A stretch of 64,000 nucleotides of DNA, taken from the NCBI GenBank assembly GCA_001179505.1, contig CDMY01000954.1, forward strand, positions 1 to 64,000, read 5' to 3'. A program made the position numbers and the translations under genes. The stretch comes from Vitrella brassicaformis CCMP3155 (taxonomy: Eukaryota; Protista; Chromerida). Shown here piece after piece: positions 1 to 64,000 of the stretch; positions within the stretch are counted from its first letter, which is position 1; every line of letters starts with the position of its first letter. The notes below the pieces were generated by a model. The model saw only the letters and a list, made by a program, of their open reading frames with translations, did not search any database and had not been told where the DNA came from.

Positions 1-851
1 ACCATCCGCCACGCCCTCACCAAGAGCAAGCAGCAGCAGGACGTCGCCCACAAAACCAAGAGGGAGGCCGCCCTGCCGCACATCGACCGCCGGCGCCATT
101 GCGTCCTCTCCCGCAGCGCCGAATACAAGACGTCCGGCTGGCTGACCACCCTCCCATCGACAGACAACAACACTGGTCTTGATGCTGCGGAGTTTCGAGA
201 TGCCCTCAACATGCGATACGGCCGTCACCCCCCTAACCAGCCCCTCACCGTCGACCATGCGCTGTGCTGCAAGCGGTACGGCCTGGTGATTCGTCGCCAC
301 AACGAGCTGCGGGACACTTTTGCCGAGCTGATCGGGATGGCGTGGGGGGACGCTGGTGTGCGTCGGGAGGTGGTGTTGAAGGAGGGAGAGGAGGGAGAGG
401 GCGGGGTCAGGGCGGACATCGTCGCTCGGGGCGTGTGGGAGCGGCAGGCGGCTGCGTCGTTCGACATCTGCATCACTGATGTTGACGCACCGTCGTATGC
501 TTCCAAGAACCGATCGACCAAGTCCATCCTGAAGCAGCACGAGACCGCCAAGAAGAAGAAATACCACTCGGCCGTCTGCGACTCCCGCGTGACCTTCTGC
601 CCTCTGGTGGTGACGTGTGACGGTGTGTGGGGACACGATGCCAACGTGTTCATCGCCCACATGGCTCATGCGCTGTTGGAGAAGGAGGGGTGGAAGGGTT
701 GGGGTTCAGTCATGTGTCTGGATGGATTCGCTCTCGCTTGTCTATCGCCCTCGCGCATGCGACTAGCTACTGTCTGCGTGGGGGAGGGAGGGGAGGGTTT
801 GCGGGACTGGGGTGTGCTGATGGGGCGGGGATCCATCCCTCCTCCCCGTGA
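1..851 (+). mobile_element. 3' end of a degenerate CRE-like non-LTR retrotransposon (post-RT region plus restriction-like endonuclease domain)
   Basis: Frame 1 is open from base 1: SGWLTTLPS...EFRDALNMRYG, HALCCKRYG...RHNELRD, RADI...GVW...FDICITD...E-x-x-KKKKY, FCPLVVTCDG. The family-typical tail WIRSRLSIALAHATSYCLRG is in another frame after an apparent 2-nt (TG) insertion near 712-716 and stops at 849-851. No introns. Confidence 0.85.
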
Positions 852-1624
852 GCGTTTGACTCTGCGTGCTCATGGGACTGTATGTTTATGAGTATTACGG
901 ACACACAGACGAGTGTTACGGTTAATGCAAGTTTCCCGTCAAGAGATCAGATCTTCGTTTGGAAGCGTTTGTCGTCGGTCAGGCACGCATCAATCATGCT
1001 GTCCACGCACATAGTTTGGGACAGCAATGCATATAAGGCGTGGTGAGATGGTGTCTGTACACTTCATGTACACACAACGGAACACAACGCGAGACACGTT
1101 CACCACAGAAAACACCGTCCCCCTCTACAGTACCTCAGTGCCATGCTTAGGTCTCTTTAGGTTGTTCTGTCCATCTCCCGACGGGCACTATCGCAGGAAA
1201 GAAGCCCTTGCGCGACGTGGTCACAGGTCACGGAGCTACAACACAGAGAGATGAACAAGTCCTCTCTGTCAAGAGAATGGAGAGAATGCACACATGCACG
1301 GACCAGCTGACGGCCATCCCCGTCACATAAGATCAGCCCACCCTCGTACCAGTGGGTTGTCTAGCATGACGAGAGCGTTCCCGAAGCGGGATCAGACGAA
1401 ATCTCGGCTGCAAGACACACCTCAACTCGACCACAATGGCTCTCTTCTCCGTCTTTTCGCCTCATTTCATCTCATCTCGTCTCATCTCATCTCATCTCTC
1501 TCTATCTCTCTCTGGTAGGCAAGTGCCACGTGCTCACCATCACATTCCAGATGAACCAACAAGCATCCCGCCCGCTAGAAAACGAGAGAACACCCACACA
1601 CAGTGGTCGCCATGACAGGTCATT

Positions 1625-2342
1625 CTACGACGACCCAGCAGCAGCAGCAGCAGCAGCAGAGTGAGAAGGCTCGCCTGACGCCCCAGGTTGCTGGTCTCCC
1701 TGCCCCGGAGTGTCCATCACAGCGGTGATGATGTCGTCAAAGTCATCATTGGGCACCGGTGTCCTGCAGAAGGGGCACCTCCGCGAGAAGGGTTCGGGGT
1801 GGGGGTCATCCGGAGTCGGCACACGCGCGGGCTGATCACACAACACACGAGATGAGACTATCTGTGCAGCAGGCATCCTCTTTGTCAATGCATCCGTACT
1901 TGTCTTTGTCTCTGTAGTGCCCGCACACACGCAGAGCAGATGTCGTTGAGGCAGCAGATGGTCCGCATCCGTATCTTGTACGGGACGTTGTACGTGTCTA
2001 CACATATCGGGCACTGAGAGGGCGACAGGTCGGTCCGATCAGGGGACACTGGTGCCGGTGCACTGACACAAGCAAGACAGAGACCATTCCAACTGTGGTC
2101 GGTCATCCCCCAGGCCCCCCACGCCCACCTGTCGTCCACATCAGCAGGGGCAGCTTGCCGGGGTGCCTCCAGTGCAGCACCAGCAGGTGCTGATGGCCTC
2201 CCTCCCTCATTCACGCGCCATCGTCTTCGCCGGGGAGGAGGCGCACTGAAGAGAACACACACACCAAACAGCACAGTGAATGGCACGCCGTCGTCTGGTG
2301 TGATTGATGTGGTTGCTACCCGTCAGGTGTGTCTTGGAGCAT
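1625..2342 (-). CDS. RING-type zinc finger protein (probable E3 ubiquitin ligase), 4 exons
   Basis: CPIC-x16-CCLNDICSAC and CPFCRTP halves are joined in frame by a GT-AG intron at 1832-1899 (RQRQ|PARVP). The upstream exons splice in phase, putative start ATG at 2342 (MLQDTPDG|APPP). Stop TAG 1625-1627. The start exon is the least certain part. Confidence 0.75.
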
Positions 2343-2426
2343 CTCTCATTGTCGAGAAAGTGATAGCGTCGTCCCGCACCATGAACTGTGCCTTTGCCCT
2401 TTCGGAAATCCAGGAGGGAGATCGAC

Positions 2427-2437
2427 TGCGAGCTGAG
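2427..2437 (+). promoter_or_regulatory. TGCGAGCTNAG motif in the RING/EamA divergent intergenic region
   Basis: TGCGAGCTGAG; the same motif recurs in four other promoter regions. Function inferred from position only. Confidence 0.5.
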
Positions 2438-2508
2438 GTTGGAAAGGAAGGGAGGAAGGAAGGAAGGAGATCTGCGTGTGGATAAGAGGCTGAGCTACAG
2501 CGGTGAAC

Positions 2509-4175
2509 ATGCAGAAGAGCACCGAGTCGAGTCTGCTGTCCGAGCCAGCAGATCTGGCAACAGGCAGCACAGGCCCTCCATCGACGCAGCTGGTGGCCTC
2601 GGTGGAGGAAGATACCGACATCCGTGCCTTCCTGAGTGACGACAATGCAGTCATCCAGTTTGACCAGCTGGCGGATCCCCTCCTCAATGGCCACCATGCG
2701 CACCCCAAGACAAAGAAGGAACGAAGGCGCCAGCGTTACCGTGCGCTCGAGGGAGCATTGCTGTGTACAGGTACTGCGCGCAGACAGACTTTCCAGCACA
2801 CACGAAGGTTGGGTGTTTATTATCTGTGCGTGTGGCTGTGTTACACCCACCCAGCGAGTACCGCCTGTTTCGCGGGTTCAAGTCTGTTCGTCAAGATCGA
2901 GGCTGAGAAGGGCTTCGGTGCGGCAGAGCTGCTCTTCGTTCGATGCCTCTTGCAGGTCAGACAAACCCAACCACTTTCCATGGGCACTGCCGTGCACCAG
3001 GTGACTGTCGGTCGGTCCGTCGGGTGTGGTGTGTGTCTGTGCGCGCGTGTGTGTGCGAGCAGTTTGCCTTTACAGGTTCGTCGTGTTACTTTCTCCGTGT
3101 GGGTTTCTGTCCGGCGGGCACGTCCAGGGCCGTCAAGTGGGGCGTGCTGGCCAGGGGTCTGGTCGACTGCGTCGGTCTGGCACTGTTCTACTTCGGCATC
3201 ACACAACTGCAACTCGCATATGCAACAGGTACCAGATGGATGGATGGATGACCCACGTCTGGCTGTGATGCCTTGACGCATCCGTGTGTTTGTGTATCTG
3301 TGTGCACTGCAGTGCTCTTCTTCACGGCGCCAGTGTGGGCGGGTCTGATCGGCAAGTTCTGGCTAAATGAGCCCTACGGCCTGATCGACTTCATCGGATC
3401 TCTCGGCTCCATCATCGGCGTCCTCATGGCGTCCTGGGGCAGTCTGCACTTCGATCGCGTGACGCCCATACAGCTTCTGAGCGCTGCGCTGGTGCTGCTG
3501 GGCGCTGTGTTCCAGGGCGCCACCTGCTGCATCATACGCAAAGTCGGATCGGACGCCCACTTCATGTAAGCCAAGGAGAGAGAGAGAGAGGGAGAGAGAG
3601 AGGAGAGCATGTGCATTGGTGCATCTGGTATTGTGTTGTGGTCTATCGGTTATGCAGGCAGATGGTGAACAGTTTCTCTCTGTCCGGTCTCCTCTTGTCG
3701 CCCTTCCTGACCATACTGCCGGGCCAGGGGTGGGTCAACCCGGCAACCCAGGGATGGGACTGCTGGCTCAACCTGTTCCTCATCGCAGCGTTTGCCACCG
3801 CAGCGGGCATACTCGTCAACATCGGCGCACAGCTGGTCAAGGCATCTGTGGCGGTCGTATGCCGTTCGCTGGACGTTGTTTTCGCCCTCATTCTACAGGT
3901 TAGCGAGTTAGGCAGGCAGGCAGGCAGGCAACGATTGGCAGATCTGCCGGCATGTGGCTCGCGCGTTGCAGGTGATATTTCTACATGTGGTGCCTGACAC
4001 AGTGGCGATTGTTGGATGCTGTGTGCTGTTCCTGTCGGTCGCGGTGAGCGCTATCAAGGCGCACCATGACGTGCTGAGGCGAGGGAGCATTGTATCCATC
4101 CTGCACTCGCCGAGCGTCATCTCTGCGTGTCCGAGCACATTCGGATCGGCTTTCACCACACCCAGGGCAACATGA
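2509..4175 (+). CDS. DMT-superfamily EamA/SLC35G-like transporter, multi-exon
   Basis: About 10 hydrophobic segments with family-like motifs: FAGSSLFVK, ELLFVRCLLQ, VLARGLVDCVGLALFYFGITQLQLAYAT, LFFTAPVWAGLIGKFWLNEP, AQLVKASVAVVCRSLDVVFALILQ. Microsatellite introns lie between exons. Stop 4173-4175. Confidence 0.88.
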
Positions 4176-4796
4176 CCTACCTAGTGACACATTGACTGAC
4201 TTTATCGGTCTTTTTCCATTCATGCAATCAAATGCACTATGATGAGAGATCTGTTTCTGGATATACATTCAATTCAGGTCTGATGCCTCCTGCACGCTGC
4301 CTCGTGTGGCTGATGAGACGTGCGCGTGTGTGAATGTGTGTGTGTGTGTGTAGGAAAGAGAATGAGCATGACTGAGGTGAGGCGTCTGTTTTTCGTCTCG
4401 TGAGCCTCCTGTGTGTGCCAATTACATCGACCATACCAACACATCACATCCGACTGTGCGTGTGCACATGTCCTACATTTCGTGTTATTCGTGTTGTACG
4501 TTTTGGACCTGCCTGTGCGTCTGTGCGTGTGATGTTTTACCGAACGTTTTGCTGCCTCTCTCTCGTGCCTGCCTGCCTGCCTGCCTACGTGTATGTCGGA
4601 CTGACGCATGCGATGCATGACACAGAGAGGAAGCTGCCATGTAATCGATGTGTCATCGGCCAGACTCATGCCATCAACCATTTATTTCGAGTCGGTCTCT
4701 CCAACATCCACCCTCCCAGACCCATGCGAATTGCATCGTCTCAATGCAATCAATCAGCAACCACACCAACGACAGGCAAACGGGCAAACATGCCGG

Positions 4797-5536
4797 CTAG
4801 TAGAACCCCCCTCCGCTTCTCTTCTCTTTCTCCAAATCTCGATTGGCCTTGTTGATGGCGAAATACAAGAGAAAAGCCGATGCCGGGAGCGAAGAAAGCA
4901 TCACGGCCCAGGTGCCGCCGACGCCAAGTACCGGGCCGGCCGTGCGGAACTTCTCCGGGTAGAAGAGCTCGTATAAGCAGCCGATGAAGGCGATGGACGT
5001 GATGACGCATGTGAGGAGAGCCACGGGGACGGGGAGAGGGAAGTCCAGCCATGACTTGTCGTCTTGTGCGCTATTCTGGGCTTGGTCCTGCTGCGTCCTC
5101 TGGAACACTGCCAATACACACACACAGATGAATGATTGCCTTGCTGCTGAAAAGACCCCTTCGCGGCCCTCCGTCCCTCCCTCCCTCTGTTGCTTGATGT
5201 CTTACTGGCAATGTTTTCCTGCATGGCTCTGTTCTCAATCTCCTTGGCGGACAGGCCATCGACGTCCCTCGCCTTCCGAAGCATCTCAACAGTGGACGGC
5301 TCCTCATCGCCGCCCTTGGCAGAATCTGAAGAAGACGCCTTCTCGGCCGTGTCCACAGCTGATGCTGGCTTGTCAGAGCTGCTGGATTCAGACATGAGGG
5401 CAGTCCGCCATCGTGAGAGAGTAAGATGCCTGCTGCTGCCGGTCCGTACGAGGGCTGCTGGTGAGAAAGAAGGCGTGAATGCAGCAATGGACTCGCAGAT
5501 CAGAGCCACCAGCACACCGGCATAACACAGCTTCAT
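4797..5536 (-). CDS. Hypothetical plastid-targeted protein with two C-terminal TM helices, 2 exons
   Basis: Signal peptide MKLCYAGVLVALICESIAA|FTPS followed by a Ser/Arg-rich transit-like stretch. Intron 5108-5205 (phase 1) joins to MFQRTQQD. Hydrophobic segments PVPVALLTCVITSIAFIGCLY and GVGGTWAVMLSSLPASAFLLYFAI. Confidence 0.75.
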
Positions 5537-5625
5537 TAGCAGACCACTTCACTTTGTGAAATGGGTCAAAAGGCTTGCAGCAGGCTCGTTCGCGTCGAGG
5601 AGGGAAGGGAGAGGCCGCCAGCGTC

Positions 5626-5636
5626 TGCGAGCTTAG
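5626..5636 (+). promoter_or_regulatory. TGCGAGCTNAG motif in the plastid-protein/dadA divergent intergenic region
   Basis: TGCGAGCTTAG. Confidence 0.5.
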
Positions 5637-5700
5637 CTTTTGCAGGTTTTTTTGAACCCTTCGGCGAGTTGGGACGGAAGCGGCTTCCAAGTTCGGCGTC

Positions 5701-7583
5701 ATGTGGTCCAAGCTGTGCACGTCGGCTGCTTTTGGCGGTACTTGCGCGGCAGCTACCTTCTACCTCTCCTCATCTCGCCATCAGCCGGCCCGTTCGCAGA
5801 GCGCAGCAAGGGACGCAATCGCCAGGCGCCAGGCAATCATCGTTGGCGGAGGCGTGGTGGGCATATCGACGGCCTATCAGCTGTCCAAGAGGGGCTTTGA
5901 CGTGTCGGTGATCGAGGCGGCGCCATTGCTCACGGCAGCTGATGGATCTGCCAGTGCTGTGTCGGCAGGAGGCATGCAGCGCGTGAACGTCATCATGGGA
6001 CCAAAGGAATGGGCCAAGACTGTGCAGATGTTCATCAAAAGCGGCATCACTGACCGCCTGGCAGCGGCCCCGACACAGATACGGCACTACTTTGCTGGTG
6101 CTCAAGGAAGGGAGGAGACTGCCCGCAAGGAGAAGGAGGCCTTTGAGAAGGCTCTGGTGGACCCAGCGGCCAACTTGAAGCGTCTGCAGGAGCCCTTCAA
6201 CTTCTTTCGGCTGCGTTCACGCGCTCTGTGGGACCCTCACTTCTACTGGTGGCTGACGCAGTTCACGGCCACAAGCTTCCTGCCCTTGGAGAGGCTCAAG
6301 ACGCGCCAGAAGGACATGCTCAGCTTCACCGAGTGGGCCATCGACCTCACCTCACACGCCATCCACAAGGAGCACCTGAACGTCGGCCACGCGAGCACCG
6401 GCGCTGCGTTCGTCATCTACACGCCAGACGAGCTCGAGAAGGCCCGCCAGGAGGTGGCGGCGCATCCGCAGGGATTCGCCAAGGCGTCCAAGGAGCCGCG
6501 GACCGTCATGGAGCTCAACAAGGTGGCCAGTAGGGAGCCATGCCTGCGACAGATGGTCTTCGAGCCGGCGGGGGCGCTCGTCGAGACCGAGTCGCGCATG
6601 GGCGACAGCCGAAGGTTCACTCAGCAGCTGGGCCAGGTGTGCGTGGAGAAGATGGGCAGGGACGCCAGCCACGCAGGCGGCAAAGTGACTGTCAAGACCG
6701 ACACACGGGTGAGTGAGCAGTGGCACGTAGACTACTGTCAGTGCACAAGTCACATGTCACACGATCGCTGCTCATTCTGTGCGTCATCCATTCGTTGTCT
6801 GTGATGCTTGTCCGTTTTTTGTAGGTGATGGGCTTTGTCACGTCAGGGAGTGTGTGGAACGGCAATCTGGAGGTCAAGACGATCAAGACCAACGAGGGCG
6901 ACATCGATGTCGACGAGCATACACCCGTCGTCATCGCTGCCGGCGGCTGGACGGCCCGCCTCTTCGCCAAGCTTGGCCTGTACGCGCCCGTGTACCCGAT
7001 GAAGGGCTACAGCCTGATCATCGACCTGCCGCCGAAGGAGTCGCCAGCGCGGCCGCCCGAGTCGGCTTTGCCTCAGGGCATCGTCATCAGCCCCGACAAG
7101 GTCCTCTACTTCTCCCGTCTGGGCGACCAGCTGCGCATCGCCAGCATGGGAGAGTTTGCCGGCTGGAACTCCAGGCCCGACAGGCAGGTGGTGCACGCAC
7201 TCAAGGAGCGGGCCGTGCTCTTCTTCCCAAAGCTGCGCAAACTCGTGGACGAGGCACACTGTCGGACGGGCTTCAGGCCATTCGTGTCGGATGGCGTGAT
7301 TTTGACGGGCCATGTGCCGTCGACGCGCAATGTGTATGTGAATGTGGGTCCGGGCTTCAACGGGTGGAAGACGTGCATCGGGGCGGGAGAGCTCATCGCA
7401 CGGGAGGCAGACAGGAGGACGGGCGGAGGCAAGCCAGAGGGAGAGGGTCAAGGCAAGGAGGAGCCAGCTCTGTCGTTTGACCCCGCATCTTTTTCGCCGG
7501 TGGGTCGGGTGGTGCCCTCCTTCTGCCTGGCGCCCATAGCGTCATATCTGTGGTCGTTCGACAAAAAAGACACCCTGATGTAG
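5701..7583 (+). CDS. dadA: D-amino acid dehydrogenase-like FAD-dependent oxidoreductase (DAO family), 2 exons
   Basis: Rossmann motif IIVGGGVVGISTAYQLSKRGFDVSVIE. DadA-like motifs YPMKGYSL, RLGDQLRIASMGEFAG, TGFRPFVSDG, NVYVNVGPGFNGW. One intron at about 6710-6825. N-terminal extension resembles an organellar leader. Confidence 0.85.
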
Positions 7584-7955
7584 CACGTCAAGTTTGTGTG
7601 AATGATGTGATGTGTCACTATCGTGAGGCCGCCGTGTGGGTGAGCAAGTGGTCATTGACATGAGCAGTGAAGTGATGCGTGTGACGTGCCATGCATTGCG
7701 TGAATGTGCTGTAACAGCTATTTATTCGTCTCTCTCTGTTTGTGTGAGGACATGCATATGCATCATGTGTCTGCGTTGGCGTGAACACTCACTTGGTGGC
7801 GTTGTATCGAAGCAAACGCTTGGACGCGATCGGATACATTTTCACATTTACGCTTTGGCTCGCTTCTTCGCTTGCTTTTCTCATTCCGTGTTTGAAAAAC
7901 GCTTTTCTCTGAGTCTCTCTCACTTGCTCTTCTTTGAGGACAGTCACAAGCGGCG

Positions 7956-9739
7956 ATGATGACTCGCGTGCGGCGTGTTTGGCTCATCACTCTGCTGGCG
8001 GTGCTTGTCACTAGTGCGGCTGCCCAAGAGGCCGAGGAGGAGGGACGTGAGTGGTGAGTCAACTAAGCTCAACACTCACTCAGTCAGTCACTCACACACT
8101 CTTTCACCACACAGGTGTGAGGCTTCGGCTGAGGAGGGTTCACCTGGCTGGGGCTTCTGCGCGTCTGACGGTGGCAATCCCGTGACCATCGAGGTCAAGG
8201 CGGTGAGTGGCCCGAACCTCGACCCTTCCAGTGACGTGTTCGTCAAGCTCGTTGGCACCGAAGGAACAACACAAGACATCCGAATCGCAAGTAAGAATGA
8301 CACACACAATGACAGTCTTTCACTCGGCCGCTCACTGTCTGCCTGTGTGATGGATGTGTGTCAAGGTGAGGAGGGCGGCACCAAGCGTCGGGTGCAGACG
8401 AGTGCGGCTGATGTTGGGCCGCTGGAGGCGGTGATTGTGCGGAGCGACAGCAAAGACAAGGCGGCTCACTGGAGGTGCAAGACCATCACCGTCTTCAGCT
8501 ACTACCGATGGTACCAGTTCGGCTGCACCGACGAACTCTCCGCCGCATCACCATCAGCCGTACGTAACTCATCCCTGCTGTGGCTCTGTCATGGCCATGC
8601 GCACCATATTTGTATGTGTGTTGTGGTCAGGAGTACACGTTGAGTGGGAGTGAGCCCTATGAGGTCACCATCGAAACGGGCGGAGACGACAAAGGTCAGC
8701 CACACACACACAACACAACACAACACATGAGGGAATGAGTGCACTTCCCTCTCTGTCTCTCTCTCTCTCTGTGTGTGCAGCGGGTACCCAGGGCAGCATC
8801 GAGCTGAGCATCATCGGCCAGGGTCGGTCTACCGGCAGCAAGCACCTCAAGACGGGCCTCTTCCCCGGCACGTCTGCTCACGTGCGCATCCGGGCGGCCA
8901 GTGTGGGCAAGATCAAGGCCATCCGCCTCACCAACACGGCAGCAGACGACCCCTGCTTCTGCGACAGTCTCAAGCTCAAGCGCCAGGACGGCAGTGCCGT
9001 GAGCTTCCGCGTGCGGCGATGGATCGGCACACCGTACCCGACGACGGCAGAGGTGGGGCTGGGCGAGGAGGCCGGCGGCGAGCTGCCGCTGATGCACATC
9101 AGCTGCCGGACTCGACTCAACGACCCCATCCTCATCGGTGCCACGAGCAGCACAGAGGGCCCCAACATGATCAAAGTAACCACACCTGCCCGACACACAC
9201 ACACAGATGGATCTCTCTGTGTGTGTCATGCATGTGTTGTGTCTGTCGGTCAGGTTTTGTGTCCGTCCAACTGTCAGGCCGACGAGGCGCAGTTTGTGAT
9301 GGGCTCGGGCGTCCATCCGGCCTCCTCGTCCATCTGCGGTGCGGCCCTCCACGACGGCGTTATGTCGCCCAGCGGAGCCACTCTCATCGTCACGGTCGTC
9401 AAGGACGGCCTCCCAGCATACTACAAGACCGACAACCCCGCCAGCGGCATACTCGCTGAAGAGGTCAGCTGACCAACCACCTCACTCACACACACACATC
9501 CGCCGTGGATGGATGGATGGATGTGTGTTGTTATGTGTGTATGTCTGTCAGTATGTGCCAGGTGCGGGTCAGCAGGAGAGCAGTCCCGAGGCCTTCTATG
9601 TGTACCGCGCCGACAGCATCGATGACATCGACAAGGACGTCCGAGTCGTCGACGCTGACGGACAACTCTCTGCTGTCGGGCGCCTTGAGGTTAGCACCCA
9701 CACCAACCACACGCAGCCGCAGACAATACCTGACTCTGT

Positions 9740-9770
<31 letters not shown>

Positions 9771-12156
9771 CAGGTCCGTCGTGACGGTGTGTGGGGTTCT
9801 GTCTGCGGAGTCGGGACGCTGGGCGAGTTCACGGAGGCGAGTGCCCGGAAGGCGTGTCGGGAGATGGGCTACACACACGGCCTGCTGCCGCCCCGTGGCT
9901 GTCATGACGTCGAAGGGGAGTACTACTGCGCCGAGGCCGGCTATCCCGTGGCCATGGGCGGCATCCACTGCAAGGGCGACGAGGAGAGCTTCCTCAAGTG
10001 CACCTTCGACGACAAGCCCGTCGACCGCTGCGCCAACCACATCTTTGACGTGGCCGTCATGTGCACCAACAACCCGCCCGCCAAGACACCCGCCAAGGGC
10101 ACGCTGCGCATCCTCTCCGCAGCCGGCGCCCCCGCCTGCGAGGGACGACTGGAGGTGAGAGAGCTAGTGAGGTCCTGTCGTGGGTGACATCACACACACA
10201 CATTCATGATATGTCACCCATCTCCATGTGTGTGCGTGTGTGTGTAGGTGTATCTGCCGAGCCGGGACCCGTCCAAGCGGTGGTCGACAGTGTGCGACGA
10301 CAACTGGACGGCCGCGAGTGAGCGCATCGCCTGCATCCAGATGGGCTATGCGGGGGCAGCCAGGGGCGGCGCACACAAAGAAAGCTGCACCGACTACAAA
10401 GGAGTGAACGTCTGCGGACCCGCCAGCACGAGGTCAATACACCACTCACCGACACACAGACAGATGTGTGTGTGTGTGTGTGTGGCATCTGTGTGTGTGT
10501 GGGTTCAGGATTGGTCTGACGAACGTCCTCTGCGACGGCAGCGAATCACAACTCCTCCAATGCCCATACGTAATTACGTGGACATCACACACACACAAGA
10601 CGACACAACACAAGACATGACGACACGAATGCATTCATTTGTGTCTGTCCATCGGTCCATTGATCTGTCAGACGACGGGCAGCGACATCTACTGCTCCCA
10701 CGACGAAGACGTTGTCGTGTCGTGTGAGGGCGACAACGGCGATCCCTCGGGCAGCGGACTGCACCAGAAAGACCCCCCGCCCACATTCGTCCACTACTCC
10801 TTCCCCCCCAAGACAAAACTCACTTGCTCCGACACCATCGCCAGCAAGGTAAGTACACACACACGCAGAGAGAGAGAGAGGGAGTGCATGTGATATGTGA
10901 TTATGTGTGTGTGTTGATGCAGCTTGGCGGCGGTGGGTTGGTGGGCACCACAGTGGTGGCGACGTGTGAGGGTGGGTGCAGTGATGCAGGGGGCCAAGTG
11001 GTGGGGACGCTCATCTACAGCGAGGCCTCCCCTGTCTGCAAGGCTGCCGTCCATGCTGGCGTCATTGGCGACGGCGGCGGCGACGTTACCGTCACCCTCA
11101 CGCATCCCATCAAGCACTACACCGGTCAGTCAGTCTGCCTCACACACACCACCCAAACCACACACTCGTGGACTGTGTGTGTGGATGTGTGTCGTGGATG
11201 CAGGCACTAAGCGAGGCGACATCACTTCTGTGTCGGCCGACGTCGACGGCAGCAAGAGCTTTGTCGTCTCACGCCCGACGCCGAACGTGCTGGCTCGCCT
11301 TGCCGAGCCCAAGCAGCCGCACTATGCCGGCGTGGGCGTCCCCCCTCCCACCACAAGCACAGCCACGATGGCCACGTCCTTCATGGAGGTCAGTGCCACG
11401 TCTGCCGCTGCACCCACCGCTCTGCCGCACCCGCCCGTCTTCTCGTGGTACGCGCCCGTCGGCTGGCACGGATTCAATGGCGACAACTGGATCGACGCCA
11501 GCGAGCTGCCGGGTAGGTACCCTCACCCCGACACAACACACACAGCCAACGACACTCCACTGCCTCATGTGTGTGTGTGTGTGTGTTTGCGTCAGGTGCT
11601 GACAAGGTGCGTGGGCTGACGAGCTTCTCGGTTTCGTGCCGTGTGCGTGTATCGGGCGGCGAGCACACACACCGAGCGATCCTGAGCCACAGCCAGTGCA
11701 ACGGCTTCAGCTTGAGTGTGGGTGAGAACGACGAGCTGGTGTTCGACCAGATCTGCAGCCCATCGCCCGGCGTGACGTCGGGCAGCCGCGTCACAAAGGA
11801 CCAGTGGGTCCACATGGCCGTCACCTACTTCCAACCAGGTCAACCACAATCCACACACACACACACACACACTCACACACACACGTGTCTGTGTGTCCAT
11901 GTGGTTAACTAACCATGCAGAGAAGTATGTGGCCATGTACGTCAACGGCCGTCGAGTGGCGGCCAAGGCCACCGACTTCGACTTCGAGCTGACCACCCGG
12001 CTGGCCATCGGCCGCCTGAGCGATTCGGACAGCGAGTACTTCAGTGGCGACATCACGGCCGTCCACATATACGACTATGTCCTCTCACAAGACGACGTCA
12101 ACAAGGTGACTGACTGACCACACGTGGGAGCGCATCAGCCACATCACATCACACAT

Positions 12157-12188
<32 letters not shown>

Positions 12189-14534
12189 TGTGTGTCAGGA
12201 CATGGACATGTCGTTTGAGCATCCCTTCGGCGGTGTGGGCACCTCCCGCCGACACACGACAGACGGCCGTCTCTGCACATCGCCCTGCAAGACGTCCCCG
12301 CCCCCTCCCGCCCTCATGACGTCACACCTGCCCACCGCCCCCGCCACGACTCTGACATGCGGCGACACTCTGGCCTCCAAGCACATCAGCGGCGAGCTCG
12401 GCATGAGGATACGGGTCAAGTGCCCCCCAAGTGTGTCGGACACGAGCAGCAGCATGCCGTGTATGGCTCGAAGGTCTACACGGACGACAGCAGCATGTGT
12501 CTGGCGGCCGTCCACAGCGGACAGCTCAACGACTTGCAGGGCGGAGAGGTCCTCATCGTACTCAAACGAGGGTCAGACACACACTCACACACACAGAGAG
12601 GGAGATAGATGTGATGGATGCACGCGTGTATGTTGTCTCCGTCCCTGTATGTGTGTGTGCAGCCGTTCGTCGTATCCGTCGAGTGTGGGTGGGGGCATTC
12701 TGTCTCTCGAGCGGACAGACGGCTTCAGCCTGAGGAGCTTCGCCGTTTGCGCCGCGCCACCCGCCAAGACACTCACGTGCACCGACGACGCCACCTTCAT
12801 TCTCAGCATGGCCGTGGGCGACAAACTGCTCGTCGTCTGCCCGTCCCACTGCACCACCGCCGACAAACGAGTGTACGGCAGCGACAATGTCTACAGCCCA
12901 AAGTCATCCGTCTGCAAGGCAGCCATCGTAAGTCTGCCCCCACACACAAACACAAACACAATTGCATGTCTGTGTGTGTGTGTGTGTGTTTGGTTAGCAT
13001 GCTGGTGTGTTGACTGACGGCGGCGGTGAGGTGGAGGTGGGCGTCTTGGCCGAGCAGCCAGCCTTCAACGGCACATCCGCCAACGGCATCGACAGCAAAG
13101 ACGACACCGTCTTCCTTCGCGCCTTCGCCTTCCAGCCCACTTCTGCCGTTCGTTGCCGCTCAGTCGGGCTCACCTCAGACGCCACAGAGATGCTCGCACA
13201 GCTCCAGCAGCACACTCCACGGGCCGCTCGGGATGTCCAACTCGCCGTCATGCCAAGTGAGTGACTGAGGGAGAGAATGACAACACACACACACACGCAC
13301 TTGTGTGTGTGTGAGTGTGCAGGTCCGGCCAATGCGAGTGAGCGTGTGATATCTGTCGGCAACACCATGCTGACGCTAAAGGAGTTCAACTGCGACGACT
13401 ACCTCATGGCTGCGTCGCTGCTCATGACCGGTGGGTCGATGGATGGATGGATGGATGGATGGACATACCACAGCTCAGCTGTGGATGGCTCCCTCTGTGT
13501 GTGTGTGTGTGTGTGTGCATTAACAGGTCCGTCGAAGGCAGGTCTGTTGGTCGGCTGGCAGGATGCGGCAAACTACTTTGTGTTGTGGGCGGAGGTCAAG
13601 CGCAACGGCCACGGGCAGTGGACACTCCAGAGTACCGCACACGGCACCACTTACAACGCCGTGAGCAACCTGACTGACACACGCACACCAACCAATGCAT
13701 GTGGGGTGTGTGTGTGTGTGTGTGTCAGGGTGCGTCTGTGGCGTATCAGTTTCAGTTCAACAGGTGGTATCACATCCGAATCGACAACACCGACCACCAC
13801 ATCAAGGTCACACACACACACACACGCCCATCTGCCGTGATGTCTGTGTGTGTCTGTGTGTATGTGTGTGTCGAAGGTGTATTTGGGTCGGGAGGGCAGC
13901 CACGAGTTGCAGCCGCTCCTGTCCTTCACCGACCCGTCCTCGTCCGCCAGCGCCGCACCAGCACTCGGCACTGTCGGCGTGGCGGCATCAGGCCCCCAGC
14001 CAGTCTACTTCAAGGCCATCATGGTCAACCCATCCGCACACACACAACTCGCCGGAGGCAAAAGGTCACTGACCCCAACACACACACACACTCGATGGCC
14101 ATGTGTGTGAATGTGTGTGTTTGCAGGTGGAGGGTGTGCACTCAGACGGCCCTCTTGTCTGAGCGCCGCAAGGCATGCCACGCTCTGCTTGCCCAGCCCC
14201 CCACCACCAGCACCACCACCCCCGCCTTGTCGATAGGCCCCCGGTTTGTGCAGTCGGTGGCGATGCGTTTGTTCGGCAGTGTGTCTGGTGAGGGCGAGGA
14301 GGTGACGGCGTGCGACAGCGACATGGGTGCCTACTGCGACAGCTGCTGCGGTGTGCACGCGCCTGCCCACGACACCGCCCTCCACTCCGAGTGCACACAC
14401 GCATGCATCAAAGCCAACCCGACGACGGTAAGTACTCACACACACAAACCAGACAGACAGACATATCAATGAGGTGGGTGCATGTGTGTGTTGTGTGATG
14501 CTTGTGTCTGTACTTGGCCTTTCGACTCCGCTGA
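7956..14534 (+). CDS. CCp3: LCCL-domain protein of the CCp3/LAP1 (PxSR) architecture: signal peptide, PLAT/LH2, LCCL, 2x SRCR, LCCL, LamG/pentraxin, 2x LCCL
   Basis: Signal peptide MMTRVRRVWLITLLAVLVTSAAA. PLAT (SSDVFVKLVGTEG; CDSLKL). LCCL motifs (HPASSSICGAALHDG; YSEASPVCKAAVHAG; YTDDSSMCLAAVHSG; YSPKSSVCKAAI). SRCR (GRLEV...WGSVC; WSTVCDDNW). LamG (WVHMAVTY...MYVNG...LAIGR). The domain order matches Plasmodium LAP1/CCp3. Last exon LAFRLR* at 14514-14534 is inferred from the duplicate copy. Confidence 0.9.
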
Positions 14535-14672
14535 TCTGATGTGAAAGAGACAGCATGGCTGACTGAGTGCATGGATGGATGGATGTACGGATGGATGAAT
14601 GAGACGACTGACTCACAACACACACACTAGGAATGGACAGACAATTGAGTGCATTCATGGTTGAAGTGAATT

Positions 14673-16508
14673 ATGCATTGAATTCACCAGCTGCTAAAAG
14701 TGCTGCACTTAATTAGTCTGACTAGCCTACATGTATCTACTGAGCGGCACGTATCAGCGCCACTCGCCATTTCTCACTCGCTCCTCGATGACAGAGGCAC
14801 ACGGGCGAGTGGCACATCCGGCTGATGGGTCGACTCTCGCCTCATTGGGTACACATACATATTGGGTACATTGCGTCAAGCCTGCAGCGACACAGAAGGC
14901 ATTTCAGTGTTGGGGGTGTATTGATGACACCCCTTTCTGCCTTTAAAGGCAAAGGTCCCTAGCTTGGCTTCCCCACTACTTCATTTGCCTACCCCCAGCT
15001 AGGGGTTGAGGTCTCCACGGGGCTCAAAGTCCTCGACCGACAGGCTATCGCAATTTAGTCGGTGGATTTCTGTTTGTGAGCCTGTAAGACACAAGCAAGG
15101 GACTCTGGGGGGATAGAATAAAGGCCTTGGATGGCCTTCCTGTGTATGTGTGGGGTGCGCTGACGGCACAAACCGCCCTCACAAAAGGGGGTGTCTGGCG
15201 GCCACCGCAGTTCCCACCGCAATTTCCAAGAGGCTTCCCCTCTCACACGAGTGATTGAGGGCCATGTCACTCCACAGGTCGCCACCTCTCTGGCGTGTGA
15301 CCACGCGTTTTCTGAGAGAAAAGATCAAATGGTGCTTTCCAACGCGTGGCCGCCATGCTCCTGGGTACGGAGACTACTGTGGCAGCTGCCCCGTCGCCGC
15401 GGCATGAATCAAAACCGGCTGCGCGCTCAGATCGTCCAAGCATCTCATGAATGTGACGCGTTCTTTAAGCGATTCGAACACAGATGCACTGACGGGTATG
15501 TGTGTGTTGAAGACTTCCTCGAGATCTTCCGTGAGAGGTCGCAGATCAAGTGCTCCCGAAGACAGATCTGAAGAGTCTAAGAAGACCTCACCCGAGCGGG
15601 TGGCGGCCTGTGGCTGTTGTCGCGCAGCAAGCTATCTCTGCACGGGTGCTTGTATCTCGTCTTTGGGAGGGTCTTGCTGTATGGGAAGGCCACGAAATGG
15701 CGTCCGATTCCCTGACGACCGGAAGGAGTTTGTCTGTCGCAGCATGGGAAAGCCTCATGAACCAGCGTGTCATTCCAGCCTGTGCCCCAACGGATATGCA
15801 GCAGCAGCGGCAGAGGCTATCGGCGGCCCTCAAGAGTATTCTTCGTGCTCATGGCCCGAAGGGCTTTTTGCTGCTCTGCCCGGCATTATGGCGCTCTGCC
15901 CGGCACATGGGGCACACTTGTGTCTGAAGGATGGATGCACTGTGGGAAGTGTGGGAGCGCAACGCTGGAGCAGCGAGAGGTGTTCGAGCAGCACTTCAGC
16001 TACTTGTCTGCCGTCGGCAGGTGTCTGCGGCTGGCAGCTGCCAAGCACATCGGCCAGCGACCCGTCGGCCAAGTGTGGGCATGAGTGATGGTGCTGACGG
16101 TGTTGACGAGGCGGATGTGGCGATGGATGACGTCGAGGGTGCCGATTATTAAGGGATCTGCTGGTGACCCAGGCAAGGCAGATCCCCAGTGAGGATGAGT
16201 CGGAAGGTGATATCTCCCCACGCGGTATCTCTCCACGCGAGGGGAGATATCACCAAAAAGAGAATCGAATCTGCGGCAGCTGTCCGAGAAGCTATCAGAA
16301 GAGCAGACGGCTTCCGCGGGCGGTCTCGAGGCCATTGCTCAGCGTGCTAGAGAAGACGTCACCGCCCCAGGCCAGTTTATCGCGCCGACGAGCATAGAGA
16401 GGGTTGCGGATGACATCACTAACGCGTCGGCGACTCACACGGAGAGGATGGGTGCTCTGAAGGCCAGACAGGGGGCGCAGCTGGCTCGGCTGATGGCTCT
16501 ATCCATGG
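14673..16508 (+). pseudogene. Decayed, intron-less coding-like segment of unknown origin between the two CCp3 copies
   Basis: Microsatellite-free ~1.8 kb with protein-like blocks in changing frames separated by stops, e.g. LRAQIVQASHECDAFFKRFEHRCTDGYVCVEDFLEIFRE and LEQREVFEQHFSYLSAVGRCLRL. I do not recognise the family. Confidence 0.35.
16206..16254. repeat. Perfect 14-bp inverted repeat with a 21-nt loop
   Basis: GGTGATATCTCCCC (16206-16219) and GGGGAGATATCACC (16241-16254). Confidence 0.9.
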
Positions 16509-19099
16509 GTCACTCGTGCGGCTGCCCAAGAGGCCGAGGAGGGCCGTGAGTGGTGAGTCAACTAAGCTCAACACTCACTCAGTCGGTCACTCACTCAGTC
16601 CGTCAGTCCATCACACACTCTTTCACCACACAGGTGTGAGGCTTCGGCTGAGGAGGGTTCACCTGGCTGGGGCTTCTGCGCGTCTGACGGTGGCAATCCC
16701 GTGACCATCGAGGTCAAGGCGGTGAGTGGCCCGAACCTCGACCCTTCCAGTGACGTGTTCCTCAAACTCGTCGGCACTGAAGGAACAACACAAGACATCC
16801 GAATCGCAAGTAAGAATGACACACACAATGACAGTCTTTCACTCGGCCGCTCACTGTCTGCCTGTGTGATGGGTGTGTGTCAAGGTGAGGAGGGCGGCAC
16901 CAAGCGTCGGGTGCAGACGAGTGCGGCTGATGTTGGGCCGCTGGAGGCGGTGATTGTGCGGAGCGACAGCAAAGACAAGGCGGCTCACTGGCGGTGCAAG
17001 ACCATCACCGTCTTCAGCTACTACCGATGGTTCCAGTTCGGCTGCACCGACGAACTCTCCGCCGCATCACCATCAGCCGTAACTAACGCATCCGTGCTGT
17101 GGCTCTGTCATGGCCATGCGCACCATATTTGTGTGTGTGTTGTGGTCAGGAGTACACGTTGAGTGGGAGTGAGCCCTACGAGGTCACCATCGAAACGGAC
17201 GGAGACGACAAAGGTCAGCCACACACACACAACACACACCACCCATGAAGGAATGAGTGCATTTGCCTCTCTGTCTCTCTCTGTGCGTGTGTGCAGCGGG
17301 TACACAGGGCAGCATCGAGCTGAGCATCATCGGCCAGGGTCGGTCTACCGGCAGCAAGCACCTCAAGACGGGCCTCTTCCCCGGCACGTCTGCTCACGTG
17401 CGCATCCGGGCGGCCAGTGTGGGCAAGATCAAGGCCATCCGCCTCACCAACACGGCCGCAGACGACCCCTGCTTCTGTGACAGTCTCAAGCTCAAGCGCC
17501 AGGACGGCAGTGCCGTGAGCTTCCACGTCCGGCGATGGATCGGCACACCGTATCCGACGACGGCAGAGGTGGGGCTGGGCGAGGAGGCCGGCGGCGAGCT
17601 GCCGCTGATGCACATCAGCTGCCGGACTCGACTCAACGACCCCATCCTCATCGGTGCCACGAGCAGCAGCACACCCAACATGATCAAAGTGACCACACCT
17701 GCCTCTGCCTGCCCGACACACACACACACACACAGATGGACTGACTGATCTGATGGATCTCTCTGCGTGTGTCATGCATGTGTTGTGTCTGTCGGTCAGG
17801 TTTTGTGTCCGTCCAACTGTCAGGCCGACGAGGCGCAGTTTGTGTTGGGCTCGGGCGTCCATCCGGCCTCCTCGTCCATCTGCGGTGCGGCCCTCCACGA
17901 CGGCGTCATGTGGCCCAGCGGCGCCACTCTCATCGTCACGGTCGTCAAGGACGGCCTCCCAGCATACTACAAGACCGACAACCCCGCCAGCGGCATACTC
18001 GCTGAAGAGGTCAGCCAACCACTCACCTCACACACACACATGCGCCCGCCGTGGATGGATGGATGTGTGTTGTGTTGTGTGTGTGTCTGTCAGTATGTGC
18101 CGGGTGCGGGTCAGCGGGAGGGTGAGGCCTTCTATGTCTACCGAGCCGACAGCATCGATGACATCGACAAGGACGTCCGAGTCGTCGACGCTGACGGACA
18201 ACTCTCTGCTGTCGGGCGCCTTGAGGTTTGCAACCACACCAACCACACGCAGCCGCACACAATACATCACTCTGTCTGCGGCATTGTGTGTGCAGGTCCG
18301 TCGTGACGGTGTGTGGGGTTCTGTCTGTGGGGTCGGTTCTTTGGGCGAGTTCACGGAGGCGAGTGCCCGGAAGGCGTGCCGGGAGATGGGCTACACACAC
18401 GGCCTGCTGCCGCCCCGTGGCTGTCATGACGTCGAGGGGGAGTACTACTGCGCCGAGGCCGGCTATCCCGTGGCCATGGGCGGCATCCACTGCAAGGGCG
18501 ACGAGGAGAGCTTCCTCAAGTGCACCTTCGACGACAAGCCCGTCGACCGCTGCGCCAACCACATCTTTGACGTGGCGGTCCTGCGCACCAACAACCCGCC
18601 CGCCAAGACACCCGCCAAGGGCACGCTGCGCATCCTCTCCGCAGCCGGCTCCCCAGCCAACGAGGGACGACTCGAGGTGAGTGAGCTAGNNNNNNNNNNN
18701 NNNNNNNNNNNNNNNNNNNNNNNNNNNNNNNNNNNNNNNNNNNNNNNNNNNNNNNNNNNNNNNNNNNNNNNNNNNNNNNNNNNNNNNNNNNNNNNNNNNN
18801 NNNNNNNNNNNNNNNNNNNNNNNNNNNNNNNNNNNNNNNNNNNNNNNNNNNNNNNNNNNNNNNNNNNNNNNNNNNNNNNNNNNNNNNNNNNNNNNNNNNN
18901 NNNNNNNNNNNNNNNNNNNNNNNNNNNNNNNNNNNNNNNNNNNNNNNNNNNNNNNNNNNNNNNNNNNNNNNNNNNNNNNNNNNNNNNNNGGGGGGGGGGG
19001 GGGGGGCATGTGACACACATTTTCACGCCACGCAATGATATGTCACCCATCTCCATGTGTGTGCGTGTGTGTCTGTAGTTGGCCTTTCGACTCCGCTGA
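16509..19099 (+). pseudogene. CCp3: Tandem partial duplicate of CCp3: 5'-truncated, internally deleted (PLAT-LCCL-SRCR1 joined to the terminal exon)
   Basis: Near-identical exons and introns to 8007-10243. Homology starts mid-signal-peptide with an in-frame TGA at 16491-16493 and no ATG. The last SRCR1 Cys is changed (VMCTNN to VLRTNN). After the gap, the SRCR1-intron tail runs straight into the terminal exon LAFRLR*. The shared 3' flank extends to about 19217. Confidence 0.85.
18690..18989. other. Assembly gap (300 N), followed by a G17 run
   Basis: Ns in the sequence. Confidence 1.
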
Positions 19100-19339
19100 T
19101 CTGATGTGAGAGAGACAGCATGGCTGACTGACTGACTGACTGAGTGGATGGACGAATGAGACGACTGACTCACAACACACACACTAGGAATGGACAGTTG
19201 AGTGCATTGTTGAAGTGAAATCACGATTGTTCGCTAGTGCACTCAAATGCATGCCCTCGACCATGCAGTCGAAACGAGATCCTCCATCGAGTCGATCCGT
19301 CATGACATCATCATCAGCCGGTCCATATCTGCGAGTATA

Positions 19340-20544
19340 CTACAAGCCACGAAAGGGGGGCTTAATCTGCCGACCTCCAGGGAATAGGTGCGTGAACTGG
19401 ATGGGGATACGTTCGTTGTACTCGAAGCGCTGCAAACGTACAAAGAAGTCAATTGAGGATGGCTGCGCGTGCACTGCGTACCTACCGGACCGTTGACGCC
19501 GAAGCAGACAGGTTTCCCGTCTTTGTCCTTCCCACGGGCGCTCGAGTCACACTTCCCCAATGGTCCCCTGTCCTTTGGCCCGCTGCACGCACGCACCCAC
19601 GCACCGACAAGACATGCAGTGCATACCCCCCTGACACGCAGCGGTTTCAAACCGCATTTTTTAACATCGCCGCTCTCCAGCGCACAAATTCATTCTCGGC
19701 GGTCTTAGCGAACATTTTCATTCGTTTGATCGCCCGACGCAATTTTTCATCCTATTTCCTCCACAAGACCGCACATTTTCACTGTCGAGGCAGCTCTCAA
19801 GGGCATCCTGAGGAGCACACATGTGCTGGAGCTTGAAAGAGTGTCTGATCATCATGTACTTTTTCATCTACCTGTCTCTCCACTGCATCTTTTCAAATGT
19901 CTTGCTGTCTCCCACTGCACGTTTTCAATCTTCGCTGCCTCCACCGCATTTTTTCATTTCAGGCGGTTGCCCGCCGCACATTTTCAAAAAAACAGACATG
20001 CACACCGTTACGTGTCCAGGGGGTAGCAGTGCAGTGGAGCGGGAGACCATGCATATTCGTCGATCGTGTACCTATGATATGCACACGTACAGCCACGTAC
20101 GTACCAGGTTCCTCTCCCGGTGGGTCCTGTTGCTTCATTGGGGCTGGGACTGGGGAATTCGACCTTCTCCAGATGACAGAAGTCGTTTTTGTCCGGACAG
20201 CCTTTCACATCTCCGTCTTCCTCTGTGAAATGCTTTAATACTCCGTTTTCGAAGCTCCACGTCTTTGATTTCTGAATGGACGGACACAGTGACACGCGCG
20301 TCTGGTGTGTATGTCCCTGTACCTTGTCCTTGTCCTCTGAGGCCGTCCGGAAATCCATCATGCATTTGGTTGGCTGCTTCTGCTGGGGCTGCTTGGGGCT
20401 GTTCTCTGGTGCCGCCGGGGGCGATTCAGTCACAGTTCGACGGCGACCATGGTGATGTGCAATAATAGAGGCGCCCATCACTGGGCTTCCAGCGAGGAGG
20501 AGACGGCACAGGATTCCCGTCACGAGGAGGACACGGACGGCCAT
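19340..20544 (-). CDS. Small secreted Cys-containing hypothetical protein, probably multi-exon
   Basis: Signal peptide MAVRVLLVTGILCRLLLAGSPVMG at 20544. The ORF 20008-20544 contains two in-frame GT-AG intron candidates (20272-20322, 20072-20104). A donor at 20011 is phase-compatible with an acceptor near 19583, giving further exons GPKDRGPLGKCDS...VNGP and RFEYNERIPIQFTHLF...RGL* (TAG 19340-19342). The 3' exons are uncertain. Confidence 0.55.
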
Positions 20545-20678
20545 TGCAATGGATATATGCTGTCAATTGCTTCGAATTCAGCTGTTATTAATGCGGATCT
20601 ATCTTTCTTCGCTCACACGAGAGAATCAAGAGTGAATCGGAATGGCGAGAGACCGCGGCACACCGAACGGCCAGGAAG

Positions 20679-20689
20679 TGCGAGCTAAG
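20679..20689 (+). promoter_or_regulatory. TGCGAGCTNAG motif upstream of the secreted orphan gene
   Basis: TGCGAGCTAAG, 135 nt from the ATG at 20544. Confidence 0.45.
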
Positions 20690-20848
20690 CCGCGAGAGTT
20701 GAAAAGGCCTGAGCTCGACACGTGGATACATTATTCCTTTGGTCTCTTGTTGGGCGCACAATACCAGGCACGGGCGGGCAGACAGACAGACAGACAGTCA
20801 ATGTCTGCATGGCATGGATGCACGTGTAGTGCATGGCATTGTGCACAT

Positions 20849-21151
20849 CTAATTATTATCATCTTGTTCGTCTCCTGCCTGCTCCTCCCCTCCCCCCTCC
20901 CTATCTACATCGCCCCCCTCCCTCCCCCCTTCTCCCTCCGCATCCCCATCATCGTGCTCGGCGATGGCCTCCATCGCCGGCCCGCCACGCCGGGCCACAC
21001 GGGGCGGCGTGCTCGGCACGTCTCTCTCGCCACCTGCATCGTCGTCTTTTTGATCCTCGTCCAGTGCCGACAGCAGGTGGCGGTAGGGCGCGGCGCTGGC
21101 CTTCAGGGAATCGATGGCGAGGTCGATCAGCTCACGCGGCAGCTGACGCGA

Positions 21152-21182
<31 letters not shown>

Positions 21183-24100
21183 GGAGAGAGAGAGAGAAAA
21201 CGTCGTGTGTAGAGAGGCGGAGAGGGATCAGTCGGCTAACCTGTGTGTCAGGCAGCGTGTCCTTGGTGAGTTTGACGAGGCAGTCCTGGAACGCGGGCGA
21301 CTGGTTGTGCTGCGCTAGATAAACCTTCCACAACTCCTCTATCTGAGAACCGTTTGAACACACACACACACTACTTTGCCGTCTGTCTGTGTTTCTTAGT
21401 CGCCCGCACCTGCAGTATGGACACCTCTGTGGGCAGGTTGGTAAAGAGCTGCTCCACAGACTCACACACCACATTCGACGGCGTGTCTGCACACACCACA
21501 CACCACACACACACACACGCACACACATACACATAAACACGGGAACAGCTGCCTGCCTGGTCTGTGCAAGGTGGCCCACCTGGCAGCATGGCGAGTGGCA
21601 GAATGAGCTGTCGCACCACCAGCCAGTGATCCAGCCAGGCCTGCTGACCATCAGACTCGTCCTCACACACATCTGCGCGACACACACGCACACCTTTACA
21701 CGCTGAGAGCATCACATCACTGTGCTCGTGCCATTCATGACACGACTGGCTCACGTGCTCTCAGTCGCCCCCAATCCAACATCTTCCTGAGCACTTTGCC
21801 GAAGGAAGCCAGCGGCAGGATGCCCTGACCCAACGCAGCGGCCGGACACAGCAGCTCTAACGACACCCTGCACGCAAGGCGCGAACGGATGGATGGCTGG
21901 CATATTCGTGTGTGTGAGCTCGTGTATGCGGCTGGCTACTTGACTCACTTGAAGATATCGATGACAGCCTCGACGTTTGCTGTGGTGAGGCCGCCTCCCC
22001 CTGTGTCCTTGCCGGGCACCTCTGCCGACCCGAGCTGGTCGAACACGTCCGCCAGACGGGAGCTGAACGGGATGAACCCCTGCACGAACAACAAATAAAT
22101 GAATGACACACGCATATAATCAATGCACAATGTCACGATTGACACGCAGACAGGCCGCTGTCTCGCCTGCCATACCTACCTCAGGCTTGTCCTTGAGCCT
22201 TCTGTCGATGTGTAGGTAGAGGCGCCCGAAGGTTTGGAGCAGGGGGCCGAAGGTGGCCTGTGCGACGTCCGAGAGGGGGGGCTGGGGTGGGGCTGCCTGT
22301 GTGGAGTGTTGGAAGGGGTCGGCGGAGAGGCCCTCGATGACGAGCTCGAGGGCGTGGCTGGCACAGTCGTGGCACTCCTTGCCCAGCACATCCATCGCCA
22401 CACTCAGGCCCTCCTTATCGCTGAACGAACGCATCAGTGACATGACATACATCTTGAAGCCACCTGCGTGTGGGTCTGTGCGGCTTACTCGGTGATTTCC
22501 TGGATGAATCGTATGAGTGCCATTGGGTCGTCGTCGGGCACCGCCATCTTGGGCACCACACTGCGATCCCCGCCATCCTCCCCCTGCCCCTGATGCTGCT
22601 CGTCATCGCTGTCGTCTCCCCCTTTCTTCTTGCGGCCCTTCTTGGCCTTCTTCTTCGGCTGCGGCGCGGCATCCTGCCCACCACGGCCGGGGTGGGCCCG
22701 GTTGGTGCGGGGAGGGCCCTCCGCCGACACCCTGGATGGGATGGACCACACAGAGAATGCAAAAATGCACATGTGGGTAGGGGCTCTGGTGCGTATGTAC
22801 CTGCCGTCCTTGGCGCGGATGTCATCGAATCGCTCATCAGCCGCCACTAGTGCGCTCCTGATAGCGTCCTCCAATACAGCCCAGCGGGCGGCCAACGGCA
22901 CCAACGAGTCCACCACACTGCCAAGGGACAGCCAAGAACGGACATGGGATACACGAGAGGGGGCGTGTTCTGTTGTGCAGACCGACATACATACGTCTGT
23001 GTGTGTGTGTTGAAGTAGTTGAGGTCAATGAGCTGTGCGGTGATGCGGTCCTTGACGGCGGGGTAGTGCTCGCCGTACAGAGGGAGGTGATACAGCACCT
23101 GACACACATGCCATGCACAGGTGGACGGCCGGCGGACACAGAAAGACGTGTGTGGTCACATACTATCTTTCTACCTGGTACATTTCGTTGGCGAACTCTC
23201 CGTCGAGATGTTCCAGGAAGGTCTCCTCCTGTGTCAAGTGCCCACATCAGATGGATGTGACGCTGGCTGGAGGGTGTGGTGTTGTTCTTTGCGGCTGTCT
23301 GACTGGCTGACCTGGAAGTCCTTGAGCAGGGCCTCCTTGGCCTCTTCGGTGGTCTTGTCGATGTCCTTGGCCGCCAGCAGCTGACGCACACCTATCAGCC
23401 ACACCCGCACGCTCTTGATGATGTTCCTGCGGAAGGAATGCGTTCACGACACACGATGTCACGCATAAGAGGAAATGGCCCTCCGCCCGCACGCACACAC
23501 CGTTTCTCGTCGGCGTCAGGTGCGTCAGGTTCGACGGCCTGTTTCTTCTTGCCCTTCTTTTTGGCTTGTCGCTTGGCGGCCTCGTCGCAGCGACCGATGG
23601 CCTCCACCGCCTTGGGAATCTGCACGACCCATGGAAGACATGCCACGACATGCATGTGTGTGAGTGTGAGTGGATAATGGATGCAGAATGTCTGGCCAGG
23701 CCATGGATGCCTGCTGACCATTCGTCTGTTGATGGCCTGCCAGAGGACCCTGGCCTGCACCAGACGGTCAGTGAGGTCGAAATCACTCAACGACTGACAC
23801 ACAGACACACACAACCACACCAAACAGCCAGACAGCCAGACAGCCAGCCGTGGCCTGATCATGGTGTGTGTGGTGTGTGTGCATGGAGCGTCCGTCCCCA
23901 CCCACCTGGCATCTGGCCATGATGGCCCACAGAGAGATGGAATACTCCTTGACCAACTCGCGCATCTTGTTCAGCTGCATGAGTGAATGAACGAATGGAC
24001 GTCGCGTCACCGCGCACAATCAACCGACCGATGCAGTTTGTGTGTGGTTTGTTCGTCAACTTCCTCACTCACCCGCTCTTTCATCTCCTTCTCCTCCCTG

Positions 24101-27100
24101 GCGCGTGCCTGCTGCTCGCTCTCGTGCGGGGCCGGCCGGCCCTTCTCGAAGATGAACTTGGCCATCAACGACGACTGTACCGTACCACGATGCGATGCAT
24201 GTGTGTGCACGCGTGTGTGCGTGTGTGTGTCAGTTGTGTGTGTCTTACGGCCTTGTCGGCGACGGATGTGACGTCCACGTTGGCCAGACTCTTCTTGGGT
24301 GGACGGGAGCCCGTCACTGCCAGCACGACATATGATGCACGTCATCGATGTGTTGGGTGTGATGTGGTGTGGATATGGCCACTTGACGCCGTCCCCTGCT
24401 GACTTAGACTTACTTTCGGTGACAGCGGATTCGAGAAGGCTGAGTAGGTGGTCTTTGGCGAGCTGCCCGTGGATGGTGGGCACCGACACGTAGTCAAACA
24501 CGTTGATGTCAGAGATGCGCTCACTGACGAAACACAAGAGCACACACACATACACACATACACAGGGGCTGTGCTGTTCGTGGGTACTTGTGGTGGTGTG
24601 GTGTGGTGTGGTGTGGTGTGTCGCACATACCATCCATGTATCTGACCTGATGACGTCGAAGTATTTGGCTACGGCCTGCCGCACCTTGGGCGAGGTGTCG
24701 CAGATGGGCTTGAAACGCTCCAAATCCTTCAAGATGTCCTTCTGAACAAACCATGGATAAATGGATGGATGCGTTCGCCGTGCCTGCCTGCCTGCCTGCC
24801 CGTCCAGTCCAGTCCGGCCCCACCTCACTTACCACGTAGATGTGCGTCATGGGCTGCTCCAACAGCTCGCTGACACACACACACACACACGAGAGAGGTC
24901 TGCCGCTGTCTGTGTGTGGCGCGAGTGAATGCCCACTGACCTGAGGCCCTCGTAGACCGAGGCGCGGACAGCCGTCGAGTTGAGATCCACAGCTGCATTG
25001 ACAACCGCACACAGACATTGATGTGAATCTGCGCTGCGCTGCGCCTGGATGTGCGGCCCCTGGCTGGCTGGCTGGCTGACCGCATCTGAGTACGAGTTTG
25101 ACCAGTTTGTTCTGGTACTCCGGGGTGAACACCTGCCAGGCCTCAGACATGTTCTGCCACACGGCACACACACATTGAATGCAATCTATGTATGTGTGTG
25201 TGTGCCACGGTCGCCGACTATGCTCCCCCGCTGTGTGCGTGTGTGTGTGTGGTTACTTTGCACACGCCTCGTATGGCGGCCCGCCTGACGCCCTCGCTGT
25301 CGTCGGTGAGTCCGTCCTCGTATATCTGGTAGTGCTTGAGCTTCTCGTCCTCCAAATCAGACACCGTCATGGCATGCGGACGCTGAACGAACCGACCCAA
25401 CCGACCAGTGGATGCGCACAGAGAGAGGGGTGGTTACACACAGTCGGCGTACCAGCAGTGGGAATGCGGCGGCCAGCAGCAAGAAGGCGTTGCTTCGGAC
25501 CTTCCAATTCGCTACCTGATCGGTGATCGACACACAGACAGACAGACAGAAATATACATCCGTGACGCCCCGGCCTCTATCTGTCAAGACACCCACACCA
25601 GCCACCCAGGCACTGACCTTGAAGCTGCGCCACAGGATGGGCTCATAGAGGCGACACAGCATGTCCAAACAGTCGTGGTGGCTGACATGCGGGAGGGAGG
25701 GAGGGAGGGTGGGTGGGCGGGGCACACAACACACACACACACCCCTTGCATCGCATCAAGGCACATACATGGATTGAGTGGCTGTGCTGGCTGACCCCTT
25801 CATTTTGTCGTGGAATGTCTGGAGGACCTTCCTGCACTTGGTCGCCACCTTGAGGTCGCACCACAACGCGCACTCCATCAGGTCCTGCAGGCCACGCCGT
25901 CACCCACCCCACACATGACCATGGACATGTGTGCATGTCGGTTCTGACCTGCACGGCGTCCTCGATGGCCAGCTTGATCTCCTCATCCGTACAGTCACCC
26001 TGGACGGTCGGCATACACACGTGTAATCAACGAAGACACCAGACACATGATATCGCCTCACCCTCCCAGGCCCTCACTCACCCAGGCTTTGTGCAGTATG
26101 TTTGCGTAGTGCTTGAGGTGGTCCTCGCGGCACTCCCGCACCTCATTCTTGATGTAGTTCTTCATGTACTGCAGTGGGATTAAAGGGATCGACACACACA
26201 CACACCACACATACACACCACATACACGAAGGCGTCAGGTGGGTGTGGTGTTGTGGGTGGGCTGCATGTGTGTGGTGTGGGCATATACGTCGAGTAGATA
26301 GAGGGGCATGGACTCGTGGAGGTGGAACAGACGCGATATGAAATTGCGACCGTACGCTCTGCATGACAAACAACGTAGCACAGCTCGCGAGTGGCCCTCT
26401 GTGTGTGTATGTGTGTGTATGTGTGTCGCCCTGGTACACGGAGAAGAAGATGGGCGTCATGGCGCACTGTCCGAGCAGCTGCTTGACCAGCTCGTTGGCG
26501 CCCCCGTCATACACCAACTCGTTCAGCAAATCCCTGACCACACACACGCACACACACACACACACAGAGAGAGAGAGGGGGGGAGGGGGGGTGGCAGTCG
26601 GTGTGCACACATGTTGCGCTGCCCCTCCCTCCCTCCCTTTCTCCCTTCCCACCACTGCTCGCTCAGCCGCTTGACATCAGCCTGTGTGGCCTGCACGCAA
26701 AGGGCGGGAGGGAGGACAAAGACAGACAGACAGACAAACCATCCAGTTGTCCGTTCTCACAACCACCCATCCCTCCATCCCTTTCTCTCTCCTTCTCTCT
26801 CTTGCTCAGTCAGTCAGTGGGTCACTTTGATGCTGGTGGCCTTTGTGAGCAGGAAGAGCAGCAGGCCGCCCTGCACGGACTCGCAGCCCTCAAACCCCTC
26901 ACTACACAGCCGCTCGTACGCCATACCGATCTGCTCACGGGGGCGTCCCAACGGCAGCAGGTTGAAGAAACCTGCATGCCATGCATCAATCAGCACACGT
27001 CACGAACAGAACAGACAGATGGTAAGTGCGTCTTCTATTGTACTTTGGCAGGCGTCTGCGGTTTGCAGCAGGCCTTCAGGCGCGCTCTTGACCTCCTGCT

Positions 27101-27595
27101 GCTGCTGCTGGTCACCATCCCCCCGTGCGTGTGCGTGCTGGCTGGCGAGTGCCTCCACGGAGGAGATGAGCAACAGGGCATAGTTCTCCAACACACGACG
27201 AGCATCATCACTCTGATCAACACAATACAACACATCACCATGAGTGCATTCGCAGCTGCTGAGTCTATATCTCCTCTCCCGTATTGGCTCACCAGGTACT
27301 CTCCCTGGTCCGATACGATGTTTTGGCTATGCAGCTCCGGCCCGACCACATCAGCCACGGTCACCCACAGGGCGTCGTGCTCATCGTACGGCAGATCTCT
27401 CAACTCACCAACCAGATCCTCCTGAACCACCCATCCACATCACAGCCACACACACATGCGCCATCCGCAGAGGGTGCGAGCCGGAAGTGGGATGCGTACC
27501 TTTGTCCCTTTGGCCTCTACGAAGGCATTGAACGAGGGGATGTCGTCGAAGGAGGCGGGAGGCGCCTCCTCAGGTTCATCTTTCCTCTTGGGCAT
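20849..27595 (-). CDS. NCAPG2: Condensin II complex subunit G2 (HEAT-repeat), about 30 exons
   Basis: CAP-G2-like blocks: CRLYEPILWRSFKVANWKVRSNAFLLLAAAFPL, YEDGLTDDSEGVRRAAIRGVCK, LNSTAVRASVYEGLR, ELLEQPMTH. Start MPKRKDEPEE at 27595, acidic tail, TAA at 20849-20851. Confidence 0.85.
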
Positions 27596-27951
27596 TTCTG
27601 ACGGGGTCCTGCGTTTACTTGCATGCATCATGCATCATGAGGGTGGCCCCCACCTTCTGCAGTCTTACAACCGCCGCATTGCAACAGCTTCTCTTGAGCT
27701 CACAGCTTGCTTCCCCGCGCTCCCCGTTTCAGCACCTTTCTCATCAGCACCGCTCACTCACTGCACTTTGCAGAGAGCCCCTCTGACCAACGCCATCAAC
27801 CAACGCCATCAATCCTCAACGCCAGTCATCAGTCATCATCATGACGTGGGAGAGCATCCTGCTTACAATGGGGGGGTGGTTCATTGTGTGGCTCGTCAGC
27901 CAGTACACCTTCCCTCCCAGAGGGCAAGACTGACTCTACCGACAACCAGCC

Positions 27952-30900
27952 ATGAGGCGACGACGCTTCAGAGCGCTGACCCTCCCGCTGGCTGCATTTC
28001 TCGTCATCTTGCTACTTGTTCTCGATGGTGCGGTGTGCGAGATGGGTTCGGCGGAGCAGCCGCGGACGGTCCCGCCCACGAGTGTCTTCGGCGAGGGCTG
28101 CACTGTGTTGGGGGCGGAGGTGTTCACCCTCTTGGTGCCGCCGCCCACCCGGACGTCAGGCAGCACATTGCCGTACACCTGGGAGGATAAGTCGCTTGGC
28201 AAGATGAAGAAGCTCTTCGATGGAGAGGGCCACCCACCCTCACTCGTCGTCAGGTACGCATTATTATTCCATGGATTGGATTGTCCACCCACCCACGGTC
28301 GACTCCGTTGTAGCATGCATCCCATAAGCTTCTTGTCGCTCGTCTGGCTTGGTTTGGTGCAGGGATGACCCTCTTGCGGGCCAAGTCATGTATCTCAGGT
28401 TCAACCACGGCAAGTACTTCTCGGCTCCAAAGACACAGGCCGGCCGGCTGTGCGTCCCGCTGCTCGACGGCGGCAGCGGCTCATTCACCCTCTTCTTCCA
28501 CCTGGCCATCAACACACCGCCCCAGCCAGGCGAAGTGCAGACCATCCTCGACGGGCCGCCGGGCTTCCGTATCGGCTTCATGGCGGCATATGACCAGGAC
28601 GGCGATCCCGACCCTGACACGGTGTACTTCGGCCTCCTCCCTGACGAGCGGGAAATCGACATATACACACCGAAGAGATACAGCCCGGATGAGGGCAAAA
28701 ACACCACACAGGGAGAGGAGGGGGCGGCTTTCTTGGAGATGGCGCACAATGCCTCGTACGTGGCGCCGCTGACGATGGTGCCCATGTGTTGGCGGCAGCC
28801 GCAGGGGAACCTGTATGCCATGGCGGTTGAGCTGGGCATCTTTCGCCTGTACCGCATGGGGCTGTCACTGACGAAGGAGCCGCTGTCGATGGAGTCACGC
28901 ACGTGGATGGGGCTGCAGGCCGGGCCATCCACCATGAGTCTCGGCTGCGATAAGAACGGACAAAAGTGCTTCAAAGGTGGCTGGGTTGAGAGATGGGCAC
29001 ACACACACATAGATAGAGACACCTCCGCTGTGCTGTGGGCATCGCCTCGGTCTGTGCCTGTGTGTAGGTGTGATGCGTCTCTTCCATTACAGTAACAAGG
29101 GCCACCTGGGCAGCTCCACTGAGGATGCCGCAGCCAACTTCTTCGACCTGCTCTGTGAGCCCCCCCCCCTCCACACACACACACAGAGACATTTGTGTGC
29201 CTGCCATGTCTGCCTGTCTGTTTGTCTGTCTGTCTGTGTGTCTGTCTGTCAGCGTTGCGGAGTTTCTGTGGCAATGGCAAGGTCGACGGCGGCACTGAAG
29301 AGTGTGACGTACAGGCCACGCCGGACACATGCAGCTGCTCGTGCAGACGTAAGGAGCCAACCGTATTTATGCACACAGAGCCTGACTGACACGACACAAC
29401 CACCAAAGTCATTCTCTCTCCCCTCCCCCCGCTCATGCAGTCAAGTGCCCCCCATACGTCAACCAGCTGACGGCTGACGACACCGCCCACCGCTACCTCG
29501 CCTCCCTCCCCGACGTCCCCGGCAGCCCCACCGCCGAGAAGTACCTCCACCGGGGGTTCGAGCATTCCACCAGACTCATGCTCACATGCCGCAATGCCGG
29601 CGGGGCGGCCAATGTGACTGAGCCCAGCTACCATGGCGACGTGACCGAGGGGCGAGACATGGTGCTCTGCGGAAATGAGCGGTCCGGACAGTGGACGCAG
29701 CGGACCATGGACTGCCTACGTAATCCATCGAGGCACACACAAATGGATGAATGGATGGATGGCGGGGCCGCATGGGTGTGGGTTGATTTGATTTGATTTG
29801 ATTTGATTTGTGTGCAGAGGACTGCGACCCAGTTCGAGAGAAGTGGTGGAACATGAGTGACGTCGGTGGCGGCAGCACCTACCGCCTGGAGCAGCCCAAG
29901 CGACCCACCCGCATCCACAGCGGGGAGGAGGTCCGTATCGCTTGCAACCCAGACCTGCCCACACGACGAGGCGCGCCCACGCAGGAGGTCCTCTCTTGCT
30001 TCGACGGATACATCGACCCACTGGGCCTGCCCTGCAAACCCACCTGCCCCCGAGACATCATGATGCCACCGTCATTCAGCAAACAGCTCAACAACCACTA
30101 CTCTGTGGAGGGCGAGGGATACCAGGAGGGGTCCAAGCGGGTTCTGACCTGCAGGGACGGGTATGCGCCGCCGGTTGGGACGCCATTTCTCAATGGCCGG
30201 CAGGAGATCGACTGCTACGATGGGGAATGGCAGAAGGTCCTTCTCGAATGCAGAGGTACGTACGTGTCTGTATCTGGCAAGGGAGTGTTCCTCTACCTCC
30301 TTCATCTCTGTCTGTCTGTCGCCACCCGGCATTTCTGTCACTGACCTCACCTGCCCTGGTCATCAGGTATGTGTTCGCCCTTCAAGCTGCCCACCGAGAC
30401 AGCCCATCGGTACCACACGGACCCCCCACTCGGCCAAGAGGAGCGCCGGTCAGGCGCTACCGTACAGGTGTGGTGTCTGGACCAGTACCAGGTGCCCGAG
30501 GGGCAGCACCAGCCACAGACGGTCGAGTGCACCTGCTACGGCGACCCCGACCAGTGCGAGACCGACGACGACCTCTGGCAGTGGTCCAGCTTCCACCTCG
30601 AGTGTGCCGGAAGCTGCCAACCCTACCAGCCCCCCGAGCCCGGCGTCAGGGTGCAGTACTTTAACGCTGAGGGCAATGTGCCCAAGCAGGTCGAGTACGG
30701 TGCGGAGATTCAGCTGTCGTGCGACGAGAGGCAGGGGTGGCGCACCATGGTGAGTGCCGACAAGGACACGGAAGTCCTCAAGTGTGTGGGCGACCAATAC
30801 ACTATCAAATCCCTCGTCTGCTACGGTCGGTGAGAGGCAGAGACACACAGACTTACAGACTCACAGACAAGACAGACTTACCGTACCGTGGTTTGCAGGT

Positions 30901-33900
30901 GTGTGCACTGGCGAGCCCGACATCCCCGAGCAGGGCGTGGCAGTGCAGGTGACAGGCGACGTGGCGGCGCCCTACCGGCACGGCACCACCCGTGTGCTGA
31001 GCTGCATGACGGGCTACTCCATAGAGGACGAGACCAACATGCCCATCAAAGACCTGCTCCTATGCAGCAACGGACAGTGGACGGAGCGACAACTCGCCTG
31101 CAGAGGTCTGCCTGGTCTATCCCACCCACCATCCCACCCACCCACATCTCTCTGTCGTCTGTCTGTTTGTGCAGCTGATTGCCCGCGTCCGCCGCACTTC
31201 CCCGATGAGTGGTACATGACCAAGCCCCTCAGCCAGGCCGACCTGGCCGCCAAGGCCGTCCATCGCCACGGTGAGAAAATCACCGTCGTCTGCCGCGAGA
31301 CGGGCATGGAGCAGGTGCTCAGCTGCCTTGACGGAAAATGGACTGAGCTTGCCCTGCCTTGCGCAAGTGAGTGCAATACCATCATGAGCAGACCGAACCT
31401 TACACACAATGTATGTATGTATGTGTTTGCCTGTCCTGTCTGCCACACTGTCAGAGAGGTGCCCCGTGCTTACGTTGCAGACGCCCCCTCTACGGAAAGG
31501 GGAGGCGACCTTCAGTGCGAATGACGTCTACGTTGTGGAGCCCAAGATCGCCCTGTCGGCCCAGATGGAGCACGCCAGCATCGTGACGTTACGGTGCAAC
31601 AGGCAGAACGGCTTCCACAGCGTCAGCGGGGGCGACGTGGACTTCCTGGCATGCAACAACGGCAAATGGTCCCTCCAGATGCTCGTCTGCGGACGTAAGT
31701 GGCACATCGGCACATCACCCCACGCACACATAACACGAACCTCTCCCTCCCTCCCTCCCTCCCTGAATCTGTCTCACCACATAGGAGACTGCACCCAGGT
31801 ACCAGCATACCTCCTGGGCGAGCGGTACGTCATCACCGCCGTCGCCCGACGCGCCTCATCGCTCGACCCCAATCACTTCCCCCAGGTGCGTGCCCTCGAG
31901 AACACCGAGGCGGCCGAGGTGGTGGTGACAGACAAAGGGCCCCTGGGAGACCTCGTCAACGCGGCCTCACACCCACACGGCACCAGGGTGCGGGTGCAGT
32001 GCAATGTGGCAGACAATTATGTGCCGCAGAAGGGCACCGCCGCAGAAGTGGCCAGGGAGGAGGAAATCACCTGCGATCGGGTGATGTACTCTGACCTGCC
32101 CATGAGATGCAACGGTCAGGCAGCCAGCCAACAGCATCAATCACACGCAGCGCAGCCATCCCATCCGCCCTCTGCTCATGGGGTGTCTCTCCCCTCCTTG
32201 CCTGTCTCGCAGGGCCCTGTGGTCGCTTCCCGTCGCTGCCTCACCAGGAGCTGTATCCGCTGCGGCCGTTGCCGGAGGGCGAGCTGGACGAGCCGCAGCA
32301 TCAGTGGCACGGCACACAAGTGGAGGTCAGGTGCGACCGATCCCGCGGGGCCACAGCCACACCAGCCGCCTTCGAGGGGTCTGTTTCCGTCTGCTCTAAC
32401 GGCACCTGGAGCCCCTTCCCGCCACTCGTCACATGCAACAGTCAGTAATCGAGCCAGCCGGACACGCAGACGATACATATGCAGCCTCCCTCCCCATTTG
32501 TGTGTCTGTCTGTCTGTCTGTGTGTCTTTGTGTGTAGTTCCATGCGATAAGTATGTGCTCGGTGAGGGCATAACGGTAGTTGGGTTTGTGCCCGACCCCC
32601 CGGTGCCGCACCGCACAGAGATCAAGGTGCGGTGCGAGACGGAGGTCGGATACTACAACCTCACGGGGGAGAACCCCGTCGCCACAGTCATGTGCACCAA
32701 CGGCAACTACACCGCACCGATACCAGAGCTCTTCTGCCGCAGTGAGGGAGCACACCGGAGAGAGACACCAATAGGAGGAGAGGAGACACGCAGAACAGAC
32801 ACGCCAAACAACAGACCGACCGTTGCCGTGTGTCTGACGTGACGCATGCATGTGTCTGTCTGTCAGGGCAGTGCAAGGACTTGAAGGCGGTAGTTGATGC
32901 GGTGCGTTACGGCTACACTGTAGTGGAGTCCCTCGACATGATGGACAACCAGATGGCCTGCTCGGGCGACTCGGTCGACCCATTCCGCCTGGAGAAGGCC
33001 ACAGATGCCAACCTGGCTCTAAGCGCCTACCCCAGACACGGAAGCTGCGTCAAGNNNNNNNNNNNNNNNNNNNNNNNNNNNNNNNNNNNNNNNNNNNNNN
33101 NNNNNNNNNNNNNNNNNNNNNNNNNNNNNNNNNNNNNNNNNNNNNNNNNNNNNNNNNNNNNNNNNNNNNNNNNNNNNNNNNNNNNNNNNNNNNNNNNNNN
33201 NNNNNNNNNNNNNNNNNNNNNNNNNNNNNNNNNNNNNNNNNNNNNNNNNNNNNNNNNNNNNNNNNNNNNNNNNNNNNNNNNNNNNNNNNNNNNNNNNNNN
33301 NNNNNNNNNNNNNNNNNNNNNNNNNNNNNNNNNNNNNNNNNNNNNNNNNNNNNNGGTGGGTCAGTCAGCAAACATGGCGACTGAGGCGCCTGAGTGAGTG
33401 AGTTGCAGGGATGTACCTGTCTGTATGTCTGTCTGTCTGTCTGTCTGTGTGTCAGTTGTATGAAGGCTTACAGTCCCGATGTGGATTCGTCATATTGGCG
33501 CAAAGTGGGGTGTGGCGACCCACGTGAGGGACCCAACTCGTGGAAGGAGGCCTATGGCGTGCCGGAATGCGACACACTCAGATGCGTCAACGGCATCTGG
33601 ACGCCACCTTCATTCAATTGCAGAGGTACGCGGGCACACCACAGCACAGCACAGCAGAGCACAGCAGCCTCATCTCTCTCTGTGTGCACACCTGTCTGTG
33701 TATGTGTGTCTGTGTGTGTGTGTGTGTGTGTGTCTCGGTGTCTCATCAGCTGACTGTCCGAATCCGTTCAAGAAGGAGCGGCCAATGGGAGTGACGTTTG
33801 TCGACATTACCCAGGACAAACCCTACTACCATGAGGGGGAACAGATACACATCACATGCAAACGTACCCCACGCCGAAACAGACAGACCTCTAAAGGCAT

Positions 33901-36900
33901 CGGCCGACCCATGACTTGACTGTGAGCATCATGTCTCTCTGTGGGGTGTGTGTGTATGTGTGTGTGTGATGGGTGCACTGCAGTGGGCGACAATCCATTT
34001 GTGAGCTACACGGCCATCTCCCCCGCCCGCCCCTCAGCCGTCGAGACACTCACGTGTGACGACGGCTACTTCCCATACCTCGCTCTGAGATGCCGCAGTA
34101 AGCCTGCACACAAAGTCCCTTCCTCTGTCCATAGTCCTTGTGCCATTCATTAATGCGCCCGCCCATACCTTCAGGGCGTTGTGAGCCATACGTGTCCCCG
34201 TATGGGTCAGCGGGTCATGTGGTGACGCACACGCGTCCAGCGTCCGACACCAACGTGGACGATATAGCGCGTGCCTACCAGGACCGGCCGAGTGAGATGG
34301 AGTCTCAGCTGCATGCAGTGCTGGTGCACTTCAACCACAAGTCACGGAGGTACATCGAGTGCGCCGAGCGGTGGAGCGACCCCGACTGGCACGGCAGCCA
34401 GGGAGACCTCGTCGAGTGCCAGGAGGGCAAGTGGACCAGACAGGAAATTCGATGCAGAAGTGAGTACGGACGGCATCGAATAAATGAGATGGATCATCTC
34501 ACCACCAACACCCATACCGTCCCCGCGTCGCGTGTCCCTCCTCCCTGTGTGTCAGAGCAATGCCCGTCCGTGGCCTTCTACAGCCTCGACCCCACTCGCT
34601 ATAAGGTCACCTACGTGGGCCGCGATCAAGTAGAGGAGGCCATGGCGGCCAGGCCCCTGCCCCCCTCGGCTACTCCCCCCCTGTACCCCTCCCACCCCCT
34701 CGGGGATGTCCTGGTGCGGGATCCCAGCAACTAGTATGACGACGGTGACCAGGTCAATGTCGAGTGTGTCAATAGCGACTATGCCGGGGAGATTGAGAAG
34801 ATGGAGGCTGACGGGCTGCTCGAGTACCCCTTCTGCACCAAGGAGAACAAGATTTGCATTGTCCGCTGCACAGCCGGCACCTGGACCGAGCTTGGGGTGG
34901 CATGCTTCGGTCAGTGAGCGAGACACAGAGAGATAGCGACTGTGTGTGTGTACGTTTGTATTGTGGAGGCGTGCATGTGTGTGTGCAGCACGGTGCCCAG
35001 TGTTCGTGCCGCCTCAGAGCGACCGAATGGAGTGCGACCCGCCGATGTTCTGCAAAGACCCCAAAGACCTCACCGAGGTAAGTAGTGAGTATCCATCCCC
35101 AAGTAAATTGGTATGTCTCACTGTGTGTGTCTTCTCTCTGTGTGTGTGTAGGATGAGCGAGTGAGCCGCTACTACGTGGCGCCCGACAATGACACTGACG
35201 CCGCCGGGGCCACCACCACCACCGCCAGTAGCACCACCAATGTGTTCCGTCACGGGTCTGCGTTGCGGCTGTCGTGCAAGAAAGAGTACCAGCCTCACCC
35301 CTGGCCGCAGGAGGAGGAAATCAAGTGCCGCGACGGGCGCTGGTCCATCCCCACACTCGAATGCTACAGTAAGCTAAGCAGACCCTGATCTTCCCCATAC
35401 AGACAGACAAGGATGGGGGCATGGATGCGTGTGGATCCCCCCTCGTATGTCCATCAGCACCGTGTCGCGAGGAGCTGGATCTGGGCAAGATGCGCCCTTA
35501 CGAAGATGTTCAGTTGTATCAGACGGCGGAGGCGAGCGACAACCCCGTGACGGAGGCCGAGCAGTACCAGTCGCTCAAGACGGAGTACAAGGCCCTCCCC
35601 AGCGACCCACACAGTGTGCGGTCGTCCACAGACAAGGACAAGCTGCCGGTGCCTGACAAGAGCGAGAGCAAGGCCCTCTACATGCACGGCTTCCGCTACG
35701 TGGTGCGATGCAACCCCGAGTCAGACGCCACCGCCATCATCAAGCAGCCCTATGACTTCGCCACTTGCTGGGACGGAGAGTGGACGGACACTTCAATCAT
35801 GTGCAGAAGTAAGTGGGGGAGGGGGGGATGTCTTCCTTCCTCAGGCACGCGCCTTCTGTCTGTGTGAGCATGAGTGGGTTTGTCATGTGCGTCTCTGCAG
35901 AGAGCTGTGGCGACCCTTACAAGGTGTTCGCAGCGATCCACGAGGTGACGTCCAACTATGTGATCGAGACGAGCGGCACGACCCACAACAGCATCGCACA
36001 CGTCACCTGCGCCGACGGATTCAGCCCGGCGGCCGGCAGAGAGCCGGAGAGGATCGAGTGCAACGACGGACAGTGGTGGACACCCACACTCAGATGCAAC
36101 CGTACGTAAGGCCACAGGCAGATGCACACTCACAGACACGCAGACTGAGTACATACATAATCTCGGTGCCTTGGTTGACGTCTTAATTAATGACAGGTAA
36201 CTGTCCCGAGTATTACGAGTATGCGAAGGATGCCGACCCTGACGTGTTAGACGACACGCGGTACGTCAAGCAGGGCTACTCTGGCAACACCAACGCTGGC
36301 AGCTCCTTCAATCTCACCTGCGGACCGTTCCACACAGCGGTGAGCTGAGCTGCGATTGATTGATTGCACGCAGCCGCCCACGCATACAGCTGGTATGTAT
36401 GTATGTGCCGCCTCCCTACCTCCCACCCCACCTACCCACCCACAGGGTCAGCTGGACAATCTCCCCGGTGGGCATCGCGGTCCCAAAGTCCGGCAGGAGA
36501 TCACATGCCTCGACGGCAAGTGGACGGCGCGGCTCCTACACTGCTTCCGTAACCACACACACAGACACGCAGGCACACACATACATACACGGCCATGTAA
36601 TGTACGTGGCTGGCCCTATCTATATCTATGTCTATCTTGCCTCCCTTGTCACTCACTCATTCCCTCACCGCCTGCCCTGCAGACAACTGCCCCGAGTTCG
36701 CCCCTGAGAACCCCCTGGACACGGACACCCTTTTCGGCTCGGGCTACATAGTGGAGGGGGTGGAGGTGAGAGACGTGAGGGACGACCAGCGGTTCAGCGC
36801 CGAGGGGGAGCTTCACATCCAGCACGGCGCCACGCGCAAGATCAAGTGCTGTGTGGCGGGGCAGAAGCTACGCCAGGGGCCGGACCCAGCCCTCGAGAGC

Positions 36901-39627
36901 GGCAAGTGCGTGTGGGACTGGGCCACGGAGGATAACATGGAGCCAAGGGAGGCCTCCGTGCAGTGCTCTGACGGACTGTGGACGCGACCTGACATCATGT
37001 GCAGACGTAAGTACGCTACGCGAGCAAGATCCTATCCTATTTATCTGTAGCGAGCTGTCAAGTTTCTCTCACCCACACAGAGACAGACAGACACACCATG
37101 TAATTATTATATGTAAGTGTGCCCTTTTCTCTCTCTATCTCTCTGTTGCGTTGCTGAACCCGATCCATCTCCCCCCCAGCGATGTGTGAGGCTCTCGGCC
37201 CCGAACACGAGCTCTTGTGGCAGGGTTCAGCCAAGTACATGACGAGCAAGAACAAGCCGGGCAAGCTGGAGGGCCGCAAGGGCGAGAGCGGGGCGCAGAT
37301 GATCTACCCGGGTTACTGGGCCAACATTCGGTGTGCCCCGGGTTACCTGCCGGAGCCCTTCCAAGGTACCGACTTCAGGAGGGACTGGAACAACCGGCCG
37401 CAGGCCAGGGCCGTATGCCACAACGGATATTTCACACATGTCCCATTCGAATGCATCAGTCAGTAGGGAGACAGACACTGAGGACGCACAGGCAGACAGA
37501 CAGACAGACAGACGTACCTGGCTGCATGCCTTGTGTGTGCACACCCTCCTTGATTGCAGAGCAGTGCCCGACTCCCGTGGATCACTGGGAGCCCGACGCG
37601 CGTGTGCGTGCGGTGGCGGTGCGGCAGCCCACCAGCAACCCCCCCAAGATCAGCGGGCTGGTGAAGTCCAGCCCTTGGGTGGTGCGGCACGGGCAGTCCT
37701 TCTACACCTACTGCTGGAGCGGGTCCAAGGCGGCACCCGGGCGGAAGCAGCGGCTGGAGGGGGACGTCTCCTACTACCAGCGGTGGCGCGGCCAGTGCTA
37801 TTTTGGATGCAAAACCACCTTCTACAGGCGCAAGTATAAGTGGACCTGGAACCTCAAACACAACTTGATGGACTATAACGCTGCTGGTCGGTGTGTGGGA
37901 GGGAGGGAGGGAGGGAGGGAGAGAGGGCGAGAGGGGGGGAGGGAGGGAGGGAGGGAGGGAGAGACACATGCACACAGGCAGGCCCGTGTATGTATGTTTG
38001 TGTATATGTGTGTTGGGCGGGTCACTGATGGTTTGATGGGTTCGTTGGTTGGTTGGTTCAGGCGACGCCCCCGACGATATGAAGAAGTATCAGTGTTTCT
38101 ACGGCAAGTGGGTGGGCAAGGACCCCCCCATGGTCTGTATACAGCTCGTCAGACTTCACGAGATGTGCATCGACGGCGGCACGTCGGTCCATGTAGCGGG
38201 CCGGTCCTCGCCAGTGGCCCTTCGGCACGTCAGAGTGGGCGACCGGGTCCTCTCATGGCGGCCGGCAGCACGGGGCGGCAAGGGACAACTCACATATGCC
38301 GAGGTCTACTTCAGGCAAAGCTATGGCAAGAAGTGGACATTCACCACGACCATCACGTTCGCCCGGCGGGACGGCAAGGCCCCTCTGCGTCTCTCCCCCA
38401 CACACAGGCTGCCCATCTGCCGCATGCTCACACGGAGAAAAGCCCGGAATCGGCCAACTTATGATCTGTTGTCGTGGATGATGGGTGGAGGATGGCGACA
38501 TCGACAATGTGCTGAAATGCTGGCGGGTATGGGTGTAGATGTGTCCTCCAGTGGGTCGTCGACGGTGTCATGGTCTGTGGAGTGGCTGGTGGTTGCTGCT
38601 AAGGACGTCCGGCGGGGGGATTGGCTGATGGTCTATGATAAAGGTGGAAACGCCACTCATATGCAGCTGAGCCAAGTGCTGGAGGCCCACACCTCCATTG
38701 AGGTACACACACACACACGTCTGGCTGGGCTGGCTGGCAACAGCACGCACAGACCAGACCAGACCATGCCTCCTCCCTCCATTGAGTGATCCATTCATTG
38801 TGTGCGGTGCATATGTGTGTGTGTGTCCACCAGCATCGTGCAATGGAGCTGGTATACACCACCACGGGGTATCTCGTTGGCGGGGGTGCGTTGGTCACCG
38901 ATGCCGACGAGCCACTCGACGAGTACCTCCCGTGGACACAGCTAACCAACCTCGATACACGGCTGGTCTACGCCCTATTTGGCCCCGACGCCGTCCAATC
39001 TGACCTTTTCCAGACATTCTGGCGGTCAGCGAGACAACACACACATACACACACACACACACACGTGTGCGCGGAAGACAGCACCGGAGGATTTCTGCTG
39101 TGAGTGGTGGTTCTTTGTTTTGTGTTCAGGTCGACGGGCCATTTGTTGACGGGCTTCCAGAGGTATGCGGAGAGGTGGTTTGCTGCCGCTCGCAGCCTGG
39201 CCTGGTCATTTTTGCTGCTGCCGCTGAGCTAGCCATGTCATTTTTGCCAGCTAGGGCTTTATCGACTACTGATGTGTGTGGTGTGATTATGTGTGTTGTG
39301 ACGTCCTATAGGACATTCGTCAGTCACTGTGCGTGTGGGCGTCGTCGTCTGCGTGGCGTGGCACTGCATCGATCGCATCGCACGCTGTGATGGTGTTTGG
39401 ACATGCGTCTGTCAGTATCATCATGGACATATATTTGTCTCACTCAGTTCATGGATCTCTATGTGTCTGCCTACTGGTGGGATCCCCACCACCTGGCCAT
39501 GGATGCTCTCGTCCCTGCAGTGCACCCCGGTTCCGCTTGCGCACTCTGCAAGCAACGTCGAGGTGTACTGTACTGCATACCGTACCGACACAGCCAAGTG
39601 GGGGAACAAACCAGCGAAGGCACATGA
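27952..39627 (+). CDS. Giant secreted protein: signal peptide, LamG-like domain, CGNG-x-EECD Cys knot (DUF4215-like), about 22 Sushi/CCP-like modules, C-terminal Hedgehog-type Hint domain plus tail
   Basis: Exons spliced by hand are in phase from ATG 27952 to the Hint exons. Repeated C...C...C-x-x-G-x-W...C modules. Hint begins CIDGGTSVHV at 38166. One in-frame TAG at 34732-34734 and one gap at 33055-33354. The 3' exons after 39014 and the stop at 39625-39627 are tentative. Confidence 0.85.
33055..33354. other. Assembly gap (300 N) inside the Sushi-Hog gene
   Basis: Ns in the sequence; the gap interrupts a Sushi exon. Confidence 1.
38166..38905 (+). other. Hedgehog-type Hint (Hog) autoprocessing domain
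   Basis: N-terminal CIDGGTSVHV, VRVGDRVLS, block-B-like LRLSPTHRL, VAAKDVRRGDWL, and C-terminal LVYTTTGYLVGGGALVT. One intron (donor after 38702, acceptor before 38834). Confidence 0.85.
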
Positions 39628-39649
39628 ACATCTGACGCACACACACTTG

Positions 39650-42600
39650 TCAGCTCTGTCCTGTCCGCCCTCCCTCCCTGCTGCTCTGCCTGTCCCTGTC
39701 TCTTCTGCGCTCTCGATTCCCCTTCCCACTCCCACTCCCACCACGGTGGCCACCACTGACTATGGCCGCAGACGGCCTCTGTGTCCCTCCTGCTGCTGCT
39801 GCTGCTGCTGTTGGTGCTGGTGCTGATGCAGGCGGCGTGGTCAGTTGTTTCGGGTTGGCGCTGTCAGGCCGTGGGGGCATGTCGGAGAGCGGCAGGCGCT
39901 GCTCGTCGGCTGACGGCTCGATCTCTGTCGCCTCGTAGAACCAGGGGGAACCTTCCTTCTCAGCCTACATGCAGCCAACGCACACACCACCACACACCTG
40001 ATTGATTGACTGACTGGCTGGACACGTGTGTGCGCGCGGGTGGGGGTGGGTGTGCGTGTGGACACCTCTTTCCGCTTCTGCGAGGCGATCAGGTTGCTGA
40101 GATGGGGGTTGTCCAAGCCGACCTACACCCACACAACACGAGACGCATGCTCACACACCGACCCACACCTACCTTGACAAAGGCCTGAGCGACGCTCTCG
40201 AGTTGGTAGGGCGTGAAGCGGTCGACGTGGCGCGAGATGTGCAGCCCGAAGGCCTCGAACAGCTGCCTGTCCGGCAGGTCGAAGTGTGCGAAGGCCTTGA
40301 GTACGTCTGCAGCGTCGTGTGCGTTGTAGCCCTTGACGTGGCGCCTGGCGAACACCGACAGGGCCGTCAACAGACGGGTGTCGGGATGGTCCACCTGCAG
40401 CCAGCCATGAGAGACCAGAACAGATGATATATTGAGATTGCGGATCTGTGGGTCACTTACTGCAGCATATGCCGTGGCGATCTGCGAGACTGCCCGCGGC
40501 GAGAAGCTGCCGCCACCCAGCCGCTTCCGCACCAGCTACACACCACACACAGGAGGAGTGCCTTCGTGTGATTCACGGTAAGGTCGGGCTGCTTACGTCG
40601 GCTGCTTTGAGGAAAAGGCCTTTCCTCCACTTGGGTTCTGACTTGAGCCTCGCCGTGGCCAACAGGATCTGGGCCACATCCTCCCCCGTGAAGGTATCCA
40701 ACCTGCACACAACCAGCCCAGCCACACACACGTGTCACCAGAGAGTGCGTGTGTGGGTGGCTGGATGTGGCATAGCACACACACTTGGCTTGGATGGTGG
40801 AGGCGAGTGCGGCCCAGACGTCAGTCATGTGGTCCGTCTGCAGGACGCTGGCCGCCTGCACACACACATAGATAGACATCCCAGGCAGGCAGGCAGGGAG
40901 GCAGTGTGTGGTGAGAGATGTCCTCTATCTATAGCTGACTGACCGTGGCGATGTTGCAGACGCTCCTGGGAATGAGTGCATCTCTGTCGAGCAGCACCTT
41001 GACCTGACGCATCAACGCCTCAATCAAAGAGGGGGGAGTCGTCACCTTCAGACGCGCCAAAGCTGACGGATCCACACACACAAACACAGACTTTGGTTTC
41101 CCCATCCAATCCATATGTGTGTGTTGTGTTGTGGCTGACGCTTAGCTTACCGGTCATGCAGATGGACACATCAGTGGGGATCATGTCTTTGCACATCGTG
41201 GGCAGGTGCTGCTCGCACAGCGCCACCATAGTGCTGTTCTTGTGGTGCAGCTTCCCGTAGGCACTCAGCACGCTCGGGAAGAAATTGACGCTCGCCTCAC
41301 CCCTACACACACACACACACACACACACACGGACAACGGATTCTGGTCTGGTGTGCAGTCCTTTCTTTCTCTATGCCTGTGTCTGTTTGATGTCTTGCCT
41401 GTCAGAGAACGTCTTGAACCTCTCAGCGAGTGCGTCGAGCAGCCGGACGTCCTTGACGCCCCAACGGTCGTAGGCAAACGCTTCACACACATCATCATCA
41501 TCATAGCTGTCTTCCCGTCCCGCGTCATTGATTGGCCAGCTTACTGGTCATAGCGACTTGCTGCTGTGTGAGGTCCGGGGCCACCTGCTCGATCCGCCGC
41601 GCAATGACATCGGCAAACTCAATGTCCAGGAAATTCGCACGCCCACACGCATTGCCTGCCACATCCATCCATCCATCCACTCACACAGAGGGGAGGGGCG
41701 TCTATATGTGTGTGAGATCTGTGTGTACCGACCGATGTTGACGACATCGATGGTGTTGAGCTGGTCAAAGATGAGCTTGGCGCGGGCAATGAGGGTGTCG
41801 AAGAGATGGTCGGGGAAATAACGCAGCCGGGAACAGGCATTCACTGACCACACAACCACCCACCCGCACACGCACACGCACACACACACACACACAGAGA
41901 CTCTGTCTGTCTGCGTCCGTCCCCCGTTTGTTTGTGTGCAAGTGCGTGTGTGTGTACGTGTGTGTGCGATGTCGCGCCCCGAGGCCCTGTCTGCCATGGC
42001 GATGGACTCCTGCGTCAACAGGTCCAGCAGCTTCTCGTGACGGTACTCAGCCTACCTCCGCAGTAGACGCCACACACATCACACCCATCACATCACGTGC
42101 CGCATTCACCCAACACATGAAGGATAGATAGCTTGTTGGCTGGCTCTGGCTCATTCATCTATGCTATGGACCCCCCACGTACCTAACCTACCTGTGCCAG
42201 AGCGTTGAATATGAGGGCGATGTCCCACGCGTCGGCGTCAACCAGATACTGACCACAGACAGCAACACACACAGCTCTGGCCAACTGCATGCACACCCTC
42301 CATTCTGTCTGCCTGCCTGCCTGCCTGCCCCACTCACCGGTGCGGTTTTGTCGCAGAATTCGCTCCACCACCGTCTGTCGCCAAACTTGACTTTCGCGGC
42401 GTGGTTGGCGACCATTGCGATCTCGGTGGCCCGGAGGATGGGCAGGAGCGACAGCGCCACCCAGGCATGCGCCTTGACCTTGTCAGCCTCGCCCCTCTCG
42501 TGGATGGCGTGGAACTCCTTGGCCCAGTAACTCACCTCACTCGGCGGCGGCACCTGCAGTGACGACTGATCTTCTTGTTGGGGGACATGCTGACGGGCTG

Positions 42601-42766
42601 CGGGGGAGTTTGGTGGACGGGCGGCTGCCGGTGCATCTGCTGCAGTGGCTGCCTGGCCGGCTGCGTGGCTCAGTGAGCGGATGTGGCCTCTCCTGTGGTG
42701 TTTGGGAGGCGGCAGGGGGAGGGATGAAAGGGAACTTCGCACACAGCGAGGCATCCAAGTCGCCAT
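39650..42766 (-). CDS. Organelle-targeted alpha-helical repeat protein (heptatricopeptide/OPR/FASTK-like, 37-39 aa repeats), probable RNA-binding protein
   Basis: Arg/Ser-rich leader MATWMPRCVRSSLSSL. Tandem repeats FSPRAVSQIATAYAAV..., YNAHDAADVLKAFAHF...DRQLFEAF, FTPYQLESVAQAFVKVG, AWDIALIFNALAQVG spaced 37-39 aa. About 14 exons. TGA at 39650-39652. Confidence 0.75.
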
Positions 42767-42817
42767 GCTGCTCGATGAGCCAGAGGCGGTCTCTCAAGGC
42801 ATCCAGGCGGGGAGATC

Positions 42818-42836
42818 TGCGAGCTCTCAGCTCGCA
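42818..42836. promoter_or_regulatory. Palindromic double motif TGCGAGCT-CTC-AGCTCGCA in the HPR/HERC divergent intergenic region
   Basis: Two inverted TGCGAGCT half-sites; the minus-strand copy reads TGCGAGCTGAG. Confidence 0.55.
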
Positions 42837-42955
42837 AGGATAAGGGGAGCTGTGACGGGCTCGTTTGGAAGCGATTGGGGTACCTGACACGCCCTTGGCC
42901 TGTTGGGCTAACCAGAACTCCTTTACTCGACCAATTGATTCATCGTTACTCATCG

Positions 42956-45531
42956 ATGGAGCCCGACGGCACTTCTCTGGCCCGCACGGTATCCCACCAC
43001 CCCACCTACCCCCCTCCCCGCCCTCCCAACCAGGACACCGTAAGCCGTGCGGCGCCGCAAGCGCCTCAGAACGAGCGATCCCAGAGCAACATCAGCCAGA
43101 TCAGCGAGGCATTAAGGGACGAGAACTTCTTCAACTTCACCGACGGGAGCTTCGTGTGGACCTTTGGGGATAACTACTGCGGCCAAGTGCTCAATGAGGG
43201 GACAGGTGCGGTGCCAGTGGCATGTGGCAGTTTCGATGGACGGATGGACGGATGGACGGATGTGTGTCTGTGTGTGTGTTAAGAGCCGGTTCGGCAGCCT
43301 GTGTTGCTGACCAAGCTACGGAAGCAGCGGATACTCAAGGTGGCGTGCGGCTTCGAAACCACATGGATCATCGGCGACAACGGAGGTACGCCACCCAACC
43401 GACGCGCCAACCGACCAAGGCACTCTCCCTCTCTGCGTGCCTGTGTTGGCCTGTTGTGTGTGTGTGTGTGTGTGTGGTTCAGATGTGTGGGCAGGCGGCA
43501 GCAACGACAGCGGTCAGGTGACGGGTCTGATGGATGACGAATACGACATGGCCGAGCAGGACGAGGCCATGCAACCAACAGAGGGACCACCCACTGGAGA
43601 GAACGACAACAAGCGGCCCAGGTCCGCACCCACAACGTCGCGGGGCGCACCCGACTCCATCAATCACGCCAAGCGGCTCGAGCTTAGGGTGGGTGGGCAA
43701 TGGGCAGGCAACGAATTGGAGTGAGCCCGTGTGATTGAGAGGTGTGATGGTCTGTGTGTTGTGGCCCGCCTATCTGTCAGGAGAATCAGAAGGTGCGGAC
43801 GTTGCAGAGTGGGCGGGACCACACCGTGGCCGTGCTCGACTCGGGAGGTACACATGCGTGCCGACACTCCAACAAATGCATCCTGAGATGAGATGGCACG
43901 TGCCGTCGTCCTTGTTCCATCCAGTCGCCCTGTCTTTTGGCTCCAACGAGTTCGGCCAGCTGGGTCACGGCACGCCGCCCAGCATACAAAGGTCCGTCAA
44001 TGGCCGACACGTACACACCATGACTGTACACTCTGATGGATGGACCGATCGACCTGTGTGTGTTGCATCCATGTGTAGGTGCAAGGCTGGAGTGATGCGT
44101 GTGTCGCCTGGTTCAAAGGTGCAGTCGGTGGCATGTGGCCAGGGCTTCACCATTGTGCTGATGGCGACGGGGCAGCTGCTGAGCTGCGGCGACGGGGGCC
44201 AAGGATGCCTCGGACACGGAAGCCTCGAAAGCAGGTACGTCACGATGACCACATGCAGAGAGAGATGTGCTTGTCTAAGTCTCTTACCTCCCACCCCACA
44301 GGAGCGCCCTTGGTCCGATTCCTACATTGATGGGCATGCCGATGAACCAGGTGGCGTGTGGCGTCAACCACTGCATGGCGCTGAGCATCACTGGGGAGGC
44401 CTATGGGTGGGGGAAATGCCGAGACGGACAGCTGGGCCTGGGCGACACTGTCAGCGACGACAAGAAGCTCGTGCCGTGCCGGGTGCCGATCGAAAGGGCC
44501 AAGTACGTCGCCTGTGGGGGCGCTCACAGCGCCATTATCGCGCGCAAAGGACGGTGAGCGAAAGAGACAAGGGCAGAGGGTTGCTGTGTCTACTTTCTTT
44601 TCATGAGCCCCTCTCTCTCTGTTGGCTGCCGTGAAGGCTTCTGATGACGGGCAGCAACAAGTACGGCCAGCTCGGTGCACCAACAGGTTGGTACATACCT
44701 CCCTCCCTCCCTCCCTCCTTACACAAGCACACCACCCGAAGGAACGAAGCACCATCCTCCCTCCCTCCCTCCCTGTCTGTGTCTGTGTCTGTGTGCAGGT
44801 TTGGTTGAGGACCGTCGCGAGTTCGCCCCTGTAGAGGCGTTGGCTGAGATGAAGATCCGCATTGCCCAGCTGGGGCTGCGGCACACACTCTGCATCACCT
44901 ACATGGGCACACTGCTGGCATTCGGATGCAACCAACACGGGCAACTCGGCATCGGTCTGACAGACAGACAGACAGACAGACAGACACGAAAAGAGAAAAG
45001 ACCAATCAATTCAGCTCTCTGCTATGCCATCCGTTGCTGCGTGTGTGTGGCCTACAGGTTCTGATGAAGCGTTGGTGTGTCAGCCGACGGAGATCACATT
45101 CAAAGGTACCTAGCCCTCCCACCGACGGACGGGTCATGCGTCCGTCGTCTCGGATGAGGATCTCTCCTCCCCTCTCTGTGCTGTGCGAAGATGTGCCCCA
45201 CCAGCGGCAGTTCTTCTTCTCCCTCTCGTCGGGTCAGGACCATGCCATCGCCGTCGCAACCAGCGACCCGCCGCTGCGCGTCAAAAAGGGTGGGTACACA
45301 CACGCACACACACACACACACACAGAGAGAGAGAGGGCATCTGGGCAGCAGCAGACATGTGTGATGCGATGTGATGTGTAAGTTAGGTTCGGGTACACGT
45401 GAGATCGACGAGTGGTTGGCCAAGGAGAGGAGCATGATCCGCACTTTCTCCGACTACCGCAACGAGAAGGGCCTGCGGCTGTCGGACTTCCCCCGATACG
45501 TTTCCTCAGACCTCTCACCCATGAGGAAGGT

Positions 45532-45577
<46 letters not shown>

Positions 45578-48500
45578 ACCAGTCGCCGACCAAGGCACGG
45601 CACAGAGGAACAACACAAACACGTATCGGTTGTGTGCAGGCACTGAGGGCGTTCGCGTCGAGCGTCGAGTCTGGCACTGGTGGGTGGCTGGCTCGGGGCA
45701 TCCATATTATAAACGTTTGTGTGGATCCACCTACCTACCTATCTCTGTGTGTGTGTGTGCAGGTGTGACGGCTCAGGAGCTGCGAGAGGTCATCGACGCC
45801 CACTCCCTTGACATCATCCCACTCAAACACCAACTCCACGTCATCCTCGTAATCATAACACACCCACACCACACCCACACCCCCAAGCACGCCGCCACCT
45901 GCCTGCAGTGTGCAGTGCACTCACTCTCCCGCCCCTCTGTCGTGTCCCAGGCCGATGTGCACACGATGAACGCCTCATTCCTTGTCGGAGGTCAGTGAGC
46001 ATACACACAGACAGACACACACACAGGCAGAAACGACGCAGTAGCTAAAGAGCACCAGTCGATGTGTGTCTTGTTTGTGCACAGTGAAGCGAAAGCTGTT
46101 TGACGCTGAGGGTCTGGAGAGCGCCTACAGACAGCTGTTCGCACTCTCGCAGATCGCCGACATCATTCCAGAACTCATCTCGCACTTCGAAAAGGCACAA
46201 AACACAACAGAACGCAATCATACTCAACAGACACATGGATGGATGGATGGATGGCTGCAGTGTCTGATGTCGGTGGCCACCTACGAGAAGGAGCTCCGCA
46301 CCAGCGACCAACTCCGCTTCATCATGGAAAGCAACCCAAGAGAGAGAGAGAGAGAGAGGCAAAACGACCGAGCCATCCAGAAACACGCCCCGTGTGTTAT
46401 GTGTGTGTGTGCGCGCGGATGTCTGCAGATCATTCTGCAGTGTCCGCTGTTTTCGGTGCCGACGAGCCTGACAGTGCCGCTGATGGCCAAGCTGGCCGAG
46501 GTGACGTTCAAGCTCAGCCAGAGGGGCAAGGAGACACTCGTGCGCATGGCCAAGGAAGACACCACGGTCAGTCTGTGCACCCACTGACTTAGGGAGGGAG
46601 GGAGCGAGGGAGGGGGAGGGACAGAGAGCGGGCTTGGCACACATGAATGTCATCCTCTCCGTGTTGTGTGGTGTTTTGATTTGTTCAGCCTGAGGTGTTT
46701 GGTGGTCGTCTGGTGGCCCACGTGGTGGCGTACCTCAACCACCAGATCGAGCACCACACACCCCACTACAGGCAGCTCGAGCGAATCTGGTATGTATACG
46801 TGGAACGAAGAGACAGATACCTACGGATGGACATCAATCACATCTGCGCTCCATCCACTCACTCCACGTGGGTGTCTGTCGTTTGCGTGTGGTGTGCATG
46901 TCATGTGTGGCCACCTAGGCATGCGGTGCATCTGCTTCAGCTCTTGTACTTGGCCAATTGGGAGTGCGCCAAGGAGAGAAAGGTCGACGAAAACGGAGGT
47001 AGGTGAGGTCAGTCAGTCAGTGCATCCCTCCCTCGCCGACAGGCCCGACAGACAGACCCAACACACCACCACACCACACACATCACATAGCTCAGTCAGC
47101 TCGCCTCCCTATGTTATGTTTCCCTTTGTGTGTGCAGCGTCTCGTGACTTCCGCATTCCGCTGCAGCGGTTCCACCTGGACGGCATCACGCGCTTCATCG
47201 ACGTGGTGTCTGAGTGCAAGATGTTCTACGAACTGTTCCGCGACCCCAAGCACCAGGACCAGGAGGGCCACCGGCTGGCCTGGCGGCCCCAACAGGTCCT
47301 CACCGTCTCGCAGCTCAACCACTCCAACACCTTCTTCCTGGCGCACCACAACCTCTGCCCCTTGCCGTACAAGCGGAAGGCGCTGCGGGTGGAGGCCGGG
47401 CGATATCAGGAGGAGTACATGGTGCGGTCGCTCATACAGATGGAGATTCCCTACTTCGTCGTCACCGTGCAGAGAGACAACCTCCTCAACGTACAGACAG
47501 GCGGCAGACGCCCACACACACACACACGTGTGTGCAGTAGAGTGACGGTGCGAGTGTGTGTCGTGTCGTTGTGTGCAGACGGCTTTGGCGCGCATAATGA
47601 GCGTGGCTCAGGGTTCGCCCCACGAGTTCATCAAGCCGCTCAAGATCAAGTTTGAGAACGAGGAGGGCGTCGACGAGGGCGGCGTGCTGCGCGAGTTCTA
47701 CCGGCTCATCACCCAGGAGGTCCTCAACCCGGACTTCGGCATGTTCGTATACAACGAACAGATACGCACCATCTGGTTCAACAGGTCAGACAGACAACCC
47801 AACACACTTTCGCGCCGCGCCGCGCCGCACGGGGGAGGGCACCCTTATCTATGTATCTGTTGGGCTGGTGTTGGTGTGCCCGTGTGCTGGCTGTATGGGT
47901 GCAGGTTGTCTCTTGACGACAACCTGTCGATGTTTGCCTTTGTCGGCATCCTCCTGGGGCTGGCGCTATACAACAGTGAGTGCAGTGAGCCACATGACAC
48001 AGACGGAAGGAACACCTGACATGACTGACACACAACACACTCCCTCAGCACACTCACTGCAGTCATCCAAGAGTGCGTGGCTGTCCCCGTCTGTTTGTGT
48101 CCCCCGCATATATATCAGATGTGTTGTTGGAGCTGCCCTTCCCTCTCGCCCTCTACAAGCTGCTGCAGCACGAACCCATCGGTACGTGCCCTTTGAGACA
48201 CACACTGCGGCGGCGCACGAGACCGCCACACCCATGGTCGTCCCATCGATGGGTGTTCTATCTGAGTCGCTCAGGTCTTGAGGACTTGGCGGATACCTTC
48301 CCCGACCAGGCGCACAGCTTCGTGAGCGGACCTGATTGATTGCAGCCATGGGGAAAGAAAGAGAGTGTGTGACTGACTTGTGTGCACTGCACGTTTGTGT
48401 GTGTCTGTAATGGTATGGTTGCAGCAACAAATACTCGACCACCAGCCGGGCGAGGAGGTGAGCAAACGCACGCAGAGAGTATAAGGCCAGGGAAGGCCAG

Positions 48501-49650
48501 GCTAGGGAGGCCAGGAAGGTCGAGCCAGCCGGGGAGAGTTGCGAGCTAGTCAAAACTCCCCCGGGAGGGCTTGAACCTCCGACCTTGCGGTTAACAGCCG
48601 CACGCTCTAACCAACTGAGCTACGGAGGATGCATATTGGTAGGTGGACACCTCCCAGTACATCCCTGTGTTTGTTCTCTTCGTTGCCGGCGTTCGTGTCA
48701 GTTTGACGCGGCGTTTGGTGAGCTGCCATTCGAGGTGACGTTCGATTACTTCGGCGAGACCAAGGTGAGCGCAAGGCAGGCAGGCCAATCGATGGGCAAT
48801 GAGCAGCAGGACGGCGATGGGTAGATCTGTCTTTCTCTGACTGTGTGTGTGTGTGTGTGTTGTGTGTCAGACTGTGGAGCTGACAGAGGGCGGGTCTGAG
48901 AAGACACTCACATACGACAACAGACAGGTCACACACAGACACGGACACGCACACAGACAGGCAGACAGACAGACAGACTGACACATTCGGCCACGCAATT
49001 GTCTGTCTGCTTTGACTGACTGTCTTGTTCTGTCTGTCTGTCTGTGCACAGGATTATGTGGAGCTCTACACTCGTTACCTGTTGGTGGACAGCGTCAAGG
49101 AGCCCATCGAGCGCTTCTGCAAGGGATTCAGGGGCGCCGCCCATTCGGAGCTCATCACTGTCGTCACGCCCAGCGAGCTGCAGCTCCTGATGTGCGGGAC
49201 GCCGCAGCTGGACTTTGAGGAGCTGAGGAAGGGTGCACGCTACGACGGCGGCTACACTCCCGACCACCCATACATCAACACCTTCTGGCAAATCCTCATG
49301 GTATGCATGTCAGCTCAGCGCAGCGCACCCCACACTGTGACACTGCCGTCCGGTCCGGTGTGATGTGATGCTGGGTTGCCATGGTTGGTGATGTGTGGCT
49401 GCAGAGTTTTGATCAGGAGCACAAGCGCAAGTTCCTGATCTTCTGCACCGGCAGCGACCGAGCGCCGCTGGGCGGCCTCGAGGATCTGAGATTGCTCATA
49501 CAGCGCAACGGCACTGAGCCGACGGTGCGGCTGCCGACGGCATACACGTGTTACAACGCCCTGCTGCTGCCCGAGTACGCTGACGGCGACAAACTGCAGA
49601 AGCTGCTCGTGCAGGCAATCGAGCAGGCCGAGGGATTCGGACTCAGATAG
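42956..49650 (+). CDS. RCC1-repeat plus HECT E3 ubiquitin ligase (small HERC-like)
   Basis: RCC1 repeats (VACGQGFTIVL...GDGGQGCLGHG; VACGVNHCMAL...WGKCRDGQLGLG). HECT domain (KPLKIKFENEEGVDEGGVLREFY; FCTGSDRAP; LPTAYTCYNALLLPEY with the catalytic Cys). Stop TAG 49648-49650. Confidence 0.93.
45537..45576. repeat. Intronic (CAGA)n microsatellite, representative of hundreds of intronic CA/TG, CAGA, GATG, GGCA and GGGA tracts across the window
   Basis: cagacagacagacagacaaacagacagacagacagacagaca. Confidence 0.95.
48556..48629 (-). tRNA. trnN-GUU: tRNA-Asn (anticodon GTT), intron-less, nested antisense in a HERC intron
   Basis: Reverse complement TCCTCCG TA GCTC AGTTGGTTA GAGC G TGCGG CTGTTAA CCGCA AGGTC GGAGG TTCAAGC CCTCC CGGGGGA G. 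All four stems pair, A and B boxes are intact, and a TTTT Pol III terminator follows. Confidence 0.97.
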
Positions 49651-50231
49651 ATAGAACGAGGCAGGCAGACATTTGGGGAGGCCGGTTGGTTGGTTGGCGT
49701 ATGTATTTGTGAGGGGTGTGGTGTGCGCTGCGCGTTTTTTGTCGCGTGTGTCGCTGGATGTGATGTGGGCTGCTGCTTCCGTGCCTCCATACCTACCCTA
49801 CCTACCTGGCTGGCTGCAGTCACTGGTGTGTGCAGACCAGACCCCGACCGACTGGCATCCATGTGTGATGCTGGCTGCGTTTGTGTGAACGTGTGTTGAG
49901 TGAATCGAATGCATCCATCGCACACTTGCGAGGGAGGTGCCAGTTAGTCTGCCTGTCTAGTATACAGAGGGATTCATTCAGTCATGGCAGTTGGCTGCCA
50001 CACACGCATGTATACCATCACCATACCCATCCCTGTCGGCCCTCGCTCATGCGGGCGTCAGGTCATCACTCACTGCCGCCCGCCGTCACGTGGACGCTGC
50101 CCTGATTACATGCGTGGCACGACGCATGGACAAGGCACGAGAGTAGACACAAGCTTGCGTGAGTCGCAGCCATCATCTCTCTCTAGACGCAGTTGTCTTG
50201 TCTGTCGATCTGTCTGTCTGCAGTGTATCAG

Positions 50232-51119
50232 TCAGTATGAGGTGTCGCGCTTGCCGGTTTCGCCCCAGATGCCCCACTTGTACCCCCATGGGAAACACGA
50301 CACCACAAAGTGCATCAAGAAGCCCGGCCACACCCACCGCACCCACGATATCGCACCGCCAGCAGACATCAAAGGCTTCTGATACCTGATTGTTGCAACA
50401 CACAACACACCACACCACACGCCATCCATCCCTCTCCCTCTCCCTCTCTCTGCCCACCCCACCCTGTGTTGTGTGTGCATGGCTGTAGGGGCGTACCAGA
50501 GGTCTTCGTGCCGGATGACCTCGCCCCCTTCGCTCACGTCGAGGTACACATAGCTCGGCAGCACGATCTCCCAGTCCTTGAACGGCCCCTGCGGCTTGTA
50601 CTTCTGCACCACGTCGATAACAATGCCGTTGGGGAAGCTCGTCGGCTCGAACTTGAGCGTCTCGACTGTGCAGGTCTTGCGCAGCAGTAGGAAGAGCGAC
50701 ATGATGGCCTCCTTGCCGCGCATGGCCACGCTGGGGTCGTCGAACCAGGCGTCATACCGGTAGATGCTGAAGGCCGGGTCCATGCGCGTCAACGCAAACC
50801 GCAGCGAGTAGATGCGCCGGATCTTGTCGACGATCTCCCGGTGGTGGTCCATCACGACGCCCCGCTGCGGCTTGACGTTGCTGCCCGGCGAGTAGACATG
50901 CTTGTAGGGCACCCCAGTGGTCGTCTGGCTGAGGTCGGCGTCGTCACTGTCGGCGCCGGATGGGACGTCGTCGAGGACGTTCCATCGCCTGCTGAAGGGC
51001 ATGAAGGGGTAGGCGAGGCTGGCGCCCCAGACGGCCACGACGCCGGCGAAGCAGGGGTAGACGTAGTCCATAAACAGGCCCGCCGCAATGCGGTCCGTCG
51101 GGTGAATGGGGCGGCGCAT
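50232..51119 (-). CDS. NTF2/SnoaL-like fold protein with N-terminal hydrophobic segment
   Basis: YRYDAWFDDPSVAMRGKEAIMSLF...IVIDVVQKY...LPSYVYLDV...VIRHEDLW|YQKPL. In-frame 111-nt intron 50386-50496. The start codon is uncertain. Confidence 0.7.
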   Translation of the reverse strand: MRRPIHPTDRIAAGLFMDYVYPCFAGVVAVWGASLAYPFMPFSRRWNVLDDVPSGADSDDADLSQTTTGVPYKHVYSPGSNVKPQRGVVMDHHREIVDKIRRIYSLRFALTRMDPAFSIYRYDAWFDDPSVAMRGKEAIMSLFLLLRKTCTVETLKFEPTSFPNGIVIDVVQKYKPQGPFKDWEIVLPSYVYLDVSEGGEVIRHEDLWYAPTAMHTQHRVGWAERGRGRGMDGVWCGVLCVATIRYQKPLMSAGGAISWVRWVWPGFLMHFVVSCFPWGYKWGIWGETGKRDTSY

Positions 51120-51210
51120 GGCAAGGCACCAGACTGCTCATCAAAGATCAGACTCAGGAAAGCATCACGCAGCGCTTCTCTTATCGTTTTGAGCAATCTC
51201 CCCTCCCCTG

Positions 51211-51221
51211 TGCGAGCTTAG
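51211..51221 (+). promoter_or_regulatory. TGCGAGCTNAG motif in the NTF2-like/SET divergent intergenic region
   Basis: TGCGAGCTTAG, followed by a second partial GCGAGCT at 51226-51232. Confidence 0.5.
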
Positions 51222-51472
51222 AATGGCGAGCTCGGGAAAAACGGCCTGGGGCACGAATCACAGGGGCCTGCAGCTCAATTTGCTGCAGCTCTTCTCCCTG
51301 TGTCACCTTCTCCGACGTCTTCTCCGTTGAGTGAAGGCGCAGTGACCCCCAAAGTGCGCCTTCGTTCGCCTGTCCTGCCTCCAGTACGCAGCAAAGAAAG
51401 AACGGAGACCTTTGCATGCAATTTGACGGCTTCTGTGTGTCTGCTGTGTCTGCGTCATGCAGGCCTGCCTGG

Positions 51473-53520
51473 ATGGCCGCCGAGAGGCCGCCCCGTGGGC
51501 GGCCGAGGGAGTGGCCCCGAGGCGTGACCCATCTGCACGGCACCTGGATGACCACAGACGGCATTCAGGCACTCGAAGCATGCGTCAGCCCCAGCACCAG
51601 GAAGGCATCCTGGAAATCAAAAGGGAAGCTACTCGCGGCGGCCAACAGCGGCAGGGCGGCCACCGTGGCTGCCGACAAGGCAACCAAGATCAACGCGCCC
51701 CTCAGCAAGCGGCGTGTCAACGGCCTTGACTACTACGGTGTGTCGTTCCCATTGCCGGCCTCGCAGCGGCGGAATATCATGAATAGCATCGAGCTGACGC
51801 CCTACACGGGAGTGGACGCACACCATCTCAAGGAACAGATTGCCGACGCCCTCACCAGCGACTCGTCCTGCAACTACACGCGCGTCGAGAGGATCAGGGA
51901 CCCCCACCATCCCGCATACACCTCCGATACGCCATCCTATCGGGCGGTGCTGTGCTTGCCTAGGCAGCAGGAGCGCATCGGGGCGAACTGTATGGTGGGG
52001 ATGCCCTACGGTGGCTTGCTGAGGACTGAGGAGGAGTGTGAGAAGCTGAAGGAGGCCGACCGGCTGTCATGGCGGTATGTGTATCGGCTGGAGGAGCCCT
52101 GTGAGGGGTTTGTCATCGACGGACTGGACGCCCGCAACGCTGCAGGTCAGGTCCCTACCATACCCCACAGACACGCATGACGGTGTTGTTCGTATGGGTC
52201 TTTCTTTCTGATTGCGCAGGGTGCATCAACGATCCTCATTTCTTCATCAAAGACCGTGACTCCAACGTGTACTCAGTACGTGCAAAGCAATGTCGATTAT
52301 ACTCCTGCTGCGCACATCAATTGGAGGAGTGGAAATCTCGTTTGACTCGTCAGCAACCCCTGAGCATTTGGGGCATTCCGTATGTCTTCATCCTCACCGA
52401 GCGGCCGATCAGCGACGGGGAAGAGTTGCTCCTCGACTACGGTGAGGAGTACTGGATAGAGCTCAGCCAGGCACACGCCAAGACAGCCACCGAGCTGAGG
52501 AAGGAGGTACGAACCGGGCCGTGGTGGGCGGGGGACTTGATTGACGTAACCAAGGGGCCACAATCCGTGTTGGTGTATTTGTTGCGGTGGTCATCAGGTG
52601 CGTCGCTTGTCAAATCAGCTCGAGGGGGTGGATCGGCTGCTGGCGCTCGAGGAGGCCCGCCAGGTCGACGGGTCCATGCAGACGGATCCCTCCGTCAGCC
52701 ACACAGCATCGCAGACCGCACACGACACCCAGGACGGCTTCGAGTGCCCCTGCCAGCAGCCAGCCAGGCAGCATGCAGCCGTCGGCGTGAATACCGACGG
52801 CATCGAATGGACTCCTGTACCGACGCAACGAAAGAGACGGCGCGATGAGGAGGACCAAGAGGAGGAAGACAGCGACTATCTCGGCGATGGCGAGTCCTCT
52901 GAAGGTGCCCCCAGCTGTGCCGCGAGCGTCACGGATGACAGTAAGTACCAGCCGTCTCGTGACCCAGCCCGTGAGGCGAGGGCGGTCTTCCGTGAGCTAA
53001 AGAGGGAGGGCGGGGCAGAGCTGCCGGCTGGGCTAACAGGCGATTGTGAGGTGATGGGTTGCGTCGAGGCACTCGTCTTCGACGACGATGACGATGCTGC
53101 TAGCGATGATGCGGCCGACAGTGCGACAGAGGATGCGGCCGATAGCGTGATGGATGAGGAAATGCTCCTGGCGACTGGGGTGGTCGAGGAGGAAGAAGTG
53201 GAAGAGCCCCCGACGAGCAACGACCAACTAAAGCCCATCGATCCACAGCACAGGTCAGTCAGCACAAGAGAGAGAAAGGCGTCGAGTGCATGTGGCGGTG
53301 TGGAGAGCTTCCTGTGGTTGTCGTCTTTGTCAGGCCGTGTTCAGTGCGTGTCGACGCTGGGGCCACACAAATGCGACACCACCGACTCGATTGCGACACA
53401 TCGGCGGCGGCAGCAGCAGCTGAGTGTGTCGTCAGCGCCGCTGTTGAGGACCATCGTGCTGCCAAGATGGCGAGGTCACAAGCGATCCTGATGCAGCATG
53501 CGGGTGCCGGCTGGGAGTGA
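51473..53520 (+). CDS. SET-domain protein (putative lysine methyltransferase) with acidic low-complexity C-terminus, 4 exons
   Basis: RIRDPHHPAY, MPYGGLLRTEEE, FVIDGLDARNAAG|CINDP, YVFILTERPISDGEELLLDYGEEYW. Exons splice in phase; TGA at 53518-53520. Confidence 0.8.
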
Positions 53521-53915
53521 TGGTGCTAGCACTGTATGTGTGTTTCGTGTACAAAGCGGTGGGTGCGGTGCATGTGGATACGTGAGATGCTTGTGTGGTG
53601 GTGTGTGGGTGGATTTGGTTTATGTATGTATTGGCAAACGAAACGGGTAGATGTTTGAGAGACAGACAGCAGCATGGCGTGGGGTGTGGGGTGTGGGGGG
53701 GCTGATGAAATGACCTGTCATGTGTGTGTGAATGTGTTAATGTCAACGAACGTATTGCACGGCTGGGTGTTGACATTAACATGGCCCCACACACATATGG
53801 ATGGACACACCACAGCTCAGCTATGGATGTCTCTGTCGCTCTGTGTGTGTGTGTGTGTGTGAGATATGTGCAACAGGTCCGTCGATCAGTTTGTGTTCGG
53901 ATCTGCAACCCATCG

Positions 53916-53937
53916 CCCTAAACCCTGACCCTAACCC
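53916..53937. repeat. Short degenerate telomere-like repeat (CCCTAAA CCCTGA CCCTAA CCC)
   Basis: Seen directly, about 47 nt upstream of the ATG at 53984. Confidence 0.5.
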
Positions 53938-53983
53938 ACACCTTCTTTTTTGGGGCCCAAACCCGCCCATCAATTCGGACACG

Positions 53984-56900
53984 ATGAGGGAAGAGAGGTG
54001 CCATTGCAATGGCAACCCTCAAGCCTCCGGCGGCACGAGGCGGACAGCAACACCGGCCCCGTCAGACGCGCCAGCGAAGGAGCGGTGGAGGTCAACACGA
54101 TGGAGGCGAGTGTCGCTGAAGCCTCATGCCACAGCTGCAGTCGGTGCGGCCGTGGTTGCCAGCACCCTGGCAGTGCTATCATCGCCACATCATGTGTGGG
54201 GACTGAGCAGAGGTGTGCATTCACGTTGCAAGCATATCGGTAGACGCACACAGACAGACGATTTGCAATGTGGGTGATGGCTGCTGCAGGTGAGCATCGG
54301 ATAGGCGGGAGAAGAGGTGTGAGGGATGCAGAGGATGGCGTGTCTTTCGTTGACGCTTTTGATGGGCCTTCTCCACCAGGGGACTTTCGAAGAACCCAGT
54401 CTACATTTGCACAAGCGCTGCACCGCCTTGACTCATCGCTGTCGGCAGCAGCTGCCATCAGCCGCCATCTTCCCCACAGCTCCCGGCGGATGGGTGGCCG
54501 CAACGTCTCATCACTGGTCCAGCTGGACCAGACGACACGAGAAGTGGAGCTGAGAAAAGGCGCGGCCCACGATTGGCCGACGCTTCATGTGGATAACGTC
54601 GATTTCACTGAGGCTTTCAAGATCCTGACTATTCAGGGCATGACGTTTATCGCAGCTCGTGAGCTGCTCAAGGTCAACCAGGAGACCAAGGAGGTGCAGC
54701 GATGGAAAGACGCTCTGACATCGAAAAGAGTGGACACGGGCCTGGTGCCCCTCCCGGACCATGAGGCACCCGTCTACTCCGAAGGGTATGGATGCATCAC
54801 TCATGCACAGCGACCCACTCACCACTCTCGTGAATGTATGCAGCTTTGGCGTTCGTTTCTCGGGTGGTGATAGCGGCAACAGCGGGCCATTCCTGGTCAC
54901 CGAAGAATCGTCATTTTACGTCGGCAAGAACCTACAGATTCTTGAGCCGGGCTTTACCGTCTTCCTCTATCTGAACTTTGCACAAGAGGGTATGAATAGG
55001 GAGACCATTCTCTTCGACAGCCAAACAGGTGGGGCAGGAGCACGGAGACATGGATGAGCGGGGCACCTGCAATCCGTCCTGCTGGTGCTCGCACTGATGC
55101 AGGGTTCAAAATCTTCACTGCTCCCGATCCAAAGAAACGTATCGGCCACATGCTGTTTGGTGTCTTGATCGGCAAGACGGAAGGGACCAAGCAGCAGCGC
55201 ATCTTCGTGGAGGCGTGCTGGGGGAGGCCGACTCTCTACACTGTGGCCATCAACCCCCACTCCACAGGACGACTCAAGGTAGGCAGGCCGATACACACAC
55301 GCCCACAAAGAGATCGTTTCATTTCTTCTGTGGCCTGTCTGCCTGCGCATGCACAGGTGACTATACTACGTGAGAAGGACGACTTGTTGGGCCCTCAGGG
55401 TCTGGTCAACCTCGACGAGACCGACGCTGAGCTGTCCAAGCCAGGGCGCTTCTACATCGGAGCCGATGAGCAGGGCTCCCACTGCTTTCACGGTTCTCTG
55501 CAGGTGATGGTGGTGCAATTTCGCGGCTTCAGCAAAACCCAACTTGTGCAAGCCATTGACGAGATCGAGCAGACAATCTTGGGTACGGATGCTGATCAAT
55601 GGGGACACACATGGATGGATCCATGCGTCGCTTCTTGCAGTTCGAAAGGATGTGTGCGGTGATGGTGTCGTGGGTGGCATGGAGGAGTGCGACGGAGACG
55701 ACAACTGCTCATGCAACTGCCAAAGTGCGATAGAACACGTTTCACGTGTATGCGTGTTGTTCTCACACCGCACGCCTCCCTGCCTGTTTGCAGAGATGTG
55801 TCCCCCCTGGCCCCAGTACGAGGGTAAACACAAGTTCCTCGACAAGCACCTCAAGCTCGTGGCCGGCGCGGGGTCCACTGGCCGCGAGGTGGGCGACTAC
55901 CGCTACATCGAGTGCCAGCAGGGATTCACGTCGGCATTCCGCTTCCTTCATAAAGAGACCATCACGTGTGAGGAGGGCGGCAACTGGGCACACCCCCTGC
56001 TCACGTGCCAGCGGAACTGCCCCACCAAATTCAGTGATGCCGACCCCCGCAACCATCAATATTTGGTGGCGGGGCCGACGGAGGAGAGGCGGCATGGGAC
56101 GCACCTGACTGTGAGCTGCAAGGCTCGGTTTACAACAGCTGAGGGGGTGCCTGACAAGCCGCGGGTCGTCAAGTGCCTCAATGGACACTGGACCAACCCT
56201 GGACTGCAGTGCTTCGGTACGGTACAGACACACACCAGATTAGCCAGCTCACAGTGCACGAATCGTGTCCACTGCAGCTGACTGTCCCGAGTACGCCGAT
56301 CTTGGCCAGAATCTCTATCGAGTGGAACCTGAGCGGGGCAAGGGGCCGCTGCGGCATGGCTCCATCCGCAACATCACCTGCGTTCCCCCGGCTGTTCCCA
56401 GCGGCAACTCGTCTTACGCCATTGTCTACTGCCTGCACGGACGATGGCAAACCAGACAATTCAGCTGCGAAAGTGAGTGACCGACAGACAGCACTGGATT
56501 GCCATCTTCATCCATGAGTGTACGTGTGTATGCTGCAGTGCGCTGCCGCACCTACGGGCGTCCGCCGCCGCCCTACCGCATTGTGCGGACGTCCAAGAGT
56601 GACTTCTCTGTGAAGCCCCCCAAGCACAACCTGATGGAGCTGACGTACAACGGCGACTGGATCGACGTCGGTTGCAACCCCGACGAGAGCGCACCGGCCT
56701 GCCGCAATGAGGGCAAGAACTGCTCGGGCGACCCCACACGCATCTGGTGTCTCGGCGGCATGTGGACACAAAACAATCTGCAGTGCCTCTGTGAGCTGCC
56801 TGCCCGACACAGACAGACAGGATGAGCTCCAACCAATCGATGTGTCTTACGTTGTGTTGTGTGGTCGGCCTGGGCTGCTTCAGACAATTGCCCGCCATTT

Positions 56901-59900
56901 GAGGAGTTCCCTTTAATGAACACCAAGGGCCACAGCGGGCTGCCCGACCGCTACCGCCTCCAATTCGGCGGCAACAAACACGGCGACTTCTCCAAACTGT
57001 TCTGCAATAACGGCTACTCGTCGGCCACAGCGGGCATGGAGTTTCAGACCATCAAGTGCTGGAATGGCACATACGATACTGTCGGCCTCGATTGCCGCGC
57101 CGACTGCGCAACGCCTCCCCGGCTGCCGGAAAAGGGCTACAGACTCACCGGGACTGGCATACGACATAACGACAAACGGGTGCTGGAGTGTGATGCCAGC
57201 GCTGGATACGCCAGTATATCTGAGGTCAAGTTGGAGAACATCACCTGCATCGACGGCATCTTCACGGGCCGGACGCTGCAGTGTCGCCAGGAATGCCCGA
57301 AGGGCTACCTTGTGTACCTCATTGCAACCGGATACAAGCTGCAGAGGCTCAGCCGCCTACATCCGCCGGCCAACGCCAGCGAGACGGAGGCTGGCGGGAA
57401 CGCCACTGAGCTATCGGGTGGGGGCGACCAGACGTTGGCCAGCCAGTTATCCGAGGCAGAGACCGGCTTGAAGAAGCATGCCGACATTGACGAAACGAAA
57501 TACGACATGGTCAACCTGACGGTCAGCAATCTCCCTCTCACATTGCGCCCAAACACAGAAATATCGGCGAGGTAAACGAAGAGCTTTCCAATACAGGAGA
57601 CACAGGAGACAAGGCACCTGACCCCACTTTGTTGGCGCATGCAGGTGCGACATCGAAGCGGGTTATTCGCCAGCTGATTTGACGCCAACGTCAAGCGACG
57701 AGGCCATCCAGACGAGGGAGCCAGTGCGCGTCATCTGTCTCGGCAGCGACGATCCCATGCTAGCGTTCTCGAAGCTCAGCCTGGAATGTGCTGGTCAGTA
57801 TGCTGTGATCATCCCGTCCAAAGGATAGATACCACCCACATGTGTGTGATGCTGTGCAGCATCGTGTGACACTGCCCCGCTGAGGAAGCTCAACGAGGTG
57901 CCCAACTACCAGATGGTGTGGTCCTTCCGATGGGGCGATCGCCGCGAGGTTGGCAAACTGTACAGCCCACAGGACATCCTGGAAGGGGCCCTGCCGCCCC
58001 GCATGTACCACAACGCCATCGTGAGGATGTCGTGTTCAGAGGGCTACGCGTCTCGCACGCTCAACGCCACGGGCTATCCTGGCTCCGACCGCGACCGTCT
58101 CGAGTGTATTAAGGGCAACTGGACCAAGAGAACCCTCACGTGCGCGGCGGCGTGCCCCGACTATCCCGAGCTGCCGGCACAGTACAAAGTGGAGGCCTTC
58201 CCCGAAGCGGGGGCCAAGTTCCACGGGGCAAAGCGGTGGATTCGATGCGATCCCGAGCTGTCGTCGTCGACCACTGACATGCAGCAAGATGAGGTGACGT
58301 GTGACATGTGTCAACGGCTTCTGGACTCAGAAGAGCATCGTCTGCAAAAGTCAGTGAGACATACGTACACGCGAGCCGGCCAGCGGAGGCACGATTACAT
58401 TGTCATTTGTTGCCTTGTTGTCGATGCATCCGTGCAGATCAGTGTCCCGAGATCAAAACCGTCGATGTTGAGCGGTACCAGCTGAACCAGACGAGGGCAA
58501 CGGTGACACGGTGACGCAGAAGAAGCGCGGCCATGGCGCCACGTACATGATTCAGTGTGCCAAGAACTACTACGCGGCCTCGGGTGAAGATCCCGACTAC
58601 ATCAAGTGCAACGACGGGAAATGGAGTGCCTTCCTTCTCGTCTGCATGGGTGAGGACTGCCACTCGATTGCGTCAGTCCTTGATGTCTCCACCTTGATGT
58701 GTCCAGAAAACTGCAAGGGCCTGCCTCGGTACGAGTTTCGTTATGTGGCGACCCCGATAGAATCCCCGTCGGGCACCGCCCCGGTGTATCGACACAACGC
58801 CCGGTTCAACGTGACCTGCGCCCCAGGGTTCGGCCGCATCGAGGGCCCTGCGGAGGGGTGGGAGGTCATCAAATGCATCGACGGCGGATATGTCCAGAAG
58901 ACACTCAGATGCGGGAGTAAGTCAGCCAATCGAAACGATCTATGACGCAAGAGCCACATGGGTGTTTCGTTCATCAATCAGAGGACTGTGAGGGCGAGTT
59001 TCCCTACAAAGAGGGCTACATCTTCTCCGCTCCCGCCGGCCACATGCCTTACTACTACGACCAGCCTCCATGGGAGTCCCGCAACGCATCCGCGAACGCG
59101 TCCACGCCCACCGGCTTCATTGGCCAGCAGCAGCAACTCACGCCCATCGCGTGGGGGCCCAACATGATACAGAAGGGGGCAACTGACAAGTGTGTCAGCC
59201 ACAGTGGCGCTCGAAGCAGCAGCACAACGACTGTGTCACCCCAACTCGAGTGCGCGCTAGACGGTGCGTCGCAGCTGAGCGCTGCGGATGAGACACTACC
59301 ATGGCCCCAGCACCCTCCACACAGCTTCTTCGAGCACGCGAGAGAGCTGCATGTCATATGGCTGGACCAGCCTTCACAGAGGGGCCTTAGTACCGGACAA
59401 ACTCCAAGCCACAGTACGAACGATACACGAAGAACAAAGCAACGAGCAGCTTCCCGGTTGATGTCTCTGTCATTCAGTGAGGAATGTGGCAGTGAAGAGG
59501 CATGCATATCAGAGCAGCACACAGAAAGAGGCGAGTGCCAGTCGAGCTGTGGATGGCAACCGCAACACGGACTTCAGAAGCGAATCATGGTACGAATGCC
59601 GCCTTGAGGTGATGAGATAGAGCTGACTCACTGACTCAAACAAACACGCCACTCGAATGAATCAATCCCCTGTGGTGCACTGTGGTATGTCTCTTTGACT
59701 GCAGTGCTGAGACCGACCCGAACTGGCCAGAGGCTAATCCATGGTGGGTGAGCGGCTGCTGGCCAATCAATCCGTGCTATTTCTTGACACCTGCCGTCTG
59801 CCAGGTGGTATGTGGACCTAAACGAGACAAATGACGTCAACAACGTCGTCATATACGCCGACAGTGTCAAGTTCCGCGAGTAAGCCAGACGGACTTATAC

Positions 59901-62900
59901 CCAGGCAGTCAGTCGTCAACCGAAAGGAATGCGACTTCATATTCGCATCTCGCCACCAATGCTTTGTGTCTGTCTGTGGTCAGTCTGATTGGTGCTATGG
60001 TGTACGTGGGCATGTCGTCTGTGCACTACAGCAACAACACCCTCTGCGGCACCGTGCACGAGAACACCACGGCCGTCATTGGCCTCACGTGCAACACGAC
60101 TGTGTCAGGGCGGTATGTGTGGATCGTCAACGGCTTGGGGGGACAGCAGCAAAGCAACTCATTCTGTGTGAGGTCGAGGCATATGCGGGTACGTCAGCAG
60201 GCAGACAAAGATACACGTGTGCATTTCACGTCGATGCTGCTCACATCATTGCCTGGATTCTGTCTCTTGCAGGTGGCCGATCGAGTATGTCGCTGGCCGT
60301 CAAGCAAATAGAGGCACTATAAACCGCAGCTGCATCCATTCGATCTTTCCCGCTGTGCTCTCTTCATCAGATTTGGCAAGTGGCAAGACAGCCTTTCAGG
60401 AGCCGCACACCGACCGCGGCCAGGACTGGTCGCCACAGCATGCCATCGACGGCGATTATACAACGATCGACGAGGGTGGCTCGTGCGCACACACATCAGA
60501 CCTTCAACCATCTGACGCCCCGTGGTGGGCCGTCGACCTGGGAGACGAACGAACTATCGACGTCGTCCGTGTCTTCACACGAGACCCCACAACCAAGTGG
60601 AATGAGAGGTGAGTGACGGATGATTGGCGAAAGAGCAAGGAGTGGATGGGGGGACGGATGGAAGGACAAATGCTTGCTGTTCTGCAGGCTGTGGGGCGTC
60701 CAGGTGCGCATTGGTCCGTCGCGCAACTGGAAAGACAACGACTTGTGCGGGTCGCTGCCCAGTCCAATGGCCAACAGCAGCGCGCAACAGATGTGGTACG
60801 ACATCGGATGTGACATGCAGGGCCAGTTTGTGTTCCTGGTGGGCGGCAAGGAGCAGACGGCCAACGACATGAACGATGGCATCCTCGATGTCTGCGAAGT
60901 GGAAGTCTACGGTCAGGGAAGCACTATGACAATCAAAATACATCGACGGGTCTATTTGTGTGTGATTCAAGCGTTCCATGATTGATGCATGAGTTCAGGT
61001 CCGTGCGGCGATGGCTACTTGGCACCGATTGCTTATGAGGAGGTAAGCATGCCAGACGAGAGAGGAGAATGTGTCCTGTTGTCATGATATCTGCATTGAT
61101 GATGCGACCGCAGTGTGACGACAAGAACGTTTTGTCGGACGACGGCTGCTCGTACGACTGCAAGGTGGAACCGGGCTGGTTCTGCACCAACCCTCGAGGA
61201 CTCGACAAGCCATCTGTCTGCATGAGTGAGTCATGCACACAGACACAAGAAGACATGCCACGGGTTGGTCCATCCATTTGGCAGGGACAGGGGTTGCCGA
61301 TCAGACGATCCCTTCTCCCATCTCTTTCCTGCAAGCCGATCCGGCGGTCAAGACGAACAGCTTGGGGGTAAGCTGTCCACTCGCCAAGGAGTGAATACGA
61401 GCCAGCCAATATCCGTGTGGACAGAGACCGGTTCCGGGCGATTGCGTCCCTGACGCCACTCGGCACAAGCAGTGCCAGGACGACTGCGCCAAGATCGGCG
61501 GCATTCTGTCGTCCGTCGAGGCACATCCCAACGCATGCTGTCCGAAGGCCTGCGGCACGTGTGGTGGGGAAGACTGTTACGACAGGCCAGGTCGGTACGA
61601 CTGCTGTGCGGGATCAATTGAAGACAAAGAGGACATGTGCGAGGCCACGGACAAGCCGCCCTGCCTAATTGAGGGCGACACCCATATCCGGCTATCCACA
61701 ACACCTCAACCCACGAAAGAACCTGAGGGCGAGACCAAACAGCCAGTTGAGAGACCAGGTGAGAAGAAGCAGAGAAGGCATGATGAGCTTGGCTGTTCCT
61801 GCTTCTCTGACCTCTTCAGTCAGCCCAGTCCAGGTCGGCGTCACCAAAACTGATAAGAGAGATTGGGTGACCGTCAAGACTTCCTCCTTCCCCAACCCAG
61901 TATGTCTAGCGGCTGCATACAGACCCATGTTTGAATGACCCCATCAATGGTTGGTTGGTTAATCTTCTGGCTGCAGGTTGTAATTGGCGGATTGCCTGAC
62001 ATGCGTGGTCCTGACGAGGCCGTTGTACGGATCAGAAACGTCAAGCCGGGCTCTTTTGAGTTGAAGCTCGACGAGCCAGCGCCCTGCAGCGACCAAATCC
62101 ACGGAGAGACGCCCATCGACTGGATGGTAGTGGAAGCCGGCGTGTACCCCCTCGACACGGAAATGGGTCTCACAGTGGCCGCCGGCACCGTGCCAGTGGC
62201 TGGAGACAAGAAGTTTGTGCAAGTCGCCTTCCCTCCTGAGGCCTCATTCACCGACGCGCCCATACTCCTCGTTCAAGTGGGTGAAGGGAAAAGGGGGCCA
62301 GACAATTTAAAAGGTCTAAAGCTGTTATATGTGCACATGCAGGTCCAGAGCTACACGAGTGGTCGCGTATTTGTGAAGCAGCGTGTTAAGGGCCTCAGCT
62401 CCAGTGGTTTTGAGGTGGCTCTCGAGACGCAGGGGGAATCACTGGCAGACCCCAAGAACGAAGCCAACTTCGGGCAGGAGGTCCTTGGCTGGGTGGCCTT
62501 CTCATATCCGCAGAAGGGCGTGCTGGAGGTCAAAGAACTGAAGGCAGCGATCATTGCAGGCATCACGGTATGTGACTCGCAGAGAATGTGTGCTTGCATT
62601 TTCCTTTCTCTGCTCATCCATCCATCCCTTCAGCCTGCGGAGGTGGATGAAAAGCCTTACAAGATCAACTTCGGCGCCAGCATGCCGGACGCGCACTTAT
62701 TCGCGTCGATCGTCACCTACAATGGATGGGACGCTGCACGTATGCGCATACACACGTATAGGCGTCTTGCCACCTGACCCACGCACACACACATGGGGCG
62801 CATTGCTGATTTGTTGCAGAGCTGCGTGTTGCCAAGCAGGATGAGCAGGGTGCGGAGATATTCATCCAGGAGGAGACATGCAGCCCATTGTAATCGACCG

Positions 62901-64000
62901 ACCAACCACAGATAGAGCCACATGTCGCCGCTTCACCGTAATTGTCTGTTTGTGTTCTTGCTCATTCAGGGTCCTTCCACACCCGAACAGGGAGAAGGTT
63001 TCGTGGATGGTGAGGCCGAAGTGGTCAGGATACTATATACACCAAGATGTCGGGTGAACTTCTGTCCATGCAGGCCATGGGCGCCCTGGAGTCGACTCCC
63101 CTTACCACAACACAGACGCCAACAACACAAGTGCCCACGACTACTGCCCCACCTGCCGCGACGACTCAGGCGCCATCTTTTGAAACACCGCAGCAAGAAG
63201 GGCAGCCGCCCACCACACAAGCCCCTGGAGAAGAACAAGCCGAGAATGAGGGCAACCAAACCTCTCCGACGGGGCCACCAGAAGCTGGTGCTCCCGCCAA
63301 TGAAACTGCGGCACCGCCCGAGGAGGTGCCCGAGGGCACGCATCCATTCAACAAGACCGAAGAAGAGGAGAAGCTCGACGAGAGAAAACAAGAGCTTGAG
63401 GCCAACGAATCAGAAGAAGGCGCAGAGTCCGAAAAGACAGCCAAGAAGCCTGAGAACGAGACCGCAGCAGTTGCGCCGCCACACGTGCTGCCATCCGAAT
63501 GCCAGCGCAGCCCCCGGCTGCACAAGGCGTGCATCGAGGCATGTGAGGACATCGGTGGGCTGCTGTCCCAAAGTGCGCCGAATCCCAATGCGTGCTGCCC
63601 CAAGACATGCGGCACGTGCGGCAGCAACGACTGTGAGAAGCGCCGAGGCGGTCCCGACAGCTGCTGCCCTGCTAAGATTGTGGCCGCAGGCAAGATATGC
63701 GGGCAGGACACCGACAAGCCGCCGTGTCTCATTGCTGTCGAAGGCGCGTCAGCCAATGAGACAACGGGCGAGCGCAACAGGACAGACCTCGAGGGAAAGC
63801 CTGAAATTGAACCCCCCAAGGAGCCTGTCTGGTTATTCGACTACGCCCGTGCCAGTCATGACCCGGGCCCGCTGATTCCCGATGGGACCATTCGCAAGGT
63901 GCAGTGCCGCCAGTCGGTCGGCTATCGGACATACCAGGGCATGGAACCCGAAGCGCAGATCACGTGCATTGACGGCGTGTGGACATTCCTCCCCCTCATG
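53984..64000 (+). CDS. Giant extracellular protein (3'-incomplete): signal/anchor, LamG-like, Cys knot, about 12 Sushi, 2x fucolectin (FTP/F5-8C), DUF4215, Cys-rich module, 3x beta-repeat, mucin-like linker, Cys-rich module, Sushi; carries three frameshifts as assembled
   Basis: Hand-spliced exons. CGDGVVGGMEECD. Sushi modules. FTP motifs (AYQSS...ASRAVDGN; NLASGKTAFQ...AIDG...PWWAVDLG...CEVEVYG). CGDGY...EECDDKNVLSDDGCSYDC. The last exon is open from 63074 to the window end. Frameshifts at 58294-58307, 58500-58515 and 60137-60142. Confidence 0.85.

What the first reader, a model, noticed from the sequence alone, without database searches (positions are those of the whole stretch)
27952..39627. 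Giant Sushi-array protein fused to a Hedgehog-type autoprocessing (Hog) domain
Seen: signal peptide, LamG-like domain, Cys knot and about 22 tandem Sushi/CCP-like modules, followed immediately (…PPMVCIQLVRLHEM|CIDGG…) by a Hint domain and a roughly 100-aa partly hydrophobic tail placed like a sterol-recognition region. Established: Hog domains cleave before their first Cys and can attach a sterol to the new C-terminus; Hog domains fused to unrelated N-termini occur in several protists, including alveolates. Inference: a self-cleaving system that releases a very long adhesive rod and may tether it by a lipid adduct, with no TM or GPI anchor evident. I know of no description of this LamG-Sushi(n)-Hog architecture, but could not search.
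Basis: partly seen in the sequence, partly recalled or inferred. Interest (0 to 1): 0.85.

Follow-up and report, generated by a model that had tools for sequence, protein, structure and literature searches.

The report
Giant Sushi-repeat protein with Hedgehog-type domain
A gene of the coral-reef alga Vitrella brassicaformis joins a very long secreted rod of 22 Sushi-like repeats directly to a Hedgehog-type self-cleaving domain, but this copy has a stop codon in the middle of the rod and lacks the residue that Hedgehog needs to attach cholesterol.

Summary
The window is the first 64 kb of Vitrella brassicaformis CCMP3155 contig CDMY01000954.1.

**Hint domain.** The fold is well supported. The AF2 model matches Drosophila Hedgehog-C (1AT0) with Z 18.4 and rmsd 1.9 Å. 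The model's Cys aligns with the catalytic C258. A helical tail follows, placed like the sterol-recognition region.

**3' end.** Spliced RNA contigs confirm the last two introns. The stop is at 39230-39232, not 39627, so the tail is about 75 aa.

**Gap.** By collinearity with an intact 2734-aa paralog, the assembly gap hides about two codons plus an intron donor.

- An in-frame TAG at 34732-34734 sits in conserved coding sequence of module 16. It is why the public annotation shows two genes.
- Hedgehog's cholesterol-activating Asp is Gln here, so sterol tethering is not supported.

This copy belongs to a family of at least five Vitrella paralogs. The scan noted other copies on other DNA of this genome, and several carry a single lesion. 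I rate it a new variant of the known protist Hog proteins, of moderate interest.

The parts
27952..28253 (+). Exon 1: start codon, signal peptide (about 27952-28041) and a conserved F-x-G-x-GHPP stretch
   Evidence: It is the first ATG of the ORF. The hydrophobic h-region scores KD 2.91. The donor AG|GTACGC was read. The public model starts at 28042 and so omits the signal peptide.
28363..28976 (+). Exon encoding a beta-rich, possibly ConA/LamG-like domain (3' boundary predicted)
   Evidence: The exon is conserved in paralogs L002 and P0006. The Atlas feature search points to Laminin_G_3 clusters. There is no Pfam hit, and the AF2 model has pLDDT 47.
29253..29348 (+). Cys-rich unit, FCGNGKVDGGTEECD...CSCSC. 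The matching unit of the tandem paralog P0002 hits DUF4215.
   Evidence: The P0002 unit hits PF13948 at 23.3 bits, below the cut-off. This exon has no Pfam hit of its own.
29440..38138 (+). Array of 22 Sushi/CCP-like modules spread over many short exons. Several modules have long insertions between Cys1 and Cys2.
   Evidence: Module map. Pfam Sushi hits. Local HMM. The array is collinear with P0006.
33055..33354 (.). Assembly gap inside Sushi module 12. It hides about 5 nt of exon and the intron's 5' end.
   Evidence: The flanking pieces align to P0006 residues 1306-1367 and 1370-1422. An intron 3' end, (GTCT)n...CAG, follows the gap.
34732..34734 (+). In-frame TAG in conserved coding sequence of Sushi module 16. 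It marks the end of the public upstream gene model.
   Evidence: DNA contigs of runs X3 and X4 show no difference over 33746-37058. Paralogs read L or N at this position. The differences from L002 follow a third-codon-position pattern.
38061..38702 (+). Exon holding the second half of the last Sushi and the N-terminal 179 residues of the Hint domain. It contains Cys1 at 38166-38168 (Met|Cys junction), Gln at the Hedgehog general-base position within 38307-38318 (YFRQ), and SPTH at 38394-38405.
   Evidence: Pfam Hint scores 20.5 bits, below the 29.7 cut-off. HMM alignment to 1AT0.
38703..38833 (+). Intron (GT..AG), confirmed by a spliced contig
   Evidence: Run X1 record 2 joins 38700 to 38832, with the cut fitting 2 places further on.
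38834..39024 (+). Exon holding the C-terminal Hint strands (ELVYTTTGYLVGGGALVTDAD, with motif J's Cys replaced by Asp) and the conserved start of the tail (DEPLDEYLPWT...FQTFW)
   Evidence: It lies within public model P0001.
39025..39129 (+). Intron (GTCAGC...CAG), confirmed by two spliced contigs
   Evidence: Run X1 record 3 and run X2 record 8 join 39023 to 39129.
39130..39232 (+). Last coding exon: the end of the helical tail (...RYAERWFAAARSLAWSFLLLPLS) and the stop TAG at 39230-39232. The transcript continues to at least 39401.
   Evidence: Contigs run unspliced over 39129-39228 and 39173-39401. P0001 ends at the same residue.

Best explanation
**What the locus is.** It is one gene of a Vitrella-specific family. 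The order is signal peptide, beta-rich (possibly LamG-like) domain, one Cys-rich unit, 22 Sushi-like modules, a Hedgehog-type Hint domain and a roughly 75-aa helical tail. Read through, that is about 2,650 residues.

**Shown here**
- The domain order.
- The Sushi-Hint junction inside a single exon.
- The two 3' introns and the stop.
- The Hint fold, with its Cys on Hedgehog's catalytic Cys.
- Collinearity with an intact 2734-aa paralog.

**Inferred mechanism**
- In the secretory pathway the Hint domain makes an N-to-S acyl shift at Met|Cys (38163-38168).
- The resulting thioester is resolved by a nucleophile. This frees the Sushi rod from the Hint-plus-tail part.
- Hedgehog's cholesterol-activating Asp is Gln here. 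The nucleophile is therefore more likely water or a non-sterol acceptor than a sterol.
- In the tandem paralog P0002 a TM helix follows the tail. For the family, the likely role of cleavage is release of a giant adhesive ectodomain from a processing or anchoring module.

**State of this copy.** In the sequenced strain a TAG in module 16 breaks the frame. Unless it is bypassed, only the first 15.5 modules are made. This copy would then be a very young pseudogene or a truncated allele.
For: - **Organism and annotation:**
- **Sushi array:**
- **Junction exon:**
- **Spliced RNA contigs:**
- **Hint homology:**
  - Profile against PDB.
  - AF2 model with pLDDT 72 and pTM 0.71.
  - Foldseek hit to 1AT0 at E 1.4e-8.
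  - VIA-align Z 18.4 with model residue 6 on chain residue 258.
  - Atlas Hog models aligned to residues 264-267.
  - Atlas features.
  - The Hint part of paralog P0006 passes Pfam's cut-off, 33.2 against 29.7 bits.
- **One gene, not two:**
  - P0006 is collinear from 28376 to 39025, across the gap and the TAG.
  - P0001 starts in the middle of a Sushi module and has no signal peptide.
- **Conserved residues:** Cys1, S-x-x-H and the tail are conserved.
- **Paralog anchor:** P0002 has a TM helix after the tail.
- **Literature:** Hog domains with unrelated N-termini in alveolates are described in PMC2362128.
Against: - The TAG at 34732-34734 is present in the reference and in contigs of two DNA runs. 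It lies in conserved coding sequence.
- RNA contigs cover only 38562-39656, so no transcript links the Hint exons to the upstream array.
- This copy's own Hint score is below Pfam's cut-off, 20.1-20.5 bits. A single-sequence search of PDB finds nothing.
- Several catalytic positions differ from Hedgehog:
  - The general-base Asp is Gln.
  - The motif-B Thr is Ser.
  - The motif-J Cys is Asp.
  - The residue before the Cys is Met, not Gly.
- The structure model rests on an alignment of only five paralogs.
- No cleavage has been observed.
Confidence: 0.6

Rival explanations
1. Young pseudogene or truncated allele. The TAG is real and is not bypassed. The cell makes only a secreted protein of about 1,600 aa that ends in module 16. 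The Hint part of this copy is never translated.
For: - The TAG is in the reference and in two DNA read sets.
- It lies in coding sequence that is conserved in paralogs.
- Other family members also carry single lesions. Scan notes say the same for two further copies.
- RNA contigs are sparse and shallow.
Against: - The 1025 codons after the TAG are intact across many exons.
- The 3' introns are correctly spliced in RNA.
- The first 33 Hint residues are identical to those of the tandem paralog. This suggests recent homogenisation rather than decay.
Confidence: 0.35
2. Hedgehog-like sterol esterification. The thioester is attacked by a sterol held by the helical tail, and the Sushi rod ends up lipid-tethered.
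For: - The tail forms a helix-loop-helix placed like the SRR.
- The SRR is described as a helix-loop-helix in PMC7906309.
- The tail is strongly conserved among paralogs.
Against: - The Asp that activates cholesterol in Hedgehog aligns with Gln here, and with R, R, E and E in the paralogs.
- Motifs K and L of the SRR are not recognisable.
- According to Bürglin 2008, it is unclear whether the tail regions of the nematode Hedgehog-related proteins can add cholesterol. That is why they were named adduct-recognition regions.
Confidence: 0.1
3. Inactive Hint. The domain keeps the fold but no longer cleaves, and serves as a structural or binding module at the end of the rod.
For: - Several Hedgehog catalytic positions are changed: Asp to Gln, Thr to Ser, motif-J Cys to Asp.
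- The Pfam score is low.
- The residue before the Cys varies among paralogs: M, N, R, T and A.
Against: - Cys1 and the His of S-x-x-H are kept in all five paralogs at only about 40% overall identity.
- Replacement of the motif-J Cys is usual in protist and plant Hog domains (PMC2362128).
Confidence: 0.2
4. The TAG is spliced out. An in-frame 129-nt 'exitron' runs from 34606 (AAG|GTCACC) to 34734 (...CTAG|). Removing it would take out the stop and leave a compact module 16.
For: - GT and AG lie at phase-0 positions, and a pyrimidine-rich tract precedes the AG.
- The donor resembles the RNA-confirmed donor GTCAGC at 39025.
Against: - The stretch is coding in the paralogs. Six of eight differences from L002 in the first 33 nt fall at third codon positions.
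- P0006 has no GT at the matching site.
- No RNA covers the spot.
Confidence: 0.1
5. Two independent genes, as in the public annotation.
For: The public models are 28042-34734 and 34801-39232.
Against: - The second model begins in the middle of a Sushi module and has no signal peptide.
- The 66 nt between the models continue the module in frame.
- The single-model paralog P0006 is collinear across the split.
Confidence: 0.04

Closest known systems
Hedgehog C-terminal autoprocessing (Hog) domain: Hint module PF01079 plus sterol-recognition region (Drosophila Hh-C, PDB 1AT0/6TYY)
   Same: - The fold matches: Z 18.4, rmsd 1.9 Å, 142 of 145 residues.
- A Cys at the first position aligns with C258.
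- The GD-x-V-L-S and x-P-x-H blocks align.
- A helix-loop-helix tail follows the Hint core.
- It sits at the C-terminus of a secreted protein.
   Different: - The cargo is a 22-Sushi rod, not the Hedge signalling domain.
- The general-base Asp is Gln, the motif-B Thr is Ser, and the motif-J Cys is Asp.
- The residue before the Cys is Met, not Gly.
- There is an insertion of about 40 aa in the Hint core.
- The Pfam score is below the cut-off for this copy.
- The tail shows no recognisable motifs K or L.
Protist Hog proteins with unrelated N-termini (Bürglin 2008, PMC2362128: dinoflagellates, Cryptosporidium, ciliates, red algae, mosses, Glomus GIN1)
   Same: - It is from an alveolate.
- It has a signal peptide, a lineage-specific N-terminal part and a Hog domain.
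- The motif-J Cys is replaced, as in red-algal and moss Hogs.
   Different: - The described N-terminal parts are short or of unknown fold. None is a Sushi array, and none is thousands of residues long.
- This Hint subfamily was found only in Vitrella, by phmmer against 1.84 billion representative proteins.
Nematode warthog, groundhog and quahog proteins
   Same: They are secreted cargo-plus-Hog proteins. Whether their tails can add cholesterol is unclear, so the tail was named an 'adduct recognition region' rather than a sterol region.
   Different: The cargo domains differ and are small. The lineage is different.
Inteins, bacterial intein-like (BIL) domains and Vint domains
   Same: They share the Hint fold. 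Inteins score Z 13-17 and Tetrahymena BIL2 scores Z 15.2.
   Different: - There is no C-terminal His-Asn and no downstream extein, so protein splicing is not expected.
- There is no VWA/Vwaint context.
- Hedgehog-C ranks above all inteins in both fold searches and is the only kind of hit in the profile search.
Long CCP/Sushi-array proteins (complement receptor 1, CSMD proteins; apicomplexan Sushi proteins such as ASP)
   Same: They have tandem four-Cys/Trp modules forming an extended extracellular rod. Woo et al. 2015 note Sushi expansions in chromerids.
   Different: As far as I know, none ends in a Hint domain. The modules here are very divergent and have long insertions.
Other self-cleaving modules in giant surface proteins (GAIN/GPS of adhesion GPCRs, SEA of mucins). 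This is a functional analogy from general knowledge.
   Same: Autoproteolysis next to a membrane anchor separates a large adhesive ectodomain from its stalk. In paralog P0002 the Hog is followed by a TM helix.
   Different: The folds and the chemistry are unrelated. This copy has no TM helix.

Membership tests
Hint/Hog (Hedgehog-type autoprocessing domain) | Hint fold | tested here: met
   The AF2 model (pLDDT 72) has 1AT0 as its top Foldseek hit, E 1.4e-8, TM 0.83 by target. VIA-align gives Z 18.4 and rmsd 1.9 Å over 142 of 145 residues.
Hint/Hog (Hedgehog-type autoprocessing domain) | Pfam PF01079 gathering score (29.7 bits) | tested here: not met
   This copy scores 20.1-20.5 bits, E about 4e-4, and only the N-terminal half matches. 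The Hint part of paralog P0006 scores 33.2 bits. The five-paralog profile hits Hedgehog-C at E 0.007.
Hint/Hog (Hedgehog-type autoprocessing domain) | Nucleophilic Cys as the first residue of the domain | tested here: met
   The Cys at 38166-38168 is model residue 6 and aligns with chain residue 258 of 1AT0. A Cys in a C-I-D or C-V-A context follows the last Sushi in all five paralogs.
Hint/Hog (Hedgehog-type autoprocessing domain) | Motif B, T-x-x-H | tested here: inconclusive
   The motif here is S-P-T-H. The Ser and His are invariant in the five paralogs and align with T and H of TPAH in 1AT0. Ser for Thr is conservative, but its effect has not been tested.
Hint/Hog (Hedgehog-type autoprocessing domain) | General-base Asp for sterol transfer (D46 of Hh-C, in FMD) | tested here: not met
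   It aligns with Gln (YFRQ, 38307-38318). The paralogs have R, R, E and E. The role of D46 comes from Xie 2016 and Zhao 2019, as listed in PMC7906309, and from the title of PDB 6TYY.
Hint/Hog (Hedgehog-type autoprocessing domain) | Motif J (..SCYA) at the end of Hint | tested here: inconclusive
   The sequence here is ALVTDAD, with Asp for Cys. Bürglin 2008 reports Cys replaced by Ser, Thr or Asp in moss and red-algal Hogs.
Hint/Hog (Hedgehog-type autoprocessing domain) | C-terminal adduct/sterol recognition region (helix-loop-helix) | tested here: inconclusive
   Two helices are predicted at model residues 219-238 and 241-276, with pLDDT 60-86. Atlas Hog models align through residues 264-267. 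No sequence motif K or L is seen.
Hint/Hog (Hedgehog-type autoprocessing domain) | Autocleavage before the Cys, and the nature of the adduct | not testable with these tools
   This needs biochemistry.
Sushi/CCP (PF00084) | Modules of about 60 aa with four Cys and a Trp before Cys4, reaching the Pfam gathering score | tested here: met
   Three modules score 26.2, 24.3 and 22.0 bits against the 20.7 cut-off. Three more score 15-18 bits. The local HMM links most of the 22 modules. Many modules have long insertions.
Laminin G / ConA-like lectin | Profile or fold match | tested here: inconclusive
   There is no Pfam hit at E<=0.1 and no PDB sequence hit. The AF2 model has pLDDT 47 and was not searched. 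Atlas features score 0.95 to Laminin_G_3 clusters, in 13 of 20 hits, but with only 118 shared features.
Intein | C-terminal His-Asn followed by a Cys/Ser/Thr extein residue; host protein continues after the domain | tested here: not met
   The domain ends ...GGALVTDADEPLD and is followed only by a 75-aa tail and a stop.

The most novel reading that the evidence does not exclude
The family uses Hint thioester chemistry to join, not only to cut. The carboxyl end of a rod of about 2,400 aa would be transferred to a non-sterol acceptor, such as a cell-wall glycan, a lipid or another protein, by a Hog that lacks the cholesterol base. In addition, the single stop or frameshift seen in several copies would be bypassed at the RNA or translation level, which would give regulated long and short forms.
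Probability: 0.08. Interest if true: 0.85.

Novelty: new variant of a known kind. Interest (0 to 1): 0.5.

Why it matters
- Hog domains outside animals are known mostly from short, fragmentary sequences, and what they release or attach is unknown.
- Here a free-living relative of apicomplexan parasites has a small family in which the cargo is a giant adhesin-like Sushi rod. One member also has a membrane anchor behind the Hog.
- This gives a concrete system for two questions:
  - What did Hedgehog-type autoprocessing do before it was used for signalling?
  - Can it work without the cholesterol-activating Asp?
- The result also corrects the public annotation. Two gene models are really one gene broken by a stop, and the signal peptide was missed.
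- It flags a run of single lesions in this family that needs re-sequencing.

Tried and rejected
- **PDB with single exons.** Single-sequence searches of PDB with the two Hint exons gave only chance hits.
- **Wider relatives.**
  - phmmer of the Hint exon against 1.84 billion representatives found only Vitrella paralogs, plus spurious bacterial Ig-repeat proteins.
  - The two word-indexed searches returned only Vitrella proteins.
- **LamG-like exon.** The AF2 model was too poor to search.
- **Classical intron over the TAG.** I considered 34606-34734 and rejected it as the main reading. The stretch is conserved as coding sequence in paralogs, with third-position differences.
- **Tiny intron.** A 21-nt intron was rejected as too short.
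Rejected, because RNA contigs run unspliced through the TAG at 39230 and the public model ends there.
- **'Insertion' in P0006's Hint.** This is most likely a retained in-frame 222-nt intron, GTGAGT...GAG.
- **Literature.** Searches found no paper on a Sushi-Hint architecture. Woo 2015 lists HINT examples only for Chromera.
- Exons were searched one by one by reference, and public models were used by id.

Full report
**Source and setting**

The protein P0001, found with the Hint exon, is encoded on NCBI record CDMY01000954.1 of assembly GCA_001179505.1. Its coordinates there equal the window coordinates. The sources name the organism Vitrella brassicaformis CCMP3155. The window has 58-60% G+C and many short introns full of (GTCT)n, (CA)n and (GGGA)n runs.

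**Observation: the 5' part and the Sushi array**

- On the + strand the first ATG of an ORF is at 27952. It encodes MRRRRFRALTLPLAAFLVILLLVLDGAVC..., which has a strong hydrophobic core.
- After an intron comes an exon of about 205 aa (28363-28976). It is conserved in two paralogs.
- Next is a unit reading CGNGKVDGGTEECD.
- I then mapped 22 modules with the Sushi pattern of four Cys and a Trp, between 29440 and 38138.
  - Three modules reach Pfam Sushi's gathering score.
  - Three more fall just below it.
  - An HMM built from those six recognises most of the rest.
- 'LamG-like' remains a lead only. Pfam and PDB sequence searches are blank and the AF2 model is poor. Only language-model features point to Laminin_G_3.

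**Junction and 3' end**

- Exon 38061-38702 reads ...KKYQCFYGKWVGKDPPMVCIQLVRLHEMCIDGGTSVHV... with no stop. The end of the last Sushi and the start of the Hint domain are therefore physically one exon.
- Contigs from two runs that behave like RNA carry two joints.
  - One is 38702|38834.
  - The other is 39024|39130, seen in both runs.
  - Both skipped stretches are GT..AG.
- Further contigs run unspliced over 39129-39228, 39173-39401 and 39381-39656.
- The frame entered at 39130 stops at TAG 39230-39232. The public model P0001 ends at the same residue.
- The tail after the Hint core is about 75 aa and has no TM-grade segment.
- RNA contigs do not reach upstream of 38562. No transcript evidence links the Hint exons to the array beyond the shared exon.

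**The gap**

- The pieces on either side of 33055-33354 are the two halves of Sushi module 12.
- They align to residues 1306-1367 and 1370-1422 of the intact paralog P0006.
- An intron 3' end follows the gap.
- The gap therefore most likely hides about five exon bases and an intron donor.
- I could not test this with reads. The single read-laying run was used on 33700-39699.

- Module 16 contains an in-frame TAG at 34732-34734.
- The public annotation ends one model there (28042-34734, 1569 aa) and starts the next at 34801 (P0001, 1025 aa). The start of P0001 lies inside the same Sushi module and has no signal peptide.
- The sequence around the TAG is coding.
  - The paralogs read GSPFVRKSGDNYDDGD and GSLFDRSSLYDDGD where the window reads GDVLVRDPSN*YDDGD.
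  - Six of eight differences from the L002 paralog in the first 33 nt after the candidate donor are at third codon positions.
- DNA contigs of two runs agree with the reference over 33746-37058. They may come from the same culture.
- An in-frame GT..AG 'exitron' (34606-34734) could remove the stop, but there is no RNA evidence for it.

**Similar lesions in other copies**

- The paralog on CDMY01000358.1 has a one-base frameshift in a C-run of the same exon. It is split into models in the same way.
- The tandem neighbour in this window has a frameshift near 58480-58500, where its two models meet.
- Scan notes report the same for two more copies. I did not check those.
- Only P0006 is a single model of 2734 aa. 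Even that model seems to retain an in-frame intron in its Hint domain.
- tblastn of P0006 is collinear with the window from 28376 to 39025. I therefore read the locus as one gene, broken in this strain.

**Is it a Hint/Hog domain?**

- Sequence evidence for this copy is weak.
  - The exon alone scores 20.5 bits against PF01079, below the cut-off of 29.7.
  - It finds nothing in PDB by phmmer.
- Profile evidence is stronger.
  - A profile of the five paralogs has Drosophila Hedgehog-C as its three best PDB hits, E 0.007-0.05.
  - The Hint part of P0006 passes Pfam's cut-off at 33.2 bits.
- Structural evidence is strong.
  - An AF2 model of P0001:745-1025 has pLDDT 72 and pTM 0.71.
  - By Foldseek its top hit is 1AT0, E 1.4e-8, ahead of inteins and BIL domains.
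  - By VIA-align it gives Z 18.4 and rmsd 1.9 Å over 142 of 145 residues. The model's Cys lies on residue 258 of the chain.
  - Predicted full Hog domains in the ESM Atlas (Indian hedgehog, arthropod Hedgehog, Glomus-type AIG1-Hint) align over 191-198 residues, up to model residue 264-267. That reaches into the two tail helices.
  - Language-model features give the same family.
- The SRR of Hedgehog is described as a helix-loop-helix (PMC7906309).

**Catalytic residues**

| Position | Hedgehog-C | This copy |
|---|---|---|
| First residue (nucleophile) | Cys | Cys, present in all five paralogs |
| Motif B | T-x-x-H | S-P-T-H, with Ser and His invariant |
| General base for cholesterol | Asp of FMD | Gln; R, R, E and E in the paralogs |
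| Motif J | Cys | Asp, as Bürglin reports for red-algal and moss Hogs (PMC2362128) |
| Residue before the Cys | Gly | Met |

**Mechanism**

- The most likely reading is thioester formation at Met|Cys, followed by release of the Sushi rod.
- Given the missing Asp, hydrolysis or a non-sterol acceptor is more likely than a sterol.
- In the tandem paralog P0002 a TM helix and a basic cytoplasmic end follow the tail. For the family this suggests cleavage of a giant ectodomain from a membrane-held processing module.
- All of this is inference. No cleavage has been seen, and in this strain the Hint part may not be translated at all.

**Comparison with what is known**

- Hog domains joined to unrelated secreted N-termini are known from alveolates and other protists (PMC2362128).
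- Woo et al. 2015 note HINT domains and Sushi expansions in chromerids. Their named HINT examples are from Chromera only (PMC4501334).
- I found no paper describing a Sushi array ending in a Hog domain.
- The intact paralog is already in public protein sets with Sushi and Hint on record.
- By phmmer against 1.84 billion representatives, this divergent Hint subfamily occurs only in Vitrella.
- I therefore rate it a new variant of a known kind, of moderate interest.

**Rule-bound omissions**

I did not build or search a joined full-length model, and I did not read through the TAG. Exons were searched by reference, and public models by id.

Noticed in passing
window 53984-64000, continuing to about 70510 of the contig (locus L004): A tandem paralog lies on the same strand. 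Its public models are 54490-58471 (1065 aa) and 58547-70510 (P0002, 2886 aa). P0002 contains F5/8-type-C lectin domains, DUF4215-like units, Sushi modules, a Hint domain and a C-terminal TM helix. The two models meet at a frameshift inside a Sushi module near 58480-58500.
   Followed up: partly
window 38166-38264 compared with P0002 residues about 2590-2622: The first 33 residues of the Hint domain (CIDGG...VLSWRP) are identical in the two tandem paralogs, while the rest of the domain is about 50% identical. This looks like a recent gene-conversion patch. The DNA was not compared.
   Followed up: no
L002 (CDMY01000358.1), about 9880-9910: The paralog encoding P0003 has a one-base frameshift in a run of C in the same Sushi exon that holds the TAG here. 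Its annotation is split in the same way (a 917-aa model ending at 9953 and a 989-aa model starting at 10001). It also has an assembly gap at 6405-6704.
   Followed up: partly
L003 (CDMY01000337.1), 15688-15909: The public model of the intact paralog P0006 seems to retain an in-frame 222-nt intron (GTGAGT...TGTGAG) between the first Hint strand (CIDQHATVWRL) and the rest of the domain. This adds 74 spurious residues.
   Followed up: partly
window 27952-28041: The public upstream model starts at 28042 (MGSAEQ...). It therefore omits the 30 codons that encode the signal peptide.
   Followed up: yes
window 18690-18989: A second 300-N assembly gap lies outside the finding.
   Followed up: no
window 37880-38020 and many other introns: The introns carry (GGGA)n, (GTCT)n and (CA)n microsatellites. 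Contigs of the DNA runs break at several of them (for example 37882-38014), and 18-nt repeat pieces match unrelated RNA contigs.
   Followed up: no
window 24801-27595 (-), 39650-42754 (-), 42956 onwards (+): The neighbouring public gene models are a condensin-2/HEAT-like protein, a RESC6-like protein and an RCC1/HECT protein. None has an obvious functional link to the finding. The RNA contig 39381-39656 could belong to the 3' end of either converging gene.
   Followed up: no
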